NCBI RefSeq assembly: GCF_041248615.1
Contig: NZ_CP158426.1
Source: Escherichia coli
GTDB taxonomy: Bacteria > Pseudomonadota > Gammaproteobacteria > Enterobacterales > Enterobacteriaceae
DNA: 64,000 nt
Direction: 5' to 3' (one strand)
Positions 1 to 64,000 of this stretch are shown piece after piece; positions within the stretch are counted from its first letter, which is position 1, and every line of letters begins with the position of its first letter. The position numbers and the translations under genes were made by a program. The notes below the pieces were generated by a model, which was not told the origin of the DNA, did not search any database, and was given only the letters and a program-made list of their open reading frames with translations.

Positions 1-420
1 AAAACCTCGCCTTCCGCACCCATCATTATATTGATGCTCATTGCCGCCGCCTTACTGGTACGCCGGATGCGCTTGCTGGAAATGGGCGATGATACCGCGT
101 GTGCGCTGGGCGTCAGCGTCGAACGTTCGCGTCTGTTAATGATGCTGGTGGCAGTGGTGCTCACCGCTGCGGCAACGGCGCTTGCCGGGCCGATTTCCTT
201 TATTGCTTTAGTCGCGCCGCACATTGCCCGCCGCATTAGCGGCACCGCTCGCTGGGGGCTGACCCAGGCGGCGCTGTGCGGGGCGTTGTTATTACTGGCG
301 GCCGATCTCTGCGCCCAACAACTGTTTATGCCGTATCAACTTCCGGTTGGCGTCGTTACCGTCAGCCTCGGCGGTATTTACCTTATCGTCTTGTTAATTC
401 AGGAGTCTCGCAAAAAATGA
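1..420 (+). CDS. fepG: Ferric enterobactin ABC transporter permease FepG, C-terminal part (gene begins upstream of window)
   Basis: Frame open from position 1, hydrophobic membrane-protein sequence, stop at 418-420 overlapping the fepC ATG (ATGA); synteny with fepC. Confidence 0.85.
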   Translation, partial: KTSPSAPIIILMLIAAALLVRRMRLLEMGDDTACALGVSVERSRLLMMLVAVVLTAAATALAGPISFIALVAPHIARRISGTARWGLTQAALCGALLLLAADLCAQQLFMPYQLPVGVVTVSLGGIYLIVLLIQESRKK

Positions 421-1232
421 CCGAATCAGTAGCCCGTTTGCGTGGCGAACAGTTAACCCTCGGATATGGCAAATATACCGTTGCGGAAAATCTGACTGTA
501 GAAATACCTGATGGTCACTTCACGGCAATTATCGGGCCAAATGGCTGCGGTAAATCCACGTTACTGCGTACCTTAAGCCGCCTGATGACGCCTGCTCACG
601 GGCATGTCTGGCTGGATGGTGAGCACATTCAACATTACGCCAGTAAAGAGGTTGCACGCCGGATTGGCCTGTTGGCGCAAAACGCCACCACGCCGGGAGA
701 TATCACCGTGCAGGAGCTAGTGGCGCGTGGGCGTTACCCGCATCAACCGCTGTTTACCCGCTGGCGCAAAGAAGATGAAGAAGCGGTAACGAAAGCGATG
801 CAGGCCACGGGAATCACTCATCTGGCAGATCAAAGCGTGGATACCCTTTCTGGCGGACAACGCCAGCGAGCGTGGATAGCAATGGTGCTGGCCCAGGAAA
901 CGGCAATTATGCTGCTCGATGAACCAACGACCTGGCTGGATATCAGTCATCAGATTGATCTCCTGGAACTGTTAAGCGAACTGAACCGCGAGAAAGGCTA
1001 TACCCTGGCGGCGGTGCTGCACGATCTTAATCAGGCCTGTCGTTACGCCAGCCATTTGATTGCATTGCGGGAAGGGAAAATTGTTGCTCAGGGAGCGCCG
1101 AAAGAGATTGTCACTGCTGAATTGATCGAGCGCATTTATGGTCTGCGCTGCATGATTATTGACGATCCGGTAGCCGGAACTCCGCTCGTGGTGCCGCTCG
1201 GACGAACGGCACCTTCAACTGCCAAGATTTAA
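417..1232 (+). CDS. fepC: Ferric enterobactin ABC transporter ATP-binding protein
   Basis: 271 aa from ATG at 417 (MTESVARLRGEQ); Walker A GPNGCGKST, ABC signature LSGGQRQR, Walker B MLLDEPT; track ORF 276-1232 extends upstream in frame. Confidence 0.95.
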   Translation: MTESVARLRGEQLTLGYGKYTVAENLTVEIPDGHFTAIIGPNGCGKSTLLRTLSRLMTPAHGHVWLDGEHIQHYASKEVARRIGLLAQNATTPGDITVQELVARGRYPHQPLFTRWRKEDEEAVTKAMQATGITHLADQSVDTLSGGQRQRAWIAMVLAQETAIMLLDEPTTWLDISHQIDLLELLSELNREKGYTLAAVLHDLNQACRYASHLIALREGKIVAQGAPKEIVTAELIERIYGLRCMIIDDPVAGTPLVVPLGRTAPSTAKI

Positions 1233-2362
1233 ACTAAGTGCTCTTCCATCACGGCATCCTGTTTTCTGGATGCCATCGCATAGCGCAACAGCACGCCACC
1301 ACAAGCCACCATCCCGCCGATCATCGCAGAAAGGATCACAATAATCGCCTTACCCGGACCGTCTTTTTTCACTGGCAATGACGGGCTTAACTGATATTTA
1401 AACGGCGTAAAATTCACATCGTTGATATTTGCTTTTGTTAATTGCTCGACAAGATACTGACGATTACGTAATTCACCGTTCAGTTCCGCAACGTCAGTAA
1501 CCGCTTTTTCAATTTCCAGTTTGCGTTCAATACCGTCTGCGCCGAGAGAAATAGAGAAATCGGGGTCATCTTTAACGGCCTGACCATTACTGTAAACGGG
1601 CTTTTTAATTCCTGCCGCGTTGGCAATGTCGAGTGAATAATTGAGGCGCTGAATGTTTGCATCAAGTTGATTTTTCATTTTAATGCGGTCCTGAGCCAGT
1701 TTTTCTTTTTCAAACTGGGTTTTAAGCTCCAGTCTATTGCGCTCATTTTCTATCGACTCTTTCACCACCAGAGCAGAGATATAATCGATATACCCGCTCA
1801 AAACGGTTTGCGCCTCTTCATTGGTTGGCGCGGTAAAACTTAGCGTCCAGGAGGTATAAAGTGACGGTTCATCTTTTTTCTTACTGGCATTGTCATCAAC
1901 CGCTTTCATTTTTTCGCTCAATGCGACAATTGCGCGATGCAAATCCAGTTCGTCGATTTTCGCCTCTTTTAATTGGTCCATCACATAAGGTGTTGAGCGC
2001 AGGTACTCTTCCAGCAAGCTAACCGACTGAAACTTCTTGATAAACAGGTTAAATGCTTCTGTACGATCAATTTTGATATCCAGATCCAGCACTCGAAGCT
2101 TAGTGAATGTTTTCTCCAGCTCTTGCCACTGAACAGGTTCTGGAGGCGTGACAACCGCCGCGCTGGTCCATTTTTGCGGCAGGATGAAAGAGATCAGCAA
2201 GCCTGCGCAGGCAAACGCAAAAATGACCGCCATGACCGTTTTTTTGGCCCGCCATAAAACTGCGATTAGATTAAGTAAATCAATTTCATTATTACTGGGC
2301 GACGCCAGAGGATACTCAGGAAAATGAGCGTCACTTCCCTGTTTAATATTCAGTGATGACAT
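1229..2362 (-). CDS. fepE: Polysaccharide co-polymerase (Wzz-like) ferric enterobactin transport protein FepE
   Basis: 377 aa from internal Met (MSSLNIKQG) of the 394-aa track ORF; two TM segments flanking a coiled-coil periplasmic region; convergent 4-nt overlap with fepC. Confidence 0.9.
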   Translation of the reverse strand: MSSLNIKQGSDAHFPEYPLASPSNNEIDLLNLIAVLWRAKKTVMAVIFAFACAGLLISFILPQKWTSAAVVTPPEPVQWQELEKTFTKLRVLDLDIKIDRTEAFNLFIKKFQSVSLLEEYLRSTPYVMDQLKEAKIDELDLHRAIVALSEKMKAVDDNASKKKDEPSLYTSWTLSFTAPTNEEAQTVLSGYIDYISALVVKESIENERNRLELKTQFEKEKLAQDRIKMKNQLDANIQRLNYSLDIANAAGIKKPVYSNGQAVKDDPDFSISLGADGIERKLEIEKAVTDVAELNGELRNRQYLVEQLTKANINDVNFTPFKYQLSPSLPVKKDGPGKAIIVILSAMIGGMVACGGVLLRYAMASRKQDAVMEEHLV

Positions 2363-2525
2363 GGGGTATAACCTGAAAATGAGTCCAATAGGGGAAATCT
2401 CCACGGCGCTCACTTTACCAGTTGGTGATAATTATCCGAAGCTGAAGTTTGTAAATTCCTTCCACTGAATGCAACATTCACTCTATTTAAGAGAAATATT
2501 CATCAAACCTATAAATCAAACAAAT

Positions 2526-2560
2526 AAAAAACCCATAATTATTTTCTGTAATTATGGGTT
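2526..2560 (-). terminator. Rho-independent terminator downstream of entF (hairpin aaacccataattat...taattatgggttt with flanking T/A run)
   Basis: Perfect inverted repeat read directly from sequence just below the entF stop. Confidence 0.5.
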
Positions 2561-2576
2561 TATAGATAATGTTAAT

Positions 2577-5500
2577 TTATCTGTTTAGCGTTGCGCGAAT
2601 AATCGGCCCAATTTTTTCAAATGCCCCTGGAGAGATAATATCCACATGCGCACAATCCTGACGATAGATATCCAGCTCGGCTATCCACGGCGACCAGACG
2701 CGTTCGGGATTCATACCTTCCTGAAGCGTGCGTTCAGCAACAAACAGCGTCGCTTTACCGTCAAACGGTACGCTATGAGCAGTCGTCAGCAGGCGCACAG
2801 CATCAGCGTAGTTGCCTTCAATGGTGGTAAACAACTCCGTTGAAGTACTTCCCTGCTGTGCCGCCAGGAAGGCCTCGCGCTCGCGGTTAATCTCCGCCAG
2901 CACTTCCGGGTCCAGGCCATTAGCCTCTTTTTCCTGCCAGTTTTGCGTTTCTGGCGGCCAGGTATCCAGCAAGCCAAGAAATGCCACCTGTTCGCCACGG
3001 GCACGCAGCCGCGCCGCAATACCCTGCGCCAGCGTACCGCCCAGCGAATAACCCAGCAGGTAATAAGGGCCGTGCGGTTGATGCTCAAGTAACGTTGCCA
3101 GATGCGCTTCGCAGACTTCATCCAGATTTGCCGCGGTCTGCATGGGGCCATTGGGGCGCGGCGACTGAATGCCGATAATCGACCATTGTGGATCGAGATA
3201 ACGCGAGAGCACGCTGAACTGCCAGGCAAAACCGGACGCAGGATGGAAACAAAACAGCGTCGGGCCATTACCTTCACGCAACGGCAGAATGGTTTCGAAT
3301 CCCATGCGCCGGGAGCTGTCTTCTTCACCATCAATAATCGTTGCCAGTTTGGCGACAGTTGACGCGACCATCACCTGCCCCGGCGTCACCTGGCGGGTAA
3401 ACTGCCGACTTAACTGCGCAGCCAGTTTCATTGCCAGTAGCGAATGACCGCCAAGCGCGAAGAAATCAGCATCGGCATCCTGCACGTCACAACCCAGCAA
3501 CGACGAGAATGCCGCGGCGATAATCGTTTCACTGCCCGCTTTCGGCGCACGCCCCGGCGCTTGTGCCTTCAGTTCAGGCAACGGTAAGGCTTTGCGATCC
3601 AGCTTGCCGTTGGCGCTAAGCGGCAACTGCGGAAGTTGCAGCAGAACCACGGGCACCATATGCGGTGGCAATGTTTCGCGCAACTGCGCCTGCAATGCAG
3701 TGGTATCCAACGGCAGGCCTGATTGCGACACCAGATACCCAACCAACTGACGCGCATCGCCTCCCGTTGCGGCAGCCTGGTTAATAACGCAGGCGTGGGT
3801 CACGGCCTGTTCAACGTCCGGCAGCGCCTGCATCACGCGATCGATTTCGCCCAGTTCGATACGCTGCCCGCGAATTTTTAGCTGATCGTCACTGCGCCCG
3901 AGGTACTCCACCGCGCCGTTATCCAGCCAGCGGGCAACGTCTCCGGTACGGTACATCCGTTCGCCAGGGGCAAAAGGATCGGCAATAAAGCGGCTGGCGG
4001 TCAGATCGGGTCGTCCGAGATAGCCCTGCGCCAGTTGTATGCCAGTGAGATAGAGATCTCCCGCCACACCCGGCGGCACCGGATGCATCATCGCATCAAG
4101 AATACGCAGGCCCGTATTCCACACCGGATAACCAATCGGCACACTGCTGCCGCGCACCTGTGCCAGTTCCTCGCCAAAAGCCGGATACCAGCTCACATCC
4201 ACCGCCGCTTCCGTTGGGCCATATAGATTATGCAACGGCGCGCTGGTTAACTGTTGCCATTCGCGGCATAAATCAGCCGGCAAGGCTTCACCGCTACAGA
4301 AAACCTGTTTCAACGTCGCGCAACTCTGGCGAGCGGTTTCGGGCGTCAGCGATGCAACAAATGCCGCCAGCATCGACGGCACAAAGTGCGTGGTCGTTAC
4401 GCCATATTCGGCAAAGAATTGCTGCATCGCGAGCGGGTCGCGGTGCGCTTCCGGTTCAGCCATCACCAGTTTAGCCCCGGCAATAAACGGCCAGAAAAAC
4501 TCCCACACCGAGACATCAAAACTGCACGGCGTTTTTTGGGCAACGACATCTTCGCCTGTAAGCGGGTAGTGGTTTTGCATCCAAAGCAGGCGGTTAACGA
4601 TAGCCGTCTGCCCGACCATTACCCCTTTCGGCCTGCCGGTAGAGCCAGAGGTAAAGATGATATAAGCCGTGTGGTGCGGTTGTGAAAGTTTCAGCGGCGC
4701 ACTGCCCTGCGGTGTAAGCGGGGCGTTATAGCAAAGGCGGGTTAAATCTGGAACATCGGCAAAGCGCGGCAGTTGATCGTCGGTGGTGATTAACAGCGAC
4801 GGACGCGCATCTTCCAGCATCATTTTCAGGCGATCGTCCGGATAGCCGGTATCCAGCGGTAACCAGGCCGCACCAGCCTCAACAATTGCATGTAGCGCCA
4901 GAGTCAAAAAGACCGAGCGCGGTAGCGCCACCGCCACGCTGTCGCCTGGTTTAACGCCGCGCTCACTCAGCAGATTCGCCAGCGCCACCACCTGCTCGCG
5001 CATTTCCCGATAGCTGAACAGGTAACGCACATCTGCCAGCGCCGGAGCATCCGGTGTTTTTGCCGCTTGTTCCGCCACCAGCGCGCTCAGCGTGGTTTCT
5101 GGAATCTCAACCTGAGTGGCGTTGATCTGCGCCAGCTGCACATATTCACCTGGCAGCATAATATCGACATCGCCGCACAACAGCGCCGGATCCGCGGCGA
5201 ACTGGGCAATCAGCATTTTCAGGCGTTCAGCGTGTTGAATTAACGTTGGCTCATCGTAACGCTGTTTATTGGCGAGGATCTCAATACTCAAATCACCGTG
5301 TTCATCCGGGAACAGTGCCAGTTCAAGGTCATTAACCGGACCGGTTGCCAGGGTATGGGTTTGCGCCTGAACACCAGGAATATCCAGTTGGTAATCAAAT
5401 ACCTTGATATTGAGTACCGGACCAAACAGCGGTTCATCACCTGCCGCTCGCCCGCTGTCACGGACAATTTGTTCGGCATCGTAACGTTGATGACGACGCA

Positions 5501-6458
5501 TTTTTTTCAGTTGTGCTGCCAGTCGGGTTGCCAGTTGCGGCAGCGTTTCTTGCGCCGCAATGTGAATACCCAACGGCAAAACGTTGAGCACGGGTCCGGT
5601 AGCCGTCAGCGCCGCCGAGCCCAGTCGACGCATAAAGATAAATCCGGCAGCGTAGTCCATGCGGTTGCACAATCGCCCCAGCCACAAAGCCGCCAGCGCA
5701 AGGGCTAAATCGGTACGCTGCACACCTGAAAGTTGCGTAGCCAACTGGCGGAATTCCCCGTCGGTAAATTCCAGTTTCAGGCGTAGAATATCTGCCGAGG
5801 CGCTGCGCCCCGGTAAAGGTGCCGGAGAAAGTGACGCGGGCGGCGGCAATTGACGACGCTGTTCCGCCCAGAATGCCGCATCACGCTGCCAGGCTTCGCT
5901 TTCGCGGTATTGCTGGTACTCTTCCACTACATCAGCGAAAGGCGTAAACGGCGAAGCAGGCGTTGGTTCGCCACGCAGCCATGCGCAGTAAATATTGGCG
6001 ATCTGGCGGGTAATGGCTGGGAAACTGAAGCCATCGACCAGCAAATGGTGATAACGCTGATACCAGTACCAGCGGTTATCCACCACCTGTATCAACTGAT
6101 GAAAGACCAGTGGTTTACCGCTATCGACGCGCAGATCTTGTTGCAAATCTGCCTGCATTAATGCCCGCGCAGTACCGTGCGGATCAATGTTGGTTCGCAG
6201 GTCGATAATTTCTGGCAGTTCGAACGTCAGCGCATCATCGACCCACTGCCAGACTTCGCCGTTATCTTCCGTAAAACGCATCCGCAGCGTATCTGCTTGC
6301 GCTAATCCGGCAACCACCGCGCGGGCCAGTAATGGTGCATCAACCTCTCCGGTTAACTCAACGTAATGCGCCACGCTCCAGGCGGAGGGTAAATCCGACA
6401 GTTTTTCTGCCATCCAGATGCCGGGCTGTGCGGCGACCAAAGGTAAATGCTGGCTCAT
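2577..6458 (-). CDS. entF: Enterobactin non-ribosomal peptide synthetase component F (C-A-PCP-TE)
   Basis: 1293 aa from MSQHLPLVAAQ; condensation HHxxxDG (RYHHLLVDG), adenylation core FTSGSTGRPKG and YRTGD, carrier GGHSL, thioesterase GYSLGG; track ORF is extended upstream in frame. Confidence 0.97.
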   Translation of the reverse strand: MSQHLPLVAAQPGIWMAEKLSDLPSAWSVAHYVELTGEVDAPLLARAVVAGLAQADTLRMRFTEDNGEVWQWVDDALTFELPEIIDLRTNIDPHGTARALMQADLQQDLRVDSGKPLVFHQLIQVVDNRWYWYQRYHHLLVDGFSFPAITRQIANIYCAWLRGEPTPASPFTPFADVVEEYQQYRESEAWQRDAAFWAEQRRQLPPPASLSPAPLPGRSASADILRLKLEFTDGEFRQLATQLSGVQRTDLALALAALWLGRLCNRMDYAAGFIFMRRLGSAALTATGPVLNVLPLGIHIAAQETLPQLATRLAAQLKKMRRHQRYDAEQIVRDSGRAAGDEPLFGPVLNIKVFDYQLDIPGVQAQTHTLATGPVNDLELALFPDEHGDLSIEILANKQRYDEPTLIQHAERLKMLIAQFAADPALLCGDVDIMLPGEYVQLAQINATQVEIPETTLSALVAEQAAKTPDAPALADVRYLFSYREMREQVVALANLLSERGVKPGDSVAVALPRSVFLTLALHAIVEAGAAWLPLDTGYPDDRLKMMLEDARPSLLITTDDQLPRFADVPDLTRLCYNAPLTPQGSAPLKLSQPHHTAYIIFTSGSTGRPKGVMVGQTAIVNRLLWMQNHYPLTGEDVVAQKTPCSFDVSVWEFFWPFIAGAKLVMAEPEAHRDPLAMQQFFAEYGVTTTHFVPSMLAAFVASLTPETARQSCATLKQVFCSGEALPADLCREWQQLTSAPLHNLYGPTEAAVDVSWYPAFGEELAQVRGSSVPIGYPVWNTGLRILDAMMHPVPPGVAGDLYLTGIQLAQGYLGRPDLTASRFIADPFAPGERMYRTGDVARWLDNGAVEYLGRSDDQLKIRGQRIELGEIDRVMQALPDVEQAVTHACVINQAAATGGDARQLVGYLVSQSGLPLDTTALQAQLRETLPPHMVPVVLLQLPQLPLSANGKLDRKALPLPELKAQAPGRAPKAGSETIIAAAFSSLLGCDVQDADADFFALGGHSLLAMKLAAQLSRQFTRQVTPGQVMVASTVAKLATIIDGEEDSSRRMGFETILPLREGNGPTLFCFHPASGFAWQFSVLSRYLDPQWSIIGIQSPRPNGPMQTAANLDEVCEAHLATLLEHQPHGPYYLLGYSLGGTLAQGIAARLRARGEQVAFLGLLDTWPPETQNWQEKEANGLDPEVLAEINREREAFLAAQQGSTSTELFTTIEGNYADAVRLLTTAHSVPFDGKATLFVAERTLQEGMNPERVWSPWIAELDIYRQDCAHVDIISPGAFEKIGPIIRATLNR

Positions 6459-6673
6459 TGCGCCTCCTGCAACTGGGTGAAATTCGACGGTGTCAGAGTA
6501 CGCCAGTGGGCTTCCAGCCACTGCTGGCAGGACGCCTGTGACTGCGGCTGACACACAACGTCCCAGCCTGCCGGTAAGGCGCATTGTTGCGGCCACAGAC
6601 TGAATTGCCCCTGCGCATTGCGCAAAATGTAAAACGCTCCCTGCGGATCATCGAAGGGATTACTGAATGCCAT
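6455..6673 (-). CDS. ybdZ: MbtH-like protein, enterobactin synthesis accessory
   Basis: 72 aa from MAFSNPFDDPQGAFYILRN, MbtH-like Trp-rich sequence; overlaps entF start by 4 nt. Confidence 0.9.
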   Translation of the reverse strand: MAFSNPFDDPQGAFYILRNAQGQFSLWPQQCALPAGWDVVCQPQSQASCQQWLEAHWRTLTPSNFTQLQEAQ

Positions 6674-6675
6674 AT

Positions 6676-7878
6676 TCAACTCCTGTCATGGAAAAGTGGT
6701 TGCCAGAGGTCGATTAGCCCCTGCATCAAGCCACCGCGCCAACAAAGCGCATCATGTCCGCCGTCAACCTGACGCCAGAAAATGGATTCTTTTATAGGGT
6801 GTAATTGCGCATACAGCGCCTGATTGGCCCGCATGATCATCGGCTCGCGAATACCCGCTTCCAGCACAATGCGCAGACCTTCGGCGCTAACTTCACCAGC
6901 TTTAAGCTTTTCAAGTAACACGCCCTCTTGCTGCCCGCCCCGATGCGGCCACCAGTACGATCCTGACTGGCTTAATACACAGCCAAAGCGTTCAGGCCAG
7001 TGCAGTCCGGCATACAGCGCGGAAAGCCCACCAAAACTCTGCCCGGCGACTACGGTGCGATCGGCGCGATCGCTAAAAGGGGCAATAGCTTTCACCAGGG
7101 GTAATAACTCTTGCTGTACTGCCAGCCAGAAATCCGCATTACACGGCAGTTCGTGGGCGCGGTGCGTGGTGTCAATAGCGTCGATCAACACATACACGGC
7201 GGGAGGAAGTTGCTGACGATGGGTCAACGAAGTCAGCACAGGCCAGACAGGCATACTCTGCGCCCAAAATTCGCCATCGAGCAAAACTGCCAGCGGGCGT
7301 TCTCCTGCTGTTGCATCGCCGGTGGTAAAAATCCATACACGGCGTGAATTTTTCAACCGCTCACTTTTCCAGATAATTTCTTTGGCAGGCGTTTCTGGCG
7401 CTTGCGGACAATCCCATCCCGGTTGTAGGGGCGCTTGCGGCATTTCGAGTGCAGAAACAGCGTGCCCTCGCCCGCCTTTCCAGCTTTGTGGATTCAGCGG
7501 ATCGGCTATCGCCTGGGGCAATAGTGTTCGCCAGCCTTCACGTAATTCGAGGCGATCGGGGGATGGTACAGAAAAAATGTCATCGCGTTCGGTGGGAATA
7601 AAACAGTAGCTGCCGCGCCAGTTGGCATTAAGTTGTGTCGTCCACTGCCAGACGTTGGTACCTGCAATTCGCTGCATCGACTGGGGCTGGCTGTTCTGAT
7701 GGTGATCGGTCACACCAGTGATGTAGACCCATACGCGCTTTATCGTCGAGTATTCTTCAGAACCTTGGGGATCACGCCACCAGAAAGTGACCTCAAACAT
7801 TTCGTCATTCAGACGCTGCCATTCCGGGCCATGTTTCGACTGCCACCAGCTCTCACTTCCTACTTTTAACGCCGTCAC
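6676..7878 (-). CDS. fes: Enterochelin (ferric enterobactin) esterase
   Basis: 400 aa ORF, esterase GQSFGG serine motif; divergent from fepA. Confidence 0.95.
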   Translation of the reverse strand: MTALKVGSESWWQSKHGPEWQRLNDEMFEVTFWWRDPQGSEEYSTIKRVWVYITGVTDHHQNSQPQSMQRIAGTNVWQWTTQLNANWRGSYCFIPTERDDIFSVPSPDRLELREGWRTLLPQAIADPLNPQSWKGGRGHAVSALEMPQAPLQPGWDCPQAPETPAKEIIWKSERLKNSRRVWIFTTGDATAGERPLAVLLDGEFWAQSMPVWPVLTSLTHRQQLPPAVYVLIDAIDTTHRAHELPCNADFWLAVQQELLPLVKAIAPFSDRADRTVVAGQSFGGLSALYAGLHWPERFGCVLSQSGSYWWPHRGGQQEGVLLEKLKAGEVSAEGLRIVLEAGIREPMIMRANQALYAQLHPIKESIFWRQVDGGHDALCWRGGLMQGLIDLWQPLFHDRS

Positions 7879-7910
7879 ACCATAACCCCATGTTTACTGT
7901 GCAATTTTTC

Positions 7911-7968
7911 ATTGATTGCAGAAATATATTGATAATATTATTGATAACTATTTGCATTTGCAATAGCG
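7911..7968. promoter_or_regulatory. Divergent fes/fepA promoter region with overlapping Fur-box-like sequences (attgataatattattgataactatttgcatttgcaat)
   Basis: GATAAT/ATTATC hexamer repeats characteristic of Fur boxes in the fes-fepA intergenic region. Confidence 0.55.
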
Positions 7969-8120
7969 TAATGGCGCGCCGTGGGAAGCGCGGACATTAA
8001 TTAACCAACTGCACTGCGTGTCTTTCAGGATCAAAGGTTTTCGCGGTAGCGGGATGCGTCGTGTTGATGACGACCATGCCCGACAGTTGCAATTCGTGGC
8101 AAAAATGCAGGAATAAAACA

Positions 8121-10361
8121 ATGAACAAGAAGATTCATTCCCTAGCCTTGTTGGTCAATCTGGGGATTTATGGGGTAGCGCAGGCACAAGAGCCGACCGA
8201 TACTCCTGTTTCACATGACGATACCATTGTCGTTACCGCCGCCGAGCAGAACTTGCAGGCACCTGGCGTTTCGACCATCACCGCAGATGAAATCCGCAAA
8301 AACCCGGTTGCCCGCGATGTGTCGGAGATCATCCGTACCATGCCAGGCGTTAACCTGACCGGCAACTCCACCAGTGGTCAGCGTGGTAATAACCGCCAGA
8401 TTGATATTCGCGGCATGGGTCCGGAAAACACGCTGATTTTGATTGACGGCAAACCGGTAAGCAGCCGTAACTCGGTGCGTCAGGGCTGGCGTGGCGAGCG
8501 CGATACCCGTGGTGATACTTCCTGGGTGCCACCTGAAATGATTGAACGTATTGAAGTTCTGCGTGGTCCGGCAGCTGCGCGTTATGGCAACGGCGCGGCG
8601 GGCGGCGTGGTTAACATCATTACCAAAAAAGGCAGCGGTGAGTGGCACGGCTCCTGGGACGCTTATTTCAATGCGCCAGAACATAAAGAGGAAGGTGCCA
8701 CTAAACGCACCAACTTCAGCCTGACCGGTCCGCTGGGCGACGAATTCAGCTTCCGCTTGTATGGCAACCTCGACAAAACCCAGGCTGACGCGTGGGATAT
8801 CAACCAGGGCCATCAGTCCGCGCGTGCCGGAACGTATGCCACGACGTTACCAGCCGGGCGCGAAGGGGTGATCAATAAAGATATTAACGGCGTGGTGCGC
8901 TGGGACTTCGCACCATTACAATCGCTGGAACTGGAAGCAGGTTACAGCCGCCAGGGTAACCTGTATGCGGGCGATACCCAGAACACCAACTCTGACTCCT
9001 ATACCCGCTCGAAATATGGCGATGAAACCAACCGTCTGTATCGCCAGAACTACTCGCTGACCTGGAACGGCGGCTGGGATAACGGCGTGACCACCAGCAA
9101 CTGGGTGCAGTACGAACACACCCGTAACTCGCGTATTCCGGAAGGTCTGGCGGGCGGTACCGAAGGGAAATTTAACGAAAAAGCGACACAGGATTTCGTC
9201 GATATCGATCTCGATGACGTGATGCTGCACAGCGAAGTTAACCTGCCGATTGATTTCCTCGTTAACCAGACGCTGACGCTGGGTACGGAGTGGAATCAGC
9301 AGCGGATGAAGGATTTAAGTTCCAACACCCAGGCGCTCACTGGGACGAATACCGGCGGTGCTATTGATGGCGTGAGTGCCACCGACCGTAGCCCGTATTC
9401 AAAAGCAGAAATTTTCTCGCTATTTGCCGAAAACAATATGGAGCTGACTGACAGCACCATCGTAACGCCGGGGCTGCGTTTCGATCATCACAGCATTGTT
9501 GGCAATAACTGGAGTCCGGCTCTAAACATATCGCAAGGTTTAGGCGATGACTTCACGCTGAAAATGGGCATTGCCCGTGCTTATAAAGCGCCGAGTCTGT
9601 ACCAGACTAATCCAAACTACATTCTCTATAGTAAAGGTCAGGGCTGCTATGCCAGCGCGGGCGGCTGCTATCTGCAAGGTAATGATGACCTGAAAGCGGA
9701 AACCAGCATCAACAAAGAGATTGGTCTGGAGTTCAAACGCGACGGCTGGCTGGCGGGCGTCACCTGGTTCCGTAACGATTATCGCAATAAGATTGAAGCG
9801 GGCTATGTGGCTGTAGGGCAAAACGCAGTCGGCACCGATCTCTATCAGTGGGATAACGTACCGAAAGCGGTGGTTGAAGGTCTGGAAGGATCGTTAAACG
9901 TACCGGTTAGCGAAACGGTGATGTGGACCAATAACATCACTTATATGCTGAAGAGTGAAAACAAAACCACGGGCGACCGTTTGTCGATCATCCCGGAGTA
10001 TACGTTGAACTCAACGCTGAGCTGGCAGGCACGGGAAGATTTGTCGATGCAAACAACCTTCACCTGGTACGGCAAGCAGCAGCCGAAGAAGTACAACTAT
10101 AAAGGTCAGCCAGCGGTTGGACCGGAAACCAAAGAAATCAGCCCGTACAGCATTGTTGGCCTGAGCGCGACCTGGGATGTGACGAAGAATGTCAGTCTGA
10201 CCGGCGGCGTGGACAACCTGTTCGACAAACGTTTGTGGCGTGCGGGTAATGCCCAGACCACGGGCGATCTGGCAGGAGCCAACTATATCGCCGGTGCCGG
10301 GGCGTATACCTATAACGAGCCGGGACGTACGTGGTATATGAGCATTAATACTCACTTCTGA
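8121..10361 (+). CDS. fepA: TonB-dependent ferric enterobactin outer membrane receptor
   Basis: 746 aa from MNKKIHSLALLVNLGIYGVAQA signal peptide; TonB box DTIVVTA; C-terminal Phe; track ORF starts at an upstream in-frame GTG. Confidence 0.97.
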   Translation: MNKKIHSLALLVNLGIYGVAQAQEPTDTPVSHDDTIVVTAAEQNLQAPGVSTITADEIRKNPVARDVSEIIRTMPGVNLTGNSTSGQRGNNRQIDIRGMGPENTLILIDGKPVSSRNSVRQGWRGERDTRGDTSWVPPEMIERIEVLRGPAAARYGNGAAGGVVNIITKKGSGEWHGSWDAYFNAPEHKEEGATKRTNFSLTGPLGDEFSFRLYGNLDKTQADAWDINQGHQSARAGTYATTLPAGREGVINKDINGVVRWDFAPLQSLELEAGYSRQGNLYAGDTQNTNSDSYTRSKYGDETNRLYRQNYSLTWNGGWDNGVTTSNWVQYEHTRNSRIPEGLAGGTEGKFNEKATQDFVDIDLDDVMLHSEVNLPIDFLVNQTLTLGTEWNQQRMKDLSSNTQALTGTNTGGAIDGVSATDRSPYSKAEIFSLFAENNMELTDSTIVTPGLRFDHHSIVGNNWSPALNISQGLGDDFTLKMGIARAYKAPSLYQTNPNYILYSKGQGCYASAGGCYLQGNDDLKAETSINKEIGLEFKRDGWLAGVTWFRNDYRNKIEAGYVAVGQNAVGTDLYQWDNVPKAVVEGLEGSLNVPVSETVMWTNNITYMLKSENKTTGDRLSIIPEYTLNSTLSWQAREDLSMQTTFTWYGKQQPKKYNYKGQPAVGPETKEISPYSIVGLSATWDVTKNVSLTGGVDNLFDKRLWRAGNAQTTGDLAGANYIAGAGAYTYNEPGRTWYMSINTHF

Positions 10362-10400
10362 TGCTAACGTCAGATTGTTGACAAAGTGCGCGTAGTTCAT

Positions 10401-10499
10401 GCCGGATGCGGCGTGAACGCCTTATCCGGCCTACAAAAATCTTGCCAATTCAATATATTGCAGGACCACGTAGGCCTGATAAGCGTAGCGCATCAGGCA
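10401..10499. repeat. REP/BIME element: two inverted REP units (gccggatgcggcgtgaacgccttatccggcctac and gtaggcctgataagcgtagcgcatcaggca)
   Basis: Canonical enterobacterial REP palindromes in the fepA-entD intergenic region. Confidence 0.6.
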
Positions 10500-10535
10500 G
10501 TTTTGCGTTTGTCATCATTCTCTAATATGGTTGAC

Positions 10536-11156
10536 ATGAAAACTACGCATACCTCCCTCCCCTTTGTAGGACATACGCTGCATTTTGTTGAGTTTGATCC
10601 GGCGAGTTTTCGCGAGCAGGATTTACTCTGGCTGCCACACTACGCGCAACTGCAACACGCTGGACGTAAACGTAAAACAGAGCATTTAGCCGGACGGATC
10701 GCTGCAGTTTATGCGCTGCGGGAATATGGCTATAAATGTGTGCCCGCAATCGGCGAGCTACGCCAACCTGTGTGGCCTGCGGGGGTATACGGCAGCATTA
10801 GTCACTGTGGGACTACGGCATTAGCCGTGGTATCTCGTCAACCAATTGGCATTGATATCGAAGAGATTTTCTCTGTACAAACCGCAAGAGAATTGACAAA
10901 CAACATTATTACACCAGCAGAACACGAGCGACTCGCAGAATGCGGTTTAACCTTTTCTCTGGCGCTGACACTGGCATTTTCCGCCAAAGAGAGCGCATTT
11001 AAGGCATCGGAGAGACAAACTGATGCAGGATTTCTGGATTATCAGATAATTAGCTTGAATAAACAGCAGATCATCATTCGACTAGAGGATGAGCAGTTTG
11101 CTGTGCACTGGCAGATAAAAGAAAAGATAGTCATAACGCTGTGCCAACACGATTAA
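10536..11156 (+). CDS. entD: Enterobactin synthase phosphopantetheinyl transferase
   Basis: 206 aa from MKTTHTSLPF within the 256-aa track ORF; PPTase motifs GIDIEE and FSAKESAFK. Confidence 0.9.
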   Translation: MKTTHTSLPFVGHTLHFVEFDPASFREQDLLWLPHYAQLQHAGRKRKTEHLAGRIAAVYALREYGYKCVPAIGELRQPVWPAGVYGSISHCGTTALAVVSRQPIGIDIEEIFSVQTARELTNNIITPAEHERLAECGLTFSLALTLAFSAKESAFKASERQTDAGFLDYQIISLNKQQIIIRLEDEQFAVHWQIKEKIVITLCQHD

Positions 11157-11175
11157 TTGACAATACCCGGAGCGA

Positions 11176-11207
11176 TTCGCCCGCAGCCAATGCTGACTGC
11201 GGGCGAA
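11176..11207. terminator. Hairpin (ttcgcccgcag...ctgcgggcgaa) between convergent entD and hok; likely bidirectional terminator
   Basis: Inverted repeat read from sequence; a near-identical hairpin recurs at about 11676-11708 in the second hok copy. Confidence 0.4.
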
Positions 11208-11277
11208 AGTGTAAAGCAGGTGCCTTACTACTCTGACCTGACAACCGGATATGCGGGGATTACTCCCCGCACAACGG

Positions 11278-11430
11278 CTACTTCTTCGGTTCGTAAGCGA
11301 GAACAGCCTTAAACTCAATATTACGTTCCTTCACCGTAAACTCACACAGCGAGTCTCCGACCAGAAGCGTAAATCCCAGCACCGTTAAACACAGCACTAT
11401 GACTGCCACAAGGGCATATTTCGTCAGCAT
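11278..11430 (-). CDS. hokE: Hok-family small membrane toxin (type I toxin-antitoxin), copy 1
   Basis: 50 aa [50 protein letters not shown]; single TM helix plus conserved Hok C-terminus. Confidence 0.85.
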
Positions 11431-11575
11431 GTTTATATTGCCTCCATGCGAAGAAGGGACTACCATCCGAGTTGTTGAGGTTCGGAGTGGCAGCCCCAGG
11501 ATTGATAGAAATATCTCCTGGGGCTTCATCTTTCCAGACCTCAGAGTTAACCTGAAACCGGAAAGCTTCAGGCAC
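11342..11575 (-). CDS. mok-like overlapping reading frame of hok copy 1
   Basis: 77-aa ORF starting upstream of hok and ending inside it in a different frame, as in canonical hok/mok/sok loci. Confidence 0.4.
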
Positions 11576-11780
11576 CCGCTGTTATCTTACCCTTCCTTAG
11601 CAAAATAACTGTTTATTTATACAGCAAGTCCTGTTTCGGACTTCTGTTGGCAACACTCGTTATTGCTCGTAAAACGAAATCGCCCGCAGCCATCACTGAC
11701 CACGGGCGAAAGTGTAAAGCAGGTGCCTTACCACCCTGACCTGACAACCGGATATGCGGGGATTACTCCCCGCACAACGG

Positions 11781-11933
11781 CTACTTCTTCGGTTCGTAAG
11801 CGAGAACAGCCTTAAACTCAATATTACGTTCCTTCACCGTAAACTCACACAGCGAGTCTCCGACTAGAAGCGTAAATCCCAGTACCGTCAAACACAGCAC
11901 TATGACTGCCACAAGGGCATATTTCGTCAGCAT
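11781..11933 (-). CDS. hokE: Hok-family small membrane toxin, copy 2 (identical 50-aa protein; in this copy the upstream mok-like frame is fused in frame, track ORF 11781-12077)
   Basis: Same 50-aa Hok sequence; 98-aa extended ORF in track. Confidence 0.85.
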
Positions 11934-12364
11934 GTTTATATTGCCTCCATGCGAAGAAGGGACTACCATCCAAATTGTCTGGTTTGGAGTGGCAGCCCCA
12001 GGGTTGATAGAAATATCTCCTGGGGCTTCATCTTTCCAGACCTCAGAGTTAACCTGAAACCGGAAAGCTTCAGGCACCCGCCGTTATCTTACCCTTCTTC
12101 AGCAAAATAGCTGTTTATTTATACAGTGAGTCCTGTTTCGGACTTCTCACTCCTCATTTGATCAACTGAAGCTGAACCCGTTTTTTTCTGCATGCCTCAA
12201 TCGTCAAAATTCTTCGCCACCAGTCCGCACTGCCATAACTTGTCATATTGCAAAATGTAGCCAATTTGCTTCAGTCACCATCATCAAAAAAAGAAACATT
12301 CCAGAACTTCCGCATCTCGCCCAGTCGCTCCCACTTCTATACTGAATAGAAAACGCCAACATAA

Positions 12365-13492
<1,128 letters not shown>

Positions 13493-13557
13493 GCCGGGAA
13501 TTGCCTTACAGAAGAATATCCCTGACAATGGTGTTTTAACTTACATTTAACAATGTT

Positions 13558-13806
13558 ATGAAACACCCTTTAGAAACCTTGACCACCGCAGCAGGCATTT
13601 TGCTGATGGCTTTCCTTTCTTGCCTGCTGCTACCCGCCCCCGCACTGGGGCTGACGCTGGCACAAAAACTGGTGACCATGTTCCATCTGATGGATCTTAG
13701 CCAGCTTTACACTTTATTGTTTTGTCTGTGGTTTTTAGTGCTGGGCACTATTGAGTATTTTGTTCTGCGCTTTATCTGGCGACGCTGGTTCTCGCTGGCG
13801 GATTAA
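13558..13806 (+). CDS. ybdJ: Small inner membrane protein YbdJ
   Basis: 82 aa, two hydrophobic helices; synteny. Confidence 0.8.
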
Positions 13807-13870
13807 ACGTCGATTATCGCCGTACTTCGCGGCATACTTTGCTTATTCTCCTTCGCCTAAAGGAACGTTT

Positions 13871-14239
13871 ATGGATAAGCAATCACTGCACGAAACGGCG
13901 AAACGCCTGGCCCTTGAGTTACCCTTTGTCGAGCTTTGCTGGCCTTTTGGCCCGGAGTTCGATGTTTTTAAAATTGGCGGCAAGATTTTTATGCTGTCGT
14001 CGGAGCTGCGCGGCGTCCCCTTTATCAATCTGAAGTCCGATCCACAAAAATCCCTGTTAAATCAGCAAATATACCCGAGCATCAAGCCAGGGTATCACAT
14101 GAATAAAAAGCACTGGATTTCAGTGTATCCCGGCGAGGAAATCTCCGAAGCGTTACTTCGCGATCTGATCAACGATTCGTGGAATCTGGTGGTTGATGGT
14201 CTGGCTAAACGCGATCAAAAAAGAGTGCGTCCAGGCTAA
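13871..14239 (+). CDS. ybdF: Conserved protein YbdF
   Basis: 122 aa from [14 protein letters not shown] inside the 162-aa track ORF; synteny. Confidence 0.85.
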
Positions 14240-14332
14240 AGCGGAAATCTATAGCGCATTTTTCTCGCTTACCATTTCTCGTTGAACCTTGTAATCTGCT
14301 GGCACGCAAAATTACTTTCACATGGAGTCTTT

Positions 14333-14986
14333 ATGGATATCATTTCTGTCGCCTTAAAGCGTCATTCCACTAAGGCATTTGATGCCAGCAAAAAACTAAC
14401 CCCGGAACAGGCCGAGCAGATCAAAACTCTCCTGCAATACAGCCCATCCAGCACCAACTCCCAGCCGTGGCATTTTATTGTTGCCAGCACGGAAGAAGGT
14501 AAAGCGCGTGTTGCCAAATCCGCTGCCGGTAATTACGTGTTCAACGAGCGTAAAATGCTTGATGCCTCGCACGTTGTGGTGTTCTGTGCAAAAACCGCGA
14601 TGGACGATGCCTGGCTGAAGCTGGTTGTTGACCAGGAAGATGCCGATGGCCGCTTTGCCACGCCGGAAGCGAAAGCCGCGAACGATAAAGGTCGCAAGTT
14701 CTTCGCCGATATGCACCGTAAAGATCTGCATGATGATGCGCAGTGGATGGCAAAACAGGTTTATCTCAACGTCGGTAACTTCCTGCTCGGCGTGGCGGCT
14801 CTGGGTCTGGACGCGGTACCCATCGAAGGTTTTGACGCCGCCATCCTCGATGAAGAATTTGGTCTGAAAGAGAAAGGCTACACCAGTCTGGTGGTTGTTC
14901 CGGTAGGTCATCACAGCGTTGAAGATTTTAACGCTACGCTGCCGAAATCTCGTCTGCCGCAAAACATCACCTTAACCGAAGTGTAA
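14333..14986 (+). CDS. nfsB: Oxygen-insensitive NAD(P)H nitroreductase
   Basis: 217 aa from [17 protein letters not shown]; nitroreductase family. Confidence 0.95.
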
Positions 14987-15045
14987 TTCTCTCTTGCCGG
15001 GCATCTGCCCGGCTATTTCCCCTCAGATTCTCCTGATTTGCATAA

Positions 15046-16341
<1,296 letters not shown>

Positions 16342-16350
16342 TTAAAAAAA

Positions 16351-16377
16351 CCGCTCTCATCGAATGGATGAGAGCGG
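16351..16377. terminator. Bidirectional rho-independent terminator between convergent ybdG and pheP (ccgctctcatcgaatggatgagagcgg, A-run before and T-rich after)
   Basis: Perfect 11-bp stem hairpin with flanking A/T runs. Confidence 0.6.
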
Positions 16378-16408
16378 ACATCGTTTTGTCGGATGTAGCG
16401 TGAATGCC

Positions 16409-17785
16409 TTATTTCCGACGCAGCGTTTTAAACGCTACAAACAGGAATACAATCCACACTGGCAGCAGAATCGCTGACAAGCGCATATCATCCATCGTGC
16501 ACATCAGCAGCAAAATCATGCCGAGGAAGGCGATGCAGAGATAGTTGCCGAACGGATAGAGCAGCGCCTTAAACTGTGTTTCACGTCCCTGACGTCGCAT
16601 CGCCGCGCGAAAACGCAGATGCGCCAGGCAGATCATAATCCAGTTTAACAGCAGCGTTGCTACCACCAGCGCCATCAGCAGACCAAACGCTTTTTGCGGC
16701 AGCAGATAGTTGATTAACACCACCAGCGAAGTGATGGCTCCGGAAAGCATCAGCGAGTTAATCGGCACGCCGCGACGGCTGACGCGAGTCAAAAACTTCG
16801 GCGCATTACCCTGCACAGAAAGGCCAAACAGCATGCGGCTGTTAGAGTAAACCCCGCTGTTATACACCGATAATGATGCTACCAGAATGACGAAGTTCAG
16901 CGCAGAAGCTACCACGTTGCTGTCGAGATTATGGAAAATCATCACAAAAGGGCTACTGTTGGATTTCACTTCCACCCACGGATAGAGTGCCAGTAAAACC
17001 ACCAGTGAACCGATATAAAACAGCAGGATGCGATACACCACCTGATTCACTGCTTTCGGGATGCTTTTTTCCGGATCGCGCGCTTCAGCCGCAGTAATCC
17101 CAATCAGCTCCAGACCGCCGAAGGAGAACATAATTACCGCCAGCGACAAAATCAGCCCATTCCAGCCGGTGGCGAAGAAACCACCGTAGCGCCAGAGGTT
17201 GTCGATACTGGCTTTCTCGCCGCCGTGCCCAGAAAACAGCAGCCACAGGCCAAAGCCGATCATACCGATGATCGCCAGCACTTTAATCAGCGCAAACCAG
17301 AATTCGGTTTCGCCATATAAGCGCACGTTTACCAGGTTAACGGCGTTGATGATAATAAAGAAGGCGGCAGCCCAAATCCACGTTGGAACATCCGGGAACC
17401 AGTACTGCATATAGATGCCCGCAGCGGTCAGCTCTGCCATTCCCACCAGCACGAACATCACCCAGTAGTTCCAGCCAGAGAGGAAGCCCGCAAACGGTCC
17501 CCAGTATTTATAGGCAAAGTGGGCAAATGAACCGGATACCGGCTCTTCGACCACCATCTCGCCGAGCTGCCGCATAATCAGGAAAGCGATGATCCCGGCG
17601 ACGCCGTAGCCCAGCAATACAGCCGGACCCGCCATCTGAATCGCCGGGCCAATGCCAAGAAACAGACCAGTACCAATTGCGCCACCCAGCGCAATCAGTT
17701 GAATATGACGGTTATGTAATCCGCGATGAAGCGTCGGCTCTTGATTCGACGCAGTATCTTCCGATACGGTTGACGCGTTTTTCAC
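16409..17785 (-). CDS. pheP: Phenylalanine-specific APC-family permease
   Basis: 458 aa from a GTG start (VKNASTVSEDTASNQ); 12-TM amino acid permease. Confidence 0.95.
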   Translation of the reverse strand: MKNASTVSEDTASNQEPTLHRGLHNRHIQLIALGGAIGTGLFLGIGPAIQMAGPAVLLGYGVAGIIAFLIMRQLGEMVVEEPVSGSFAHFAYKYWGPFAGFLSGWNYWVMFVLVGMAELTAAGIYMQYWFPDVPTWIWAAAFFIIINAVNLVNVRLYGETEFWFALIKVLAIIGMIGFGLWLLFSGHGGEKASIDNLWRYGGFFATGWNGLILSLAVIMFSFGGLELIGITAAEARDPEKSIPKAVNQVVYRILLFYIGSLVVLLALYPWVEVKSNSSPFVMIFHNLDSNVVASALNFVILVASLSVYNSGVYSNSRMLFGLSVQGNAPKFLTRVSRRGVPINSLMLSGAITSLVVLINYLLPQKAFGLLMALVVATLLLNWIMICLAHLRFRAAMRRQGRETQFKALLYPFGNYLCIAFLGMILLLMCTMDDMRLSAILLPVWIVFLFVAFKTLRRK

Positions 17786-17886
17786 GCCTTTCCCCTGTGT
17801 GTCTTTTTTGTTGAGGGGCACCTTTTAACATTTAGTGCCCATCGTCGCAAGACACAATCCACACGGTTAAACCGGGTATCCTGCTT

Positions 17887-20800
17887 TTATTTCCGTACCC
17901 GATGTCGGTGCAGCCACATCAGCTTATATGCCGCCGGGATAATAAACAGCGATAGCAAAGGCGCGGTGATCATGCCGCCAATCATCGGCGCGGCAATCCG
18001 GCTCATCACCTCTGAACCTGCTCCCGTTCCCCACAGAATCGGCAGCAGACCAGCGATAATCACCGCCACCGTCATCGCTTTCGGGCGCACGCGCAGGACC
18101 GCGCCGTGATACAACGCCTCATCCAGCTTCTGCTCGCTGAATGTTTGCGGATTATTCAACGACGGCTCGGCCTCTATGGCGTGACGTAAATACATCAGCA
18201 TCACCACGCCAAATTCGGCGGCAACCCCGGCGAGGGCAATAAAACCGGTGCCCGTCGCCACGGAAAGATGAAAGCCCATCCACCACAGCAACCAGATGCC
18301 GCCCACCAGCGCAAACGGTACGCTGCTGATAATCAGCAACGCTTCGCCCACCCGACGGAACGCCAGATATAACAGCACGAAGATGATCATCAGCGTCATC
18401 GGCACCATGAGTTTCAGCTTATGGTTGGCGCGTTCCAGTAGCTCGAACTGCCCGGAGAATGCCACGCTGGTGCCCGGTTTTAACTGTACTTTTTCAGCTA
18501 TCGCTTTTTGCAGATCGTGAACCACCGACACCATGTCACGATCGCGGGCATCGATATAAATCCAGCTCGTCGGGCGCGCATTCTCGGTTTTCAGCATCGA
18601 CGGTCCGGTAGAGACTTTAACGTCAGCCACGTCTGCCAGGGTGATTTGCTGCTTCATCGGCGTCAGAATCGGCAACTGGCGCAGCGCCTGCGGACTATCG
18701 CGCCAGCTTTGCGGATAACGCAGATTAATTGGATAACGGGCAATCCCTTCCACCGTTTCGCCAACCATCGCCCCGCCCACCGCAGATGTCACAAACAATT
18801 GCACATCCGCCACCGTCATACCGTAACGCGCGGCTTTTTCACGGTTAATCTCAACGTTGATATAGCGCCCACCTTCCAGACGCTCGGCAAGCGCAGAAGC
18901 TACGCCTGGCACCGTTCGCGCCACTTCTTCAATTTGCTCCGCCATCGCGTCGATATCCGCCAGCACAGTGCCGGAAACTTTAATGCCGATGGGGCTTTTA
19001 ATGCCGGTTGAGAGCATATCGATACGGTTACGAATTGGCGGCACCCACAGATTCGCCAGCCCCGGCAGACGCACGGCGTTATCCAGTTCCTCAATGATTT
19101 TGTCCATCGTCATGCCTGGCCGCCACTGATCCTGCGGCTTAAGCTGGATGGTCGTTTCTACCATCTCCAGCGGAGCAGAATCGGTGGCGGTTTCCGCTTT
19201 CCCGGTTTTGCCAAATACCCGCGCCACTTCAGGTACGCTCATAATCAGCTTGTCGGTTTTTTGCAGCATACTCGCCGCCTCTGCTGCGGAAATCCCCGGC
19301 AGCGTCGATGGCATATACAACAAGTCGCCTTCATTGATCTGCGGTAAAAATTCCCCGCCAACTTTATTGAGCGGCCAGAGAACCGTCAGCACCGAAAGCG
19401 CCGCCACCAGCAGCGTGGTTTTCGGCCAGTGCAGTACTTTCAGCAACAGCGGATGATAAACACGAATCAAAAAGCGATTGAGCGGGTTACTGCTTTCCGG
19501 CGGAATTTTGCCACGGATCCAGTAGCCCATCAGGATAGGGATCACTACGATCGCCAGCAGCGCCGCACCCGCCATCGCATACGTTTTGGTGAACGCCAGC
19601 GGGCCAAACAGACGCCCTTCCTGCCCTTCCAGGGTGAAGATCGGGATAAACGACAACGTGATAATCAGCAGACTGATAAACAGCGCCGGCCCCACTTCAA
19701 CAGACGCATCGGTAATCACCTGCCAGCGCGTTTTATTATCCAGCGTGGCGTCAGGATGCTGGTGCTGCCACTCTTCCAGCCGTTTATGCGCATTCTCGAT
19801 CATGACGATAGCGGCATCGACCATCGCCCCGACGGCAATCGCAATGCCGCCCAGCGACATAATATTGGCGTTCAGTCCCTGAAAGTGCATGACAATAAAA
19901 GCAATACACAACCCCAGCGGCAACGAAATAATCGCCACCAGCGCCGAGCGCACATGCCAGAGAAACAGCGCACAGACTACCGCCACCACAATAAACTCTT
20001 CCAGCAACTTGCCGCTGAGGTTGTCGATGGCGCGGTCAATGAGCTGGCTGCGATCGTATGTTGTAACTATCTCCACGCCTTCCGGCAGACTGCTTTTCAG
20101 CGTTTCCAGTTTGTCCTTCACGGCGGCGATCACTTCACGGGCGTTTTTGCCGGAGCGCAGGATCACCACTCCGCCCGCCACTTCGCCTTCGCCGTTCAGT
20201 TCGGCAATGCCCCGGCGCATCTCCGGGCCAATCTGGACCTTCGCAACATCACGCAGATAAACGGGCACGCCATTTTCACTGGCTTTTAAAACGATGTGAT
20301 TAAAGTCGTCGAGCGTTTGCAGATAGCCGCTGGCGCGCACCATATATTCCGCTTCCGCCAGTTCGATCGACGAACCGCCCGCTTCCTGGTTTGAAGCATC
20401 CAGCGCGCTTTTTACTTCGGCGAGACTGATGCCATATTGCGCCAGGCGCTGAGGATCGATAACCACCTGATACTCTTTCACCACACCGCCTACCGACGCC
20501 ACTTCCGCAACGTCAGGGATGGTTTTTAGCTCATATTTGAGAAACCAGTCCTGCAATGAGCGTAAATCGGCCAGATCGTGCTTACCGCTGCGATCCACCA
20601 GTGCATATTCATAGATCCAGCCAACACCCGTGGCATCTGGCCCCAGCTCGGCGCTGACTCCCGCAGGCAGCTTACCCTGTACCTGGTTGAGGTACTCCAG
20701 CACCCGCGAGCGCGCCCAGTATGGATCGGTGCCATCTTCGAAAATGACATACACATAAGAGTCGCCAAACTGCGAGAAACCGCGCACAATCTTCGCGCCA

Positions 20801-21030
20801 GGCACCGACAACATGGTGGTAGTTAGCGGATAAGTCACCTGATTTTCAACGAGTTGCGGTGCCTGACCGGGATAGCTGGTTTTAATAATCACCTGTACAT
20901 CAGAGAGATCCGGCAGTGCATCCACTGGCGTGTTAATGATGGTCCAGGTGCCCCAGATACTCAGAAACAACGCGCCCATCAGCACCAGAAAACGGTTCGC
21001 CACCGAGCGACGAATAATCCATTCAATCAT
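17887..21030 (-). CDS. cusA: Copper/silver efflux RND inner membrane transporter
   Basis: 1047 aa RND permease. Confidence 0.97.
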
Positions 21031-21041
21031 TGGCTATTCCC

Positions 21042-22265
21042 TCAATGCGCATGGGTAGCACTTTCAGAGCGCATCCGCTCCAGTGCGCCAGAAATATTGG
21101 CTTCAGAATCAATCAGGAACAGGCCGCTGGAAACCACCTTTTCACCTTCCGCCAGACCAGAGCGTAACGCGGTGACGCCTTGCGATGCCTGGAAAACGGC
21201 AACGCGTTTCGGTACAAAGCGTCCGTCGGCATCAACGGTAATCACCCGCTGTTCGTTGCCGGTATCAATCAGCGCTTGTGACGGAATGAGCAGCATCGGT
21301 TCGCTGGCGGTGTTGAGTTGCAACCAGGCGTTCATTCCCGGCTTTAGCGCCTCGTCGGTGTTGTCGACTTCCAGGCGCAGCTGCAGCGTGCGGGTTGCGG
21401 CATCCACGCCGGGTAGCAGCGTCCATTTGCGGATGGTGAGTGTTTTATCAGGTCGTGCCGGAACGGTGAGCGTAAACTGCGAGGCATCTTTCACCAGCCA
21501 GGCGATGGACTCCGGGATCGCGGCAGTGATCCACACCGGATCCATACCCTGAATTTTCGCGACCACGTTATCTTTGGCGATATTCATTCCCGCGCGCAGA
21601 TCAAACGCGGTGATCACGCCATCAATGGGCGCTTTGAGCGTAAAGCGAGTCTGTATTTTTTGCGTGGCGATCAGGCGGCGAATATCCGCCTCCGGCATTC
21701 CCGCCAGTCTCAGCCGCTCAAGAATGCCTTCAGTCTGGGTCGCCGTACCGCCGGTTTCACGCAGCAGTAAATACTCACTCTGCGCTTCCACCCAGTCAGG
21801 AATGGTCAGGTCGAGAAGCGGTGTGCCCTTTTGTACTTTATCGCCCACGGTAAGCGGATACACCTTGTCGATAAACCCGGCAGCGCGAGCCTGCACAATG
21901 GCATACTGATACTCGTTGTAACTGACATTCGCCGGGAAACTCTGGGCAAAAGTCAGCGGTCCGCGCGTGACGGTAGCCGTTTTCACCCCCAGATTCTGCG
22001 TCTGAGTCGGGTCAATGCGCACACCAGACGCAGAACTCTCTTCATCGGCATATTTCGGCACCAGATCCATATCCATAAACGGCGATTTACCTGGTTTATC
22101 GAACCGCGTATTGGGATACATCGGGTCGTACCAGAATAAGATTTTACGTTCTGCGGTCGACGTTTTTTCTGCGGGTGGTTCCGCCTTTGCAAACCAGGTA
22201 AAACCTGCCGCAGAAATAATACCGCCCGCGATCATGCTGCCGATAATAAGCGCGATTTTTTTCAT
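21042..22265 (-). CDS. cusB: Copper/silver efflux membrane fusion protein
   Basis: 407 aa, periplasmic adaptor. Confidence 0.95.
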   Translation of the reverse strand: MKKIALIIGSMIAGGIISAAGFTWFAKAEPPAEKTSTAERKILFWYDPMYPNTRFDKPGKSPFMDMDLVPKYADEESSASGVRIDPTQTQNLGVKTATVTRGPLTFAQSFPANVSYNEYQYAIVQARAAGFIDKVYPLTVGDKVQKGTPLLDLTIPDWVEAQSEYLLLRETGGTATQTEGILERLRLAGMPEADIRRLIATQKIQTRFTLKAPIDGVITAFDLRAGMNIAKDNVVAKIQGMDPVWITAAIPESIAWLVKDASQFTLTVPARPDKTLTIRKWTLLPGVDAATRTLQLRLEVDNTDEALKPGMNAWLQLNTASEPMLLIPSQALIDTGNEQRVITVDADGRFVPKRVAVFQASQGVTALRSGLAEGEKVVSSGLFLIDSEANISGALERMRSESATHAH

Positions 22266-22280
22266 CTCATTAAACCTGGG

Positions 22281-22613
22281 TTACTGGCTGACTTTAATAT
22301 CCTGTAATAAAGAAAGGTTGCCCTGCTGGACAAAATTAAACGCCACTTTGTCGCCAGTTTTAATTTCACTCATTTTCGTCTGCGGAGTGATGGTAAAGCG
22401 CATGGTCATCTCCGGCCAGTTCACGGCAGCAATCGGATCGTGATGGATGGTGATTTTTTTGCTTTCCAGATCAATACCCTTTACCACGCCAGTGGCGCTA
22501 ATAACCTGTGGTTTTGCTTCGCTCATGGTTTCATGATGATGTTCGTTAGCCTGGGCATTAAAGCCAATAACGGTAAACAGACTGAACATTGCGACTTGCA
22601 GTGCTTTTTTCAT
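22281..22613 (-). CDS. cusF: Periplasmic copper/silver metallochaperone
   Basis: 110 aa with signal peptide. Confidence 0.93.
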   Translation of the reverse strand: MKKALQVAMFSLFTVIGFNAQANEHHHETMSEAKPQVISATGVVKGIDLESKKITIHHDPIAAVNWPEMTMRFTITPQTKMSEIKTGDKVAFNFVQQGNLSLLQDIKVSQ

Positions 22614-22636
22614 TTATTCTCTCCTGGAGTTAAAAA

Positions 22637-24019
22637 TTATTGCTGCCAACCGCCCCCTAAGGCGGTATACAAAGAAATTTCGTTAACCTGACGGGCATAA
22701 TTCAGGTCGAGTAAAGTTTGTCGGGTTGCAAATAAAGAACGCTCGGCATCCAGCACTTCCAGATAACTTACCGCGCCGTGCTGATATAATGCCCGCGCCC
22801 GTTGCAAAGTAATTTGCAGCGACGCCAGATAACGCTGCTGGGCGCTGATTTGATCGTTCAGGCTTTGACGTAATGCCAGCGCATCTGCCACTTCTTTAAA
22901 GGCGTTCTGGATTTTCTGTTCATAATTCACTACCGACTGCTGCTGGCGAATTTCGGCGATATCCAGATTGGCCTGGTTGCGTCCGGCATTAAAAATGGGG
23001 ATCTCAATTTTAGGAATAAAATTCCACATCCCGCTGCTAGCGTTAAATAATGAAGACAGATCGCTGCTGGCGGTTGATATTCCGCTGGTCAGGCTGATAG
23101 ACGGGAAAAATGCCGCACGCGCAGCGCCAATATTGGCATTAGCCGCCATTAACGCGTGTTCAGCTTCCATAATATCCGGGCGCTGCAATAAGATTTGCGA
23201 CGACAATCCCGCCGGTAATTTAACGCTTTGCAGGCTGTCGCTGTTTACTGTCTGCGCTTGCGGCAGCTTGCCGTAGCTTCCCAATAACAGTTGCAATGCA
23301 TTATTCGCCTGCGCCAGTTCCCCCTGACGTTTAGCGATGTCGCTGCGGGTACTTTCAATCACCCCGCGAGCCTGTTCCAGCGCCAGAACATTGCTGCTAC
23401 CGGTCAACAGTTGTTTTTCGACAAACGCATATGACTGCTGATAATTACGCAGCGTTTCTTCGGCTATTTGCAATTGCGCATACGCCAGCTGCTGATTGAA
23501 ATAGCTTTGCGCGACATTAGAAACCAGCAGAATATGCACCGCGCGCTGGGCTTCCTCAGTGGCTAAATAATTTTGGCGCTCGGCTTCGCTCATGTTCTTT
23601 AAGCGACCGAAAAAATCGAGATCAAAGCTGGCGTTAAGGCCAGTCGAGAACTCCCGCATCGTGGCTGAATCGCCTTTAAGATTGCCGCTCCAGCTGCCGC
23701 TGCCCTCGCCATTGAGCTGTGGGTAGCGGTCGGCATCGGTCAGACGATATTGCGCCCGCGCTTCCTGCACTTTCAGCGTCGCCATGCGCAAATCCCGGTT
23801 ATTCACCAGCGCCTCGCTAATCAGCGTCTTCACCTGATTATCAACAAAAAAGGTGCGCCAGCCCGCGTTCTGGTAGTTATCTGCTGCGTTAACCAGGCCG
23901 TTCTGGTTGAGTGAGAACTGCTGCGGCACGGGCATTGCCGGGCGCTGATAAACCGGTGCTAGTGAACAACCGGTTAGCGCAAGGGCCACACAAAATGGCA
24001 GAAGTTTACAAGAAAACAT
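22637..24019 (-). CDS. cusC: Copper/silver efflux outer membrane factor lipoprotein
   Basis: 460 aa, lipobox LTGCS, TolC-like. Confidence 0.95.
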   Translation of the reverse strand: MFSCKLLPFCVALALTGCSLAPVYQRPAMPVPQQFSLNQNGLVNAADNYQNAGWRTFFVDNQVKTLISEALVNNRDLRMATLKVQEARAQYRLTDADRYPQLNGEGSGSWSGNLKGDSATMREFSTGLNASFDLDFFGRLKNMSEAERQNYLATEEAQRAVHILLVSNVAQSYFNQQLAYAQLQIAEETLRNYQQSYAFVEKQLLTGSSNVLALEQARGVIESTRSDIAKRQGELAQANNALQLLLGSYGKLPQAQTVNSDSLQSVKLPAGLSSQILLQRPDIMEAEHALMAANANIGAARAAFFPSISLTSGISTASSDLSSLFNASSGMWNFIPKIEIPIFNAGRNQANLDIAEIRQQQSVVNYEQKIQNAFKEVADALALRQSLNDQISAQQRYLASLQITLQRARALYQHGAVSYLEVLDAERSLFATRQTLLDLNYARQVNEISLYTALGGGWQQ

Positions 24020-24088
24020 AGGCTCATAATTTCTGGTGATTTTATGCCGCCAACTTTACTCGCCAGGCTCTGATTTTCCGGTGACAGG

Positions 24089-24110
24089 AAAATGACAAAA
24101 TTGTCATTTT
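24089..24110. promoter_or_regulatory. CusR box palindrome AAAATGACAAAATTGTCATTTT in the divergent cusC/cusR promoter
   Basis: Perfect inverted repeat matching the known CusR/copper-box consensus. Confidence 0.7.
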
Positions 24111-24175
24111 GCCAATAAGCGATTGCCATCTGATCCCGCTACTCTAGAATTGCCCGGGCAACATGCGGAGGAAAT

Positions 24176-24859
24176 ATGAAACTGTTGATTGTCGAAGATG
24201 AAAAGAAAACCGGAGAATACTTGACCAAAGGGTTAACCGAAGCCGGTTTTGTGGTCGATTTGGCCGACAACGGGCTGAATGGCTACCATCTGGCGATGAC
24301 CGGTGATTATGATCTGATAATCCTCGATATTATGCTGCCGGACGTGAACGGCTGGGATATCGTGCGCATGTTGCGTTCCGCCAATAAGGGGATGCCGATT
24401 CTGTTGCTTACCGCGCTTGGCACCATTGAACATCGCGTCAAGGGGCTGGAGTTGGGGGCGGATGACTATCTGGTGAAGCCGTTCGCTTTTGCTGAACTGC
24501 TGGCGCGGGTGCGCACTCTACTGCGGCGCGGGGCGGCGGTGATTATCGAAAGTCAGTTTCAGGTTGCCGATCTGATGGTCGATCTCGTCAGCCGCAAAGT
24601 CACCCGCAGCGGCACGCGCATCACTCTGACCAGTAAAGAATTTACTTTGCTGGAGTTTTTCCTCCGCCATCAGGGTGAAGTGCTGCCCCGCTCGCTTATC
24701 GCCTCGCAGGTGTGGGACATGAATTTCGACAGCGATACCAACGCCATTGATGTGGCGGTGAAGCGGCTGCGCGGCAAAATCGACAACGACTTTGAGCCAA
24801 AGCTGATTCAGACCGTGCGCGGCGTGGGTTACATGCTAGAGGTGCCGGATGGTCAGTAA
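24176..24859 (+). CDS. cusR: Copper-responsive OmpR-family response regulator
   Basis: 227 aa, receiver domain plus winged-helix. Confidence 0.97.
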
Positions 24860-26297
24860 GCCATTTCAGCGCCCGTTTTCGCTGGCAACCCGCCTGACCT
24901 TTTTTATCAGCCTCGCCACCATCGCGGCGTTTTTCGCCTTTGCATGGATCATGATCCACTCGGTAAAAGTGCATTTTGCCGAGCAGGATATTAATGATTT
25001 AAAAGAGATTAGCGCCACCCTTGAACGGGTACTTAATCACCCTGACGAAACGCAAGCCCGACGCTTAATGACGCTGGAAGATATCGTCAGTGGTTATTCC
25101 AATGTATTGATCTCCCTGGCAGATAGCCACGGTAAAACGGTGTATCACTCCCCCGGTGCGCCGGATATCCGCGAGTTTACGCGTGACGCCATACCCGATA
25201 AAGACGCGCGGGGCGGCGAGGTGTATCTCCTTTCCGGCCCGACGATGATGATGCCAGGCCACGGTCACGGGCATATGGAACACAGCAACTGGCGGATGAT
25301 TAGCTTGCCGGTTGGCCCACTGGTGGACGGCAAACCGATTTATACGCTCTACATTGCGCTTTCGATCGATTTTCATCTTCATTACATAAATGATTTGATG
25401 AATAAACTTGTAATGACCGCATCGATCATTAGCATCCTGATCGTCTTTATCGTGCTGTTGGCGGTACATAAAGGTCACGCGCCGATCCGCAGCGTCAGCC
25501 GTCAAATCCAGAATATCACCTCGAAAGATCTCGACGTTCGCCTTGACCCGCAGACCGTGCCCATTGAGCTGGAACAGCTGGTACTGTCGTTCAACCATAT
25601 GATCGAGCGTATTGAGGATGTCTTTACCCGCCAGTCCAATTTCTCAGCGGATATCGCTCACGAAATTCGCACGCCGATTACCAATCTCATCACGCAAACG
25701 GAAATCGCCCTCAGCCAGTCGCGCAGCCAGAAGGAGCTGGAAGATGTGCTCTACTCTAATCTCGAAGAGCTGACGCGAATGGCGAAAATGGTCAGCGATA
25801 TGCTGTTTCTCGCTCAGGCCGATAACAACCAGCTAATCCCCGAAAAGAAAATGCTCAACCTGGCGGATGAAGTCGGCAAAGTGTTCGATTTTTTCGAGGC
25901 GTTAGCGGAAGATCGCGGCGTGGAGTTGCGGTTTGTTGGCGACAAATGTCAGGTTGCGGGCGATCCGCTGATGCTGCGTCGGGCGTTAAGCAACCTGCTT
26001 TCTAATGCCCTGCGTTATACGCCACCCAGTGAGGCTATTGTAGTGCGCTGCCAGACGGTCGATCACCAGGTGCAAGTTTCCGTCGAAAACCCCGGTACGC
26101 CCATTGCGCCCGAGCACTTACCGCGATTGTTTGACCGTTTCTACCGCGTTGACCCCTCCCGCCAGCGAAAAGGCGAAGGTAGCGGTATTGGGCTGGCGAT
26201 AGTGAAATCGATTGTTGTCGCGCATAAAGGCACGGTTGCAGTAACGTCAGATGCTCGGGGGACAAGGTTTGTGATTATGCTGCCGGAGAGAGAGTGA
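24849..26297 (+). CDS. cusS: Copper/silver sensor histidine kinase
   Basis: 482 aa, two TM helices, H-box [12 protein letters not shown], ATPase domain; overlaps cusR stop. Confidence 0.95.
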
Positions 26298-27033
26298 TTA
26301 TTAAGTTCAAATTCAGGGCGTGGTGCATCACCTCCTGGTATTGTTGATCAACAAATTAGAGAAAAACTTATTAAACATATGAAATATCGAAGGCTTTTAT
26401 TTTTCAAAGTTTCACGAGATGTTTGTATATGAAACTTAGTTAAATCTGTGTTTCTTCCAATTGTAGATCACAATGCCCTTTCTAAATTTTCATCGTTATA
26501 AACAAGCCATCTATCATATAAAGCAATGAATAATTTAATCGCGATTAATCATCATTAATTGTTATATTATTCACTCAATCTATTTATCAAGTGAATTTGA
26601 TAAATTCCTAATTTAAAATATCCACTATTGAGCCAGTATTTAACAACGTTAAGATGTGCAATGTGCAGATCATGTTATCAGGGTGGAGCGGTAGCATATA
26701 TTTCTTATGCAATCATTCATTTTAATAATGTTAATTGGATTATTTATTGCTGTGAATAAAAATATATTATGAATATTGGTTTAACTTTGCGTTTTTGTTA
26801 CTCGTTGTGATATGCGTACCTGTCCTGAATAACGCCAAGAAACAAGAGGTTGAGCTTGTGATTATTTTTTTGACTGAACAGACACCCGTTTCTGTAAAGT
26901 AATATTTAAACAAAATTCTCACATAACCATAGCATTTTCTGTTCCTTCCCTAATAACGTCTGAAGTCGTCCCGCTTATCACATTATCCGCAGTTGTACGG
27001 TACGGATCATTATTCATTTTACTGGAGGTTGCT
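26298..27033. promoter_or_regulatory. AT-rich, ORF-free leader (about 735 bp) upstream of vgrG; left edge of the Rhs island
   Basis: Markedly AT-rich, no ORF of 60 aa or more in any frame. Confidence 0.3.
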
Positions 27034-28935
27034 ATGTCAACCGGATTACGTTTCACACTGGAAGTGGACGGCCTGCCGCCGGATGCTTTTGCGGTGGTTT
27101 CCTTTCATCTGAACCAGTCACTCTCTTCGCTCTTTTCCCTCGATCTCTCCCTGGTCAGCCAGCAGTTTCTCTCCCTTGAATTTGCGCAGGTGCTGGACAA
27201 AATGGCCTACCTGACGGTATGGCAGGGCGATGACGTACAGCGCCGGGTGAAAGGCGTGGTGACCTGGTTTGAACTCGGGGAGAACGACAAAAACCAGATG
27301 CTGTACAGCATGAAGGTGCACCCGCCGCTGTGGCGTGCCGGTCTGCGCCAGAACTTCCGTATCTTCCAGAACGAGGACATCAAAAGCATCCTCGGCACGA
27401 TGTTGCAGGAAAACGGGGTGACCGAATGGAGTCCGCTGTTCAGCGAGCCGCATCCTTCCCGTGAGTTTTGTGTCCAGTACGGTGAGACTGATTACGATTT
27501 CCTGTGCCGGATGGCGGCGGAGGAAGGCATCTTCTTTTATGAGGAGCATGCTTACAAAAGTACCGACCAGAGCCTGGTGCTGTGCGACACAGTCCGCCAT
27601 CTGCCCGAATCTTTTGAAATCCCATGGAACCCGAACACCCGTACCGAGGTGAGCACCCTCTGCATCAGCCAGTTCCGCTACAGCGCACAAATCCGCCCTT
27701 CTTCCGTGGTGACCAAAGACTACACCTTTAAACGCCCCGGCTGGGCCGGACGTTTTGAACAGGAAGGCCAGCACCAGGACTACCAGCGCACGCAGTATGA
27801 AGTGTATGACTACCCCGGACGTTTCAAGGGTGCCCACGGGCAGAACTTTGCCCGCTGGCAGATGGACGGCTGGCGAAACAATGCAGAAACCGCGCGGGGA
27901 ATGAGTCGCTCGCCGGAGATATGGCCGGGACGACGAATTGTGCTGACGGGGCATCCGCAGGCGAACCTGAACCGGGAATGGCAGGTGGTGGCAAGTGAAC
28001 TGCACGGCGAACAGCCACAGGCGGTGCCAGGACGGCAGGGAGCGGGGACGGCGCTGGAGAACCATTTTGCGGTGATCCCGGCAGACAGAACATGGCGACC
28101 ACAGCCGTTGCTGAAACCGCTGGTCGACGGCCCGCAGAGCGCTGTCGTGACAGGACCGGCAGGCGAGGAAATCTTCTGCGACGAACATGGTCGCGTGCGG
28201 GTGAAGTTCAACTGGGACCGCTATAACCCGTCAAACCAGGACAGTTCGTGCTGGATCCGTGTGGCACAGGCGTGGGCAGGCACCGGTTTTGGCCACCTGG
28301 CGATACCGCGTGTGGGTCAGGAGGTGATTGTAGACTTCCTCAACGGCGATCCGGACCAGCCGATCATTATGGGGCGCACCTACCACCAGGAAAACCGCAC
28401 CCCCGGCAGCCTGCCGGGAACAAAGACGCAGATGACCATCCGCTCCAAAACGTACATGGGCAGCGGATTTAATGAGCTGAAGTTTGATGATGCGACAGGG
28501 AGAGAACAGGTCTACATCCACGCGCAGAAGAACATGGATACCGAAGTGCTCAACGACCGTACCACCACCGTAAAACACGATCACCACGAAACCGTAAAAA
28601 ATGACCAGACGGTCACGATCCAGGAAGGTAACCGCCTTCTTACGGTGGAAAAAGGCCACAAGATCACCGGAGTACTGAAAGGGTCTTTATCTGAGGATGT
28701 CTTTCAGGACAGAGGCACGATTGCCGGTTCGGTGCATGTTGACGCTGTAAACAATGGTGGCGAAGGCGACGGTATACAGGCTTATACGGCGATTAAGGAA
28801 ATTTTGCTGGCCGTGGAGGAAAGCAAAATTGCGCTGACGCCGGATGGCATTCAGCTACAGGTCGGGGAATCGACGGTAATCAGGCTGTCGAAGGATGGCA
28901 TCACCATCGTGGGCGGTTCTGTTTTCATCAACTGA
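27034..28935 (+). CDS. vgrG: VgrG spike protein (type VI secretion; Rhs-associated Vgr)
   Basis: 633 aa, gp27/gp5-like VgrG sequence directly upstream of Eag-like and PAAR-Rhs genes. Confidence 0.9.
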   Translation: MSTGLRFTLEVDGLPPDAFAVVSFHLNQSLSSLFSLDLSLVSQQFLSLEFAQVLDKMAYLTVWQGDDVQRRVKGVVTWFELGENDKNQMLYSMKVHPPLWRAGLRQNFRIFQNEDIKSILGTMLQENGVTEWSPLFSEPHPSREFCVQYGETDYDFLCRMAAEEGIFFYEEHAYKSTDQSLVLCDTVRHLPESFEIPWNPNTRTEVSTLCISQFRYSAQIRPSSVVTKDYTFKRPGWAGRFEQEGQHQDYQRTQYEVYDYPGRFKGAHGQNFARWQMDGWRNNAETARGMSRSPEIWPGRRIVLTGHPQANLNREWQVVASELHGEQPQAVPGRQGAGTALENHFAVIPADRTWRPQPLLKPLVDGPQSAVVTGPAGEEIFCDEHGRVRVKFNWDRYNPSNQDSSCWIRVAQAWAGTGFGHLAIPRVGQEVIVDFLNGDPDQPIIMGRTYHQENRTPGSLPGTKTQMTIRSKTYMGSGFNELKFDDATGREQVYIHAQKNMDTEVLNDRTTTVKHDHHETVKNDQTVTIQEGNRLLTVEKGHKITGVLKGSLSEDVFQDRGTIAGSVHVDAVNNGGEGDGIQAYTAIKEILLAVEESKIALTPDGIQLQVGESTVIRLSKDGITIVGGSVFIN

Positions 28936-28962
28936 TTCACTCAGATTATCAGGGAGTATTTT

Positions 28963-29424
28963 ATGCAGTTCACTTTTAATGAAGGCCACATTCAACTGCC
29001 GTCTCAATGGCAGGATCAGTCAATGCAGGTCCTGGTGTCCACAGATAACAGTGGCATCAACCTGGTCATTACCCGCGAAGCCGTTCCACAGGGAACCCTG
29101 ACACCAGAGCTGTACCAGGAAACGCTGGCGCTGTACCAGGGCAAACTTGATGGGTACACCGAACATGCCTGCCGGGAAATCACTCTGGCAGAGGCCCCGG
29201 CCTGGCTGCTGGATTATTCCTGGAACGGTCCGGAAGATGAGGGGAATCAGGGGCGGATTAGCCAGATAGCCGTATTCCAGCGGCGTGGAGATACGCTGCT
29301 GACCTTCACTTTCAGCACCTCCTTATCCCTGAAGAACAGTCAAAAGACGATGCTGCTGGAGGTGATAAAGAGCTTCACCCCGTTGCCACCGGAGAATGAC
29401 ATCCAAAAGGACCAGCCGCGCTGA
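28963..29424 (+). CDS. DUF1795 (Eag-family) effector-associated chaperone
   Basis: 153 aa small protein immediately upstream of a prePAAR-Rhs effector; position and size typical of Eag chaperones. Confidence 0.7.
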   Translation: MQFTFNEGHIQLPSQWQDQSMQVLVSTDNSGINLVITREAVPQGTLTPELYQETLALYQGKLDGYTEHACREITLAEAPAWLLDYSWNGPEDEGNQGRISQIAVFQRRGDTLLTFTFSTSLSLKNSQKTMLLEVIKSFTPLPPENDIQKDQPR

Positions 29425-29443
29425 CATAAACGAGGGATAACAC

Positions 29444-32400
29444 ATGAGTGAAGGACCAGGCGGGCCACAGGGAGCGACCGCAGGCGGTACGCTGGCAATG
29501 CGAATGCTGTCACAGCAGGCGATGGTCGCCAGCCAGATGAAACGGGCAGCCAACGACAAAGCCATTGCACAGATGCTGGCATCAAAAAAGTCCGGCCCCC
29601 CCGCCGCCAGGCTGGGCGATGAAATTCAGCACAAGAGTTTTTTGGGGGCGCTGGCAGGGGCCGTGCTGGGGGCGATAGTGACCATCGCAGAAGGTTGCCT
29701 GATTATGGCCGCCTGTGCCACCGGCCCTTATGCGCTGGTTCTGGTGCCTGCGCTGATGTATGCCAGCTATAAGGCGAGTGATTATGTGGAGGAGAAACAG
29801 AACCAGCTTGAATCATGGATAAACAGCTTTTGTGACACGGACGGCGCCATCAATACCGGTTCTGAAAATGTAAACATTAACGGAAAGCCCGCTGCCAGGG
29901 CCGCCGTCACCCTTCCCCCTCCTCCCCCACCTGGAGCAATACCTGAAATCCCACAGGGGGAACCCTCATGGGGTGATATTGCCACTGACCTGCTTGAATC
30001 GGCAGCGGAAAAAGCAGTACCACTGGCGAAGGCCTGGGGGAACGCTGTTATCACCCTGACGGACAGCAATGCCGGTTTTATGGATCGCGTCAGCGCCGGC
30101 GCATCGCTTCTGTTTCCCGCCGGTCCGGTATTAATGGAGTTTGCCACCATGGTGGGCGGGCGTGGCGAAATCAAAAAAGACGTGGATTTCCCGGAAGCCG
30201 GTGAGGACACGGCGCTCTGCGACAAGGAGAACAAACCGCCGAGGATAGCCCAGGGCAGCAGCAACGTCTTTATCAACAATCAGCCTGCTGCACGCAAGGG
30301 GGACAAACTGGAGTGCAGTGCGGCAATCGTGGAAGGTTCGCCGGACGTCTTTATTGGGGGTGAGCAGGTCACCTATCTGGATATCCAGCCGGAGTTCCCG
30401 CCGTGGCAGAGAATGATCCTGGGGGGAATAACGATAGCCAGCTATCTTCTGCCGCCAGCGGGACTGCTGGGAAAACTGAAGAATCTGGCGAGACTCGGCA
30501 AACTGGGAAACCTGCTGGGGAAAAGCGGGAAGCTGCTGGGGGCAAAGCTCGGCGCGTTGCTGGGGAAAACAGGTAAGTCGTTAAAAAGTATTGCCAATAA
30601 AGTCATCAGATGGGTAACAGATCCTGTCGATCCGGTAACCGGCGCATACTGCGACGAACGTACCGACTTTACGCTGGGCCAGACACTCCCCCTCTCCTTC
30701 ACCCGTTTCCACAGTTCTGTACTGCCACTGCATGGCCTGACGGGCGTGGGCTGGAGCGACTCCTGGAGCGAATACGCCTGGGTGCGTGAACAGGGAAACC
30801 GGGTGGATATCATCAGCCAGGGAACCACGCTGAGATTTGCCTTCGACGGTGACAGTGATACGGCGGTTAACCCGTATCACGCCCAGTACATTCTGCGCCG
30901 CCGCGATGATTACCTGGAGCTGTTCGACAGGGATGCACTGAGCAGCCGCTTCTTTTATGACGCCTTTCCGGGAATGCGTCTGCGCCACCCGGTGACTGAC
31001 GATACCAGCGATGACCGTCTGGCACACAGCCCCGCAGACCGGATGTACATGCTGGGCGGGATGAGCGACACCGCCAGCAACCGCATCACGTTTGAGCGCG
31101 ACAGCCAGTACCGGATCACAGGTGTCAGTCACACTGACGGGATCCGGCTTAAACTGACGTACCACGCCAGCGGCTACCTGAAAGCCATTCACCGCACGGA
31201 TAACGGCATACAGACGCTGGCGACCTACGAACAGGATGCGCGGGGGCGGCTGACAGAAGCGGATGCGCGGCTGGACTACCACCTGTTTTATGAGTACGAC
31301 GCTGCGGACCGGATCATCCGCTGGTCCGATAACGACCAGACGTGGAGCCGTTTCACCTACGATGAACAGGGCCGGTGCGTGAATGTCACCGGGGCGGAGG
31401 GCTATTACAACGCCACGCTGGACTATGGTGACGGCTGCACCACCGTGACGGACGGCAAGGGCATTCACCGTTATTACTATGATCCTGACGGCAATATTCT
31501 GCGGGAAGCAGCGCCGGACGGCAGCACCACCATGTATGAATGGGATGAATTCCATCACCTGCTGGCCCGTCACTCCCCTGCCGGGCGGGTGGAGAAATTT
31601 GAATACAACGCCGCACACGGTCAGTTAAGCCGTTACACGGCGGCAGACGGCGCGGAGTGGCAGTACCGCTATGATGAGCGCGGCCTGCTCAGCAACATCA
31701 CCGACCCTGCCGGGCAGACGTGGACACAGCAGTGTGATGAACGCGGCCTGCCGGTAAGTCTGGTGTCGCCACAGGGCGAAGAGACCCGGCTGGCATACAC
31801 CGCTCAGGGGCTGCTGTCGGGAATATTCCGCCAGGATGAACGGCGTCTGGGCATAGAGTACGACCACCACAACCGGCCGGAAACACTCACCGACGTGATG
31901 GGCCGCGAACACCACACCGAATACAGTGGTCACGACCTGCCGGTGAAGATGCGCGGCCCCGGCGGTCAGTCAGTGCGCTTACAGTGGCAGCAGCACCATA
32001 AACTGAGTGGCCTTGAGCGCACTGGCACCGGCGCGGAAGGATTCCGCTACGACCGCCACGGCAACCTGCTGGCCTGGACGGACGGTAACGGTGTTGTCTG
32101 GACAATGGAATACGGCCCGTTTGATTTGCCGGTGGCGCGAACGGACGGTGAAGGCCACCGCTGGCAGTACCGCTACGATAAAGACACGCTGCAACTGACA
32201 GAAGTCATTAACCCGCAGGGTGAGTCATATCTTTATGTTCTGGATAACTGCGGCCGGGTGACGGAAGAGCATGACTGGGGCGGCGTGGTCTGGCGTTACC
32301 GCTATGACGCCGATGGCCTGTGTACCGCCAGGGTCAACGGCCTGGAGGAAACCATCCTCTACAGCCGGGACGCCGCAGGCCGCCTGGCAGAAGTCATCAC

Positions 32401-34303
32401 GCCGGAAGGCAAAACGCAGTATGCCTATGACAAATCCGGCAGGCTGACGGGTATCTTCAGCCCGGACGGCACATCACAGCGCACCGGCTATGACGAACGC
32501 GGGCGGGTGAATGTCACCACTCAGGGCCGACGGGCCATTGAATACCACTACCCCGACGAACACACCGTCATCCGCTGTATCCTGCCACCGGAAGATGAAC
32601 GCGACAGACACCCCGGTGAATCCCTGCTGAAAACCACGTACCGCTACAACGCCGCCGGAGAACTGACGGAGGTCATTCTGCCGGGGGATGAGACGCTGAC
32701 GTTCAGCCGTGATGAGGCAGGACGTGAAGTGCTCCGGCACAGTAACCGGGGTTTTGCCTGTGAACAGGGCTGGAATGCAGCCGGTCAGCCTGTCAGTCAG
32801 CGCGCCGGACTTTTCCCGGCAGAAGCCACATGGGGCGGGCTGCTCCCCTCACGGGTACGGGAGTACCGTTACGACAGCGCGGGTAATGTGTCAGGCGTCA
32901 CCAGCCGGGAAGATTACGGACGGGAAACACGGCGGGAATACCGGCTGGACCGGAACGGCCAGGTCACGGCGGTGACAGCCTCAGGCACCGGGCTGGGCTA
33001 TGGCGAAGGCGATGAGTCCTATGGCTATGACAGCTGCGGCTACCTGAAGGCGCAGTCTGCGGGCTGGCACCGGATAAGTGAAGAGACTGACCAGTATGCC
33101 GGAGGCCACCGGCTGAAACAGGCCGGAAACACGCAGTATGACTATGACGCCGCAGGCCGGATGGTCAGCCGCACCAGACACCGTGACGGCTATCGCCCGG
33201 AAACAGAGCGGTTCCGGTGGGACAGCCGTGACCAGCTGACCGGGTATTGCAGCGCACAGGGTGAGCAGTGGGAATACCGCCACGACGCCAGCGGCAGACG
33301 AACAGAGAAACGCTGCGACCGGAAGAAAATCCGCATCACGTACCTGTGGGACGGCGACAGTATTGCGGAAATCCGGGAATACCGCGATGATAAACTGTAC
33401 AGCGTACGGCACCTGGTGTTTAACGGCTTTGAGCTGATAAGCCAGCAGTTCAGCCGGGTACGGCAGGCGCATCCGTCGGTGGCCCCGCAGTGGGTGACAC
33501 GGACGAATCATGCGGTGAGCGACCTGACGGGCCGTCCGCTGATGCTCTTTAACAGTGAAGGTAAAACCGTCTGGCGACCGGGACAGACCAGCCTGTGGGG
33601 GCTGGCACTCAGCCTGCCCGCGGACACCGGCTACCCGGACCCGCGCGGGGAGCTGGACGCGGAAGCCGCCCCCGGCCTGCTGTATGCGGGACAGTGGCAG
33701 GATGCGGAATCGGGGCTGTGCTATAACCGGTTCCGGTACTACGAGCCGGAAACCGGGATGTACCTGGTGAGTGATCCGCTGGGGTTGCAGGGAGGGGAAC
33801 AGACTTACCGGTATGTGCCTAATCCGTGTGGGTATGTTGATCCGCTGGGGCTGGCAAAAACTTCTGTTCCCGTATCAATAGTAGAACCAAAAAAAATCAC
33901 TGGTAACTTTAAAACAATTCGAGAAAAATTAAGGCTTGCCAGGAATGGTGATGTTTCTGCACAAGCCGAAATTGCATACGCAAAATATATGCGTAGTTTG
34001 GGAAAGGATGTGCATTTCAATACACCTCCGAATCGCTCAGTATCAATGGCAGATTTTACAATTGATGGAATCCAGGTTGATACAAAATTATTGAGTGGTA
34101 TAGGCGGAAATGCTGCAAAAAATGTTAACAAGGGAGTTGGCCAGGTGGGAGATAATGGTATCGTCCTGGTAATTAGAAATTCTAATTCCAAAAATACACT
34201 TGAGGAATTTCATGAATTCTTTGGAAACTTCAAACCTAATAATTCAACAGTTCGAGTTGAAGTGATTGATCAATCCGTTTTAGAACCTTTTTGGAGATTT
34301 TAA
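29444..34303 (+). CDS. rhs: prePAAR/PAAR-Rhs polymorphic toxin (full length) with variable C-terminal toxin domain CT1
   Basis: 1619 aa; prePAAR motif AARLGDEIQH (29603-29632), two TM helices, PAAR-like region, many YD repeats, demarcation PxxxxDPxGL (PCGYVDPLGL), then AT-rich 149-aa CT. Confidence 0.95.
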   Translation: MSEGPGGPQGATAGGTLAMRMLSQQAMVASQMKRAANDKAIAQMLASKKSGPPAARLGDEIQHKSFLGALAGAVLGAIVTIAEGCLIMAACATGPYALVLVPALMYASYKASDYVEEKQNQLESWINSFCDTDGAINTGSENVNINGKPAARAAVTLPPPPPPGAIPEIPQGEPSWGDIATDLLESAAEKAVPLAKAWGNAVITLTDSNAGFMDRVSAGASLLFPAGPVLMEFATMVGGRGEIKKDVDFPEAGEDTALCDKENKPPRIAQGSSNVFINNQPAARKGDKLECSAAIVEGSPDVFIGGEQVTYLDIQPEFPPWQRMILGGITIASYLLPPAGLLGKLKNLARLGKLGNLLGKSGKLLGAKLGALLGKTGKSLKSIANKVIRWVTDPVDPVTGAYCDERTDFTLGQTLPLSFTRFHSSVLPLHGLTGVGWSDSWSEYAWVREQGNRVDIISQGTTLRFAFDGDSDTAVNPYHAQYILRRRDDYLELFDRDALSSRFFYDAFPGMRLRHPVTDDTSDDRLAHSPADRMYMLGGMSDTASNRITFERDSQYRITGVSHTDGIRLKLTYHASGYLKAIHRTDNGIQTLATYEQDARGRLTEADARLDYHLFYEYDAADRIIRWSDNDQTWSRFTYDEQGRCVNVTGAEGYYNATLDYGDGCTTVTDGKGIHRYYYDPDGNILREAAPDGSTTMYEWDEFHHLLARHSPAGRVEKFEYNAAHGQLSRYTAADGAEWQYRYDERGLLSNITDPAGQTWTQQCDERGLPVSLVSPQGEETRLAYTAQGLLSGIFRQDERRLGIEYDHHNRPETLTDVMGREHHTEYSGHDLPVKMRGPGGQSVRLQWQQHHKLSGLERTGTGAEGFRYDRHGNLLAWTDGNGVVWTMEYGPFDLPVARTDGEGHRWQYRYDKDTLQLTEVINPQGESYLYVLDNCGRVTEEHDWGGVVWRYRYDADGLCTARVNGLEETILYSRDAAGRLAEVITPEGKTQYAYDKSGRLTGIFSPDGTSQRTGYDERGRVNVTTQGRRAIEYHYPDEHTVIRCILPPEDERDRHPGESLLKTTYRYNAAGELTEVILPGDETLTFSRDEAGREVLRHSNRGFACEQGWNAAGQPVSQRAGLFPAEATWGGLLPSRVREYRYDSAGNVSGVTSREDYGRETRREYRLDRNGQVTAVTASGTGLGYGEGDESYGYDSCGYLKAQSAGWHRISEETDQYAGGHRLKQAGNTQYDYDAAGRMVSRTRHRDGYRPETERFRWDSRDQLTGYCSAQGEQWEYRHDASGRRTEKRCDRKKIRITYLWDGDSIAEIREYRDDKLYSVRHLVFNGFELISQQFSRVRQAHPSVAPQWVTRTNHAVSDLTGRPLMLFNSEGKTVWRPGQTSLWGLALSLPADTGYPDPRGELDAEAAPGLLYAGQWQDAESGLCYNRFRYYEPETGMYLVSDPLGLQGGEQTYRYVPNPCGYVDPLGLAKTSVPVSIVEPKKITGNFKTIREKLRLARNGDVSAQAEIAYAKYMRSLGKDVHFNTPPNRSVSMADFTIDGIQVDTKLLSGIGGNAAKNVNKGVGQVGDNGIVLVIRNSNSKNTLEEFHEFFGNFKPNNSTVRVEVIDQSVLEPFWRF

Positions 34304-34307
34304 AAAT

Positions 34308-34784
34308 ATGATCACCAAATCAAGTATACTCATAGAGTATAAAGATAAAAGTAAACTAACCGAAAGTATTTATAAGTTTGTAAATGCTCTAGATATTGAC
34401 TTTTCGATATTAAAATATGACTACTTTGATGTAAATGAGTATAAAAAAAATATTACTTATGACACATCTTTTATTGACAAAGATGCAGAATATATTGAAT
34501 TATTAGCGAAGATTGATTTTTCTTATGAAGTTGATTTCGGCACATCAACAACATCGATTGAAAGCAAGTATCTTCCATCTCTAACTGATTTCATCGCTCA
34601 ATCACTATCACAACAATTAAATTGTAACATAATAACCAGCTTTAAACCATTAAGTGGAGATGAGTTTTGCCCAATAACATATTTTTCAAAAGGTAAAGAA
34701 GTTATCAATTTTACGACATTTAATTCAAATTGTTGGGATGGGGTATACTGGGTAAAAAAAAGGAGGCAAACAAATATCCGCTAA
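34308..34784 (+). CDS. Putative cognate immunity protein for Rhs CT1
   Basis: 158 aa, AT-rich ORF 5 nt after the rhs stop, in the usual immunity position. Confidence 0.6.
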   Translation: MITKSSILIEYKDKSKLTESIYKFVNALDIDFSILKYDYFDVNEYKKNITYDTSFIDKDAEYIELLAKIDFSYEVDFGTSTTSIESKYLPSLTDFIAQSLSQQLNCNIITSFKPLSGDEFCPITYFSKGKEVINFTTFNSNCWDGVYWVKKRRQTNIR

Positions 34785-34902
34785 CGTAGTTTTTCAATAG
34801 CTACACCATGTCACGTAACATGATGCCTGGATATTAACAGAAAGACAGAAGTGGACTCAGCGGTGAGATGAACGCAGCCTGAGTCTGAAGTACGACCTGC
34901 CG

Positions 34903-37233
34903 GTGAAGATGCGCGGCCCCGGCGGTCAGTCAGTGCGGTTGCAGTGGCAGCAGCACCATAAACTGAGTGGCCTTGAGCGCACTGGCACCGGCGCGGAAGG
35001 GTTCAGCTATGACCGCCACGGCAACCTGCTGGCCTGGACGGACGGCAATGGTGTTGTCTGGACAATGGAGTACGGCCCGTTCGATTTGCCGGTGGCGCGA
35101 ACGGACGGTGAAGGCCACCGCTGGCAGTACCGCTATGATAAAGACACGCTGCAACTGACAGAAGTCATTAACCCGCAGGGTGAGTCATATCTTTATGTTC
35201 TGGATAACTGCGGCCGGGTGACGGAAGAGCATGACTGGGGCGGCGTGGTCTGGCGTTACCGCTATGACGCCGATGGCCTGTGTACCGCCAGGGTCAACGG
35301 CCTGGAGGAAACCATCCTCTACAGCCGGGACGACGCAGGCCGCCTGGCAGAAGTCATCACGCCGGAAGGCAAAACGCAGTATGCGTATGACAAATCCGGC
35401 AGGCTGACGGGTATCTTCAGCCCGGACGGCACATCACAGCGCACCGGCTATGACGAACGCGGGCGGGTGAATGTCACCACTCAGGGCCGACGGGCCATTG
35501 AATACCACTACCCCGATGAACACACCGTCATCCGCTGTATCCTGCCACCGGAAGATGAACGCGACAGACACCCCGGTGAATCCCTGCTGAAAACCACGTA
35601 CCGCTACAACGCAGCCGGAGAACTGGCAGAGGTCATCCTGCCGGAGGATGAGACGCTGACGTTCAGCCGTGATGAGGCAGGACGTGAAGTGCTCCGGCAC
35701 AGTAACCGGGGTTTTGCCTGTGAGCAGGGCTGGAATGCAGCCGGTCAGCTTACCAGCCAGCGCGCCGGACTTTTCCCGGCAGAAGCCACATGGGGCGGGC
35801 TGCTCCCCTCACGGGTACGGGAGTACCGTTACGACAGCGCGGGTAATGTGTCAGGCGTCACCAGCCGGGAAGATTACGGACGGGAAACACGGCGGGAATA
35901 CCGGCTGGACCGGAACGGCCAGGTCACGGCGGTGACAGCCTCAGGCACCGGGCTGGGCTATGGCGAAGGCGATGAGTCCTATGGCTATGACAGCTGCGGC
36001 TACCTGAAGGCGCAGTCTGCGGGCTGGCACCGGATAAGTGAAGAGACTGACCAGTATGCCGGAGGCCACCGGCTGAAACAGGCCGGAAACACGCAGTATG
36101 ACTATGACGCCGCAGGCCGGATGGTCAGCCGCACCAGACACCGTGACGGCTATCGCCCGGAAACAGAGCGGTTCCGGTGGGACAGCCGTGACCAGCTGAC
36201 CGGGTATTGCAGCGCACAGGGTGAGCAGTGGGAATACCGCCACGACGCCAGCGGCAGACGAACAGAGAAACGCTGCGACCGGAAGAAAATCCGCATCACG
36301 TACCTGTGGGACGGCGACAGTATTGCGGAAATCCGGGAATACCGCGATGATAAACTGTACAGCGTACGGCACCTGGTGTTTAACGGCTTTGAGCTGATAA
36401 GCCAGCAGTTCAGCCGGGTACGGCAGGCGCATCCGTCGGTGGCCCCGCAGTGGGTGACACGGACGAATCATGCGGTGAGCGACCTGACGGGCCGTCCGCT
36501 GATGCTCTTTAACAGTGAAGGTAAAACCGTCTGGCGACCGGGACAGACCAGCCTGTGGGGGCTGGCACTCAGCCTGCCCGCGGACACCGGCTACCCGGAC
36601 CCGCGCGGGGAACTGGACGCGGAAGCCGACCCCGGCCTGCTGTATGCAGGACAGTGGCAGGATGCGGAATCCGGGCTGTGCTATAACCGGTTCCGGTATT
36701 ACGAGCCGGAAACAGGGATGTACCTGGTGAGTGATCCGCTGGGGTTGCTGGGGGGTGAGCAGACTTACCGGTATGTGCCGAATCCGTGTGGGTATGTTGA
36801 TCCTTTGGGATTAGCAACATGTCCCATAATCAGACAACGGGTGCTGGCTAACCTTGAAGCCAGTCGGGCAGCAAGGGCTGCATCTAATTTTGGTAAGAAA
36901 AATATCTATGATTTTATCAAGGCAACTCAATCTGCTATCCCTGGCACCTCTATCCCAAAATCTTTTGAGATTATAACTGCTAATGGTACTTTCTGGGTAC
37001 ACCCAAATGCTACAAAACATATGGCTGAATATTTGACTCGGAACGGTCTCTCACATTCAACTTCTGTAGAGAGCCAAATAATGTTAACAAGTTTTCACGA
37101 AGCTGTAAGTTTGGCTAGTGCTCAAGGTATAAAGTATGAAGAAATGATGAATGTTGGCGGCTGGGAACTAGTATTTAGTCAAGCTAAATCTGACTCGGCT
37201 TTATCAGTTATTAAACATGCTCTTTATAAATGA
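34903..37233 (+). CDS. rhs: Orphan 5'-truncated rhs fragment (core repeat plus distinct C-terminal toxin CT2)
   Basis: 776-aa ORF with GTG start; 34892-36813 nearly identical to main rhs 31932-33853; PxxxxDPxGL followed by unrelated 139-aa CT. Confidence 0.85.
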   Translation: MKMRGPGGQSVRLQWQQHHKLSGLERTGTGAEGFSYDRHGNLLAWTDGNGVVWTMEYGPFDLPVARTDGEGHRWQYRYDKDTLQLTEVINPQGESYLYVLDNCGRVTEEHDWGGVVWRYRYDADGLCTARVNGLEETILYSRDDAGRLAEVITPEGKTQYAYDKSGRLTGIFSPDGTSQRTGYDERGRVNVTTQGRRAIEYHYPDEHTVIRCILPPEDERDRHPGESLLKTTYRYNAAGELAEVILPEDETLTFSRDEAGREVLRHSNRGFACEQGWNAAGQLTSQRAGLFPAEATWGGLLPSRVREYRYDSAGNVSGVTSREDYGRETRREYRLDRNGQVTAVTASGTGLGYGEGDESYGYDSCGYLKAQSAGWHRISEETDQYAGGHRLKQAGNTQYDYDAAGRMVSRTRHRDGYRPETERFRWDSRDQLTGYCSAQGEQWEYRHDASGRRTEKRCDRKKIRITYLWDGDSIAEIREYRDDKLYSVRHLVFNGFELISQQFSRVRQAHPSVAPQWVTRTNHAVSDLTGRPLMLFNSEGKTVWRPGQTSLWGLALSLPADTGYPDPRGELDAEADPGLLYAGQWQDAESGLCYNRFRYYEPETGMYLVSDPLGLLGGEQTYRYVPNPCGYVDPLGLATCPIIRQRVLANLEASRAARAASNFGKKNIYDFIKATQSAIPGTSIPKSFEIITANGTFWVHPNATKHMAEYLTRNGLSHSTSVESQIMLTSFHEAVSLASAQGIKYEEMMNVGGWELVFSQAKSDSALSVIKHALYK

Positions 37234-37763
37234 CGATTATGCTTACATTAGAAAATGAAACAAACTACAAAGATGTTGTTGTTAATATAGATGAATTTGT
37301 ACCTTTTGATATAACTTTTGGAAAGGGGAGCGAACAGTGTTTGTACTGGAGAGGCGGCAATGGTAAAAGTTCTTTGGTTGAAGTTGGGTTAAATATGTAC
37401 AGCGGAGAAGTAAGTAACATCACACTAGCAAATATCGATTCAGGTGAAATTAACATTACAGATGAGATGTTAGCCAACAACCTTCCTGAAATACAAGGGT
37501 CTGTTATATTTCAGACAAGCGAGTGGCTTAATAAAGACATTTCCGAATACTCAAACAGATTTATTGATGATTTTGATTGCAATATCAAGTTAATAATTGG
37601 TAGTAATTACATTAAATTATTATTTAAAAAAGCAACAAATCCCATTTGTTATATCATTAATAGGAATATAAGATTTGGTTTTTCTTTGAGTAGGGAACTT
37701 TCGACATTGGAAATATTAGACCTCAATCAAGAAAAATTAGATATTCTAAAGTTATTTAAATAG
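37230..37763 (+). CDS. Putative cognate immunity protein for orphan CT2
   Basis: 177 aa AT-rich ORF whose ATG overlaps the rhs-CT2 stop (ATGA). Confidence 0.6.
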   Translation: MTIMLTLENETNYKDVVVNIDEFVPFDITFGKGSEQCLYWRGGNGKSSLVEVGLNMYSGEVSNITLANIDSGEINITDEMLANNLPEIQGSVIFQTSEWLNKDISEYSNRFIDDFDCNIKLIIGSNYIKLLFKKATNPICYIINRNIRFGFSLSRELSTLEILDLNQEKLDILKLFK

Positions 37764-38242
37764 TTTTAGTGTTTGAAACTTACCGAGAGATGATAGCTAT
37801 GAATGAATACAAAAACATCCATCTTGGAGGAAACAATGGAATGTTAATCCATTAAAAAACATACTTCAATATCTTTAGTGAAGAAAGAGTTGTATGAAAG
37901 AAATATATCTTATGTGAGCGACATGATGCATGCTAATTATATTATTGGCCGGAAATTTTATGATGATAGCAAAAAGGAGGGGTTATTTCTGTAAGAATGG
38001 ATATACCCGCAGGGTTTGAACCAGACATTTATTTGTTGAAGTCTAAGATCCAAATGGAAGCATTTATATCCCTCAGATATTATGCGTTGACGGGTTGATA
38101 AAGATACTTTTAGAGGGTTAATAAATGGAGAACGTATAATAAATCTCTTAAACAAACTATAACCTGTACTAATGAAAAAAATGGGAATAGATAAGTTAAT
38201 AGCCTATTCTAAAAATGGTAAAGTGGTTTTACTTCCAAAATA

Positions 38243-38686
38243 ATGGAGTTTAGTATGAAAATCGAAGCTAATTCCCTTACTCATCCCTATGACTACAACG
38301 CCTCACTGAACAATTATTTACATTATTTTGAGAATTTCTCTCGTAATGACTGGAATAAAGATTCATGTGGAGGATATTTTACTTTTAGAGATGATGACAG
38401 AGAGTGTGTTTTGTTTTTTGTGAATTATGGTGATAATTTTTCATTGCGCTATGATTGTACACAAAGTTCTGATGGAATAGTGTCATGCTGGTATAGTAAC
38501 CATGAAGATGATAAAATGAATATCATCGTCGATGCTGATACAGAACAATTTATCCCTTTAGGTTCTTGCTTACCTCCTGATATTACTTTATCAGTAATAA
38601 AAGATTTTTTCAAAAATCCTTTAGAGAAATCAAAAAAAGTAAAATGGATGAATGCAGATGACATTGACTGGTCATCTGTGTATTAA
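38243..38686 (+). CDS. Hypothetical protein, possible orphan immunity protein
   Basis: 147 aa AT-rich ORF inside the Rhs island with no adjacent toxin; no recognised motif. Confidence 0.4.
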   Translation: MEFSMKIEANSLTHPYDYNASLNNYLHYFENFSRNDWNKDSCGGYFTFRDDDRECVLFFVNYGDNFSLRYDCTQSSDGIVSCWYSNHEDDKMNIIVDADTEQFIPLGSCLPPDITLSVIKDFFKNPLEKSKKVKWMNADDIDWSSVY

Positions 38687-38911
38687 AGTTGGATTGGATA
38701 ATTATCTGTTTCAAAAATCATTAAATTTAGAACCTATCTGTTCAACAGAGCTGCCTTGAACAGCAGGTTCTTTTATGATGTCCAGGAGCGAATATGCCTG
38801 TGATGTCTGGCACTCAGCATCTGACTGACCTGGACTACTGATCCTACTCACACAGGGAGCTAGACCTGGAAGCAACCTACTGTAAGCAGTGCAGTAGCAG
38901 CCCACCTCACA

Positions 38912-38950
38912 TCAGTCCTTGCAAGGTGTGGGCCTTTGTGATCTTGCTCT
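38912..38950. mobile_element. Degenerate remnant resembling the right terminus of an H-repeat/ISAs1-family element
   Basis: About 31 of 40 nt identical to the right end of the complete H-repeat copy at 44492-44531. Confidence 0.3.
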
Positions 38951-39297
38951 GTATTGCTGAGATCCTCAGGAAGGACTCGAAATTTAATCAGGAAGGCCGT
39001 TGCTAAAAATCAAAAAATAAATTCAAGAGCAATTTCTAAAACTTTTGAATCTACTGTATCGGATGAGGTTTTCACTCCTTTCCAAAAGGTGAGTTTTCAA
39101 GCATTCAAGTTTCTGTTATGACCAAAACTTCACCATTTAACACTAATCCGAGTATTATGTTACCATGAAGAAAAAAGATATTAGATTTGCAATATCCATT
39201 AACTCCAACTCAAGTAAGATAGAATTAATGGAAAAATTAAAAACATAATCCCAGGGCTTATTGAAATAACTCCCAGTGCATTAAGAGAAGAAAAAAC

Positions 39298-39513
39298 ATG
39301 GTAGTTATTGAAGATAATGATCTTTATGACCCTATAAAAGCAGAGGGAGTTGATGGATGGATGTATTATAAATTCATATTATCCATATTCCCATTAAAGG
39401 GAGTAGACACAACATTAGAATATCAACGGGAATTATCTTTTCTTTTCTTAAAGAAATTAAAAGATGCGGGTCTGTTAGGTGAACTTATATGCGAGGATGA
39501 TTTTCATGACTGA
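39298..39513 (+). CDS. Hypothetical small protein (71 aa), possible immunity-gene remnant
   Basis: ORF only; AT-rich; within Rhs island. Confidence 0.25.
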   Translation: MVVIEDNDLYDPIKAEGVDGWMYYKFILSIFPLKGVDTTLEYQRELSFLFLKKLKDAGLLGELICEDDFHD

Positions 39514-39577
39514 TGACCTCTACATATATCCTCAGTTCGTGGCTGGTATTACATGATCTGACAGGGAAAGATCGTAG

Positions 39578-39873
39578 CGAAATCAAAAAAGACGTGGATT
39601 TCCCGGAAGCCGGTGAAGACACAGCGCTCTGCGACAAGGAGACTAAACCGCCGAGGATAACCCAGGGCAGCAGCAACGTTTTTATCAACAATCAGCCCGC
39701 CGCGCGCAAGGGGGACAAACTGGAGTGCAGTGCGGCGATCGTGGGAGGTTCGCCGGACGTCTTTATTGGGGGTGAGCAGGTCACCTATCTGGATATCCAG
39801 CCGGAGTTCCCGCCGTGGCAGAGAATGATCCTGGGGGGAATAACGATAGCCAGCTATCTTCTGCCGCCAGCGC
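39578..39873 (+). pseudogene. Fragment of a PAAR-Rhs N-terminal (PAAR) region
   Basis: About 296 bp nearly identical to main rhs 30166-30461; lies in track ORF 39513-39890; abutted on the right by H-repeat end sequence. Confidence 0.75.
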
Positions 39874-39960
39874 AGGGAAAGATCACGTAACGCTGCTTTT
39901 TTGTACTAAATAATTCGCACTAAATGTTCAATAATTGAGATATTCCTTATTACCTAAATA
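39874..39960. mobile_element. Left-terminus remnant (about 85 bp) of an H-repeat/ISAs1-family element
   Basis: Matches the first ~90 bp of the complete H-repeat at 43242-43335 (cagggaaagatca...ttgtactaaataattcgca...ttgagatattcct). Confidence 0.55.
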
Positions 39961-40003
39961 CAGTTCCACCAAGATTACCTAAACCCAAATGAGGTAAAAG
40001 ATA

Positions 40004-40372
40004 GTGGGTATGAATAAAAATGAAATCCATTTCCCTATAGGATATGGTTGGTTGAATGAAAAAAAAATTATTGGCACCAGTGAATTTAGCCAATTAGAAC
40101 CATGGTTTTATCTAGATGAGAACAGGTGTTTTTTTGCGAATAAAAAATGGCCAAATGTCATAGGTGAACAATTATTCGCTTTTGCTAAACGTCAAGATAA
40201 TGATGAATTGGCTTGTTTCAAAATTAATGAATCTGGAGTCTGTGAGGGTGTTTATTTAATTAATGGGTGGACTCCTAACGGGTTTGATATTATACAATTT
40301 TACCCTGATTTTTGGGAATGGGTACATTTGGTTATACAAGATGTCTCGGAGTGGATTGATAATAAAGGATAA
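40004..40372 (+). CDS. Hypothetical protein, possible orphan immunity protein
   Basis: 122 aa AT-rich ORF upstream of orphan rhs-CT3; no recognised motif. Confidence 0.4.
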   Translation: MGMNKNEIHFPIGYGWLNEKKIIGTSEFSQLEPWFYLDENRCFFANKKWPNVIGEQLFAFAKRQDNDELACFKINESGVCEGVYLINGWTPNGFDIIQFYPDFWEWVHLVIQDVSEWIDNKG

Positions 40373-40401
40373 TTTGAAACAAAAGTAAAAAACCGCCTTC
40401 A

Positions 40402-41100
40402 TTGAAGGTAACGTGGAGTGGTGGGCGGAGCAGCCTGCCCGCAGACACAGACTACCCGGACCCGCGCGGGGAGCGGGACGCGGAAGCCGACCCCGGCCTG
40501 CTGTATGCAGGACAGTGGCAGGATGCGGAATCCGGACTGTGCTATAACCGGTTCCGGTATTACGAGCCGGAAACCGGGATGTACCTGGTGAGTGATCCCC
40601 TGGGGTTGCTGGGGGGTGAGCAGACTTACCGGTATGTGCCTAATCCTAGTGGGTATGTTGATCCTCTGGGATTAGCAACGTGTCCTATACTCAGACAGTG
40701 GGCGCTGACTAACCTTGAAGCCAGTCGGGCAGCAAGGGCTGCATCTAATTTTGGTAAGCCTCTGGTCCAGCGAAATAAAACGATTGGCGATAAAGTAAGG
40801 GATATGATTGCCAAAGAGAGGGGAACCACTCTAATTGAACAAAATTATAGAGTGACAGGAGGATTAAAGCGTATTGACGTTGTTGATGGAGTAACGGGTA
40901 TAGAATCTAAAGTCGGTCGAACAGGGTTAACAACCCGAGTACGGCAAGAGGTAGCGCGGGATATTAAGATTTTGAGAAGTGAGCAACTTGATCAAATTGA
41001 ATGGGTGTTTACAAGAAGTTCAACTACAGGGAAGATTGGGCCAACTAAACCACTTGAAGATCTTTTAAATAAACATGGTATACCGATTATTTATCGATAA
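40402..41100 (+). CDS. rhs: Orphan rhs C-terminal fragment (short core remnant plus toxin CT3 with possible PD-(D/E)xK-like motif)
   Basis: 232-aa ORF with TTG start; 40432-40674 homologous to the end of the main rhs core; PxxxxDPxGL then 141-aa CT containing RIDVVDGVTGIESK. Confidence 0.8.
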   Translation: MKVTWSGGRSSLPADTDYPDPRGERDAEADPGLLYAGQWQDAESGLCYNRFRYYEPETGMYLVSDPLGLLGGEQTYRYVPNPSGYVDPLGLATCPILRQWALTNLEASRAARAASNFGKPLVQRNKTIGDKVRDMIAKERGTTLIEQNYRVTGGLKRIDVVDGVTGIESKVGRTGLTTRVRQEVARDIKILRSEQLDQIEWVFTRSSTTGKIGPTKPLEDLLNKHGIPIIYR

Positions 41101-41111
41101 GGAGTGATAGT

Positions 41112-41681
41112 GTGAAACTCAAACCGATTGGTGACTTTTTAAACAAAAATGGGTTTATAAAAAATGGTAACAATGATTTTTATAAAGTTCATGATAAGTT
41201 TGTAAATTGTATAAATTTTCAAAAAAAGAGTACAGGTGATATTTTTTTTATAAACACAGGTGTTCATCCTGTGTTCGAAAATTTTTGCAATGAACCACCG
41301 AAAAAAGAAATAGATTGTTACATCCGTAACCGTGTGTGTGATGGACTAAGTATATCTTTGCTGCATTCTTTTGAAGGTAGTGAGTTTGTTATCAGTGAGA
41401 TAAAAAACAAAGCGTTTTGTTTTTTTGAATACTTTGATTCATTGAATAAAATATTCGATGCTATTCGTGTTGTAGATATTGAAGAGAGAAATATTTGCGA
41501 TGAGCTAAGTGGTGTAAGCAGCGTAAGATTAGCTTTGATGTGTATGAACTACCAGTATGAGAAAAAAAAATTTAGCCTTGTTTCTGATTTTGCGAACTAT
41601 GGTCTTGCTATATCTAGAGGCCCGGTACCGAAAAAAGCATTGGATTTGCCCCTATATTTCCAGACACCTGTTATCACTTAA
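41112..41681 (+). CDS. Putative immunity protein for CT3, 3' end disrupted by IS2
   Basis: 189-aa ORF; last 13 codons lie inside IS2; the original frame resumes after the IS2 target duplication. Confidence 0.55.
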
Positions 41682-42557
41682 CCCATTACTGGCCTGCTGC
41701 CGCAGATATTCCCGTGGCGAGCGATAACCCAGTGCACTATGCGGATGCCATTCGTTATAATGCTCGAACGCCTCTGCAAGGTTCTTTGCTGCCGTTAACC
41801 CGTCTGGTTTAGGCATGATACTGATGTAGTCACGCTTTATCGTTTTCACGAAGCTCTCTGCTATGCCGTTACTCTCCGGACTCCGCACCGCCGTGTTCTT
41901 CGGTTCAAGCCCCAATATCCGGGCAAACTGCCGTGTTTCATTAGCCCGGTAGCATGAACCATTATCCGTCAGCCACTCTACTGGAGACGCCGGAAGCTCG
42001 TTGCCGAAGCGGCGTTCCACCGCTCCCAGCATGACGTCCTGTACTGTTTCACTGTCGAAGCCGCCCGTAGTGACTGCCCAGTGCAGTGCCTCACGGTCAC
42101 AGCAGTCCAGCGCGAACGTGACTCGCAGTTTTTCTCCGTTATCACAGCGGAACTCGAACCCGTCAGAGCACCATCGTTGATTGCTTTCTTTCACGGCCAC
42201 TTTGCCAGTATGTGCCCGTTTCGATGGCGGTACAGCGGTTTTTCGCTCAAGCAACAGCGCATTCTGGCGCATGATCCGGTAAACACGTTTGGCATTGATC
42301 GCAGGCGTACCATCAAGTTCGGCCTGTCTGCGAAGCAGCGCCCATACCCGACGATAACCATACGTGGGCAGCTCTCCGATAACATGGTGTATACGGAGAA
42401 GCACATCCGTATCATCTGAGTGACGGCTGCGGCGACCATCTTTCCAGTCATCGGTTCGTCTGAGAATTACGTGCAACTGCGCACGCGACACCCGGAGACA
42501 ACGGCTGACTAAGCTTACTCCCCATCCCCGGGCAATAAGGGCGCGTGCGCTATCCAC
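41652..42557 (-). CDS. insD: IS2 transposase OrfB
   Basis: 301 aa integrase-core protein recognised as IS2 InsD. Confidence 0.95.
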
Positions 42558-42880
42558 TTTTTTGCACGCCCGTATTCAACGGCTTCTTTAAGGAGTTCAT
42601 TTTCCATCGTTTTTTTGCCGAGCAGGCGCTGGAGTTCTTTAATCTGCTTCATGGCAGCAGCAAGTTCAGAGGCAGGAACGACCTGCTCTCCTGCGGCCAC
42701 AGCAGTAAGACTTCCCTCCTGGTATTGCTTGCGCCAGAGAAATAACTGGCTGGCTGCCACACCGTGTTGCCGGGCAACAAGGGAGACCTTCATTCCCGGT
42801 TCAAAACTCTGCTGAACAATAGCGATCTTTTCCTGTGTAGTACGCCGTCTGCGTTTCTCCGGTCCTAAGACATCAATCAT
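42515..42880 (-). CDS. insC: IS2 transposase OrfA (HTH)
   Basis: 121 aa from [14 protein letters not shown]; overlaps insD by 43 nt, consistent with the IS3-family frameshift window. Confidence 0.9.
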
Positions 42881-43023
42881 CTGCTCTCCAATGACTAGTC
42901 TAAAAACTAGTATTAAGACTATCACTTATTTAAGTGATATTGGTTGTCTGGAGATTCATGGGGCCAGTCTAAGCATTTAAGGATATGATAAAAATAACAG
43001 AGTGATACCTAATCCGGTGTAAT

Positions 43024-43242
43024 ACTTGCTGCCTGTGTACCGCGAAGATTAACGGCCGGGAGGAAACTATTCTCTACAACCGGGACGCCACAGGCCGCCT
43101 GGCAGAAGTCATCACGCCGGAAGGCAAAACGCAGTATGCGTATGACAAATCCGGCAGGCTGACGGGTATCTTCAGCCCGGACGACACATCACAGCGCACC
43201 GGCTATGAAGAACGCGGGCGGGTGAATGTCACCACTCAGGGC
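43024..43242 (+). pseudogene. Internal rhs core fragment (about 215 bp)
   Basis: Homologous to main rhs about 32322-32535; bounded by the IS2 flank on the left and the H-repeat terminus on the right. Confidence 0.7.
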
Positions 43243-44531
43243 AGGGAAAGATCATCCAAAGTACACTTTTTGTACTAAATAATTCGCATTTTATGTTTAA
43301 AAATTGAGATATTCCTCATTACCTAAAGCTGTTTTTATTGCTTATACATGATCAAATACTCCTTACATAATTAAGGAGAACAAAATGGAACTTAAAAAAT
43401 TGATGGAGCATATTTCTATTATCCCCGATTACAGACAAGCCTGGAAAGTGGAACATAAATTATCGGATATTCTACTGTTGACTATTTGTGCCGTTATTTC
43501 TGGTGCAGAAGGTTGGGAAGATATAGAGGATTTTGGGGAAACACATCTCGATTTTTTAAAACAATATGGTGATTTTGAAAATGGTATTCCTGTTCACGAT
43601 ACCATCGCCAGAGTTGTATCCTGTATCAGTCCTTCAAAATTTCACGAGTGCTTTATTAACTGGATGCGAGATTGCCATACTTCAGATGATAAAGACGTTA
43701 TTGCAATCGATGGAAAAACACTCCGGCATTCTTATGACAAGAGTCGCCGCAGGGGAGCGATTCATGTCATTAGTGCGTTCTCAACAATGCACAGTCTGGT
43801 CATCGGACAGATCAGAACGGATGAGAAATCTAATGAGATTACAGCTATCCCAGAACTTCTTAACATGCTGTATATTAAAGGAAAAATCATCACAACTGAT
43901 GCGATGGGTTGCCAGAAAGATATTGCAGAGAAGATACAAAAACAGGGCGGTGATTATTTATTCGCTGTAAAAGGAAACCAGGGGCGGCTTAATAAAGCCT
44001 TTGAGGAAAAATTTCCACTGAAAGAATTAAATAATCCAGAGCATGACAGTTACGCCATTAGTGAAAAGAGTCACGGCAGAGAAGAAATCCGTCTTCATAT
44101 TGTTTGCGATGTCCCTGATGAACTTATTGATTTCACGTTTGAATGGAAAGGACTGAAGAAATTATGTGTGGCAGTCTCCTTTCGGTCAATAATAGCAGAA
44201 CAAAAGAAAGAGCCAGAAATGACGGTCAGATATTATATCAGTTCTGCTGATTTAACCGCAGAGAAGTTCGCCACAGCAATCCGAAACCACTGGCACGTGG
44301 AGAATAAGCTGCACTGGCGTCTGGACGTGGTAATGAATGAAGACGACTGCAAAATAAGAAGAGGAAACGCCGCAGAATTATATTCAGGGATACGGCACAT
44401 CGCTATTAATATTTTAACGAATGATAAGATATTCAAGGCAGGGTTAAGACGTAAGATGCGAAAAGCAGCCATGGGCAGAAACTATCTCGCGTCAGTCCTT
44501 GCGGGGAGCGGGCTTTCGTAATCTTGCCCTG
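43242..44531 (+). mobile_element. H-repeat (ISAs1-family) insertion element, complete copy of about 1.29 kb
   Basis: Imperfect terminal inverted repeats cagggaaagatca / (reverse complement) cagggcaagatta; encodes a 378-aa transposase. Confidence 0.8.
43385..44521 (+). CDS. H-repeat-associated (ISAs1-family DDE) transposase
   Basis: 378 aa, recognised as the H-repeat protein family found next to Rhs elements. Confidence 0.9.
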
Positions 44532-44718
44532 CGTTAACCTCCCCTCCTTGACACCACGCTTTTGTCTACATTCTACGCAAACGGCAACTTTTATAACCAG
44601 TGTAAAAATAACGTGCCGCAATAGTCATACCTATTAATGGTAAAAAGCTGTCACAATTCATAAAAAACCTTAATATACGCCACCCTAAACATAACCAGCG
44701 TTAATGTAAGGTTTTTGT

Positions 44719-46956
44719 GTGGACTGGCTTCTTGATGTTTTTGCTACCTGGCTCTACGGCTTAAAAGTAATCGCGATAACGTTAGCGGTCATCATGTTCA
44801 TCAGCGGGCTGGACGATTTTTTTATTGATGTCGTCTACTGGGTACGCCGCATTAAACGCAAGTTGAGTGTTTATCGCCGCTACCCGCGAATGAGTTACCG
44901 CGAACTGTATAAACCAGATGAAAAACCGTTAGCGATTATGGTTCCGGCGTGGAATGAAACGGGCGTCATCGGCAATATGGCCGAGCTGGCGGCGACCACG
45001 CTCGACTATGAAAACTATCATATCTTTGTTGGCACCTACCCCAACGACCCCGATACTCAGCGTGATGTTGACGAAGTGTGCGCTCGCTTCCCGAATGTGC
45101 ATAAGGTAGTCTGCGCGCGTCCTGGCCCCACCAGCAAAGCCGACTGCCTGAACAACGTGCTGGACGCCATCACCCAGTTTGAGCGTAGCGCCAATTTCGC
45201 TTTTGCTGGTTTTATTCTGCATGACGCCGAAGACGTAATTTCACCGATGGAATTGCGTCTGTTCAACTATCTGGTCGAGCGTAAAGATCTGATTCAGATC
45301 CCGGTGTATCCGTTCGAACGCGAATGGACGCACTTCACCAGCATGACTTACATTGATGAGTTTTCAGAACTGCATGGCAAAGATGTTCCGGTGCGTGAAG
45401 CCCTCGCCGGACAAGTGCCCAGCGCAGGCGTCGGCACCTGTTTCAGCCGCCGCGCCGTGACCGCACTGTTAGCTGACGGTGACGGTATTGCTTTCGACGT
45501 GCAGAGTCTTACTGAAGATTACGACATTGGTTTCCGCCTGAAAGAAAAAGGTATGACGGAAATTTTTGTCCGTTTTCCGGTGGTGGACGAAGTCAAAGAA
45601 CGCGAGCAGCGTAAATTTTTACAGCACGCGCGGACGTCAAACATGATCTGCGTGCGCGAATATTTCCCCGATACCTTTTCGACTGCGGTTCGACAAAAAT
45701 CTCGCTGGATCATCGGCATTGTTTTCCAGGGCTTTAAAACCCACAAATGGACCTCCAGCCTGACGCTGAACTACTTTCTCTGGCGCGACCGCAAAGGGGC
45801 AATCAGTAACTTTGTCAGCTTCCTCGCGATGCTGGTGATGATCCAGCTTTTGCTGTTGCTGGCGTATGAAAGTTTGTGGCCCGATGCCTGGCATTTCCTT
45901 TCTATTTTCAGCGGCAGCGCATGGTTAATGACTCTGCTGTGGCTAAACTTTGGCTTGATGATTAACCGCATCGTGCAGCGGGTGATTTTCGTTACTGGCT
46001 ACTACGGCCTGACGCAGGGGCTGCTATCTGTCCTGCGTCTTTTCTGGGGCAACCTGATTAACTTCATGGCCAACTGGCGCGCGTTAAAACAGGTACTTCA
46101 ACACGGCGATCCACGTCGTGTCGCGTGGGATAAAACAACGCATGACTTCCCCAGCGTGACTGGCGATACCCGCTCGTTGCGTCCGTTAGGTCAAATCCTG
46201 CTGGAAAATCAGGTCATCACTGAAGAACAACTCGATACAGCACTGCGTAATCGCGTCGAAGGTCTACGCCTGGGCGGTTCAATGCTGATGCAGGGGCTGA
46301 TTAGCGCCGAACAGCTGGCACAGGCGCTGGCAGAGCAAAACGGCGTGGCGTGGGAGTCGATCGACGCCTGGCAGATCCCTTCATCACTGATTGCCGAAAT
46401 GCCGGCCTCCGTGGCGCTGCATTATGCAGTACTGCCGCTGCGTCTGGAAAATGATGAGTTAATTGTCGGCAGTGAAGATGGTATTGACCCGGTTTCGCTG
46501 GCGGCCCTGACGCGTAAAGTCGGACGCAAAGTGCGTTACGTCATTGTTCTGCGGGGACAAATTGTCACGGGGTTACGCCACTGGTATGCGCGCCGACGCG
46601 GTCACGATCCGCGGGCAATGTTGTACAATGCGGTTCAGCATCAGTGGCTCACGGAACAGCAGGCCGGTGAAATCTGGCGGCAATATGTGCCGCATCAGTT
46701 CCTGTTCGCCGAAATACTGACCACACTCGGTCATATTAATCGTTCAGCAATTAACGTGTTGTTATTGCGCCATGAACGTAGTTCTCTGCCGCTCGGCAAG
46801 TTTTTGGTCACCGAAGGCGTTATCAGCCAGGAAACGTTGGATCGCGTCCTGACAATTCAACGCGAATTACAAGTTTCGATGCAATCACTATTACTCAAAG
46901 CAGGTTTAAACACAGAACAGGTTGCGCAACTGGAGTCCGAAAATGAAGGAGAATAA
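44719..46956 (+). CDS. nfrB: Bacteriophage N4 adsorption protein B (inner membrane family-2 glycosyltransferase with C-terminal regulatory domain)
   Basis: 745 aa, GTG start, N-terminal TM plus GT2 domain. Confidence 0.95.
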   Translation: MDWLLDVFATWLYGLKVIAITLAVIMFISGLDDFFIDVVYWVRRIKRKLSVYRRYPRMSYRELYKPDEKPLAIMVPAWNETGVIGNMAELAATTLDYENYHIFVGTYPNDPDTQRDVDEVCARFPNVHKVVCARPGPTSKADCLNNVLDAITQFERSANFAFAGFILHDAEDVISPMELRLFNYLVERKDLIQIPVYPFEREWTHFTSMTYIDEFSELHGKDVPVREALAGQVPSAGVGTCFSRRAVTALLADGDGIAFDVQSLTEDYDIGFRLKEKGMTEIFVRFPVVDEVKEREQRKFLQHARTSNMICVREYFPDTFSTAVRQKSRWIIGIVFQGFKTHKWTSSLTLNYFLWRDRKGAISNFVSFLAMLVMIQLLLLLAYESLWPDAWHFLSIFSGSAWLMTLLWLNFGLMINRIVQRVIFVTGYYGLTQGLLSVLRLFWGNLINFMANWRALKQVLQHGDPRRVAWDKTTHDFPSVTGDTRSLRPLGQILLENQVITEEQLDTALRNRVEGLRLGGSMLMQGLISAEQLAQALAEQNGVAWESIDAWQIPSSLIAEMPASVALHYAVLPLRLENDELIVGSEDGIDPVSLAALTRKVGRKVRYVIVLRGQIVTGLRHWYARRRGHDPRAMLYNAVQHQWLTEQQAGEIWRQYVPHQFLFAEILTTLGHINRSAINVLLLRHERSSLPLGKFLVTEGVISQETLDRVLTIQRELQVSMQSLLLKAGLNTEQVAQLESENEGE

Positions 46957-49915
46957 CCTTAATCGCGTCATCGGATGGTCTGGTTTACTGCTGACGTCTT
47001 TATTGAGTACCAGCGCACTCGCAGACAATATCGGCACCAGCGCAGAAGAGCTGGGGCTGAGCGATTATCGCCATTTTGTTATTTATCCCCGTCTCGACAA
47101 GGCGCTGAAGGCACAGAAAAATAACGACGAAGCAACCGCCATCCGCGAATTTGAATATATACACCAGCAGGTGCCGGATAATATTCCGCTAACTTTATAC
47201 CTTGCGGAAGCCTATCGCCATTTTGGTCATGATGACCGGGCGCGGCTGTTGCTTGAGGATCAACTGAAACGTCACCCAGGAGATGCCCGACTTGAGCGCA
47301 GTCTGGCGGCTATTCCAGTTGAAGTGAAAAGCGTTACGACTGTTGAAGAACTGCTTGCCCAGCAAAAAGCGTGCGATGCTGCGCCGACCCTGCGTTGTCG
47401 CAGTGAAGTTGGGCAGAATGCCCTGCGGCTGGCACAATTACCTGTCGCCAGAGCGCAACTGAACGATGCGACGTTTGCTGCATCGCCGGAAGGAAAAACG
47501 CTGCGAACCGATCTGCTGCAACGGGCAATCTACCTGAAGCAATGGTCCCAGGCAGATACGCTATACAATGAAGCACGCCAGCAGAACACATTAAGCGCGG
47601 CAGAACGCCGCCAGTGGTTTGATGTGCTTCTTGCCGGGCAGCTGGACGATCGGATCCTGGCGCTGCAATCACAGGGGATCTTCACCGATCCGCAGTCATA
47701 TATTACTTACGCGACCGCGCTGGCTTATCGTGACGAAAAAGCACGCCTCCAGCGTTATCTCATTGAAAATACGCCGCTATTTACCACGGACGCACAAGAG
47801 AAAAGTTGGCTCTATCTGTTATCTAAATACAGCGGCAACCCCGTTCAGGCGTTGGCGAATTATACGGTACAGTTTGCCGACAACCGCCAGTATGTTGTTG
47901 GCGCGACGCTACCGGTGCTGTTAAAAGAAGGTCAGTACGACGCAGCGCAAAAACTGCTCGCCACCCTCCCCGCCAATGAAATGCTTGAGGAGCGTTATAC
48001 CGTTAGCGTAGCGACCCATAACAAGGCTGAAGCTCTGCGTCTGGCACGATTGCTGTATCAGCAAGAACCGGAAAATCTTACCCGCCTGGATCAACTGACC
48101 TGGCAACTGATGCAGAACGAGCAGTCACGCGAAGCTGCCGATTTATTGCTGCAACGCTATCCTTTCCAGGGCGATGCGCGTGTCAGCCAGACTTTAATGG
48201 CGCGACTGGCGTCTCTGCTGGAAAGTCATCCTTACCTGGCAACGCCGGCGAAGGTGGCGATTTTATCGAAACCCTTACCGCTGGCGGAGCAACGTCAGTG
48301 GCAAAGTCAGTTGCCGGGTATTGCAGATAATTGCCCGGCAATAGTTCGCTTGCTGGGCGATATGTCGCCTTCCTACGATGCCGCCGCCTGGAACCGTCTG
48401 GCAAAGTGTTATCGGGACACGCTACCCGGTGTGGCGTTGTATGCATGGCTTCAGGCCGAACAACGACAACCGAACGCCTGGCAACATCGTGCGGTAGCCT
48501 ATCAGGCGTATCAGGTTGAGGATTACGCCACCGCACTGGCGGCCTGGCAGAAAATCAGTCTTCACGACATGAGCAATGAGGATCTGCTTGCTGCTGCCAA
48601 TACCGCCCAGGCGGCAGGAAATGGTGCGGCTCGCGATCGCTGGCTTCAGCAGGCAGAACAACGTGGGCTGGGAAACAATGCCCTCTACTGGTGGCTGCAT
48701 GCGCAACGTTACATTCCTGGTCAGCCGGAACTCGCACTGAACGATCTCACGCGCTCAATCAATATTGCGCCTTCTGCCAACGCTTACGTTGCGCGGGCGA
48801 CAATTTATCGCCAACGTCATAATGTCCCGGCGGCGGTGAGTGATTTGCGCGCCGCGCTGGAACTGGAACCGAATAATAGCAACACCCAGGCAGCGCTCGG
48901 TTACGCCTTGTGGGATAGCGGTGATATCGCACAGTCGCGGGAAATGCTCGAACAGGCGCATAAAGGGCTACCGGACGATCCGGCACTTATCCGACAACTG
49001 GCCTACGTGAACCAGCGTCTGGATGACATGCCTGCGACGCAGCACTACGCCCGGCTGGTGATTGATGACATTGATAATCAGGCGCTGATAACCCCACTGA
49101 CCCCAGAGCAAAATCAGCAACGCTTCAATTTCCGCCGTCTGCATGAGGAGGTCGGTCGCCGCTGGACGTTCAGTTTCGATTCTTCCATCGGCTTGCGTTC
49201 CGGCGCAATGAGTACCGCTAACAATAATGTCGGCGGCGCAGCGCCAGGGAAAAGCTATCGTAGCTACGGGCAACTGGAAGCCGAGTACCGCATCGGACGC
49301 AATATGCTGCTGGAAGGCGACCTGCTCTCAGTTTATAGCCGCGTCTTTGCCGATACCGGAGAAAACGGGGTGATGATGCCGGTGAAAAATCCGATGTCCG
49401 GCACCGGTCTGCGCTGGAAGCCGCTGCGCGATCAGATCTTTTTCCTCGCAGTCGAACAGCAGTTGCCGCTGAACGGGCAAAATGGCGCATCCGATACCAT
49501 GCTGCGCGCCAGCGCCTCATTCTTTAATGGCGGCAAATACAGCGACGAATGGCACCCGAACGGTTCAGGCTGGTTTGCCCAAAACCTGTACCTCGATGCG
49601 GCGCAATATGTCCGCCAGGATATTCAGGCGTGGACGGCAGATTATCGCGTAAGCTGGCATCAGAAGGTGGCGAACGGACAGACTATTGAGCCTTACGCTC
49701 ACGTTCAGGACAACGGTTATCGTGATAAAGGCACTCAGGGCGCGCAGCTTGGCGGTGTCGGGGTCCGCTGGAATATCTGGACCGGCGAGACGCACTACGA
49801 CGCCTGGCCGCACAAAGTCAGTCTCGGCATCGAATATCAACATACCTTTAAGGCGATTAATCAACGTAACGGAGAGCGCAACAACGCGTTTCTCACCATT
49901 GGAGTGCACTGGTAA
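46943..49915 (+). CDS. nfrA: Bacteriophage N4 adsorption protein A (outer membrane, TPR-containing)
   Basis: 990 aa from MKENNLNRVIGWSG; signal peptide; overlaps nfrB 3' end. Confidence 0.95.
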   Translation: MKENNLNRVIGWSGLLLTSLLSTSALADNIGTSAEELGLSDYRHFVIYPRLDKALKAQKNNDEATAIREFEYIHQQVPDNIPLTLYLAEAYRHFGHDDRARLLLEDQLKRHPGDARLERSLAAIPVEVKSVTTVEELLAQQKACDAAPTLRCRSEVGQNALRLAQLPVARAQLNDATFAASPEGKTLRTDLLQRAIYLKQWSQADTLYNEARQQNTLSAAERRQWFDVLLAGQLDDRILALQSQGIFTDPQSYITYATALAYRDEKARLQRYLIENTPLFTTDAQEKSWLYLLSKYSGNPVQALANYTVQFADNRQYVVGATLPVLLKEGQYDAAQKLLATLPANEMLEERYTVSVATHNKAEALRLARLLYQQEPENLTRLDQLTWQLMQNEQSREAADLLLQRYPFQGDARVSQTLMARLASLLESHPYLATPAKVAILSKPLPLAEQRQWQSQLPGIADNCPAIVRLLGDMSPSYDAAAWNRLAKCYRDTLPGVALYAWLQAEQRQPNAWQHRAVAYQAYQVEDYATALAAWQKISLHDMSNEDLLAAANTAQAAGNGAARDRWLQQAEQRGLGNNALYWWLHAQRYIPGQPELALNDLTRSINIAPSANAYVARATIYRQRHNVPAAVSDLRAALELEPNNSNTQAALGYALWDSGDIAQSREMLEQAHKGLPDDPALIRQLAYVNQRLDDMPATQHYARLVIDDIDNQALITPLTPEQNQQRFNFRRLHEEVGRRWTFSFDSSIGLRSGAMSTANNNVGGAAPGKSYRSYGQLEAEYRIGRNMLLEGDLLSVYSRVFADTGENGVMMPVKNPMSGTGLRWKPLRDQIFFLAVEQQLPLNGQNGASDTMLRASASFFNGGKYSDEWHPNGSGWFAQNLYLDAAQYVRQDIQAWTADYRVSWHQKVANGQTIEPYAHVQDNGYRDKGTQGAQLGGVGVRWNIWTGETHYDAWPHKVSLGIEYQHTFKAINQRNGERNNAFLTIGVHW

Positions 49916-50806
49916 ATGCGTAAGTTCATTTTCGTATTGCTGACACTGCTTTTGGTCAGCCCTTTTTCCTTTGCGATGAAAGGTATTATCTGGCAACCAC
50001 AAAACCGTGATAGTCAGGTTACCGATACCCAGTGGCAGGGGCTGATGAGTCAGTTACGTTTGCAAGGCTTCGATACCCTGGTTTTGCAATGGACCCGTTA
50101 CGGCGATGCATTCACCCAGCCAGAACAGCGCGCGTTATTGTTTAAGCGTGCAGCAGCTGCGCAACAGGCTGGCCTGAAGCTGATTGTCGGGCTGAATGCC
50201 GATCCGGAATTTTTTATGCACCAGAAACAGTCATCCGCGGCGCTGGAAAGCTATCTTAATCGCCTGCTGGCTGCCGATCTCCAGCAAGCCAGATTATGGA
50301 GCGCCGCGCCTGGCGTAACGCCGGATGGCTGGTACATCAGCGCGGAAATTGACGACCTGAACTGGCGCAGCGAAGCCGCCCGTCAACCGTTGCTGACATG
50401 GTTAAACAACGCGCAGCGGTTGATTAGCGATGTTTCAGCAAAACCGGTTTATATCAGTAGTTTTTTCGCCGGAAACATGTCGCCCGATGGCTATCGCCAA
50501 CTGCTGGAACAAGTTAAAACAACCGGCGTTAATGTCTGGGTACAGGATGGCAGCGGCGTGAATAAACTTACCGTTGAACAGCGTGAACGTTATCTACAGG
50601 CCAGCGCCGATTGCCAAAGTTCCGCCCCTGCCAGCGGCATTGTTTATGAACTGTTTGTCGCCGGCAAAGGTAAAACCTTTACAGCGAAACCGAAACCGGA
50701 TGCAGAGATCGCCTCGCTGTTAGCGAAACGTTCCTCTTGCGGTAAAGACACGCTCTATTTCTCTCTGCGCTATTTGCCCGTTGCGCACGGCATTCTCGAG
50801 TATTAA
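49916..50806 (+). CDS. ybcH: Periplasmic protein YbcH (nfrB-nfrA-ybcH operon)
   Basis: 296 aa with signal peptide; start abuts nfrA stop. Confidence 0.9.
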   Translation: MRKFIFVLLTLLLVSPFSFAMKGIIWQPQNRDSQVTDTQWQGLMSQLRLQGFDTLVLQWTRYGDAFTQPEQRALLFKRAAAAQQAGLKLIVGLNADPEFFMHQKQSSAALESYLNRLLAADLQQARLWSAAPGVTPDGWYISAEIDDLNWRSEAARQPLLTWLNNAQRLISDVSAKPVYISSFFAGNMSPDGYRQLLEQVKTTGVNVWVQDGSGVNKLTVEQRERYLQASADCQSSAPASGIVYELFVAGKGKTFTAKPKPDAEIASLLAKRSSCGKDTLYFSLRYLPVAHGILEY

Positions 50807-50988
50807 ATCCCCTCCAGGTAAGTCGGGTACGACCTGGCTTACCTCTTTCGCTCTCGTCAGAATTCCATCAAGATTAATTGCTAAAAAGCGTGCTAAAGAA
50901 AGAAGATCGTTATCGGCGAACGGGCCGATCACTCATGCAGGAAGCATAGATCCTTTGAGCGGAGTTTCTGATATCTGAGGAGTGCGAA

Positions 50989-51750
50989 ATGCAATTGAGC
51001 AGCAGTGAACCTTGCGTAGTGATCCTGACCGAAAAAGAGGTAGAGGTAAGCGTCAATAACCATGCCACGTTTACCCTTCCGAAAAATTACCTGGCCGCCT
51101 TCGCGTGCAACAATAACGTCATTGAACTCTCAACGTTAAATCACGTATTAATCACCCACATCAACCGCAACATCATCAACGATTATCTGTTGTTTTTAAA
51201 TAAGAACTTAACCTGCGTAAAGCCCTGGTCGCGGCTGGCTACCCCGGTTATCGCTTGTCATAGCCGTACACCGGAAGTGTTCCGGCTAGCCGCCAACCAC
51301 AGCAAGCAGCAACCCAGCAAACCCTGCGAAGCGGAGTTGACGCGCGCATTGCTTTTTACCGTATTGTCTAACTTTCTTGAGCAATCGCGGTTTATTGCCC
51401 TACTGATGTATATCTTACGCAGCAGCGTCCGCGACAGCGTCTGCCGCATTATTCAAAGCGATATTCAGCATTACTGGAATCTGCGAATTGTCGCCAGTTC
51501 GCTATGTTTAAGCCCCAGCCTGCTCAAAAAGAAATTAAAAAACGAAAATACCAGCTATAGCCAGATTGTCACAGAGTGTCGTATGCGTTACGCCGTACAG
51601 ATGTTATTGATGGATAACAAAAATATCACTCAGGTAGCGCAATTATGTGGCTATAGCAGCACGTCGTACTTTATCTCTGTTTTTAAGGCGTTTTACGGCC
51701 TGACACCGTTGAATTATCTCGCCAAACAGCGACAAAAAGTGATGTGGTGA
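50989..51750 (+). CDS. envY: AraC-family transcriptional regulator EnvY
   Basis: 253 aa, C-terminal AraC-type HTH. Confidence 0.9.
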   Translation: MQLSSSEPCVVILTEKEVEVSVNNHATFTLPKNYLAAFACNNNVIELSTLNHVLITHINRNIINDYLLFLNKNLTCVKPWSRLATPVIACHSRTPEVFRLAANHSKQQPSKPCEAELTRALLFTVLSNFLEQSRFIALLMYILRSSVRDSVCRIIQSDIQHYWNLRIVASSLCLSPSLLKKKLKNENTSYSQIVTECRMRYAVQMLLMDNKNITQVAQLCGYSSTSYFISVFKAFYGLTPLNYLAKQRQKVMW

Positions 51751-51795
51751 AGGGCAAAGCGGAAACGGATAAGACGGGGATAAATGAAGAAGAAA

Positions 51796-51872
51796 TGGCG
51801 CGCCCTGCAGGATTCGAACCTGCGGCCCACGACTTAGAAGGTCGTTGCTCTATCCAACTGAGCTAAGGGCGC
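51796..51872 (-). tRNA. argU: tRNA-Arg (anticodon UCU), full length, 3' CCA encoded
   Basis: 77-nt cloverleaf on minus strand: GCGCCCTTAGCTCAGTTGGATAGAGCAACGACCTTCTAAGTCGTGGGCCGCAGGTTCGAATCCTGCAGGGCGCGCCA. Confidence 0.95.
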
Positions 51873-52114
51873 GTTGATACCGCAATGCGGTGTAATCGCG
51901 TGAATTATACGGTCAACCCTTGCTGAGTCAATGGCTTTTGATCTGGTTGCTGAACAAGTGAACGACCGCGTCTGATTTTCTGATTTATTTCGCTATAGCG
52001 GCAAACAAACGTACACCGCTGCGCGTCTGAATCAAGAAAACCCGTATTTTCATGTATCAAAGTACAATTTCCCGCCCTAACGGAAAATTGTCCGATCCTA
52101 TGAGACTGGTAACT

Positions 52115-52747
52115 ATGAAACCAACGTCGGTGATCATTATGGATACTCATCCTATCATCAGAATGTCTATTGAAGTTCTGTTGCAAAAAAACAATGAATT
52201 GCAAATTGTCCTGAAAACGGATGATTATCGCATAACCATCGATTATCTCCGAACCCGTCCTGTTGATTTAATTATTATGGATATAGACTTGCCCGGAACA
52301 GACGGTTTTACCTTCCTGAAAAGGATCAAACAAATCCAGAGCACAGTGAAAGTATTATTTTTATCATCGAAATCAGAATGCTTTTATGCTGGCAGAGCGA
52401 TACAAGCTGGTGCTAACGGTTTTGTCAGTAAATGCAATGATCAGAATGATATTTTTCACGCCGTTCAGATGATCCTCTCCGGATACACTTTTTTCCCCAG
52501 CGAAACGCTCAACTATATAAAAAGCAATAAATGCAGTACGAATAGTTCAACGGTCACGGTGCTATCTAATCGTGAAGTGACCATATTACGTTATCTGGTT
52601 AGCGGATTATCCAATAAAGAAATTGCCGATAAGTTATTACTTAGCAATAAAACAGTTAGTGCGCATAAATCTAATATTTATGGCAAGCTAGGTTTGCATT
52701 CAATTGTAGAGCTTATCGACTACGCCAAATTATATGAATTAATATAA
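52115..52747 (+). CDS. fimZ: LuxR-family response regulator (fimbrial regulator FimZ/SfmZ)
   Basis: 210 aa from MKPTSVIIMDTHP; receiver domain plus C-terminal LuxR HTH. Confidence 0.9.
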   Translation: MKPTSVIIMDTHPIIRMSIEVLLQKNNELQIVLKTDDYRITIDYLRTRPVDLIIMDIDLPGTDGFTFLKRIKQIQSTVKVLFLSSKSECFYAGRAIQAGANGFVSKCNDQNDIFHAVQMILSGYTFFPSETLNYIKSNKCSTNSSTVTVLSNREVTILRYLVSGLSNKEIADKLLLSNKTVSAHKSNIYGKLGLHSIVELIDYAKLYELI

Positions 52748-52749
52748 TA

Positions 52750-53265
52750 TTAATTATAATTGATCATAAATATCGCATCCGCTTTCGCCACACCTGGCTG
52801 AACACCGCTGGCTAACGCTCGATAATTGGCAAAAAAGTTTAGTGTGACATTGCCATTTGCATCTACTTCCTCAGTCGGGCTCGCCTCCCCCAGTGCGAGC
52901 CGGGAGCGATCGCTATTACGTAATTCGATGGCGACGGTTTGTGCCATTGCGGGATCATCCAGAGCCAGCAGGTTGGCATCAGATGCCGGCGTTCCCGTAA
53001 ATAAAATCGCAACTGAACCCGGAGGACATCCCTCCAGCCGCAGGCTAAAAGGGACGAGTGCCGTGGTATCGCCAGCGCTCAGTAATTGTGTCGTAGGCCA
53101 TCTGCCTAAATCTACCGTCTTATCCTTATCCGCTGTGTTTACGGTACAGGAGAAATCAACAACGTTACCGTGCAAATTGATATTAATCGTTCCTAAAGGG
53201 TCAACTGCCCATCCACTGGAACTCCACAGTAGCCCGCAGAAACAGCTAAAGAGTACTCTTCTCAT
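52750..53265 (-). CDS. sfmF: Fimbrial-like minor subunit SfmF
   Basis: 171 aa from MRRVLFSCFCG within the 236-aa track ORF; signal peptide, fimbrial C-terminus. Confidence 0.9.
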   Translation of the reverse strand: MRRVLFSCFCGLLWSSSGWAVDPLGTININLHGNVVDFSCTVNTADKDKTVDLGRWPTTQLLSAGDTTALVPFSLRLEGCPPGSVAILFTGTPASDANLLALDDPAMAQTVAIELRNSDRSRLALGEASPTEEVDANGNVTLNFFANYRALASGVQPGVAKADAIFMINYN

Positions 53266-53275
53266 TCTCCGTACC

Positions 53276-54283
53276 TCATTGATAATCGACGCGTAAATAC
53301 CCCAGCGCGCTAAACGGCCCTTCGGTCGGTTTTTGACCGGTAATACTGATAGGCCAGGCGCGAAGTGTGACATTGGCTGCCGCAGCTGCATCCAGACGGA
53401 AAGGAATAACGCTATTGAGATCGTTAGGCGTGATCGGCGTATCGTTCTGATCGGCCACAATAAAACCTAAATCCTGATTGTCCGACACCATCGCCTGACC
53501 AGAAACGGCACTGGCTTCCAGACGCATTGTTAAATAAGCCTGCGCAGCAACATTCGTACATTTGATCGCAATGCTCTTGGTTTGCGGCATGACACCAGCT
53601 GGTCGATTCCCCGGCCCTGCCGCACTAAATAACGATGCGCCGATATCACCAAAATCAAATTCAACAATTTGCCCGGCATTTAATTCGCAGTTTTGCGGTA
53701 CTTCAACCCGGCCACCAAAACTAATGGTATAAACAGGTGTAACCAACGGATCGTTAGGCGTTGATGTCACATACACGGTAAACATCACCTGTCTGGGGAT
53801 CTCCACCATGTTAATAAAGGGACGAATAACCTTTAAACGAAATATCAAACGAGAATCCATCACCCCGAACGGAAGGTTTTGCGAAACGTTAGGATCTGTT
53901 CCCATACGAATATAATTTTGCGGGGGGAATTGAATATCCATCACGCTATCAACCAGACTCATCGCACCTAATAGATAATCATTTAATTGCATATATTTAT
54001 AATTATCGATAGTTTCCTGAACAATAAAGTTGGTGACATAACTACGGTATGTATAATTCACCAGCGTGCCGGGTGGACAAATTGCTGATACACCTACCCA
54101 GCCGGATTTTTCCGGTAAAATAACAATCTGCCCTGGCTGGTTATTGGTGCTATTAAAGACATTTGAGAGATCATAGTGTTCATCTTCTGCTACGCCAGTA
54201 CTATTTGCACAAACAGTAGCCCAGGATATGTTTGTTAACCACAAACATGCCATCGCCAATAATAATCTGCAGATTATCTTCAT
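53276..54283 (-). CDS. sfmH: Fimbrial adhesin-like protein SfmH (start codon uncertain)
   Basis: 335-aa track ORF with signal peptide; chaperone-usher operon context. Confidence 0.85.
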   Translation of the reverse strand: MKIICRLLLAMACLWLTNISWATVCANSTGVAEDEHYDLSNVFNSTNNQPGQIVILPEKSGWVGVSAICPPGTLVNYTYRSYVTNFIVQETIDNYKYMQLNDYLLGAMSLVDSVMDIQFPPQNYIRMGTDPNVSQNLPFGVMDSRLIFRLKVIRPFINMVEIPRQVMFTVYVTSTPNDPLVTPVYTISFGGRVEVPQNCELNAGQIVEFDFGDIGASLFSAAGPGNRPAGVMPQTKSIAIKCTNVAAQAYLTMRLEASAVSGQAMVSDNQDLGFIVADQNDTPITPNDLNSVIPFRLDAAAAANVTLRAWPISITGQKPTEGPFSALGYLRVDYQ

Positions 54284-54295
54284 TGATAATTTCCT

Positions 54296-64000: not shown

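Follow-up and report, generated by a model that had tools for sequence, protein, structure and literature searches.

A complete IS2-type insertion sequence lies in a DUF4304 gene of the Rhs island of Escherichia coli NRZ14408, nine codons upstream of the stop codon of that gene. We regard it as almost certain that this arrangement arose by a recent, simple transposition in the strain's own lineage, which left the element intact. Insertion of IS2 with a 5-bp duplication is a textbook event, and the public NRZ14408 record already annotates this instance; the finding is known biology. The insertion marks the NRZ14408 lineage and shows recent activity of the IS2 variant that this strain carries, and one orphan gene of the Rhs array has an altered tail as a result, with no evident consequence. 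The DNA analyzed was a stretch of 64 kb (hereafter the window), in which each position equals the position in NZ_LT599825.1 minus 3,811,665. The features of the island, the element and the interrupted gene are collected in Table 1.

Table 1. Features of the Rhs island, the IS2-type element and the interrupted DUF4304 gene, in window positions.
Feature	Position	Strand	Basis or remark
Complete vgrG-rhs island between cusS and nfrB	27034-44521		
Orphan Rhs fragment: Rhs core end (…DPLGLLGG) and 141-aa variable C-terminal domain 'CT3'	40402-41100	+	TIGR03696 Rhs_assc_core, E = 1e-18
DUF4304 gene in its present interrupted form, 189 aa	41112-41681	+	Residues 1-176 native, last 13 from the IRR end of IS2
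Target site duplication AGCAT, left copy	41636-41640		Sequence reading and script; single AGCAT at empty sites
IS2-type insertion sequence, complete, variant of K-12 IS2	41641-42971	-	Alignment to K-12 IS2A
IRR, right inverted repeat, 41 bp	41641-41681	-	Ends ...GCAAATCCA-3', CA-3' donor end
insD (orfB), 301 aa, DDE integrase-type catalytic domain	41652-42557	-	Pfam rve, rve_3, HTH_21
insC (orfA), 121 aa, helix-turn-helix regulator	42515-42880	-	Pfam HTH_Tnp_1, E = 5e-19
A6G (AAAAAAG) programmed -1 frameshift site, orfA/orfB to OrfAB	42557-42563	-	409-aa fusion frame open
IRL, left inverted repeat, 42 bp	42930-42971	-	Outer end 5'-TAGACTGG; TA-3' terminus on the opposite strand
Target site duplication AGCAT, right copy	42972-42976		Sequence reading and script
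Native 3' end of the DUF4304 gene, displaced by the insertion	42977-43005	+	Codes for FKDMIKITE and stop when read from the T of the duplicated AGCAT

Reading of the window together with script indexing gave the element a length of exactly 1,331 bp. Neither of the two IS2 end sequences turned up in any of 100 shuffles, and each was present a single time in the window, so this is the sole copy within the 64 kb. We aligned the reverse complement of the element to K-12 IS2A (NC_000913.3 381260-382590, an annotated insertion sequence), and found 60 substitutions and no indels between two sequences of the same 1,331 bp, an identity of 95.5% at the nucleotide level. Each terminal repeat carries a single substitution relative to K-12, C>A at IS position 13 in IRL and A>G at IS position 1305 in IRR, and both ends of the element are complete with their terminal dinucleotides conserved. 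The terminal inverted repeats of IS2 are imperfect and have been described as an IRL of 42 bp with a TA-3' terminus and an IRR of 41 bp with a CA-3' terminus, and the A6G frameshift window has been described in the same work (PMC3299598).

The reading frames of insC and insD are both open and share 43 nt, the same overlap as in K-12 IS2A. Their products differ from those of K-12 at 1 of 121 residues in InsC (99.2% identity) and 13 of 301 residues in InsD (95.7% identity). InsC scored 273.5 bits against the NCBIfam model 'IS2 repressor TnpA' (cutoff 229) and InsD scored 700.8 bits against 'IS2 transposase TnpB' (cutoff 597). PGAP annotated a programmed-frameshift CDS over 41652-42880. The original prediction, made from the sequence of the window, had described the IS2 termini as intact and insC and insD as intact with the usual overlap, and the comparison with K-12 IS2A bears out both statements; its span of 41636-42976 corresponds exactly to the element with one copy of the duplication on either side.

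The element is like K-12 IS2 in length, colinearity, the termini of IRL and IRR, the overlap of insC and insD, the A6G site and the size of the target duplication, which is AGCAT here and ATTAC for K-12 IS2A. It is unlike K-12 IS2 in its substitutions (4.5% of nucleotides and 4.3% of InsD residues), with one change per terminal repeat. Judged by these features, the element is an intact IS2, and it belongs to a variant lineage. The alternative with the best standing concerns this name and would leave the event unchanged: the element may belong to the IS2 group as an IS in its own right and not be IS2 proper. The identity to K-12 IS2A is only 95.5% for nucleotides and 95.7% for InsD, and PGAP gives the element the generic name 'IS3 family transposase', unlike the K-12-like copies elsewhere, which are named 'IS3-like element IS2 family transposase'. 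In the set of 5,426 complete E. coli genomes that we searched, copies at least 99% identical to the element make up a distinct class found in ~1,000 records, and the best copy was 95-99% identical in ~5,900. However, its length, ends and gene layout are those of K-12 IS2A with no indels, and both IS2-specific NCBIfam models scored above their cutoffs. Under the ISfinder convention, elements with >95% nucleotide and/or >98% amino acid identity are the same IS; the nucleotide identity of the element slightly exceeds the 95% isoform threshold, InsC (99.2%) exceeds the amino acid threshold, and InsD (95.7%) falls below it. We consider a separate IS unlikely and refer to the element as an IS2 variant.

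The direct repeat AGCAT that flanks the IS2 variant is a perfect 5-bp match. The repeat alone is weak evidence of a target duplication, since any two given 5-mers match by chance at a rate of 1/1024 and AGCAT occurs 125 times in the window when both strands are counted. At the empty sites of other genomes, one AGCAT stands precisely where the insertion lies. Joining position 41640 to position 42977 by script gave an open frame of 185 codons ending in ...PKKAFKDMIKITE and a stop codon. Removal of the element and one AGCAT left a gene of 558 nt that matched its DUF4304 counterpart in strain 4621 (WP_000769435.1, 185 aa) at every nucleotide. The intact AGCAT duplication and the continuous reading frame on joining of the flanks, both proposed from the window sequence, were thus both recovered, the latter as a gene that exists uninterrupted in another strain.

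We searched the 5,426 complete E. coli genomes for the empty and the occupied site. The empty-site query, made of the joined flanks (600 + 600 bp) with one AGCAT, found the uninterrupted site as one contiguous match in 111 genomes. The occupied-site query, which spanned flank, IS and flank over 2,536 bp, found the insertion in a single genome, that of the source strain NRZ14408 (NZ_LT599825.1). Base-by-base reading of the junctions in isolate 362, strain 4621 and strain 50579417 gave ...GAAAAAAGCATTTAAGG... with a single AGCAT in each. By blastn, the loci of strain 4621 and NRZ14408 were colinear over ~16.6 kb to either side of the insertion, and the sole rearrangement detected was the IS with its duplication. 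Isolate 362 (NZ_OW967178.1) is near-isogenic, with no differences over 6,460 bp on the left and 2 over 16,600 bp on the right, and lacks the IS2. The original prediction had proposed a simple transposition and had pointed to related genomes without the IS2 as the means of checking it; the empty sites and the colinear flanks agree with that proposal, and non-IS2 sequence between two AGCAT copies, which it had linked to a different origin of the repeat, was found in no genome.

The transposition probably followed the normal copy-out-paste-in route of the IS3 family. The element, a putatively transposition-competent variant of the IS2 family, would have produced OrfAB by frameshifting at the A6G site, and OrfAB would have cut at IRR and joined IRR beside IRL to form a figure-of-eight. 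This intermediate would have given rise to a minicircle, in which the abutted ends form the strong promoter Pjunc; the figure-of-eight, minicircle and Pjunc are taken from published IS2 biochemistry (PMC3299598). The circle would then have integrated at AGCAT by staggered cuts 5 bp apart, with repair of the cuts giving the duplication. The two sequence-identical copies of the variant in NRZ14408, at strain-unique sites with a separate 5-bp duplication each, lend this route indirect support. The insertion altered the target protein only in its C-terminal tail and kept the element fully intact.

The interrupted DUF4304 gene is not merely split, as it reads on into the IS, and PGAP annotates the resulting chimeric product of 189 aa. 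The nine native residues FKDMIKITE at the end of the protein are swapped for 13 residues encoded by the IS. The Pfam match to DUF4304 is confined to residues 7-75 of the protein. A diverged allele in strain 2013C-4282 ends in AFKDMIKKIE, nearly identical to FKDMIKITE, which suggests that the tail of the protein may be under some constraint. The target DNA is AT-rich: the DUF4304 gene has a GC content of 32%, the window 51% and the IS 53%. The IS is oriented antisense to the Rhs array, and no promoter or terminator spanning the IS2 junctions was predicted at either of the two. The insertion is probably without a phenotype.

The original prediction had also called the insertion relatively recent. 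The distribution of the site supports this, as one occupied site stands against 111 empty ones and the insertion is absent from the near-isogenic isolate 362. A second IS2 copy in the NRZ14408 genome (NZ_LT599825.1 100990-102320) is identical to the element at 1331 of 1331 positions. This copy has its own 5-bp duplication, TCTGC, at an occupied site that is also unique to NRZ14408, and interrupts a hypothetical gene beside a GTPase-family gene and an inovirus Gp2-family gene. Together, the lack of the IS2 in isolate 362 and the identical, strain-unique second copy show that the variant was recently active in NRZ14408's own lineage. The age of the insertion is no finer than 'since the split from isolate 362', and this bound is a loose one because it depends on a single close comparator that differs by two SNPs.

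With at least two identical insertions unique to NRZ14408, the variant could form a sub-lineage of its own in active expansion within this strain. A separate possibility is that the insertion is more than neutral: the 13-residue IS2 tail, or antisense transcription from the IRR end into the gene, might change the orphan DUF4304 protein or silence it, and so shift the protection of the strain against kin with a matching Rhs toxin. We consider these readings quite unlikely.

A recent transposition also accounts for the data better than an old, inherited insertion that was lost from, or went unsampled in, the other genomes. Precise excision of an IS is possible, and the collection holds a single near-isogenic comparator. 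However, this reading has to accommodate one occupied site against 111 empty sites among 5,426 genomes, including a relative with 2 SNPs in ~23 kb, as well as a perfect duplication and a second copy within NRZ14408 that is identical over all 1,331 positions, and we judge it very improbable. It is still harder to credit that the assembly misplaced one copy of a repeat that the genome carries at 13 or more places. The insertion junctions rest on one assembly, and IS2 is multicopy in the NRZ14408 record, with 13-19 matching places, but a collapse or misjoin would not yield a precise 5-bp duplication with both flanks colinear with the empty site. Least credible of all is that an exchange with another IS2 copy, by gene conversion or homologous recombination (for instance at the endpoint of an inversion or deletion), brought the element here and that the 5-mers match by coincidence. 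Recombination between IS copies is frequent, and a 1/1024 match becomes non-negligible genome-wide. However, the flanks run on colinearly with uninterrupted loci for ~16.6 kb to either side, free of rearrangement, and the single AGCAT of the empty site lies exactly at the junction.

The island that received the transposition begins with VgrG, a DcrB-like protein, a prePAAR-PAAR-Rhs protein of 1,619 aa and a small ORF. These are followed by an orphan Rhs fragment of 776 aa, a small ORF, several small AT-rich ORFs and a PAAR fragment, and the island ends with a third Rhs fragment, the DUF4304 gene, a scrap of Rhs core and an ISAs1 H-repeat. Two of the Rhs genes are orphan C-terminal fragments with a small ORF downstream of each. 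The fragment at 40402-41100, which precedes the DUF4304 gene by 11 nt, is marked 'missing N-terminus' by PGAP. The match to TIGR03696 covers its residues 29-91 (…YEPETGMYLVSDPLGLLGG), including the PxxxxDPxGL motif, and is followed by the 141-aa tail, which belongs to no family.

In the rhs loci of E. coli and Salmonella, the main rhs gene can be followed by orphan Rhs C-terminal toxin/immunity modules. The island resembles such loci in that a main set of VgrG, DcrB-like and prePAAR-PAAR-Rhs genes is followed by Rhs core fragments lacking an N-terminus, the fragments end in DPxGL and a variable domain with a small AT-rich ORF next to them, and the array closes with an ISAs1 H-repeat. It differs in that the ORF of the third module encodes DUF4304, for which we found no published immunity evidence, and in that the last nine codons of this ORF are replaced by IS2. 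For the CT3 domain (40680-41100), no match was obtained in Pfam at a relaxed threshold, in NCBIfam or in a PDB sequence search. For DUF4304, the literature search gave no published function or immunity evidence and the PDB sequence search gave no relative. Taken together for the target gene and CT3, the searches of Pfam, NCBIfam, PDB and the literature returned only DUF4304 and the Rhs core. By eye, the stretch IDVVD...GIESKVG of CT3 bears a putative resemblance to a PD-(D/E)xK nuclease motif.

Strain 2013C-4282 carries the CT3 domain and the DUF4304 gene together as an allele diverged to 92.5%, of the same length and on a longer Rhs fragment. This is consistent with movement of the two as a module. 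We looked for a full-length Rhs protein with CT3 in other E. coli genomes, and the best case, again strain 2013C-4282, was still an orphan fragment. The position of the DUF4304 gene after an Rhs C-terminal fragment suggests an immunity role for its product. The original prediction had placed the insertion in the 3' end of the CT3 immunity gene; the location near the 3' end stood, and the immunity role is a suggestion from gene position only, for which 'CT3 immunity gene' is a fair positional label.

The array also varies at other points among the genomes compared. In isolate 362, ~9.1 kb of the Rhs array is gone (window 30461-39872; NZ_OW967178.1 14533-14832). The loss came about when the PAAR region in the main rhs gene (30161-30460) recombined with the 96%-identical PAAR fragment (39573-39872), and the product of this recombination is a truncated PAAR pseudogene. 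The run of nine A residues at 41554-41562 is a run of eight in the same isolate, which shifts the frame of the DUF4304 gene and gives a product of 179 aa (WP_001522496.1). Barring a sequencing error in the length of this run, the DUF4304 gene of the closest relative has therefore suffered independent damage. Strain 4621 has this island too, and its annotation there (NZ_CP103479.1 4404-9263) lists the main rhs gene as a pseudogene containing an internal stop.

Several other E. coli genomes have an IS2 beside Rhs-associated ORFs, among them yhhH, an Imm57 immunity protein, dsORF-f3 and a YbbC/YhhH family protein; this list is biased, as the query contained ISAs1 and Rhs sequence, and does not establish a target preference. 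Within the window, ~100 bp preceding the ISAs1 transposase gene (43230-43330; …GGGAAAGATCA…TTTTTGTACTAAATAATTCGCA…) are repeated after the PAAR fragment at 39860-39960, and positions 38906-38951 match the ISAs1 3' end weakly, at 78% over 46 bp. From these matches, the ISAs1-like pieces at ~39.9 kb and 38906-38951 look like remnants of H-repeats inside the array.

Follow-up and report, generated by a model that had tools for sequence, protein, structure and literature searches.

A complete H-repeat at the right edge of the cusS-nfrB Rhs island of Escherichia coli and the probable history of its junctions

How did a complete H-repeat come to lie between a short piece of an rhs core gene and the upstream region of nfrB, in an Escherichia coli island that carries further H-repeat ends? 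Descriptions of H-repeats within Rhs elements go back to the early 1990s, and the H-repeat, or ISEc1, is frequently portrayed as an immobile Rhs relic. We analysed a 64-kb stretch of E. coli DNA (hereafter, the window) and searched a collection of 5,426 complete E. coli genomes for the same locus. The window sequence is identical to the record NZ_LT599825.1 of E. coli NRZ14408, from which the annotation of the island features was taken; among the 5,426 genomes, the whole 24000-46000 stretch is covered in the source record only. The RefSeq annotation of NZ_LT599825.1 already marks the H-repeat transposase as well as rhs and PAAR pseudogenes, and the cusS-nfrB position (b0570-b0569) is one of the Rhs loci catalogued for E. 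coli W and Crooks (PMC3032704). The element itself, the Rhs locus and the annotation are already known.

The Rhs/T6SS island at this position (26273-44576, plus strand) spans 18.3 kb between cusS and nfrB and has no counterpart in K-12, homology to which stops at 26272 and restarts at 44577. It comprises vgrG (27034-28935), a DcrB-like gene of the DcrB family (28963-29424), the main PAAR-rhs gene (29444-34303; 1619 aa) followed by an immunity-like ORF and, further on, orphan rhs modules together with immunity genes and debris of IS elements, including a 776-aa orphan rhs gene (34903-37233), then further small ORFs and a PAAR fragment, and after these an rhs C-terminal fragment of 232 aa (40402-41100) and a DUF4304 gene (41112-41681). 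At the right end, the order is DUF4304 gene, IS2, rhs core fragment, H-repeat and nfrB. An Rfam scan of 37000-45500 gave no match. The left island boundary falls in the last codons of cusS (26273-26297), which encodes 482 aa in the window vs 480 aa in K-12, with different C-terminal residues. Direct repeats connect the main rhs gene, the orphan rhs gene and the 232-aa fragment (33000-33299/35960-36259 and 33610-33909/36570-36869/40431-40730); identity is 100% in one 300-bp pair and 82-94% in the rest. Such long rhs direct repeats could readily serve as substrates for toxin-tip switching or for deletion.

The IS2 copy (41641-42971, minus strand, 1331 bp; 95.5% identical to K-12 IS2A, with Pfam matches to HTH_Tnp_1 and rve) is a simple insertion, with the 5-bp duplication AGCAT at 41636-41640 and 42972-42976. 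It interrupts the DUF4304 immunity-like gene at its 3' end, within the last codons, so that the C-terminus of the gene product is altered. The same site is empty in KE55, 4621 and isolate 362. This insertion adds to the IS load of the island and is separate from the H-repeat history.

The complete H-repeat occupies 43242-44531 (plus strand, 1290 bp). End-to-end alignment with the K-12 copies places both termini exactly where the sequence-only reading had put them. The left terminal inverted repeat CAGGGAAAGATCA (43242-43254, plus strand) is the identical start of all K-12 and other-strain copies examined, and the right one, TAATCTTGCCCTG (44519-44531, plus strand), is their common end; the two ends are of the CAGGG type and match at 11 of 13 positions when CAGGGAAAGATCA is compared with CAGGGCAAGATTA, the reverse complement of the right end. 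A CAGGG start is characteristic of ISAs1-family ends, and the size of 1290 bp, the single 378-aa ORF and the short CAGGG terminal inverted repeats are those expected of this family. In a BLAST search of 43242-44531 against the K-12 Rhs loci, all matches being full-length, H-rptB (yhhI) is 96.5% identical over 1291 aligned positions, H-rptE (ydcC) 96.05% and H-rptC2 95.2%; the difference in length from H-rptB is a 1-bp deletion in a T-run. Given a threshold of at least about 90-95% full-length identity to K-12 H-rptB, the comparison by which the isoform name was assigned, the window element appears to be an ISEc1 isoform, ISEc1 being the classical H-repeat of E. coli. It has the orientation of the rhs genes and is found at the right edge of the vgrG/PAAR-Rhs island. 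Apart from this element and two terminal remnants, no further H-repeat copies or fragments were found in the 64-kb window. A literature search for the properties of the ISAs1 family yielded no usable statement.

The transposase gene (43385-44521, plus strand), which had been called intact, indeed encodes 378 aa without internal stops. The product is 98% identical to YhhI and matches the ISAs1 transposase equivalog NCBIfam NF033564 with 411.8 bits (cut-off 70), as well as Pfam DDE_Tnp_1 (PF01609; E = 3e-29) and DDE_Tnp_1_assoc (PF13808; E = 7e-34). Residues D109, D172 and E306, invariant across five copies, form a candidate catalytic triad. The window transposase carries seven private amino-acid changes. 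In the set used for the dN/dS and mosaic comparisons (the H-repeats of the window and of L004, L005, L007, L008, L009, L011 and L012), pairwise dN/dS is 0.06-0.2, which includes pairs fixed at one and the same site; the window and same-site KE55 transposases are separated by 19 synonymous and 8 non-synonymous differences. By this measure, the transposase is under purifying selection. The copies are mosaic: in strain 142, an H-rptC-type left end is joined to a body that is otherwise B/E-like, and a block of private alleles lies in the middle of the window copy. The sequences suggest frequent gene conversion between H-repeat copies.

The left junction is with rhs. The core fragment (43031-43241, plus strand, 211 bp), a pseudogene corresponding to approximately aa 958-1028 of the main Rhs protein, is 94% identical to 35276-35487 and 32316-32527 in the orphan and main rhs genes, both of which match the YD_repeat and RHS core models. 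A fragment ending at the left end of the IS had been noticed from the sequence alone, and this part stands; its extent is about 211 bp from about 43031, not 215 bp from 43024. In a direct alignment, the rhs homology (43031-43242) ends at the IS left terminus with a 1-bp overlap, which rules out a 9-bp microhomology at this junction. In the fragment, an orphan rhs module survives as a 5' stump, cut off at the left end of the IS.

The right junction is of a different kind. Between the IS right end and the K-12-homologous region upstream of nfrB lie 45 bp of island-end DNA (44532-44576, plus strand), in which no rhs-core homology was found and which strain A5 contains uninterrupted and 71 bp longer. 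Elements of the ISAs1 family generate target duplications of 8-10 bp. The search for such a duplication, which had been proposed along with the alignment of the termini, found none at the window copy, where the left flank reads CCACTCAGGG and the right flank CGTTAACCTC. The description of the element as inserted into an rhs core fragment therefore holds at the left junction and fails at the right. Together, the missing duplication and the non-rhs right flank imply that the two junctions come from different events. A duplication is present at the sister copy of strain A5, so that its absence here points to a later rearrangement rather than to non-membership in the ISAs1 family. The IS right end is 187 bp upstream of the GTG start of nfrB (44719), in agreement with the proposal that the element abuts the nfrB promoter region, and the 142 bp upstream of nfrB that are common to K-12 are left intact. 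A consensus scan found no promoter-like sites in these 187 bp and, over the scan as a whole, no excess over shuffled sequences.

We traced the locus through the collection of genomes. An H-repeat beside nfrB, with at least 87% of 43024-44720 covered, is present in 2351 of the 5,426 genomes. Most of them cover only the IS and the nfrB side; the exact rhs-fragment/IS left junction is found in 157. Two right junctions recur. One of these (R1; IS followed by CGTTAACCTC) is shared by the window, KE55, 4621 and strain 142, and the other (R2; IS followed by CCTGCTCACC), located 71 bp further left, by A5, STEC309 and AHM9C68I; according to a table in PMC6963479, 28Eco12 also has R2. Both occur with several left flanks. 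R1 is combined with the rhs core fragment in the window, KE55 and 4621, and with unrelated DNA and an H-rptC-type left end in strain 142, the IS of which is a mosaic. R2 is combined with a non-rhs left flank in A5, with a main rhs gene truncated at nt 3405 and abutting the IS left end in AHM9C68I (L012 7534-8824), where the IS is full-length with an internal stop codon, and with a main rhs gene fused to internal IS nt 768 in STEC309 (L010 9244-9769). In total, the locus shows at least two right and five left junctions. The same right junctions with varied left flanks indicate that the right side is stable and the left side has been repeatedly remade.

In A5 (NZ_CP028769.1; L009 9563-10853) and VG35A2, a 97%-identical ISEc1 copy is a simple insertion at nt 1430 of the main PAAR-rhs gene of the same island, flanked by the perfect 10-bp duplication TCGGTTAACC; the uninterrupted gene has GCGGTTAACC once. 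A5 also carries a resident H-repeat downstream, in direct orientation. Isolate 362 (NZ_OW967178.1; L001 13170-14686) is 100% identical to the window around the H-repeat and lacks IS2 as well as 9.4 kb that hold the main rhs body, the orphan rhs gene and immunity genes. The gap lies exactly between the 300-bp PAAR repeats 30161-30460 and 39573-39872, the last 127 bp of which are identical. Such a deletion is as would be expected from homologous recombination and demonstrates that recombination between short repeats operates in the island. The claim that repeated H-repeat insertions and deletions fragmented older rhs copies is supported at this island, where other strains show both a simple insertion with a duplication and deletion derivatives. 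Unmatched flanks are also seen at the K-12 ISEc1 copies and, in the table of PMC6963479, at the 28Eco12 copy.

Two terminal remnants lie elsewhere in the island. A PAAR-rhs fragment (39573-39872, plus strand, 300 bp), which corresponds to aa 240-339 of the main gene, is 96% identical to 30161-30460 and matches the Pfam PAAR_motif, stops exactly at an IS left end. There follows a left-end remnant of the H-rptC type (39873-39958, plus strand; IS nt 1-86, E = 1.2e-19), which shares 82.6% identity with the local copy and 93% with the left end of K-12 H-rptC1/C2. A degenerate right-end remnant of 46 bp (38906-38951, plus strand; IS nt 1245-1290, 78%, E = 1.9e-5) stops exactly at the IS terminus and has the same orientation. 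Both had been recognized in the sequence-only reading and are real, with coordinates that were off by 1-8 bp overall (39874-39960 for the left end and 38912-38950 for the right end). The segment with both remnants is found in 96 of the 5,426 genomes. Possible rhs-like debris just upstream of the right-end remnant (38738-38818) consists of weak matches that may be due to chance (41 bp with 80% identity to 30920-30960 in the main gene and 23 bp with 87% identity to 36551-36573); near 38738-38782, the E values are 0.016 for protein and 3.7e-5 for DNA, and the identity of this stretch is left uncertain. That the two remnants themselves are chance similarities might be suspected from their shortness (46 and 86 bp) and divergence (78% and 83% identity). 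However, in 200 random 64-kb sequences, the best match to the 46-bp remnant was 30 (mean 25.9) vs 36/46 observed, and the best match to the 86-bp remnant was 44 (mean 40.3) vs 71/86 observed, so that the actual matches lie approximately 10 and 30 standard deviations above the best random ones. Considering also the exact stops at IS termini, the shared orientation and the 93% identity of the left remnant to a K-12 H-rptC variant, the probability of a chance origin is negligible.

The history that we favour for the window locus, with a probability of roughly 0.78, is insertion followed by deletion, whereby the two junctions of the H-repeat come from two events and the DNA between two IS copies was lost. 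The older, widely shared right junction (IS followed by CGTTAACCTC), 45 bp from the island boundary, would belong to an ISEc1 copy resident near the right edge of the island. Another copy would then have landed in an orphan rhs core, creating the left junction (CCACTCAGGG followed by the IS), and the DNA between the inserted and the resident copies, namely the remaining part of the orphan rhs gene with its toxin tip, as well as its immunity gene, would have been lost, most likely through homologous recombination between the two directly repeated copies. The two remnants would be the debris of at least two further, mostly deleted copies, one of which had presumably inserted into a PAAR-rhs gene at nt 1017. 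The two-copy state of A5 is what would be expected of an intermediate for deletion by recombination between copies, and recombination between the A5 copies would give an AHM9C68I-like product. Chimeric queries against the 5,426 genomes recovered no genome with island-end DNA, CGTTAACCTC and the IS left end in succession, none with the IS right end, duplicated CCACTCAGGG and continuing rhs core, none with a full IS at the junction of the right remnant, and none with the PAAR junction and a full IS, the last query yielding only the A5-type insertion at a different position. Two full-coverage matches to the query with the IS right end, CCACTCAGGG and rhs core proved to be a different deletion product, that of STEC309. 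With the predicted ancestral junctions in 0 of the 5,426 genomes, we infer the order of events and the recombination route from the compared sequences, and the two-copy intermediate of the window junction by analogy.

Recombination and adjacent deletion yield the same end product, and the structure of the locus (an IS that is intact and lacks a duplication, with a left flank that is new and a right flank that is unchanged) could have arisen in one step and without a second copy if the left end of the resident element attacked the upstream orphan rhs core in an intramolecular transposition. Several strains with one right junction and varied left flanks are also what such events would leave. We consider this route unlikely. 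The rhs-side flanks CCACTCAGGG, GCCGCCAGCG and GCTGCTCCCC, admittedly a small sample, lack the GTTAAC-like motif of the primary-looking insertion sites; to our knowledge, the transposition chemistry of ISAs1 elements is uncharacterised, which we also count against adjacent deletion; and at the same right junction, the IS of strain 142 has a left end of another subtype, a difference that no purely intramolecular event would produce. The mosaic IS of strain 142 favours recombination or gene conversion, in that lineage only. If the H-repeat had simply inserted into a short rhs core fragment that was already present, the clean rhs/IS junction at 43241/43242 would be accounted for. However, rhs sequence is lacking on the right side of the IS, where the flank continues into island-end DNA that is uninterrupted in A5, and the 10-bp duplication that a genuine insertion of this IS makes in A5 is absent. 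We regard this scenario as very improbable.

A different possibility is that the H-repeat is a static, non-mobile part of a composite Rhs element, taken up together with the island from a low-GC donor, with junctions older than the entry into E. coli. The presence of the H-repeat next to nfrB in 2351 of the 5,426 genomes fits this notion, as does its GC content of 0.40 vs 0.59-0.60 for the rhs core (0.59 for the 43031-43241 fragment), and a 2011 genome paper states that H-repeat transposition had not been observed (PMC3032704). However, the simple insertion with a 10-bp duplication in A5 and VG35A2 is natural evidence of H-repeat transposition, against that statement, and the occurrence of at least two right and five left junctions at one locus, the presence of the exact window-type left junction in as few as 157 of the 5,426 genomes and the purifying selection on the transposase are hard to reconcile with a static element, which we hold to be highly unlikely. 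Under insertion followed by deletion, our preferred reading, the locus presents a natural series, from a simple insertion with a 10-bp duplication through a two-copy intermediate to truncated-rhs deletion products, and this series shows how an H-repeat erodes T6SS effector arrays. The signs of mobility are indirect: the ORF and the ends are intact, dN/dS is about 0.1, and a 97%-identical copy forms a natural simple insertion. A more far-reaching proposal, which we put forward tentatively and hold to be rather doubtful, is that ISEc1 is still active as an IS, generates 10-bp duplications with a preference for GTTAAC-like targets, repeatedly lands in rhs genes in the rhs orientation and, via recombination between copies, is a main driver of the loss and turnover of T6SS Rhs toxin/immunity modules at cusS-nfrB. 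Selection would then maintain a functional transposase (dN/dS about 0.1), also in copies that are fixed at a single site.

The closest known relative of the window element is K-12 H-rptB/ISEc1 (yhhI), with 1290 vs 1291 bp, 96.5% nucleotide identity, identical termini and 98% identity of the transposase. H-rptB likewise lies at the downstream edge of an Rhs element (RhsB), in the rhs orientation and with no flanking duplication, and the position and orientation of the window copy are typical of K-12 RhsB, RhsC and RhsE. Unlike H-rptB, which is located at nikR/yhhJ, the window copy is at cusS/nfrB, and the neighbouring rhs is of another subfamily, the window rhs fragment showing no nucleotide similarity to RhsB. 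K-12 RhsC, with the tandem, defective H-rptC1-C3 (ybfQ/ybfL/ybfD), resembles the window island in that the latter holds several truncated copies in one orientation, one of them with an H-rptC-type left end. In contrast to the head-to-tail copies of RhsC, the window remnants are split by rhs/immunity debris, and the right end precedes the left end. ISAs1 from Aeromonas salmonicida and IS1358 from the rfb region of Vibrio cholerae O139, the type members of the family, share with the H-repeat a single DDE transposase that matches the ISAs1 equivalog, a size of about 1.2-1.5 kb, short terminal inverted repeats and a target duplication (8-10 bp in the family, 10 bp at the A5 sister copy); they are distant sequence relatives only. 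The island as a whole resembles the orphan rhs-CT/immunity arrays of the C-terminal displacement model of Rhs evolution in that its main PAAR-rhs gene is followed by core-fragment, toxin-tip and immunity modules and its module repeats recombine, as in the isolate 362 deletion. Unlike in this model, some of the fragment boundaries in the window are IS termini and not products of homologous displacement, and the IS brings truncation and deletion, not new toxin tips.

Beyond correct annotation, the significance of the window element is small, and the modest added value is comparative. Three points seem to be mildly new: the 10-bp duplication found in nature, the GTTAAC-like motif as a possible target, and a transposase under purifying selection. 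GTTAAC-like motifs are seen in several primary-looking insertion flanks (GGTTAACC, CGTTAACC, CGTTAAAC, ATATTAAC and AGTCAACG; window 44532-44541, L009 9553-9562 and 15342-15351, L008 7663-7672 and L004 6225-6234), and no such motif is present in the rhs-side left flanks. The motif may reflect a target preference, but the sample is far too small for a conclusion.

The region between the left terminus and the transposase gene contains a conserved hairpin (43359-43378, plus strand) with a 7-bp stem, CTCCTTA-CATAAT-TAAGGAG (fold -8 kcal/mol, z = -2.3). The stem pairs the Shine-Dalgarno sequence of the transposase, and the loop holds the -10-like CATAAT; a promoter scan, the total of which is no higher than in shuffled sequences, points to a promoter-like site at 43343-43371. 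This arrangement resembles the protection against read-through described for other IS elements: transcripts reading through from rhs would mask the binding site, and those starting at the element's own promoter would not.

Follow-up and report, generated by a model that had tools for sequence, protein, structure and literature searches.

The argU locus and DLP12

The closest described counterpart of the locus analyzed here is the argU region of Escherichia coli K-12, which holds the cryptic prophage DLP12. In the MG1655 annotation, the 'cryptic prophage DLP12' extends over 564755..586056, starts inside argU and is followed by envY, and it contains intD, many lambdoid genes, appY and ompT. Its annotated length of 21,302 bp agrees with a preliminary description of the present locus, which had placed DLP12, with ompT and appY and a size of about 21 kb, at argU in K-12. 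The attL-attR pair of DLP12 in K-12 goes back to Lindsey, Mullin and Walker (1989), as cited by Ramisetty and Sudhakari (2019, PMC6379469). In the latter study the DLP12 att repeat is given as a 47-bp argU-like attR, and the locus is compared between E. coli strains with and without DLP12, the DLP12-free state being termed 'ancestral-type'. Furthermore, genome surveys of STEC revealed argU as a regular prophage integration site (PMC8767318).

We analyzed this locus in a 64-kb stretch of E. coli DNA, which is referred to below as the window. Judged from its sequence, the segment in question is almost certainly the native envY-argU-fimZ junction and represents an unoccupied, intact attB of DLP12/IntD-type lambdoid phages, and nothing in the sequence of the 64-kb window contradicts this reading. 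The coordinates of the features at the junction are listed in Table 1.

Table 1. Features of the envY-argU-fimZ junction and their positions in the window.
Feature	Coordinates	Strand	Description or evidence
envY, AraC-family regulator gene, convergent with argU	50989..51750	plus	253-aa ORF; annotated as envY in identical records
Spacer, bacterial attB arm on the envY side	51751..51795		45 bp; junction alignment
Attachment core, single copy	51794..51840	minus	47 bp; argU nucleotides 33-77 plus TT
argU, tRNA-Arg(UCU), complete	51796..51872	minus	ARAGORN, Rfam RF00005, identity with K-12
argU-fimZ intergenic region	51873..52114		242 bp; collinear with K-12 and free of insertions
Sigma-70-like promoter site of argU (predicted)	51904..51931	minus	TTGACT, 16-nt spacer, TATAAT; 11/12 consensus matches
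fimZ, LuxR-family response regulator gene	52115..52747	plus	Sequence and annotation of identical records

Organization of the envY-argU-fimZ junction

The only tRNA that ARAGORN identified in the 64-kb window is that of the rare-arginine gene argU, a tRNA-Arg with anticodon TCT (tct at position 35), which folds into a cloverleaf with the UCU anticodon in place. The gene matches the Rfam tRNA family over the full model (positions 1-71, 72.1 bits, E = 6.6e-15, while the gathering threshold of the family is 29 bits), and it is identical to argU of K-12 at 77/77 nt. Its position is also that found in K-12, beside fimZ and with sfmF/H/D/C/A beyond. The stop codon of envY lies exactly 45 bp from the 3' end of argU, and 242 bp separate the 5' end of argU from the start of fimZ, the same spacing as in MG1655. 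In this way, the tRNA calls and the two gaps bear out the preliminary description, in which a 77-nt tRNA-Arg(UCU) was placed 45 bp from envY with fimZ next to it.

Beyond the attachment site, the neighbouring chromosomal gene is envY, whose product in the window is 99.6% identical to K-12 EnvY. In a three-way alignment of the junctions, the 45-bp spacer corresponded, with 2 mismatches, to the stretch next to attR in K-12. No terminator-like hairpin was predicted in this spacer between argU and envY. The predicted argU promoter, a consensus match only, is located 32 nt upstream of the 5' end of the tRNA, and its sequence is conserved with K-12.

On the other side of the junction, the sfm fimbrial operon follows fimZ on the minus strand. 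The usher gene sfmD (54296-56905) is an intact ORF of 869 aa in the window and in strain NRZ14408, and the annotation of GF60, a strain that is nearly identical otherwise, lists it as a pseudogene interrupted by an internal stop. Compared with the nfrBA region (50-57% G+C), fimZ is poor in G+C (37-40%, window 51900-52800).

A single attachment core without prophage DNA

The attachment core consists of the last 45 nt of argU and two further T residues, and it is the crossover segment common to attB, attL, attR and attP. The repeat length measured here agrees with the published 47 bp (PMC6379469). K-12 carries two identical 47-nt copies (positions 2756-2802 and 24058-24104 of the extracted locus), while the window carries one; a second copy is absent from the 64-kb window, where no other match is longer than 12 nt.

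The preliminary description had proposed an alignment with K-12 as a check, and this gave two ungapped blocks that overlap at the core, as expected of an empty site. The block on the fimZ side covers 954 nt (98.4% identity) and spans fimZ, the intergenic region and argU; the block on the envY side covers 855 nt (98.7% identity) and extends from the distal end of DLP12 across envY. The two blocks share 50 nt of the query, which correspond to the core duplicated in K-12. The flanks of the window are thus the outer arms of attL and attR with nothing between them, the arrangement that Campbell-type integration implies for the bacterial site, and the indel-free alignment to both K-12 flanks confirms the earlier statement that no prophage is present here.

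An integrase fragment, an att-core remnant and a tRNA duplicate at this place had been named as signs of an earlier element, and none of these was found in the window. When the whole window was screened for diverged copies of the core or argU (blastn-short, word size 7, E up to 50), only chance matches of 8-13 nt were returned. The 21-kb interior of DLP12 gave no blastn match in the window, and IntD, OmpT and phage integrases gave no tblastn match. Direct and inverted repeats around the site belong to short chance families only, none of which involves the tRNA.

AppY matched the window only inside the region that encodes the C-terminal helix-turn-helix of EnvY (tblastn, 44% identity). This match was rejected as a prophage remnant, since it reflects paralogy with chromosomal envY. 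The phage-borne AppY and EnvY are paralogues that share 44% identity over an AraC-type DNA-binding region of 96 aa (window 51439-51726), so that in lysogens two related regulators flank attR.

It could be argued that part of an element persists at the site, as a decayed prophage or an excision scar. Real remnants do occur at the argU locus, and those of strains FDAARGOS_144 and UM146, described below, served as positive controls for what such a remnant looks like. The window, however, has one core, aligns without gaps to both K-12 flanks, contains no match to IntD, OmpT or DLP12, and retains a full-length envY; beside argU there is no tRNA duplicate, no integrase fragment and no other phage DNA. 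We therefore give the remnant explanation practically no credence, and the unoccupied attB is retained as the reading of the junction.

Phages that carry the same core

The same 47-bp core was found in 17 phage records, among them the lambdoid phages 2G7b (ICTV genus Nesevirus), ev243, Kati, Turner and the PhiR series. In 2G7b and Kati, the core adjoins an integrase gene of 1164 bp (387 aa), the two being 14-16 bp apart in the annotations, and the encoded integrases share 99.5% (2G7b) and 99.2% (Kati) identity with IntD. On the other side of attP, both phages carry ompT, to which Kati adds a gene with 100% identity to appY. A literature search on phage 2G7b returned nothing relevant.

A five-way alignment of the window, attL and attR of K-12, and attP of 2G7b and Kati revealed that the core is invariant at all 47 positions. 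In this alignment, the window consists of the left arm of attL, the core and the right arm of attR, and attP of 2G7b and Kati consists of the left arm of attR, the core and the right arm of attL. The core thus lies in phage attP beside a tyrosine integrase gene. DLP12-type phages exist as complete genomes, and by sequence the window holds their exact bacterial partner site.

Three states of the locus in E. coli

With a 301-bp probe, the uninterrupted junction was detected in 2537 of 5426 complete E. coli genomes (46.8%). A longer probe of 1759 bp covering envY-argU-fimZ was found uninterrupted in 2456 genomes, in three of them at 100% identity. Among the genomes with the empty junction are O157:H7 strains and strain 042. 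The rarity that the preliminary description had implied for an empty site is not borne out by these counts; instead, the empty argU site is an already known and common allele of a well-studied polymorphic locus.

The shares of the states were estimated from 60 rows taken evenly down the ranking of the 5426 genomes. Rows 1-28 of this sample are contiguous across the junction, in rows 29-46 the match falls into two separate places and envY is retained, the K-12 pattern, and rows 47-59 match the tRNA side only, like remnant-type genomes. The last row is UM146, whose record contains N bases. In total, about 47% of the genomes are empty, about 30% are occupied with envY kept, and about 22% are of the remnant type, the last two values being rough because they come from the 60-row sample.

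The third allele was characterized in FDAARGOS_144 and UM146, where about 3.4 kb of degraded DLP12-type remnant separate argU from a degenerate attR core. After argU, this allele contains an integrase pseudogene, a tail-fibre-assembly fragment, a methyltransferase gene and ompT (FDAARGOS_144, 2400-6100 of the extracted locus), and its second core is degenerate (91%). envY is cut to about 40 nt. With fimZ and the sfm operon both missing, argU lies directly next to folD. An apparent loss of argU in UM146 (NC_017632.1) was considered and rejected. The record has many N bases over the 5' half of argU (about 6050-6160 of the extracted locus), for which reason no tRNA was called or annotated, an artefact of record quality.

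These genomes also bear on whether the empty junction could be an artefact of assembly, in which the 21-kb element was collapsed or dropped between its att repeats. The genome behind the window is indeed an assembly, and in occupied genomes the element is bordered by short direct repeats. Nevertheless, a 47-bp repeat does not collapse a unique segment of 21 kb, and the identical junction recurs in thousands of independent complete assemblies, three of them at 100% over 1759 bp. The chance of such an artefact is accordingly negligible, and the site is taken as truly empty.

Another view would attribute the empty site to lineage-specific selection against the ompT/appY cargo, that is, to pathoadaptive loss, instead of neutral polymorphism. 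The absence of ompT that has been reported for Shigella may be offered as a parallel. Since the empty state is widespread (47% of genomes, in several serotypes and lineages), selection is superfluous as an explanation, and we consider it very unlikely. The reading as a common unoccupied attB needs no such addition.

History of the site and possible integration

Excision by Int/Xis restores attB exactly. For this reason, a vacated site and one that was never occupied are identical in sequence, and a clean site is no proof of non-occupation. The preliminary description had set a 'naive site' against 'excision scars', and this opposition does not hold, since exact excision leaves no scar by which the sequence could tell the two histories apart.

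The lineage might once have had a prophage at argU that was lost by precise Int/Xis excision, in which case the site would be re-vacated and not naive. The sequence of the window is fully compatible with exact excision, and the occupancy is patchy, with roughly half of the E. coli genomes occupied, which implies repeated gain and/or loss. In K-12, Hha has been reported as an inducer of DLP12 excision (PMC4632033). These observations give no positive evidence of excision in this lineage, a never-occupied site looks the same, and we regard former occupation as possible yet rather unlikely. It touches only the history of the site and leaves its present nature as an unoccupied attB unchanged.

In a scan with one genome per species, a single contig was found (JAIJJM010000316.1), by an exact-match pattern that starts inside the core and does not separate attB from attR. 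This contig matches the window from envY through the core (99.3% identity over 152 nt) and then diverges, as an attR junction does. It is a 3.5-kb contig of a MAG labelled Collinsella sp. and carries an E. coli-type envY end, the 45-bp spacer and the core; it probably belongs to E. coli and was mis-binned.

The preliminary description had also called the site an available integration target. An intact, single attB core, identical to the att repeats of K-12 and to phage attP, fits this well as far as the sequences go. Since phages with the same core beside an IntD-like integrase gene exist, the site is a plausible live target, and we infer possible integration in this strain from the identity of the core. 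A phage that encodes an IntD-type tyrosine integrase and has the same attP core would be expected to recombine within the core. As the 3' half brought in by the phage is identical, argU would be whole again at attL after integration, and a partial copy of 47 bp would remain at attR, at a distance of 45 bp from envY. Cargo such as ompT and appY would then be placed beside envY, as it is in K-12.

Other features of the window

The backbone of the window is the usual one, including ent/fep, cus, nfrBA, ybcH, envY, argU, fimZ, sfm, folD, cysS and purE. E. coli NRZ14408 (NZ_LT599825.1) shows 100% identity to the window in both the 1759-bp junction and the 19 kb between 26000 and 45000.

A vgrG/Rhs island of 18.3 kb (26273-44569) between cusS and nfrB is the one large accessory element in the neighbourhood, and it is no prophage. 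The island comprises a T6SS vgrG and a DcrB-related gene, two full Rhs-core genes, orphan Rhs/PAAR fragments and a DUF4304 gene, together with an IS3-family element and an ISAs1 transposase. The small ORFs downstream of the Rhs/PAAR fragments are likely to be immunity genes. The G+C content is low at the ISAs1 end of the island (38-41%, window 43000-44400). The island is absent from strain GF60, and it is rare in full form, with 5 of 5426 genomes covering at least 80% of a probe spanning 26000-45000.

At the locus of hokE (11177-12147), a hok/sok-type toxin gene, a tandem duplication with a unit of about 503 bp was detected. The copies are 95-96% identical, and GF60 has one copy.

Comparison with known systems

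For the strain itself, the empty junction means that DLP12 is missing from its usual locus, and hence that the ompT and appY which DLP12 carries there are missing as well. What is kept is a landing site whose sequence is perfect for lambdoid phages of the IntD type, and ompT is carried by some of these phages. This information can be used for typing and for forecasting where a new prophage could land, and it has little weight beyond strain description.

Compared with the argU/DLP12 locus of K-12, the window shares argU, the 47-bp core, both flanks, and the distances of 45 bp to envY and 242 bp to fimZ. The difference is that K-12 has two cores with a cryptic prophage of 21.3 kb between them (intD, appY and ompT included), whereas the window has one core and nothing between. 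The attP sites of 2G7b, ev243, Kati, Turner and the PhiR series contain the core of the window but have phage arms, being the phage partner site and not the bacterial one. The remnant allele of UM146 and FDAARGOS_144 (ybcH-ompT-...-int'-argU-folD) has the same tRNA and core as the window; it keeps ompT, the int pseudogene and a degenerate core and is without envY, fimZ and sfm, while the window shows the opposite in each respect. Finally, the window represents a further strain in the same state as the 'ancestral-type' DLP12-free locus (PMC6379469), from which it shows no difference of substance.
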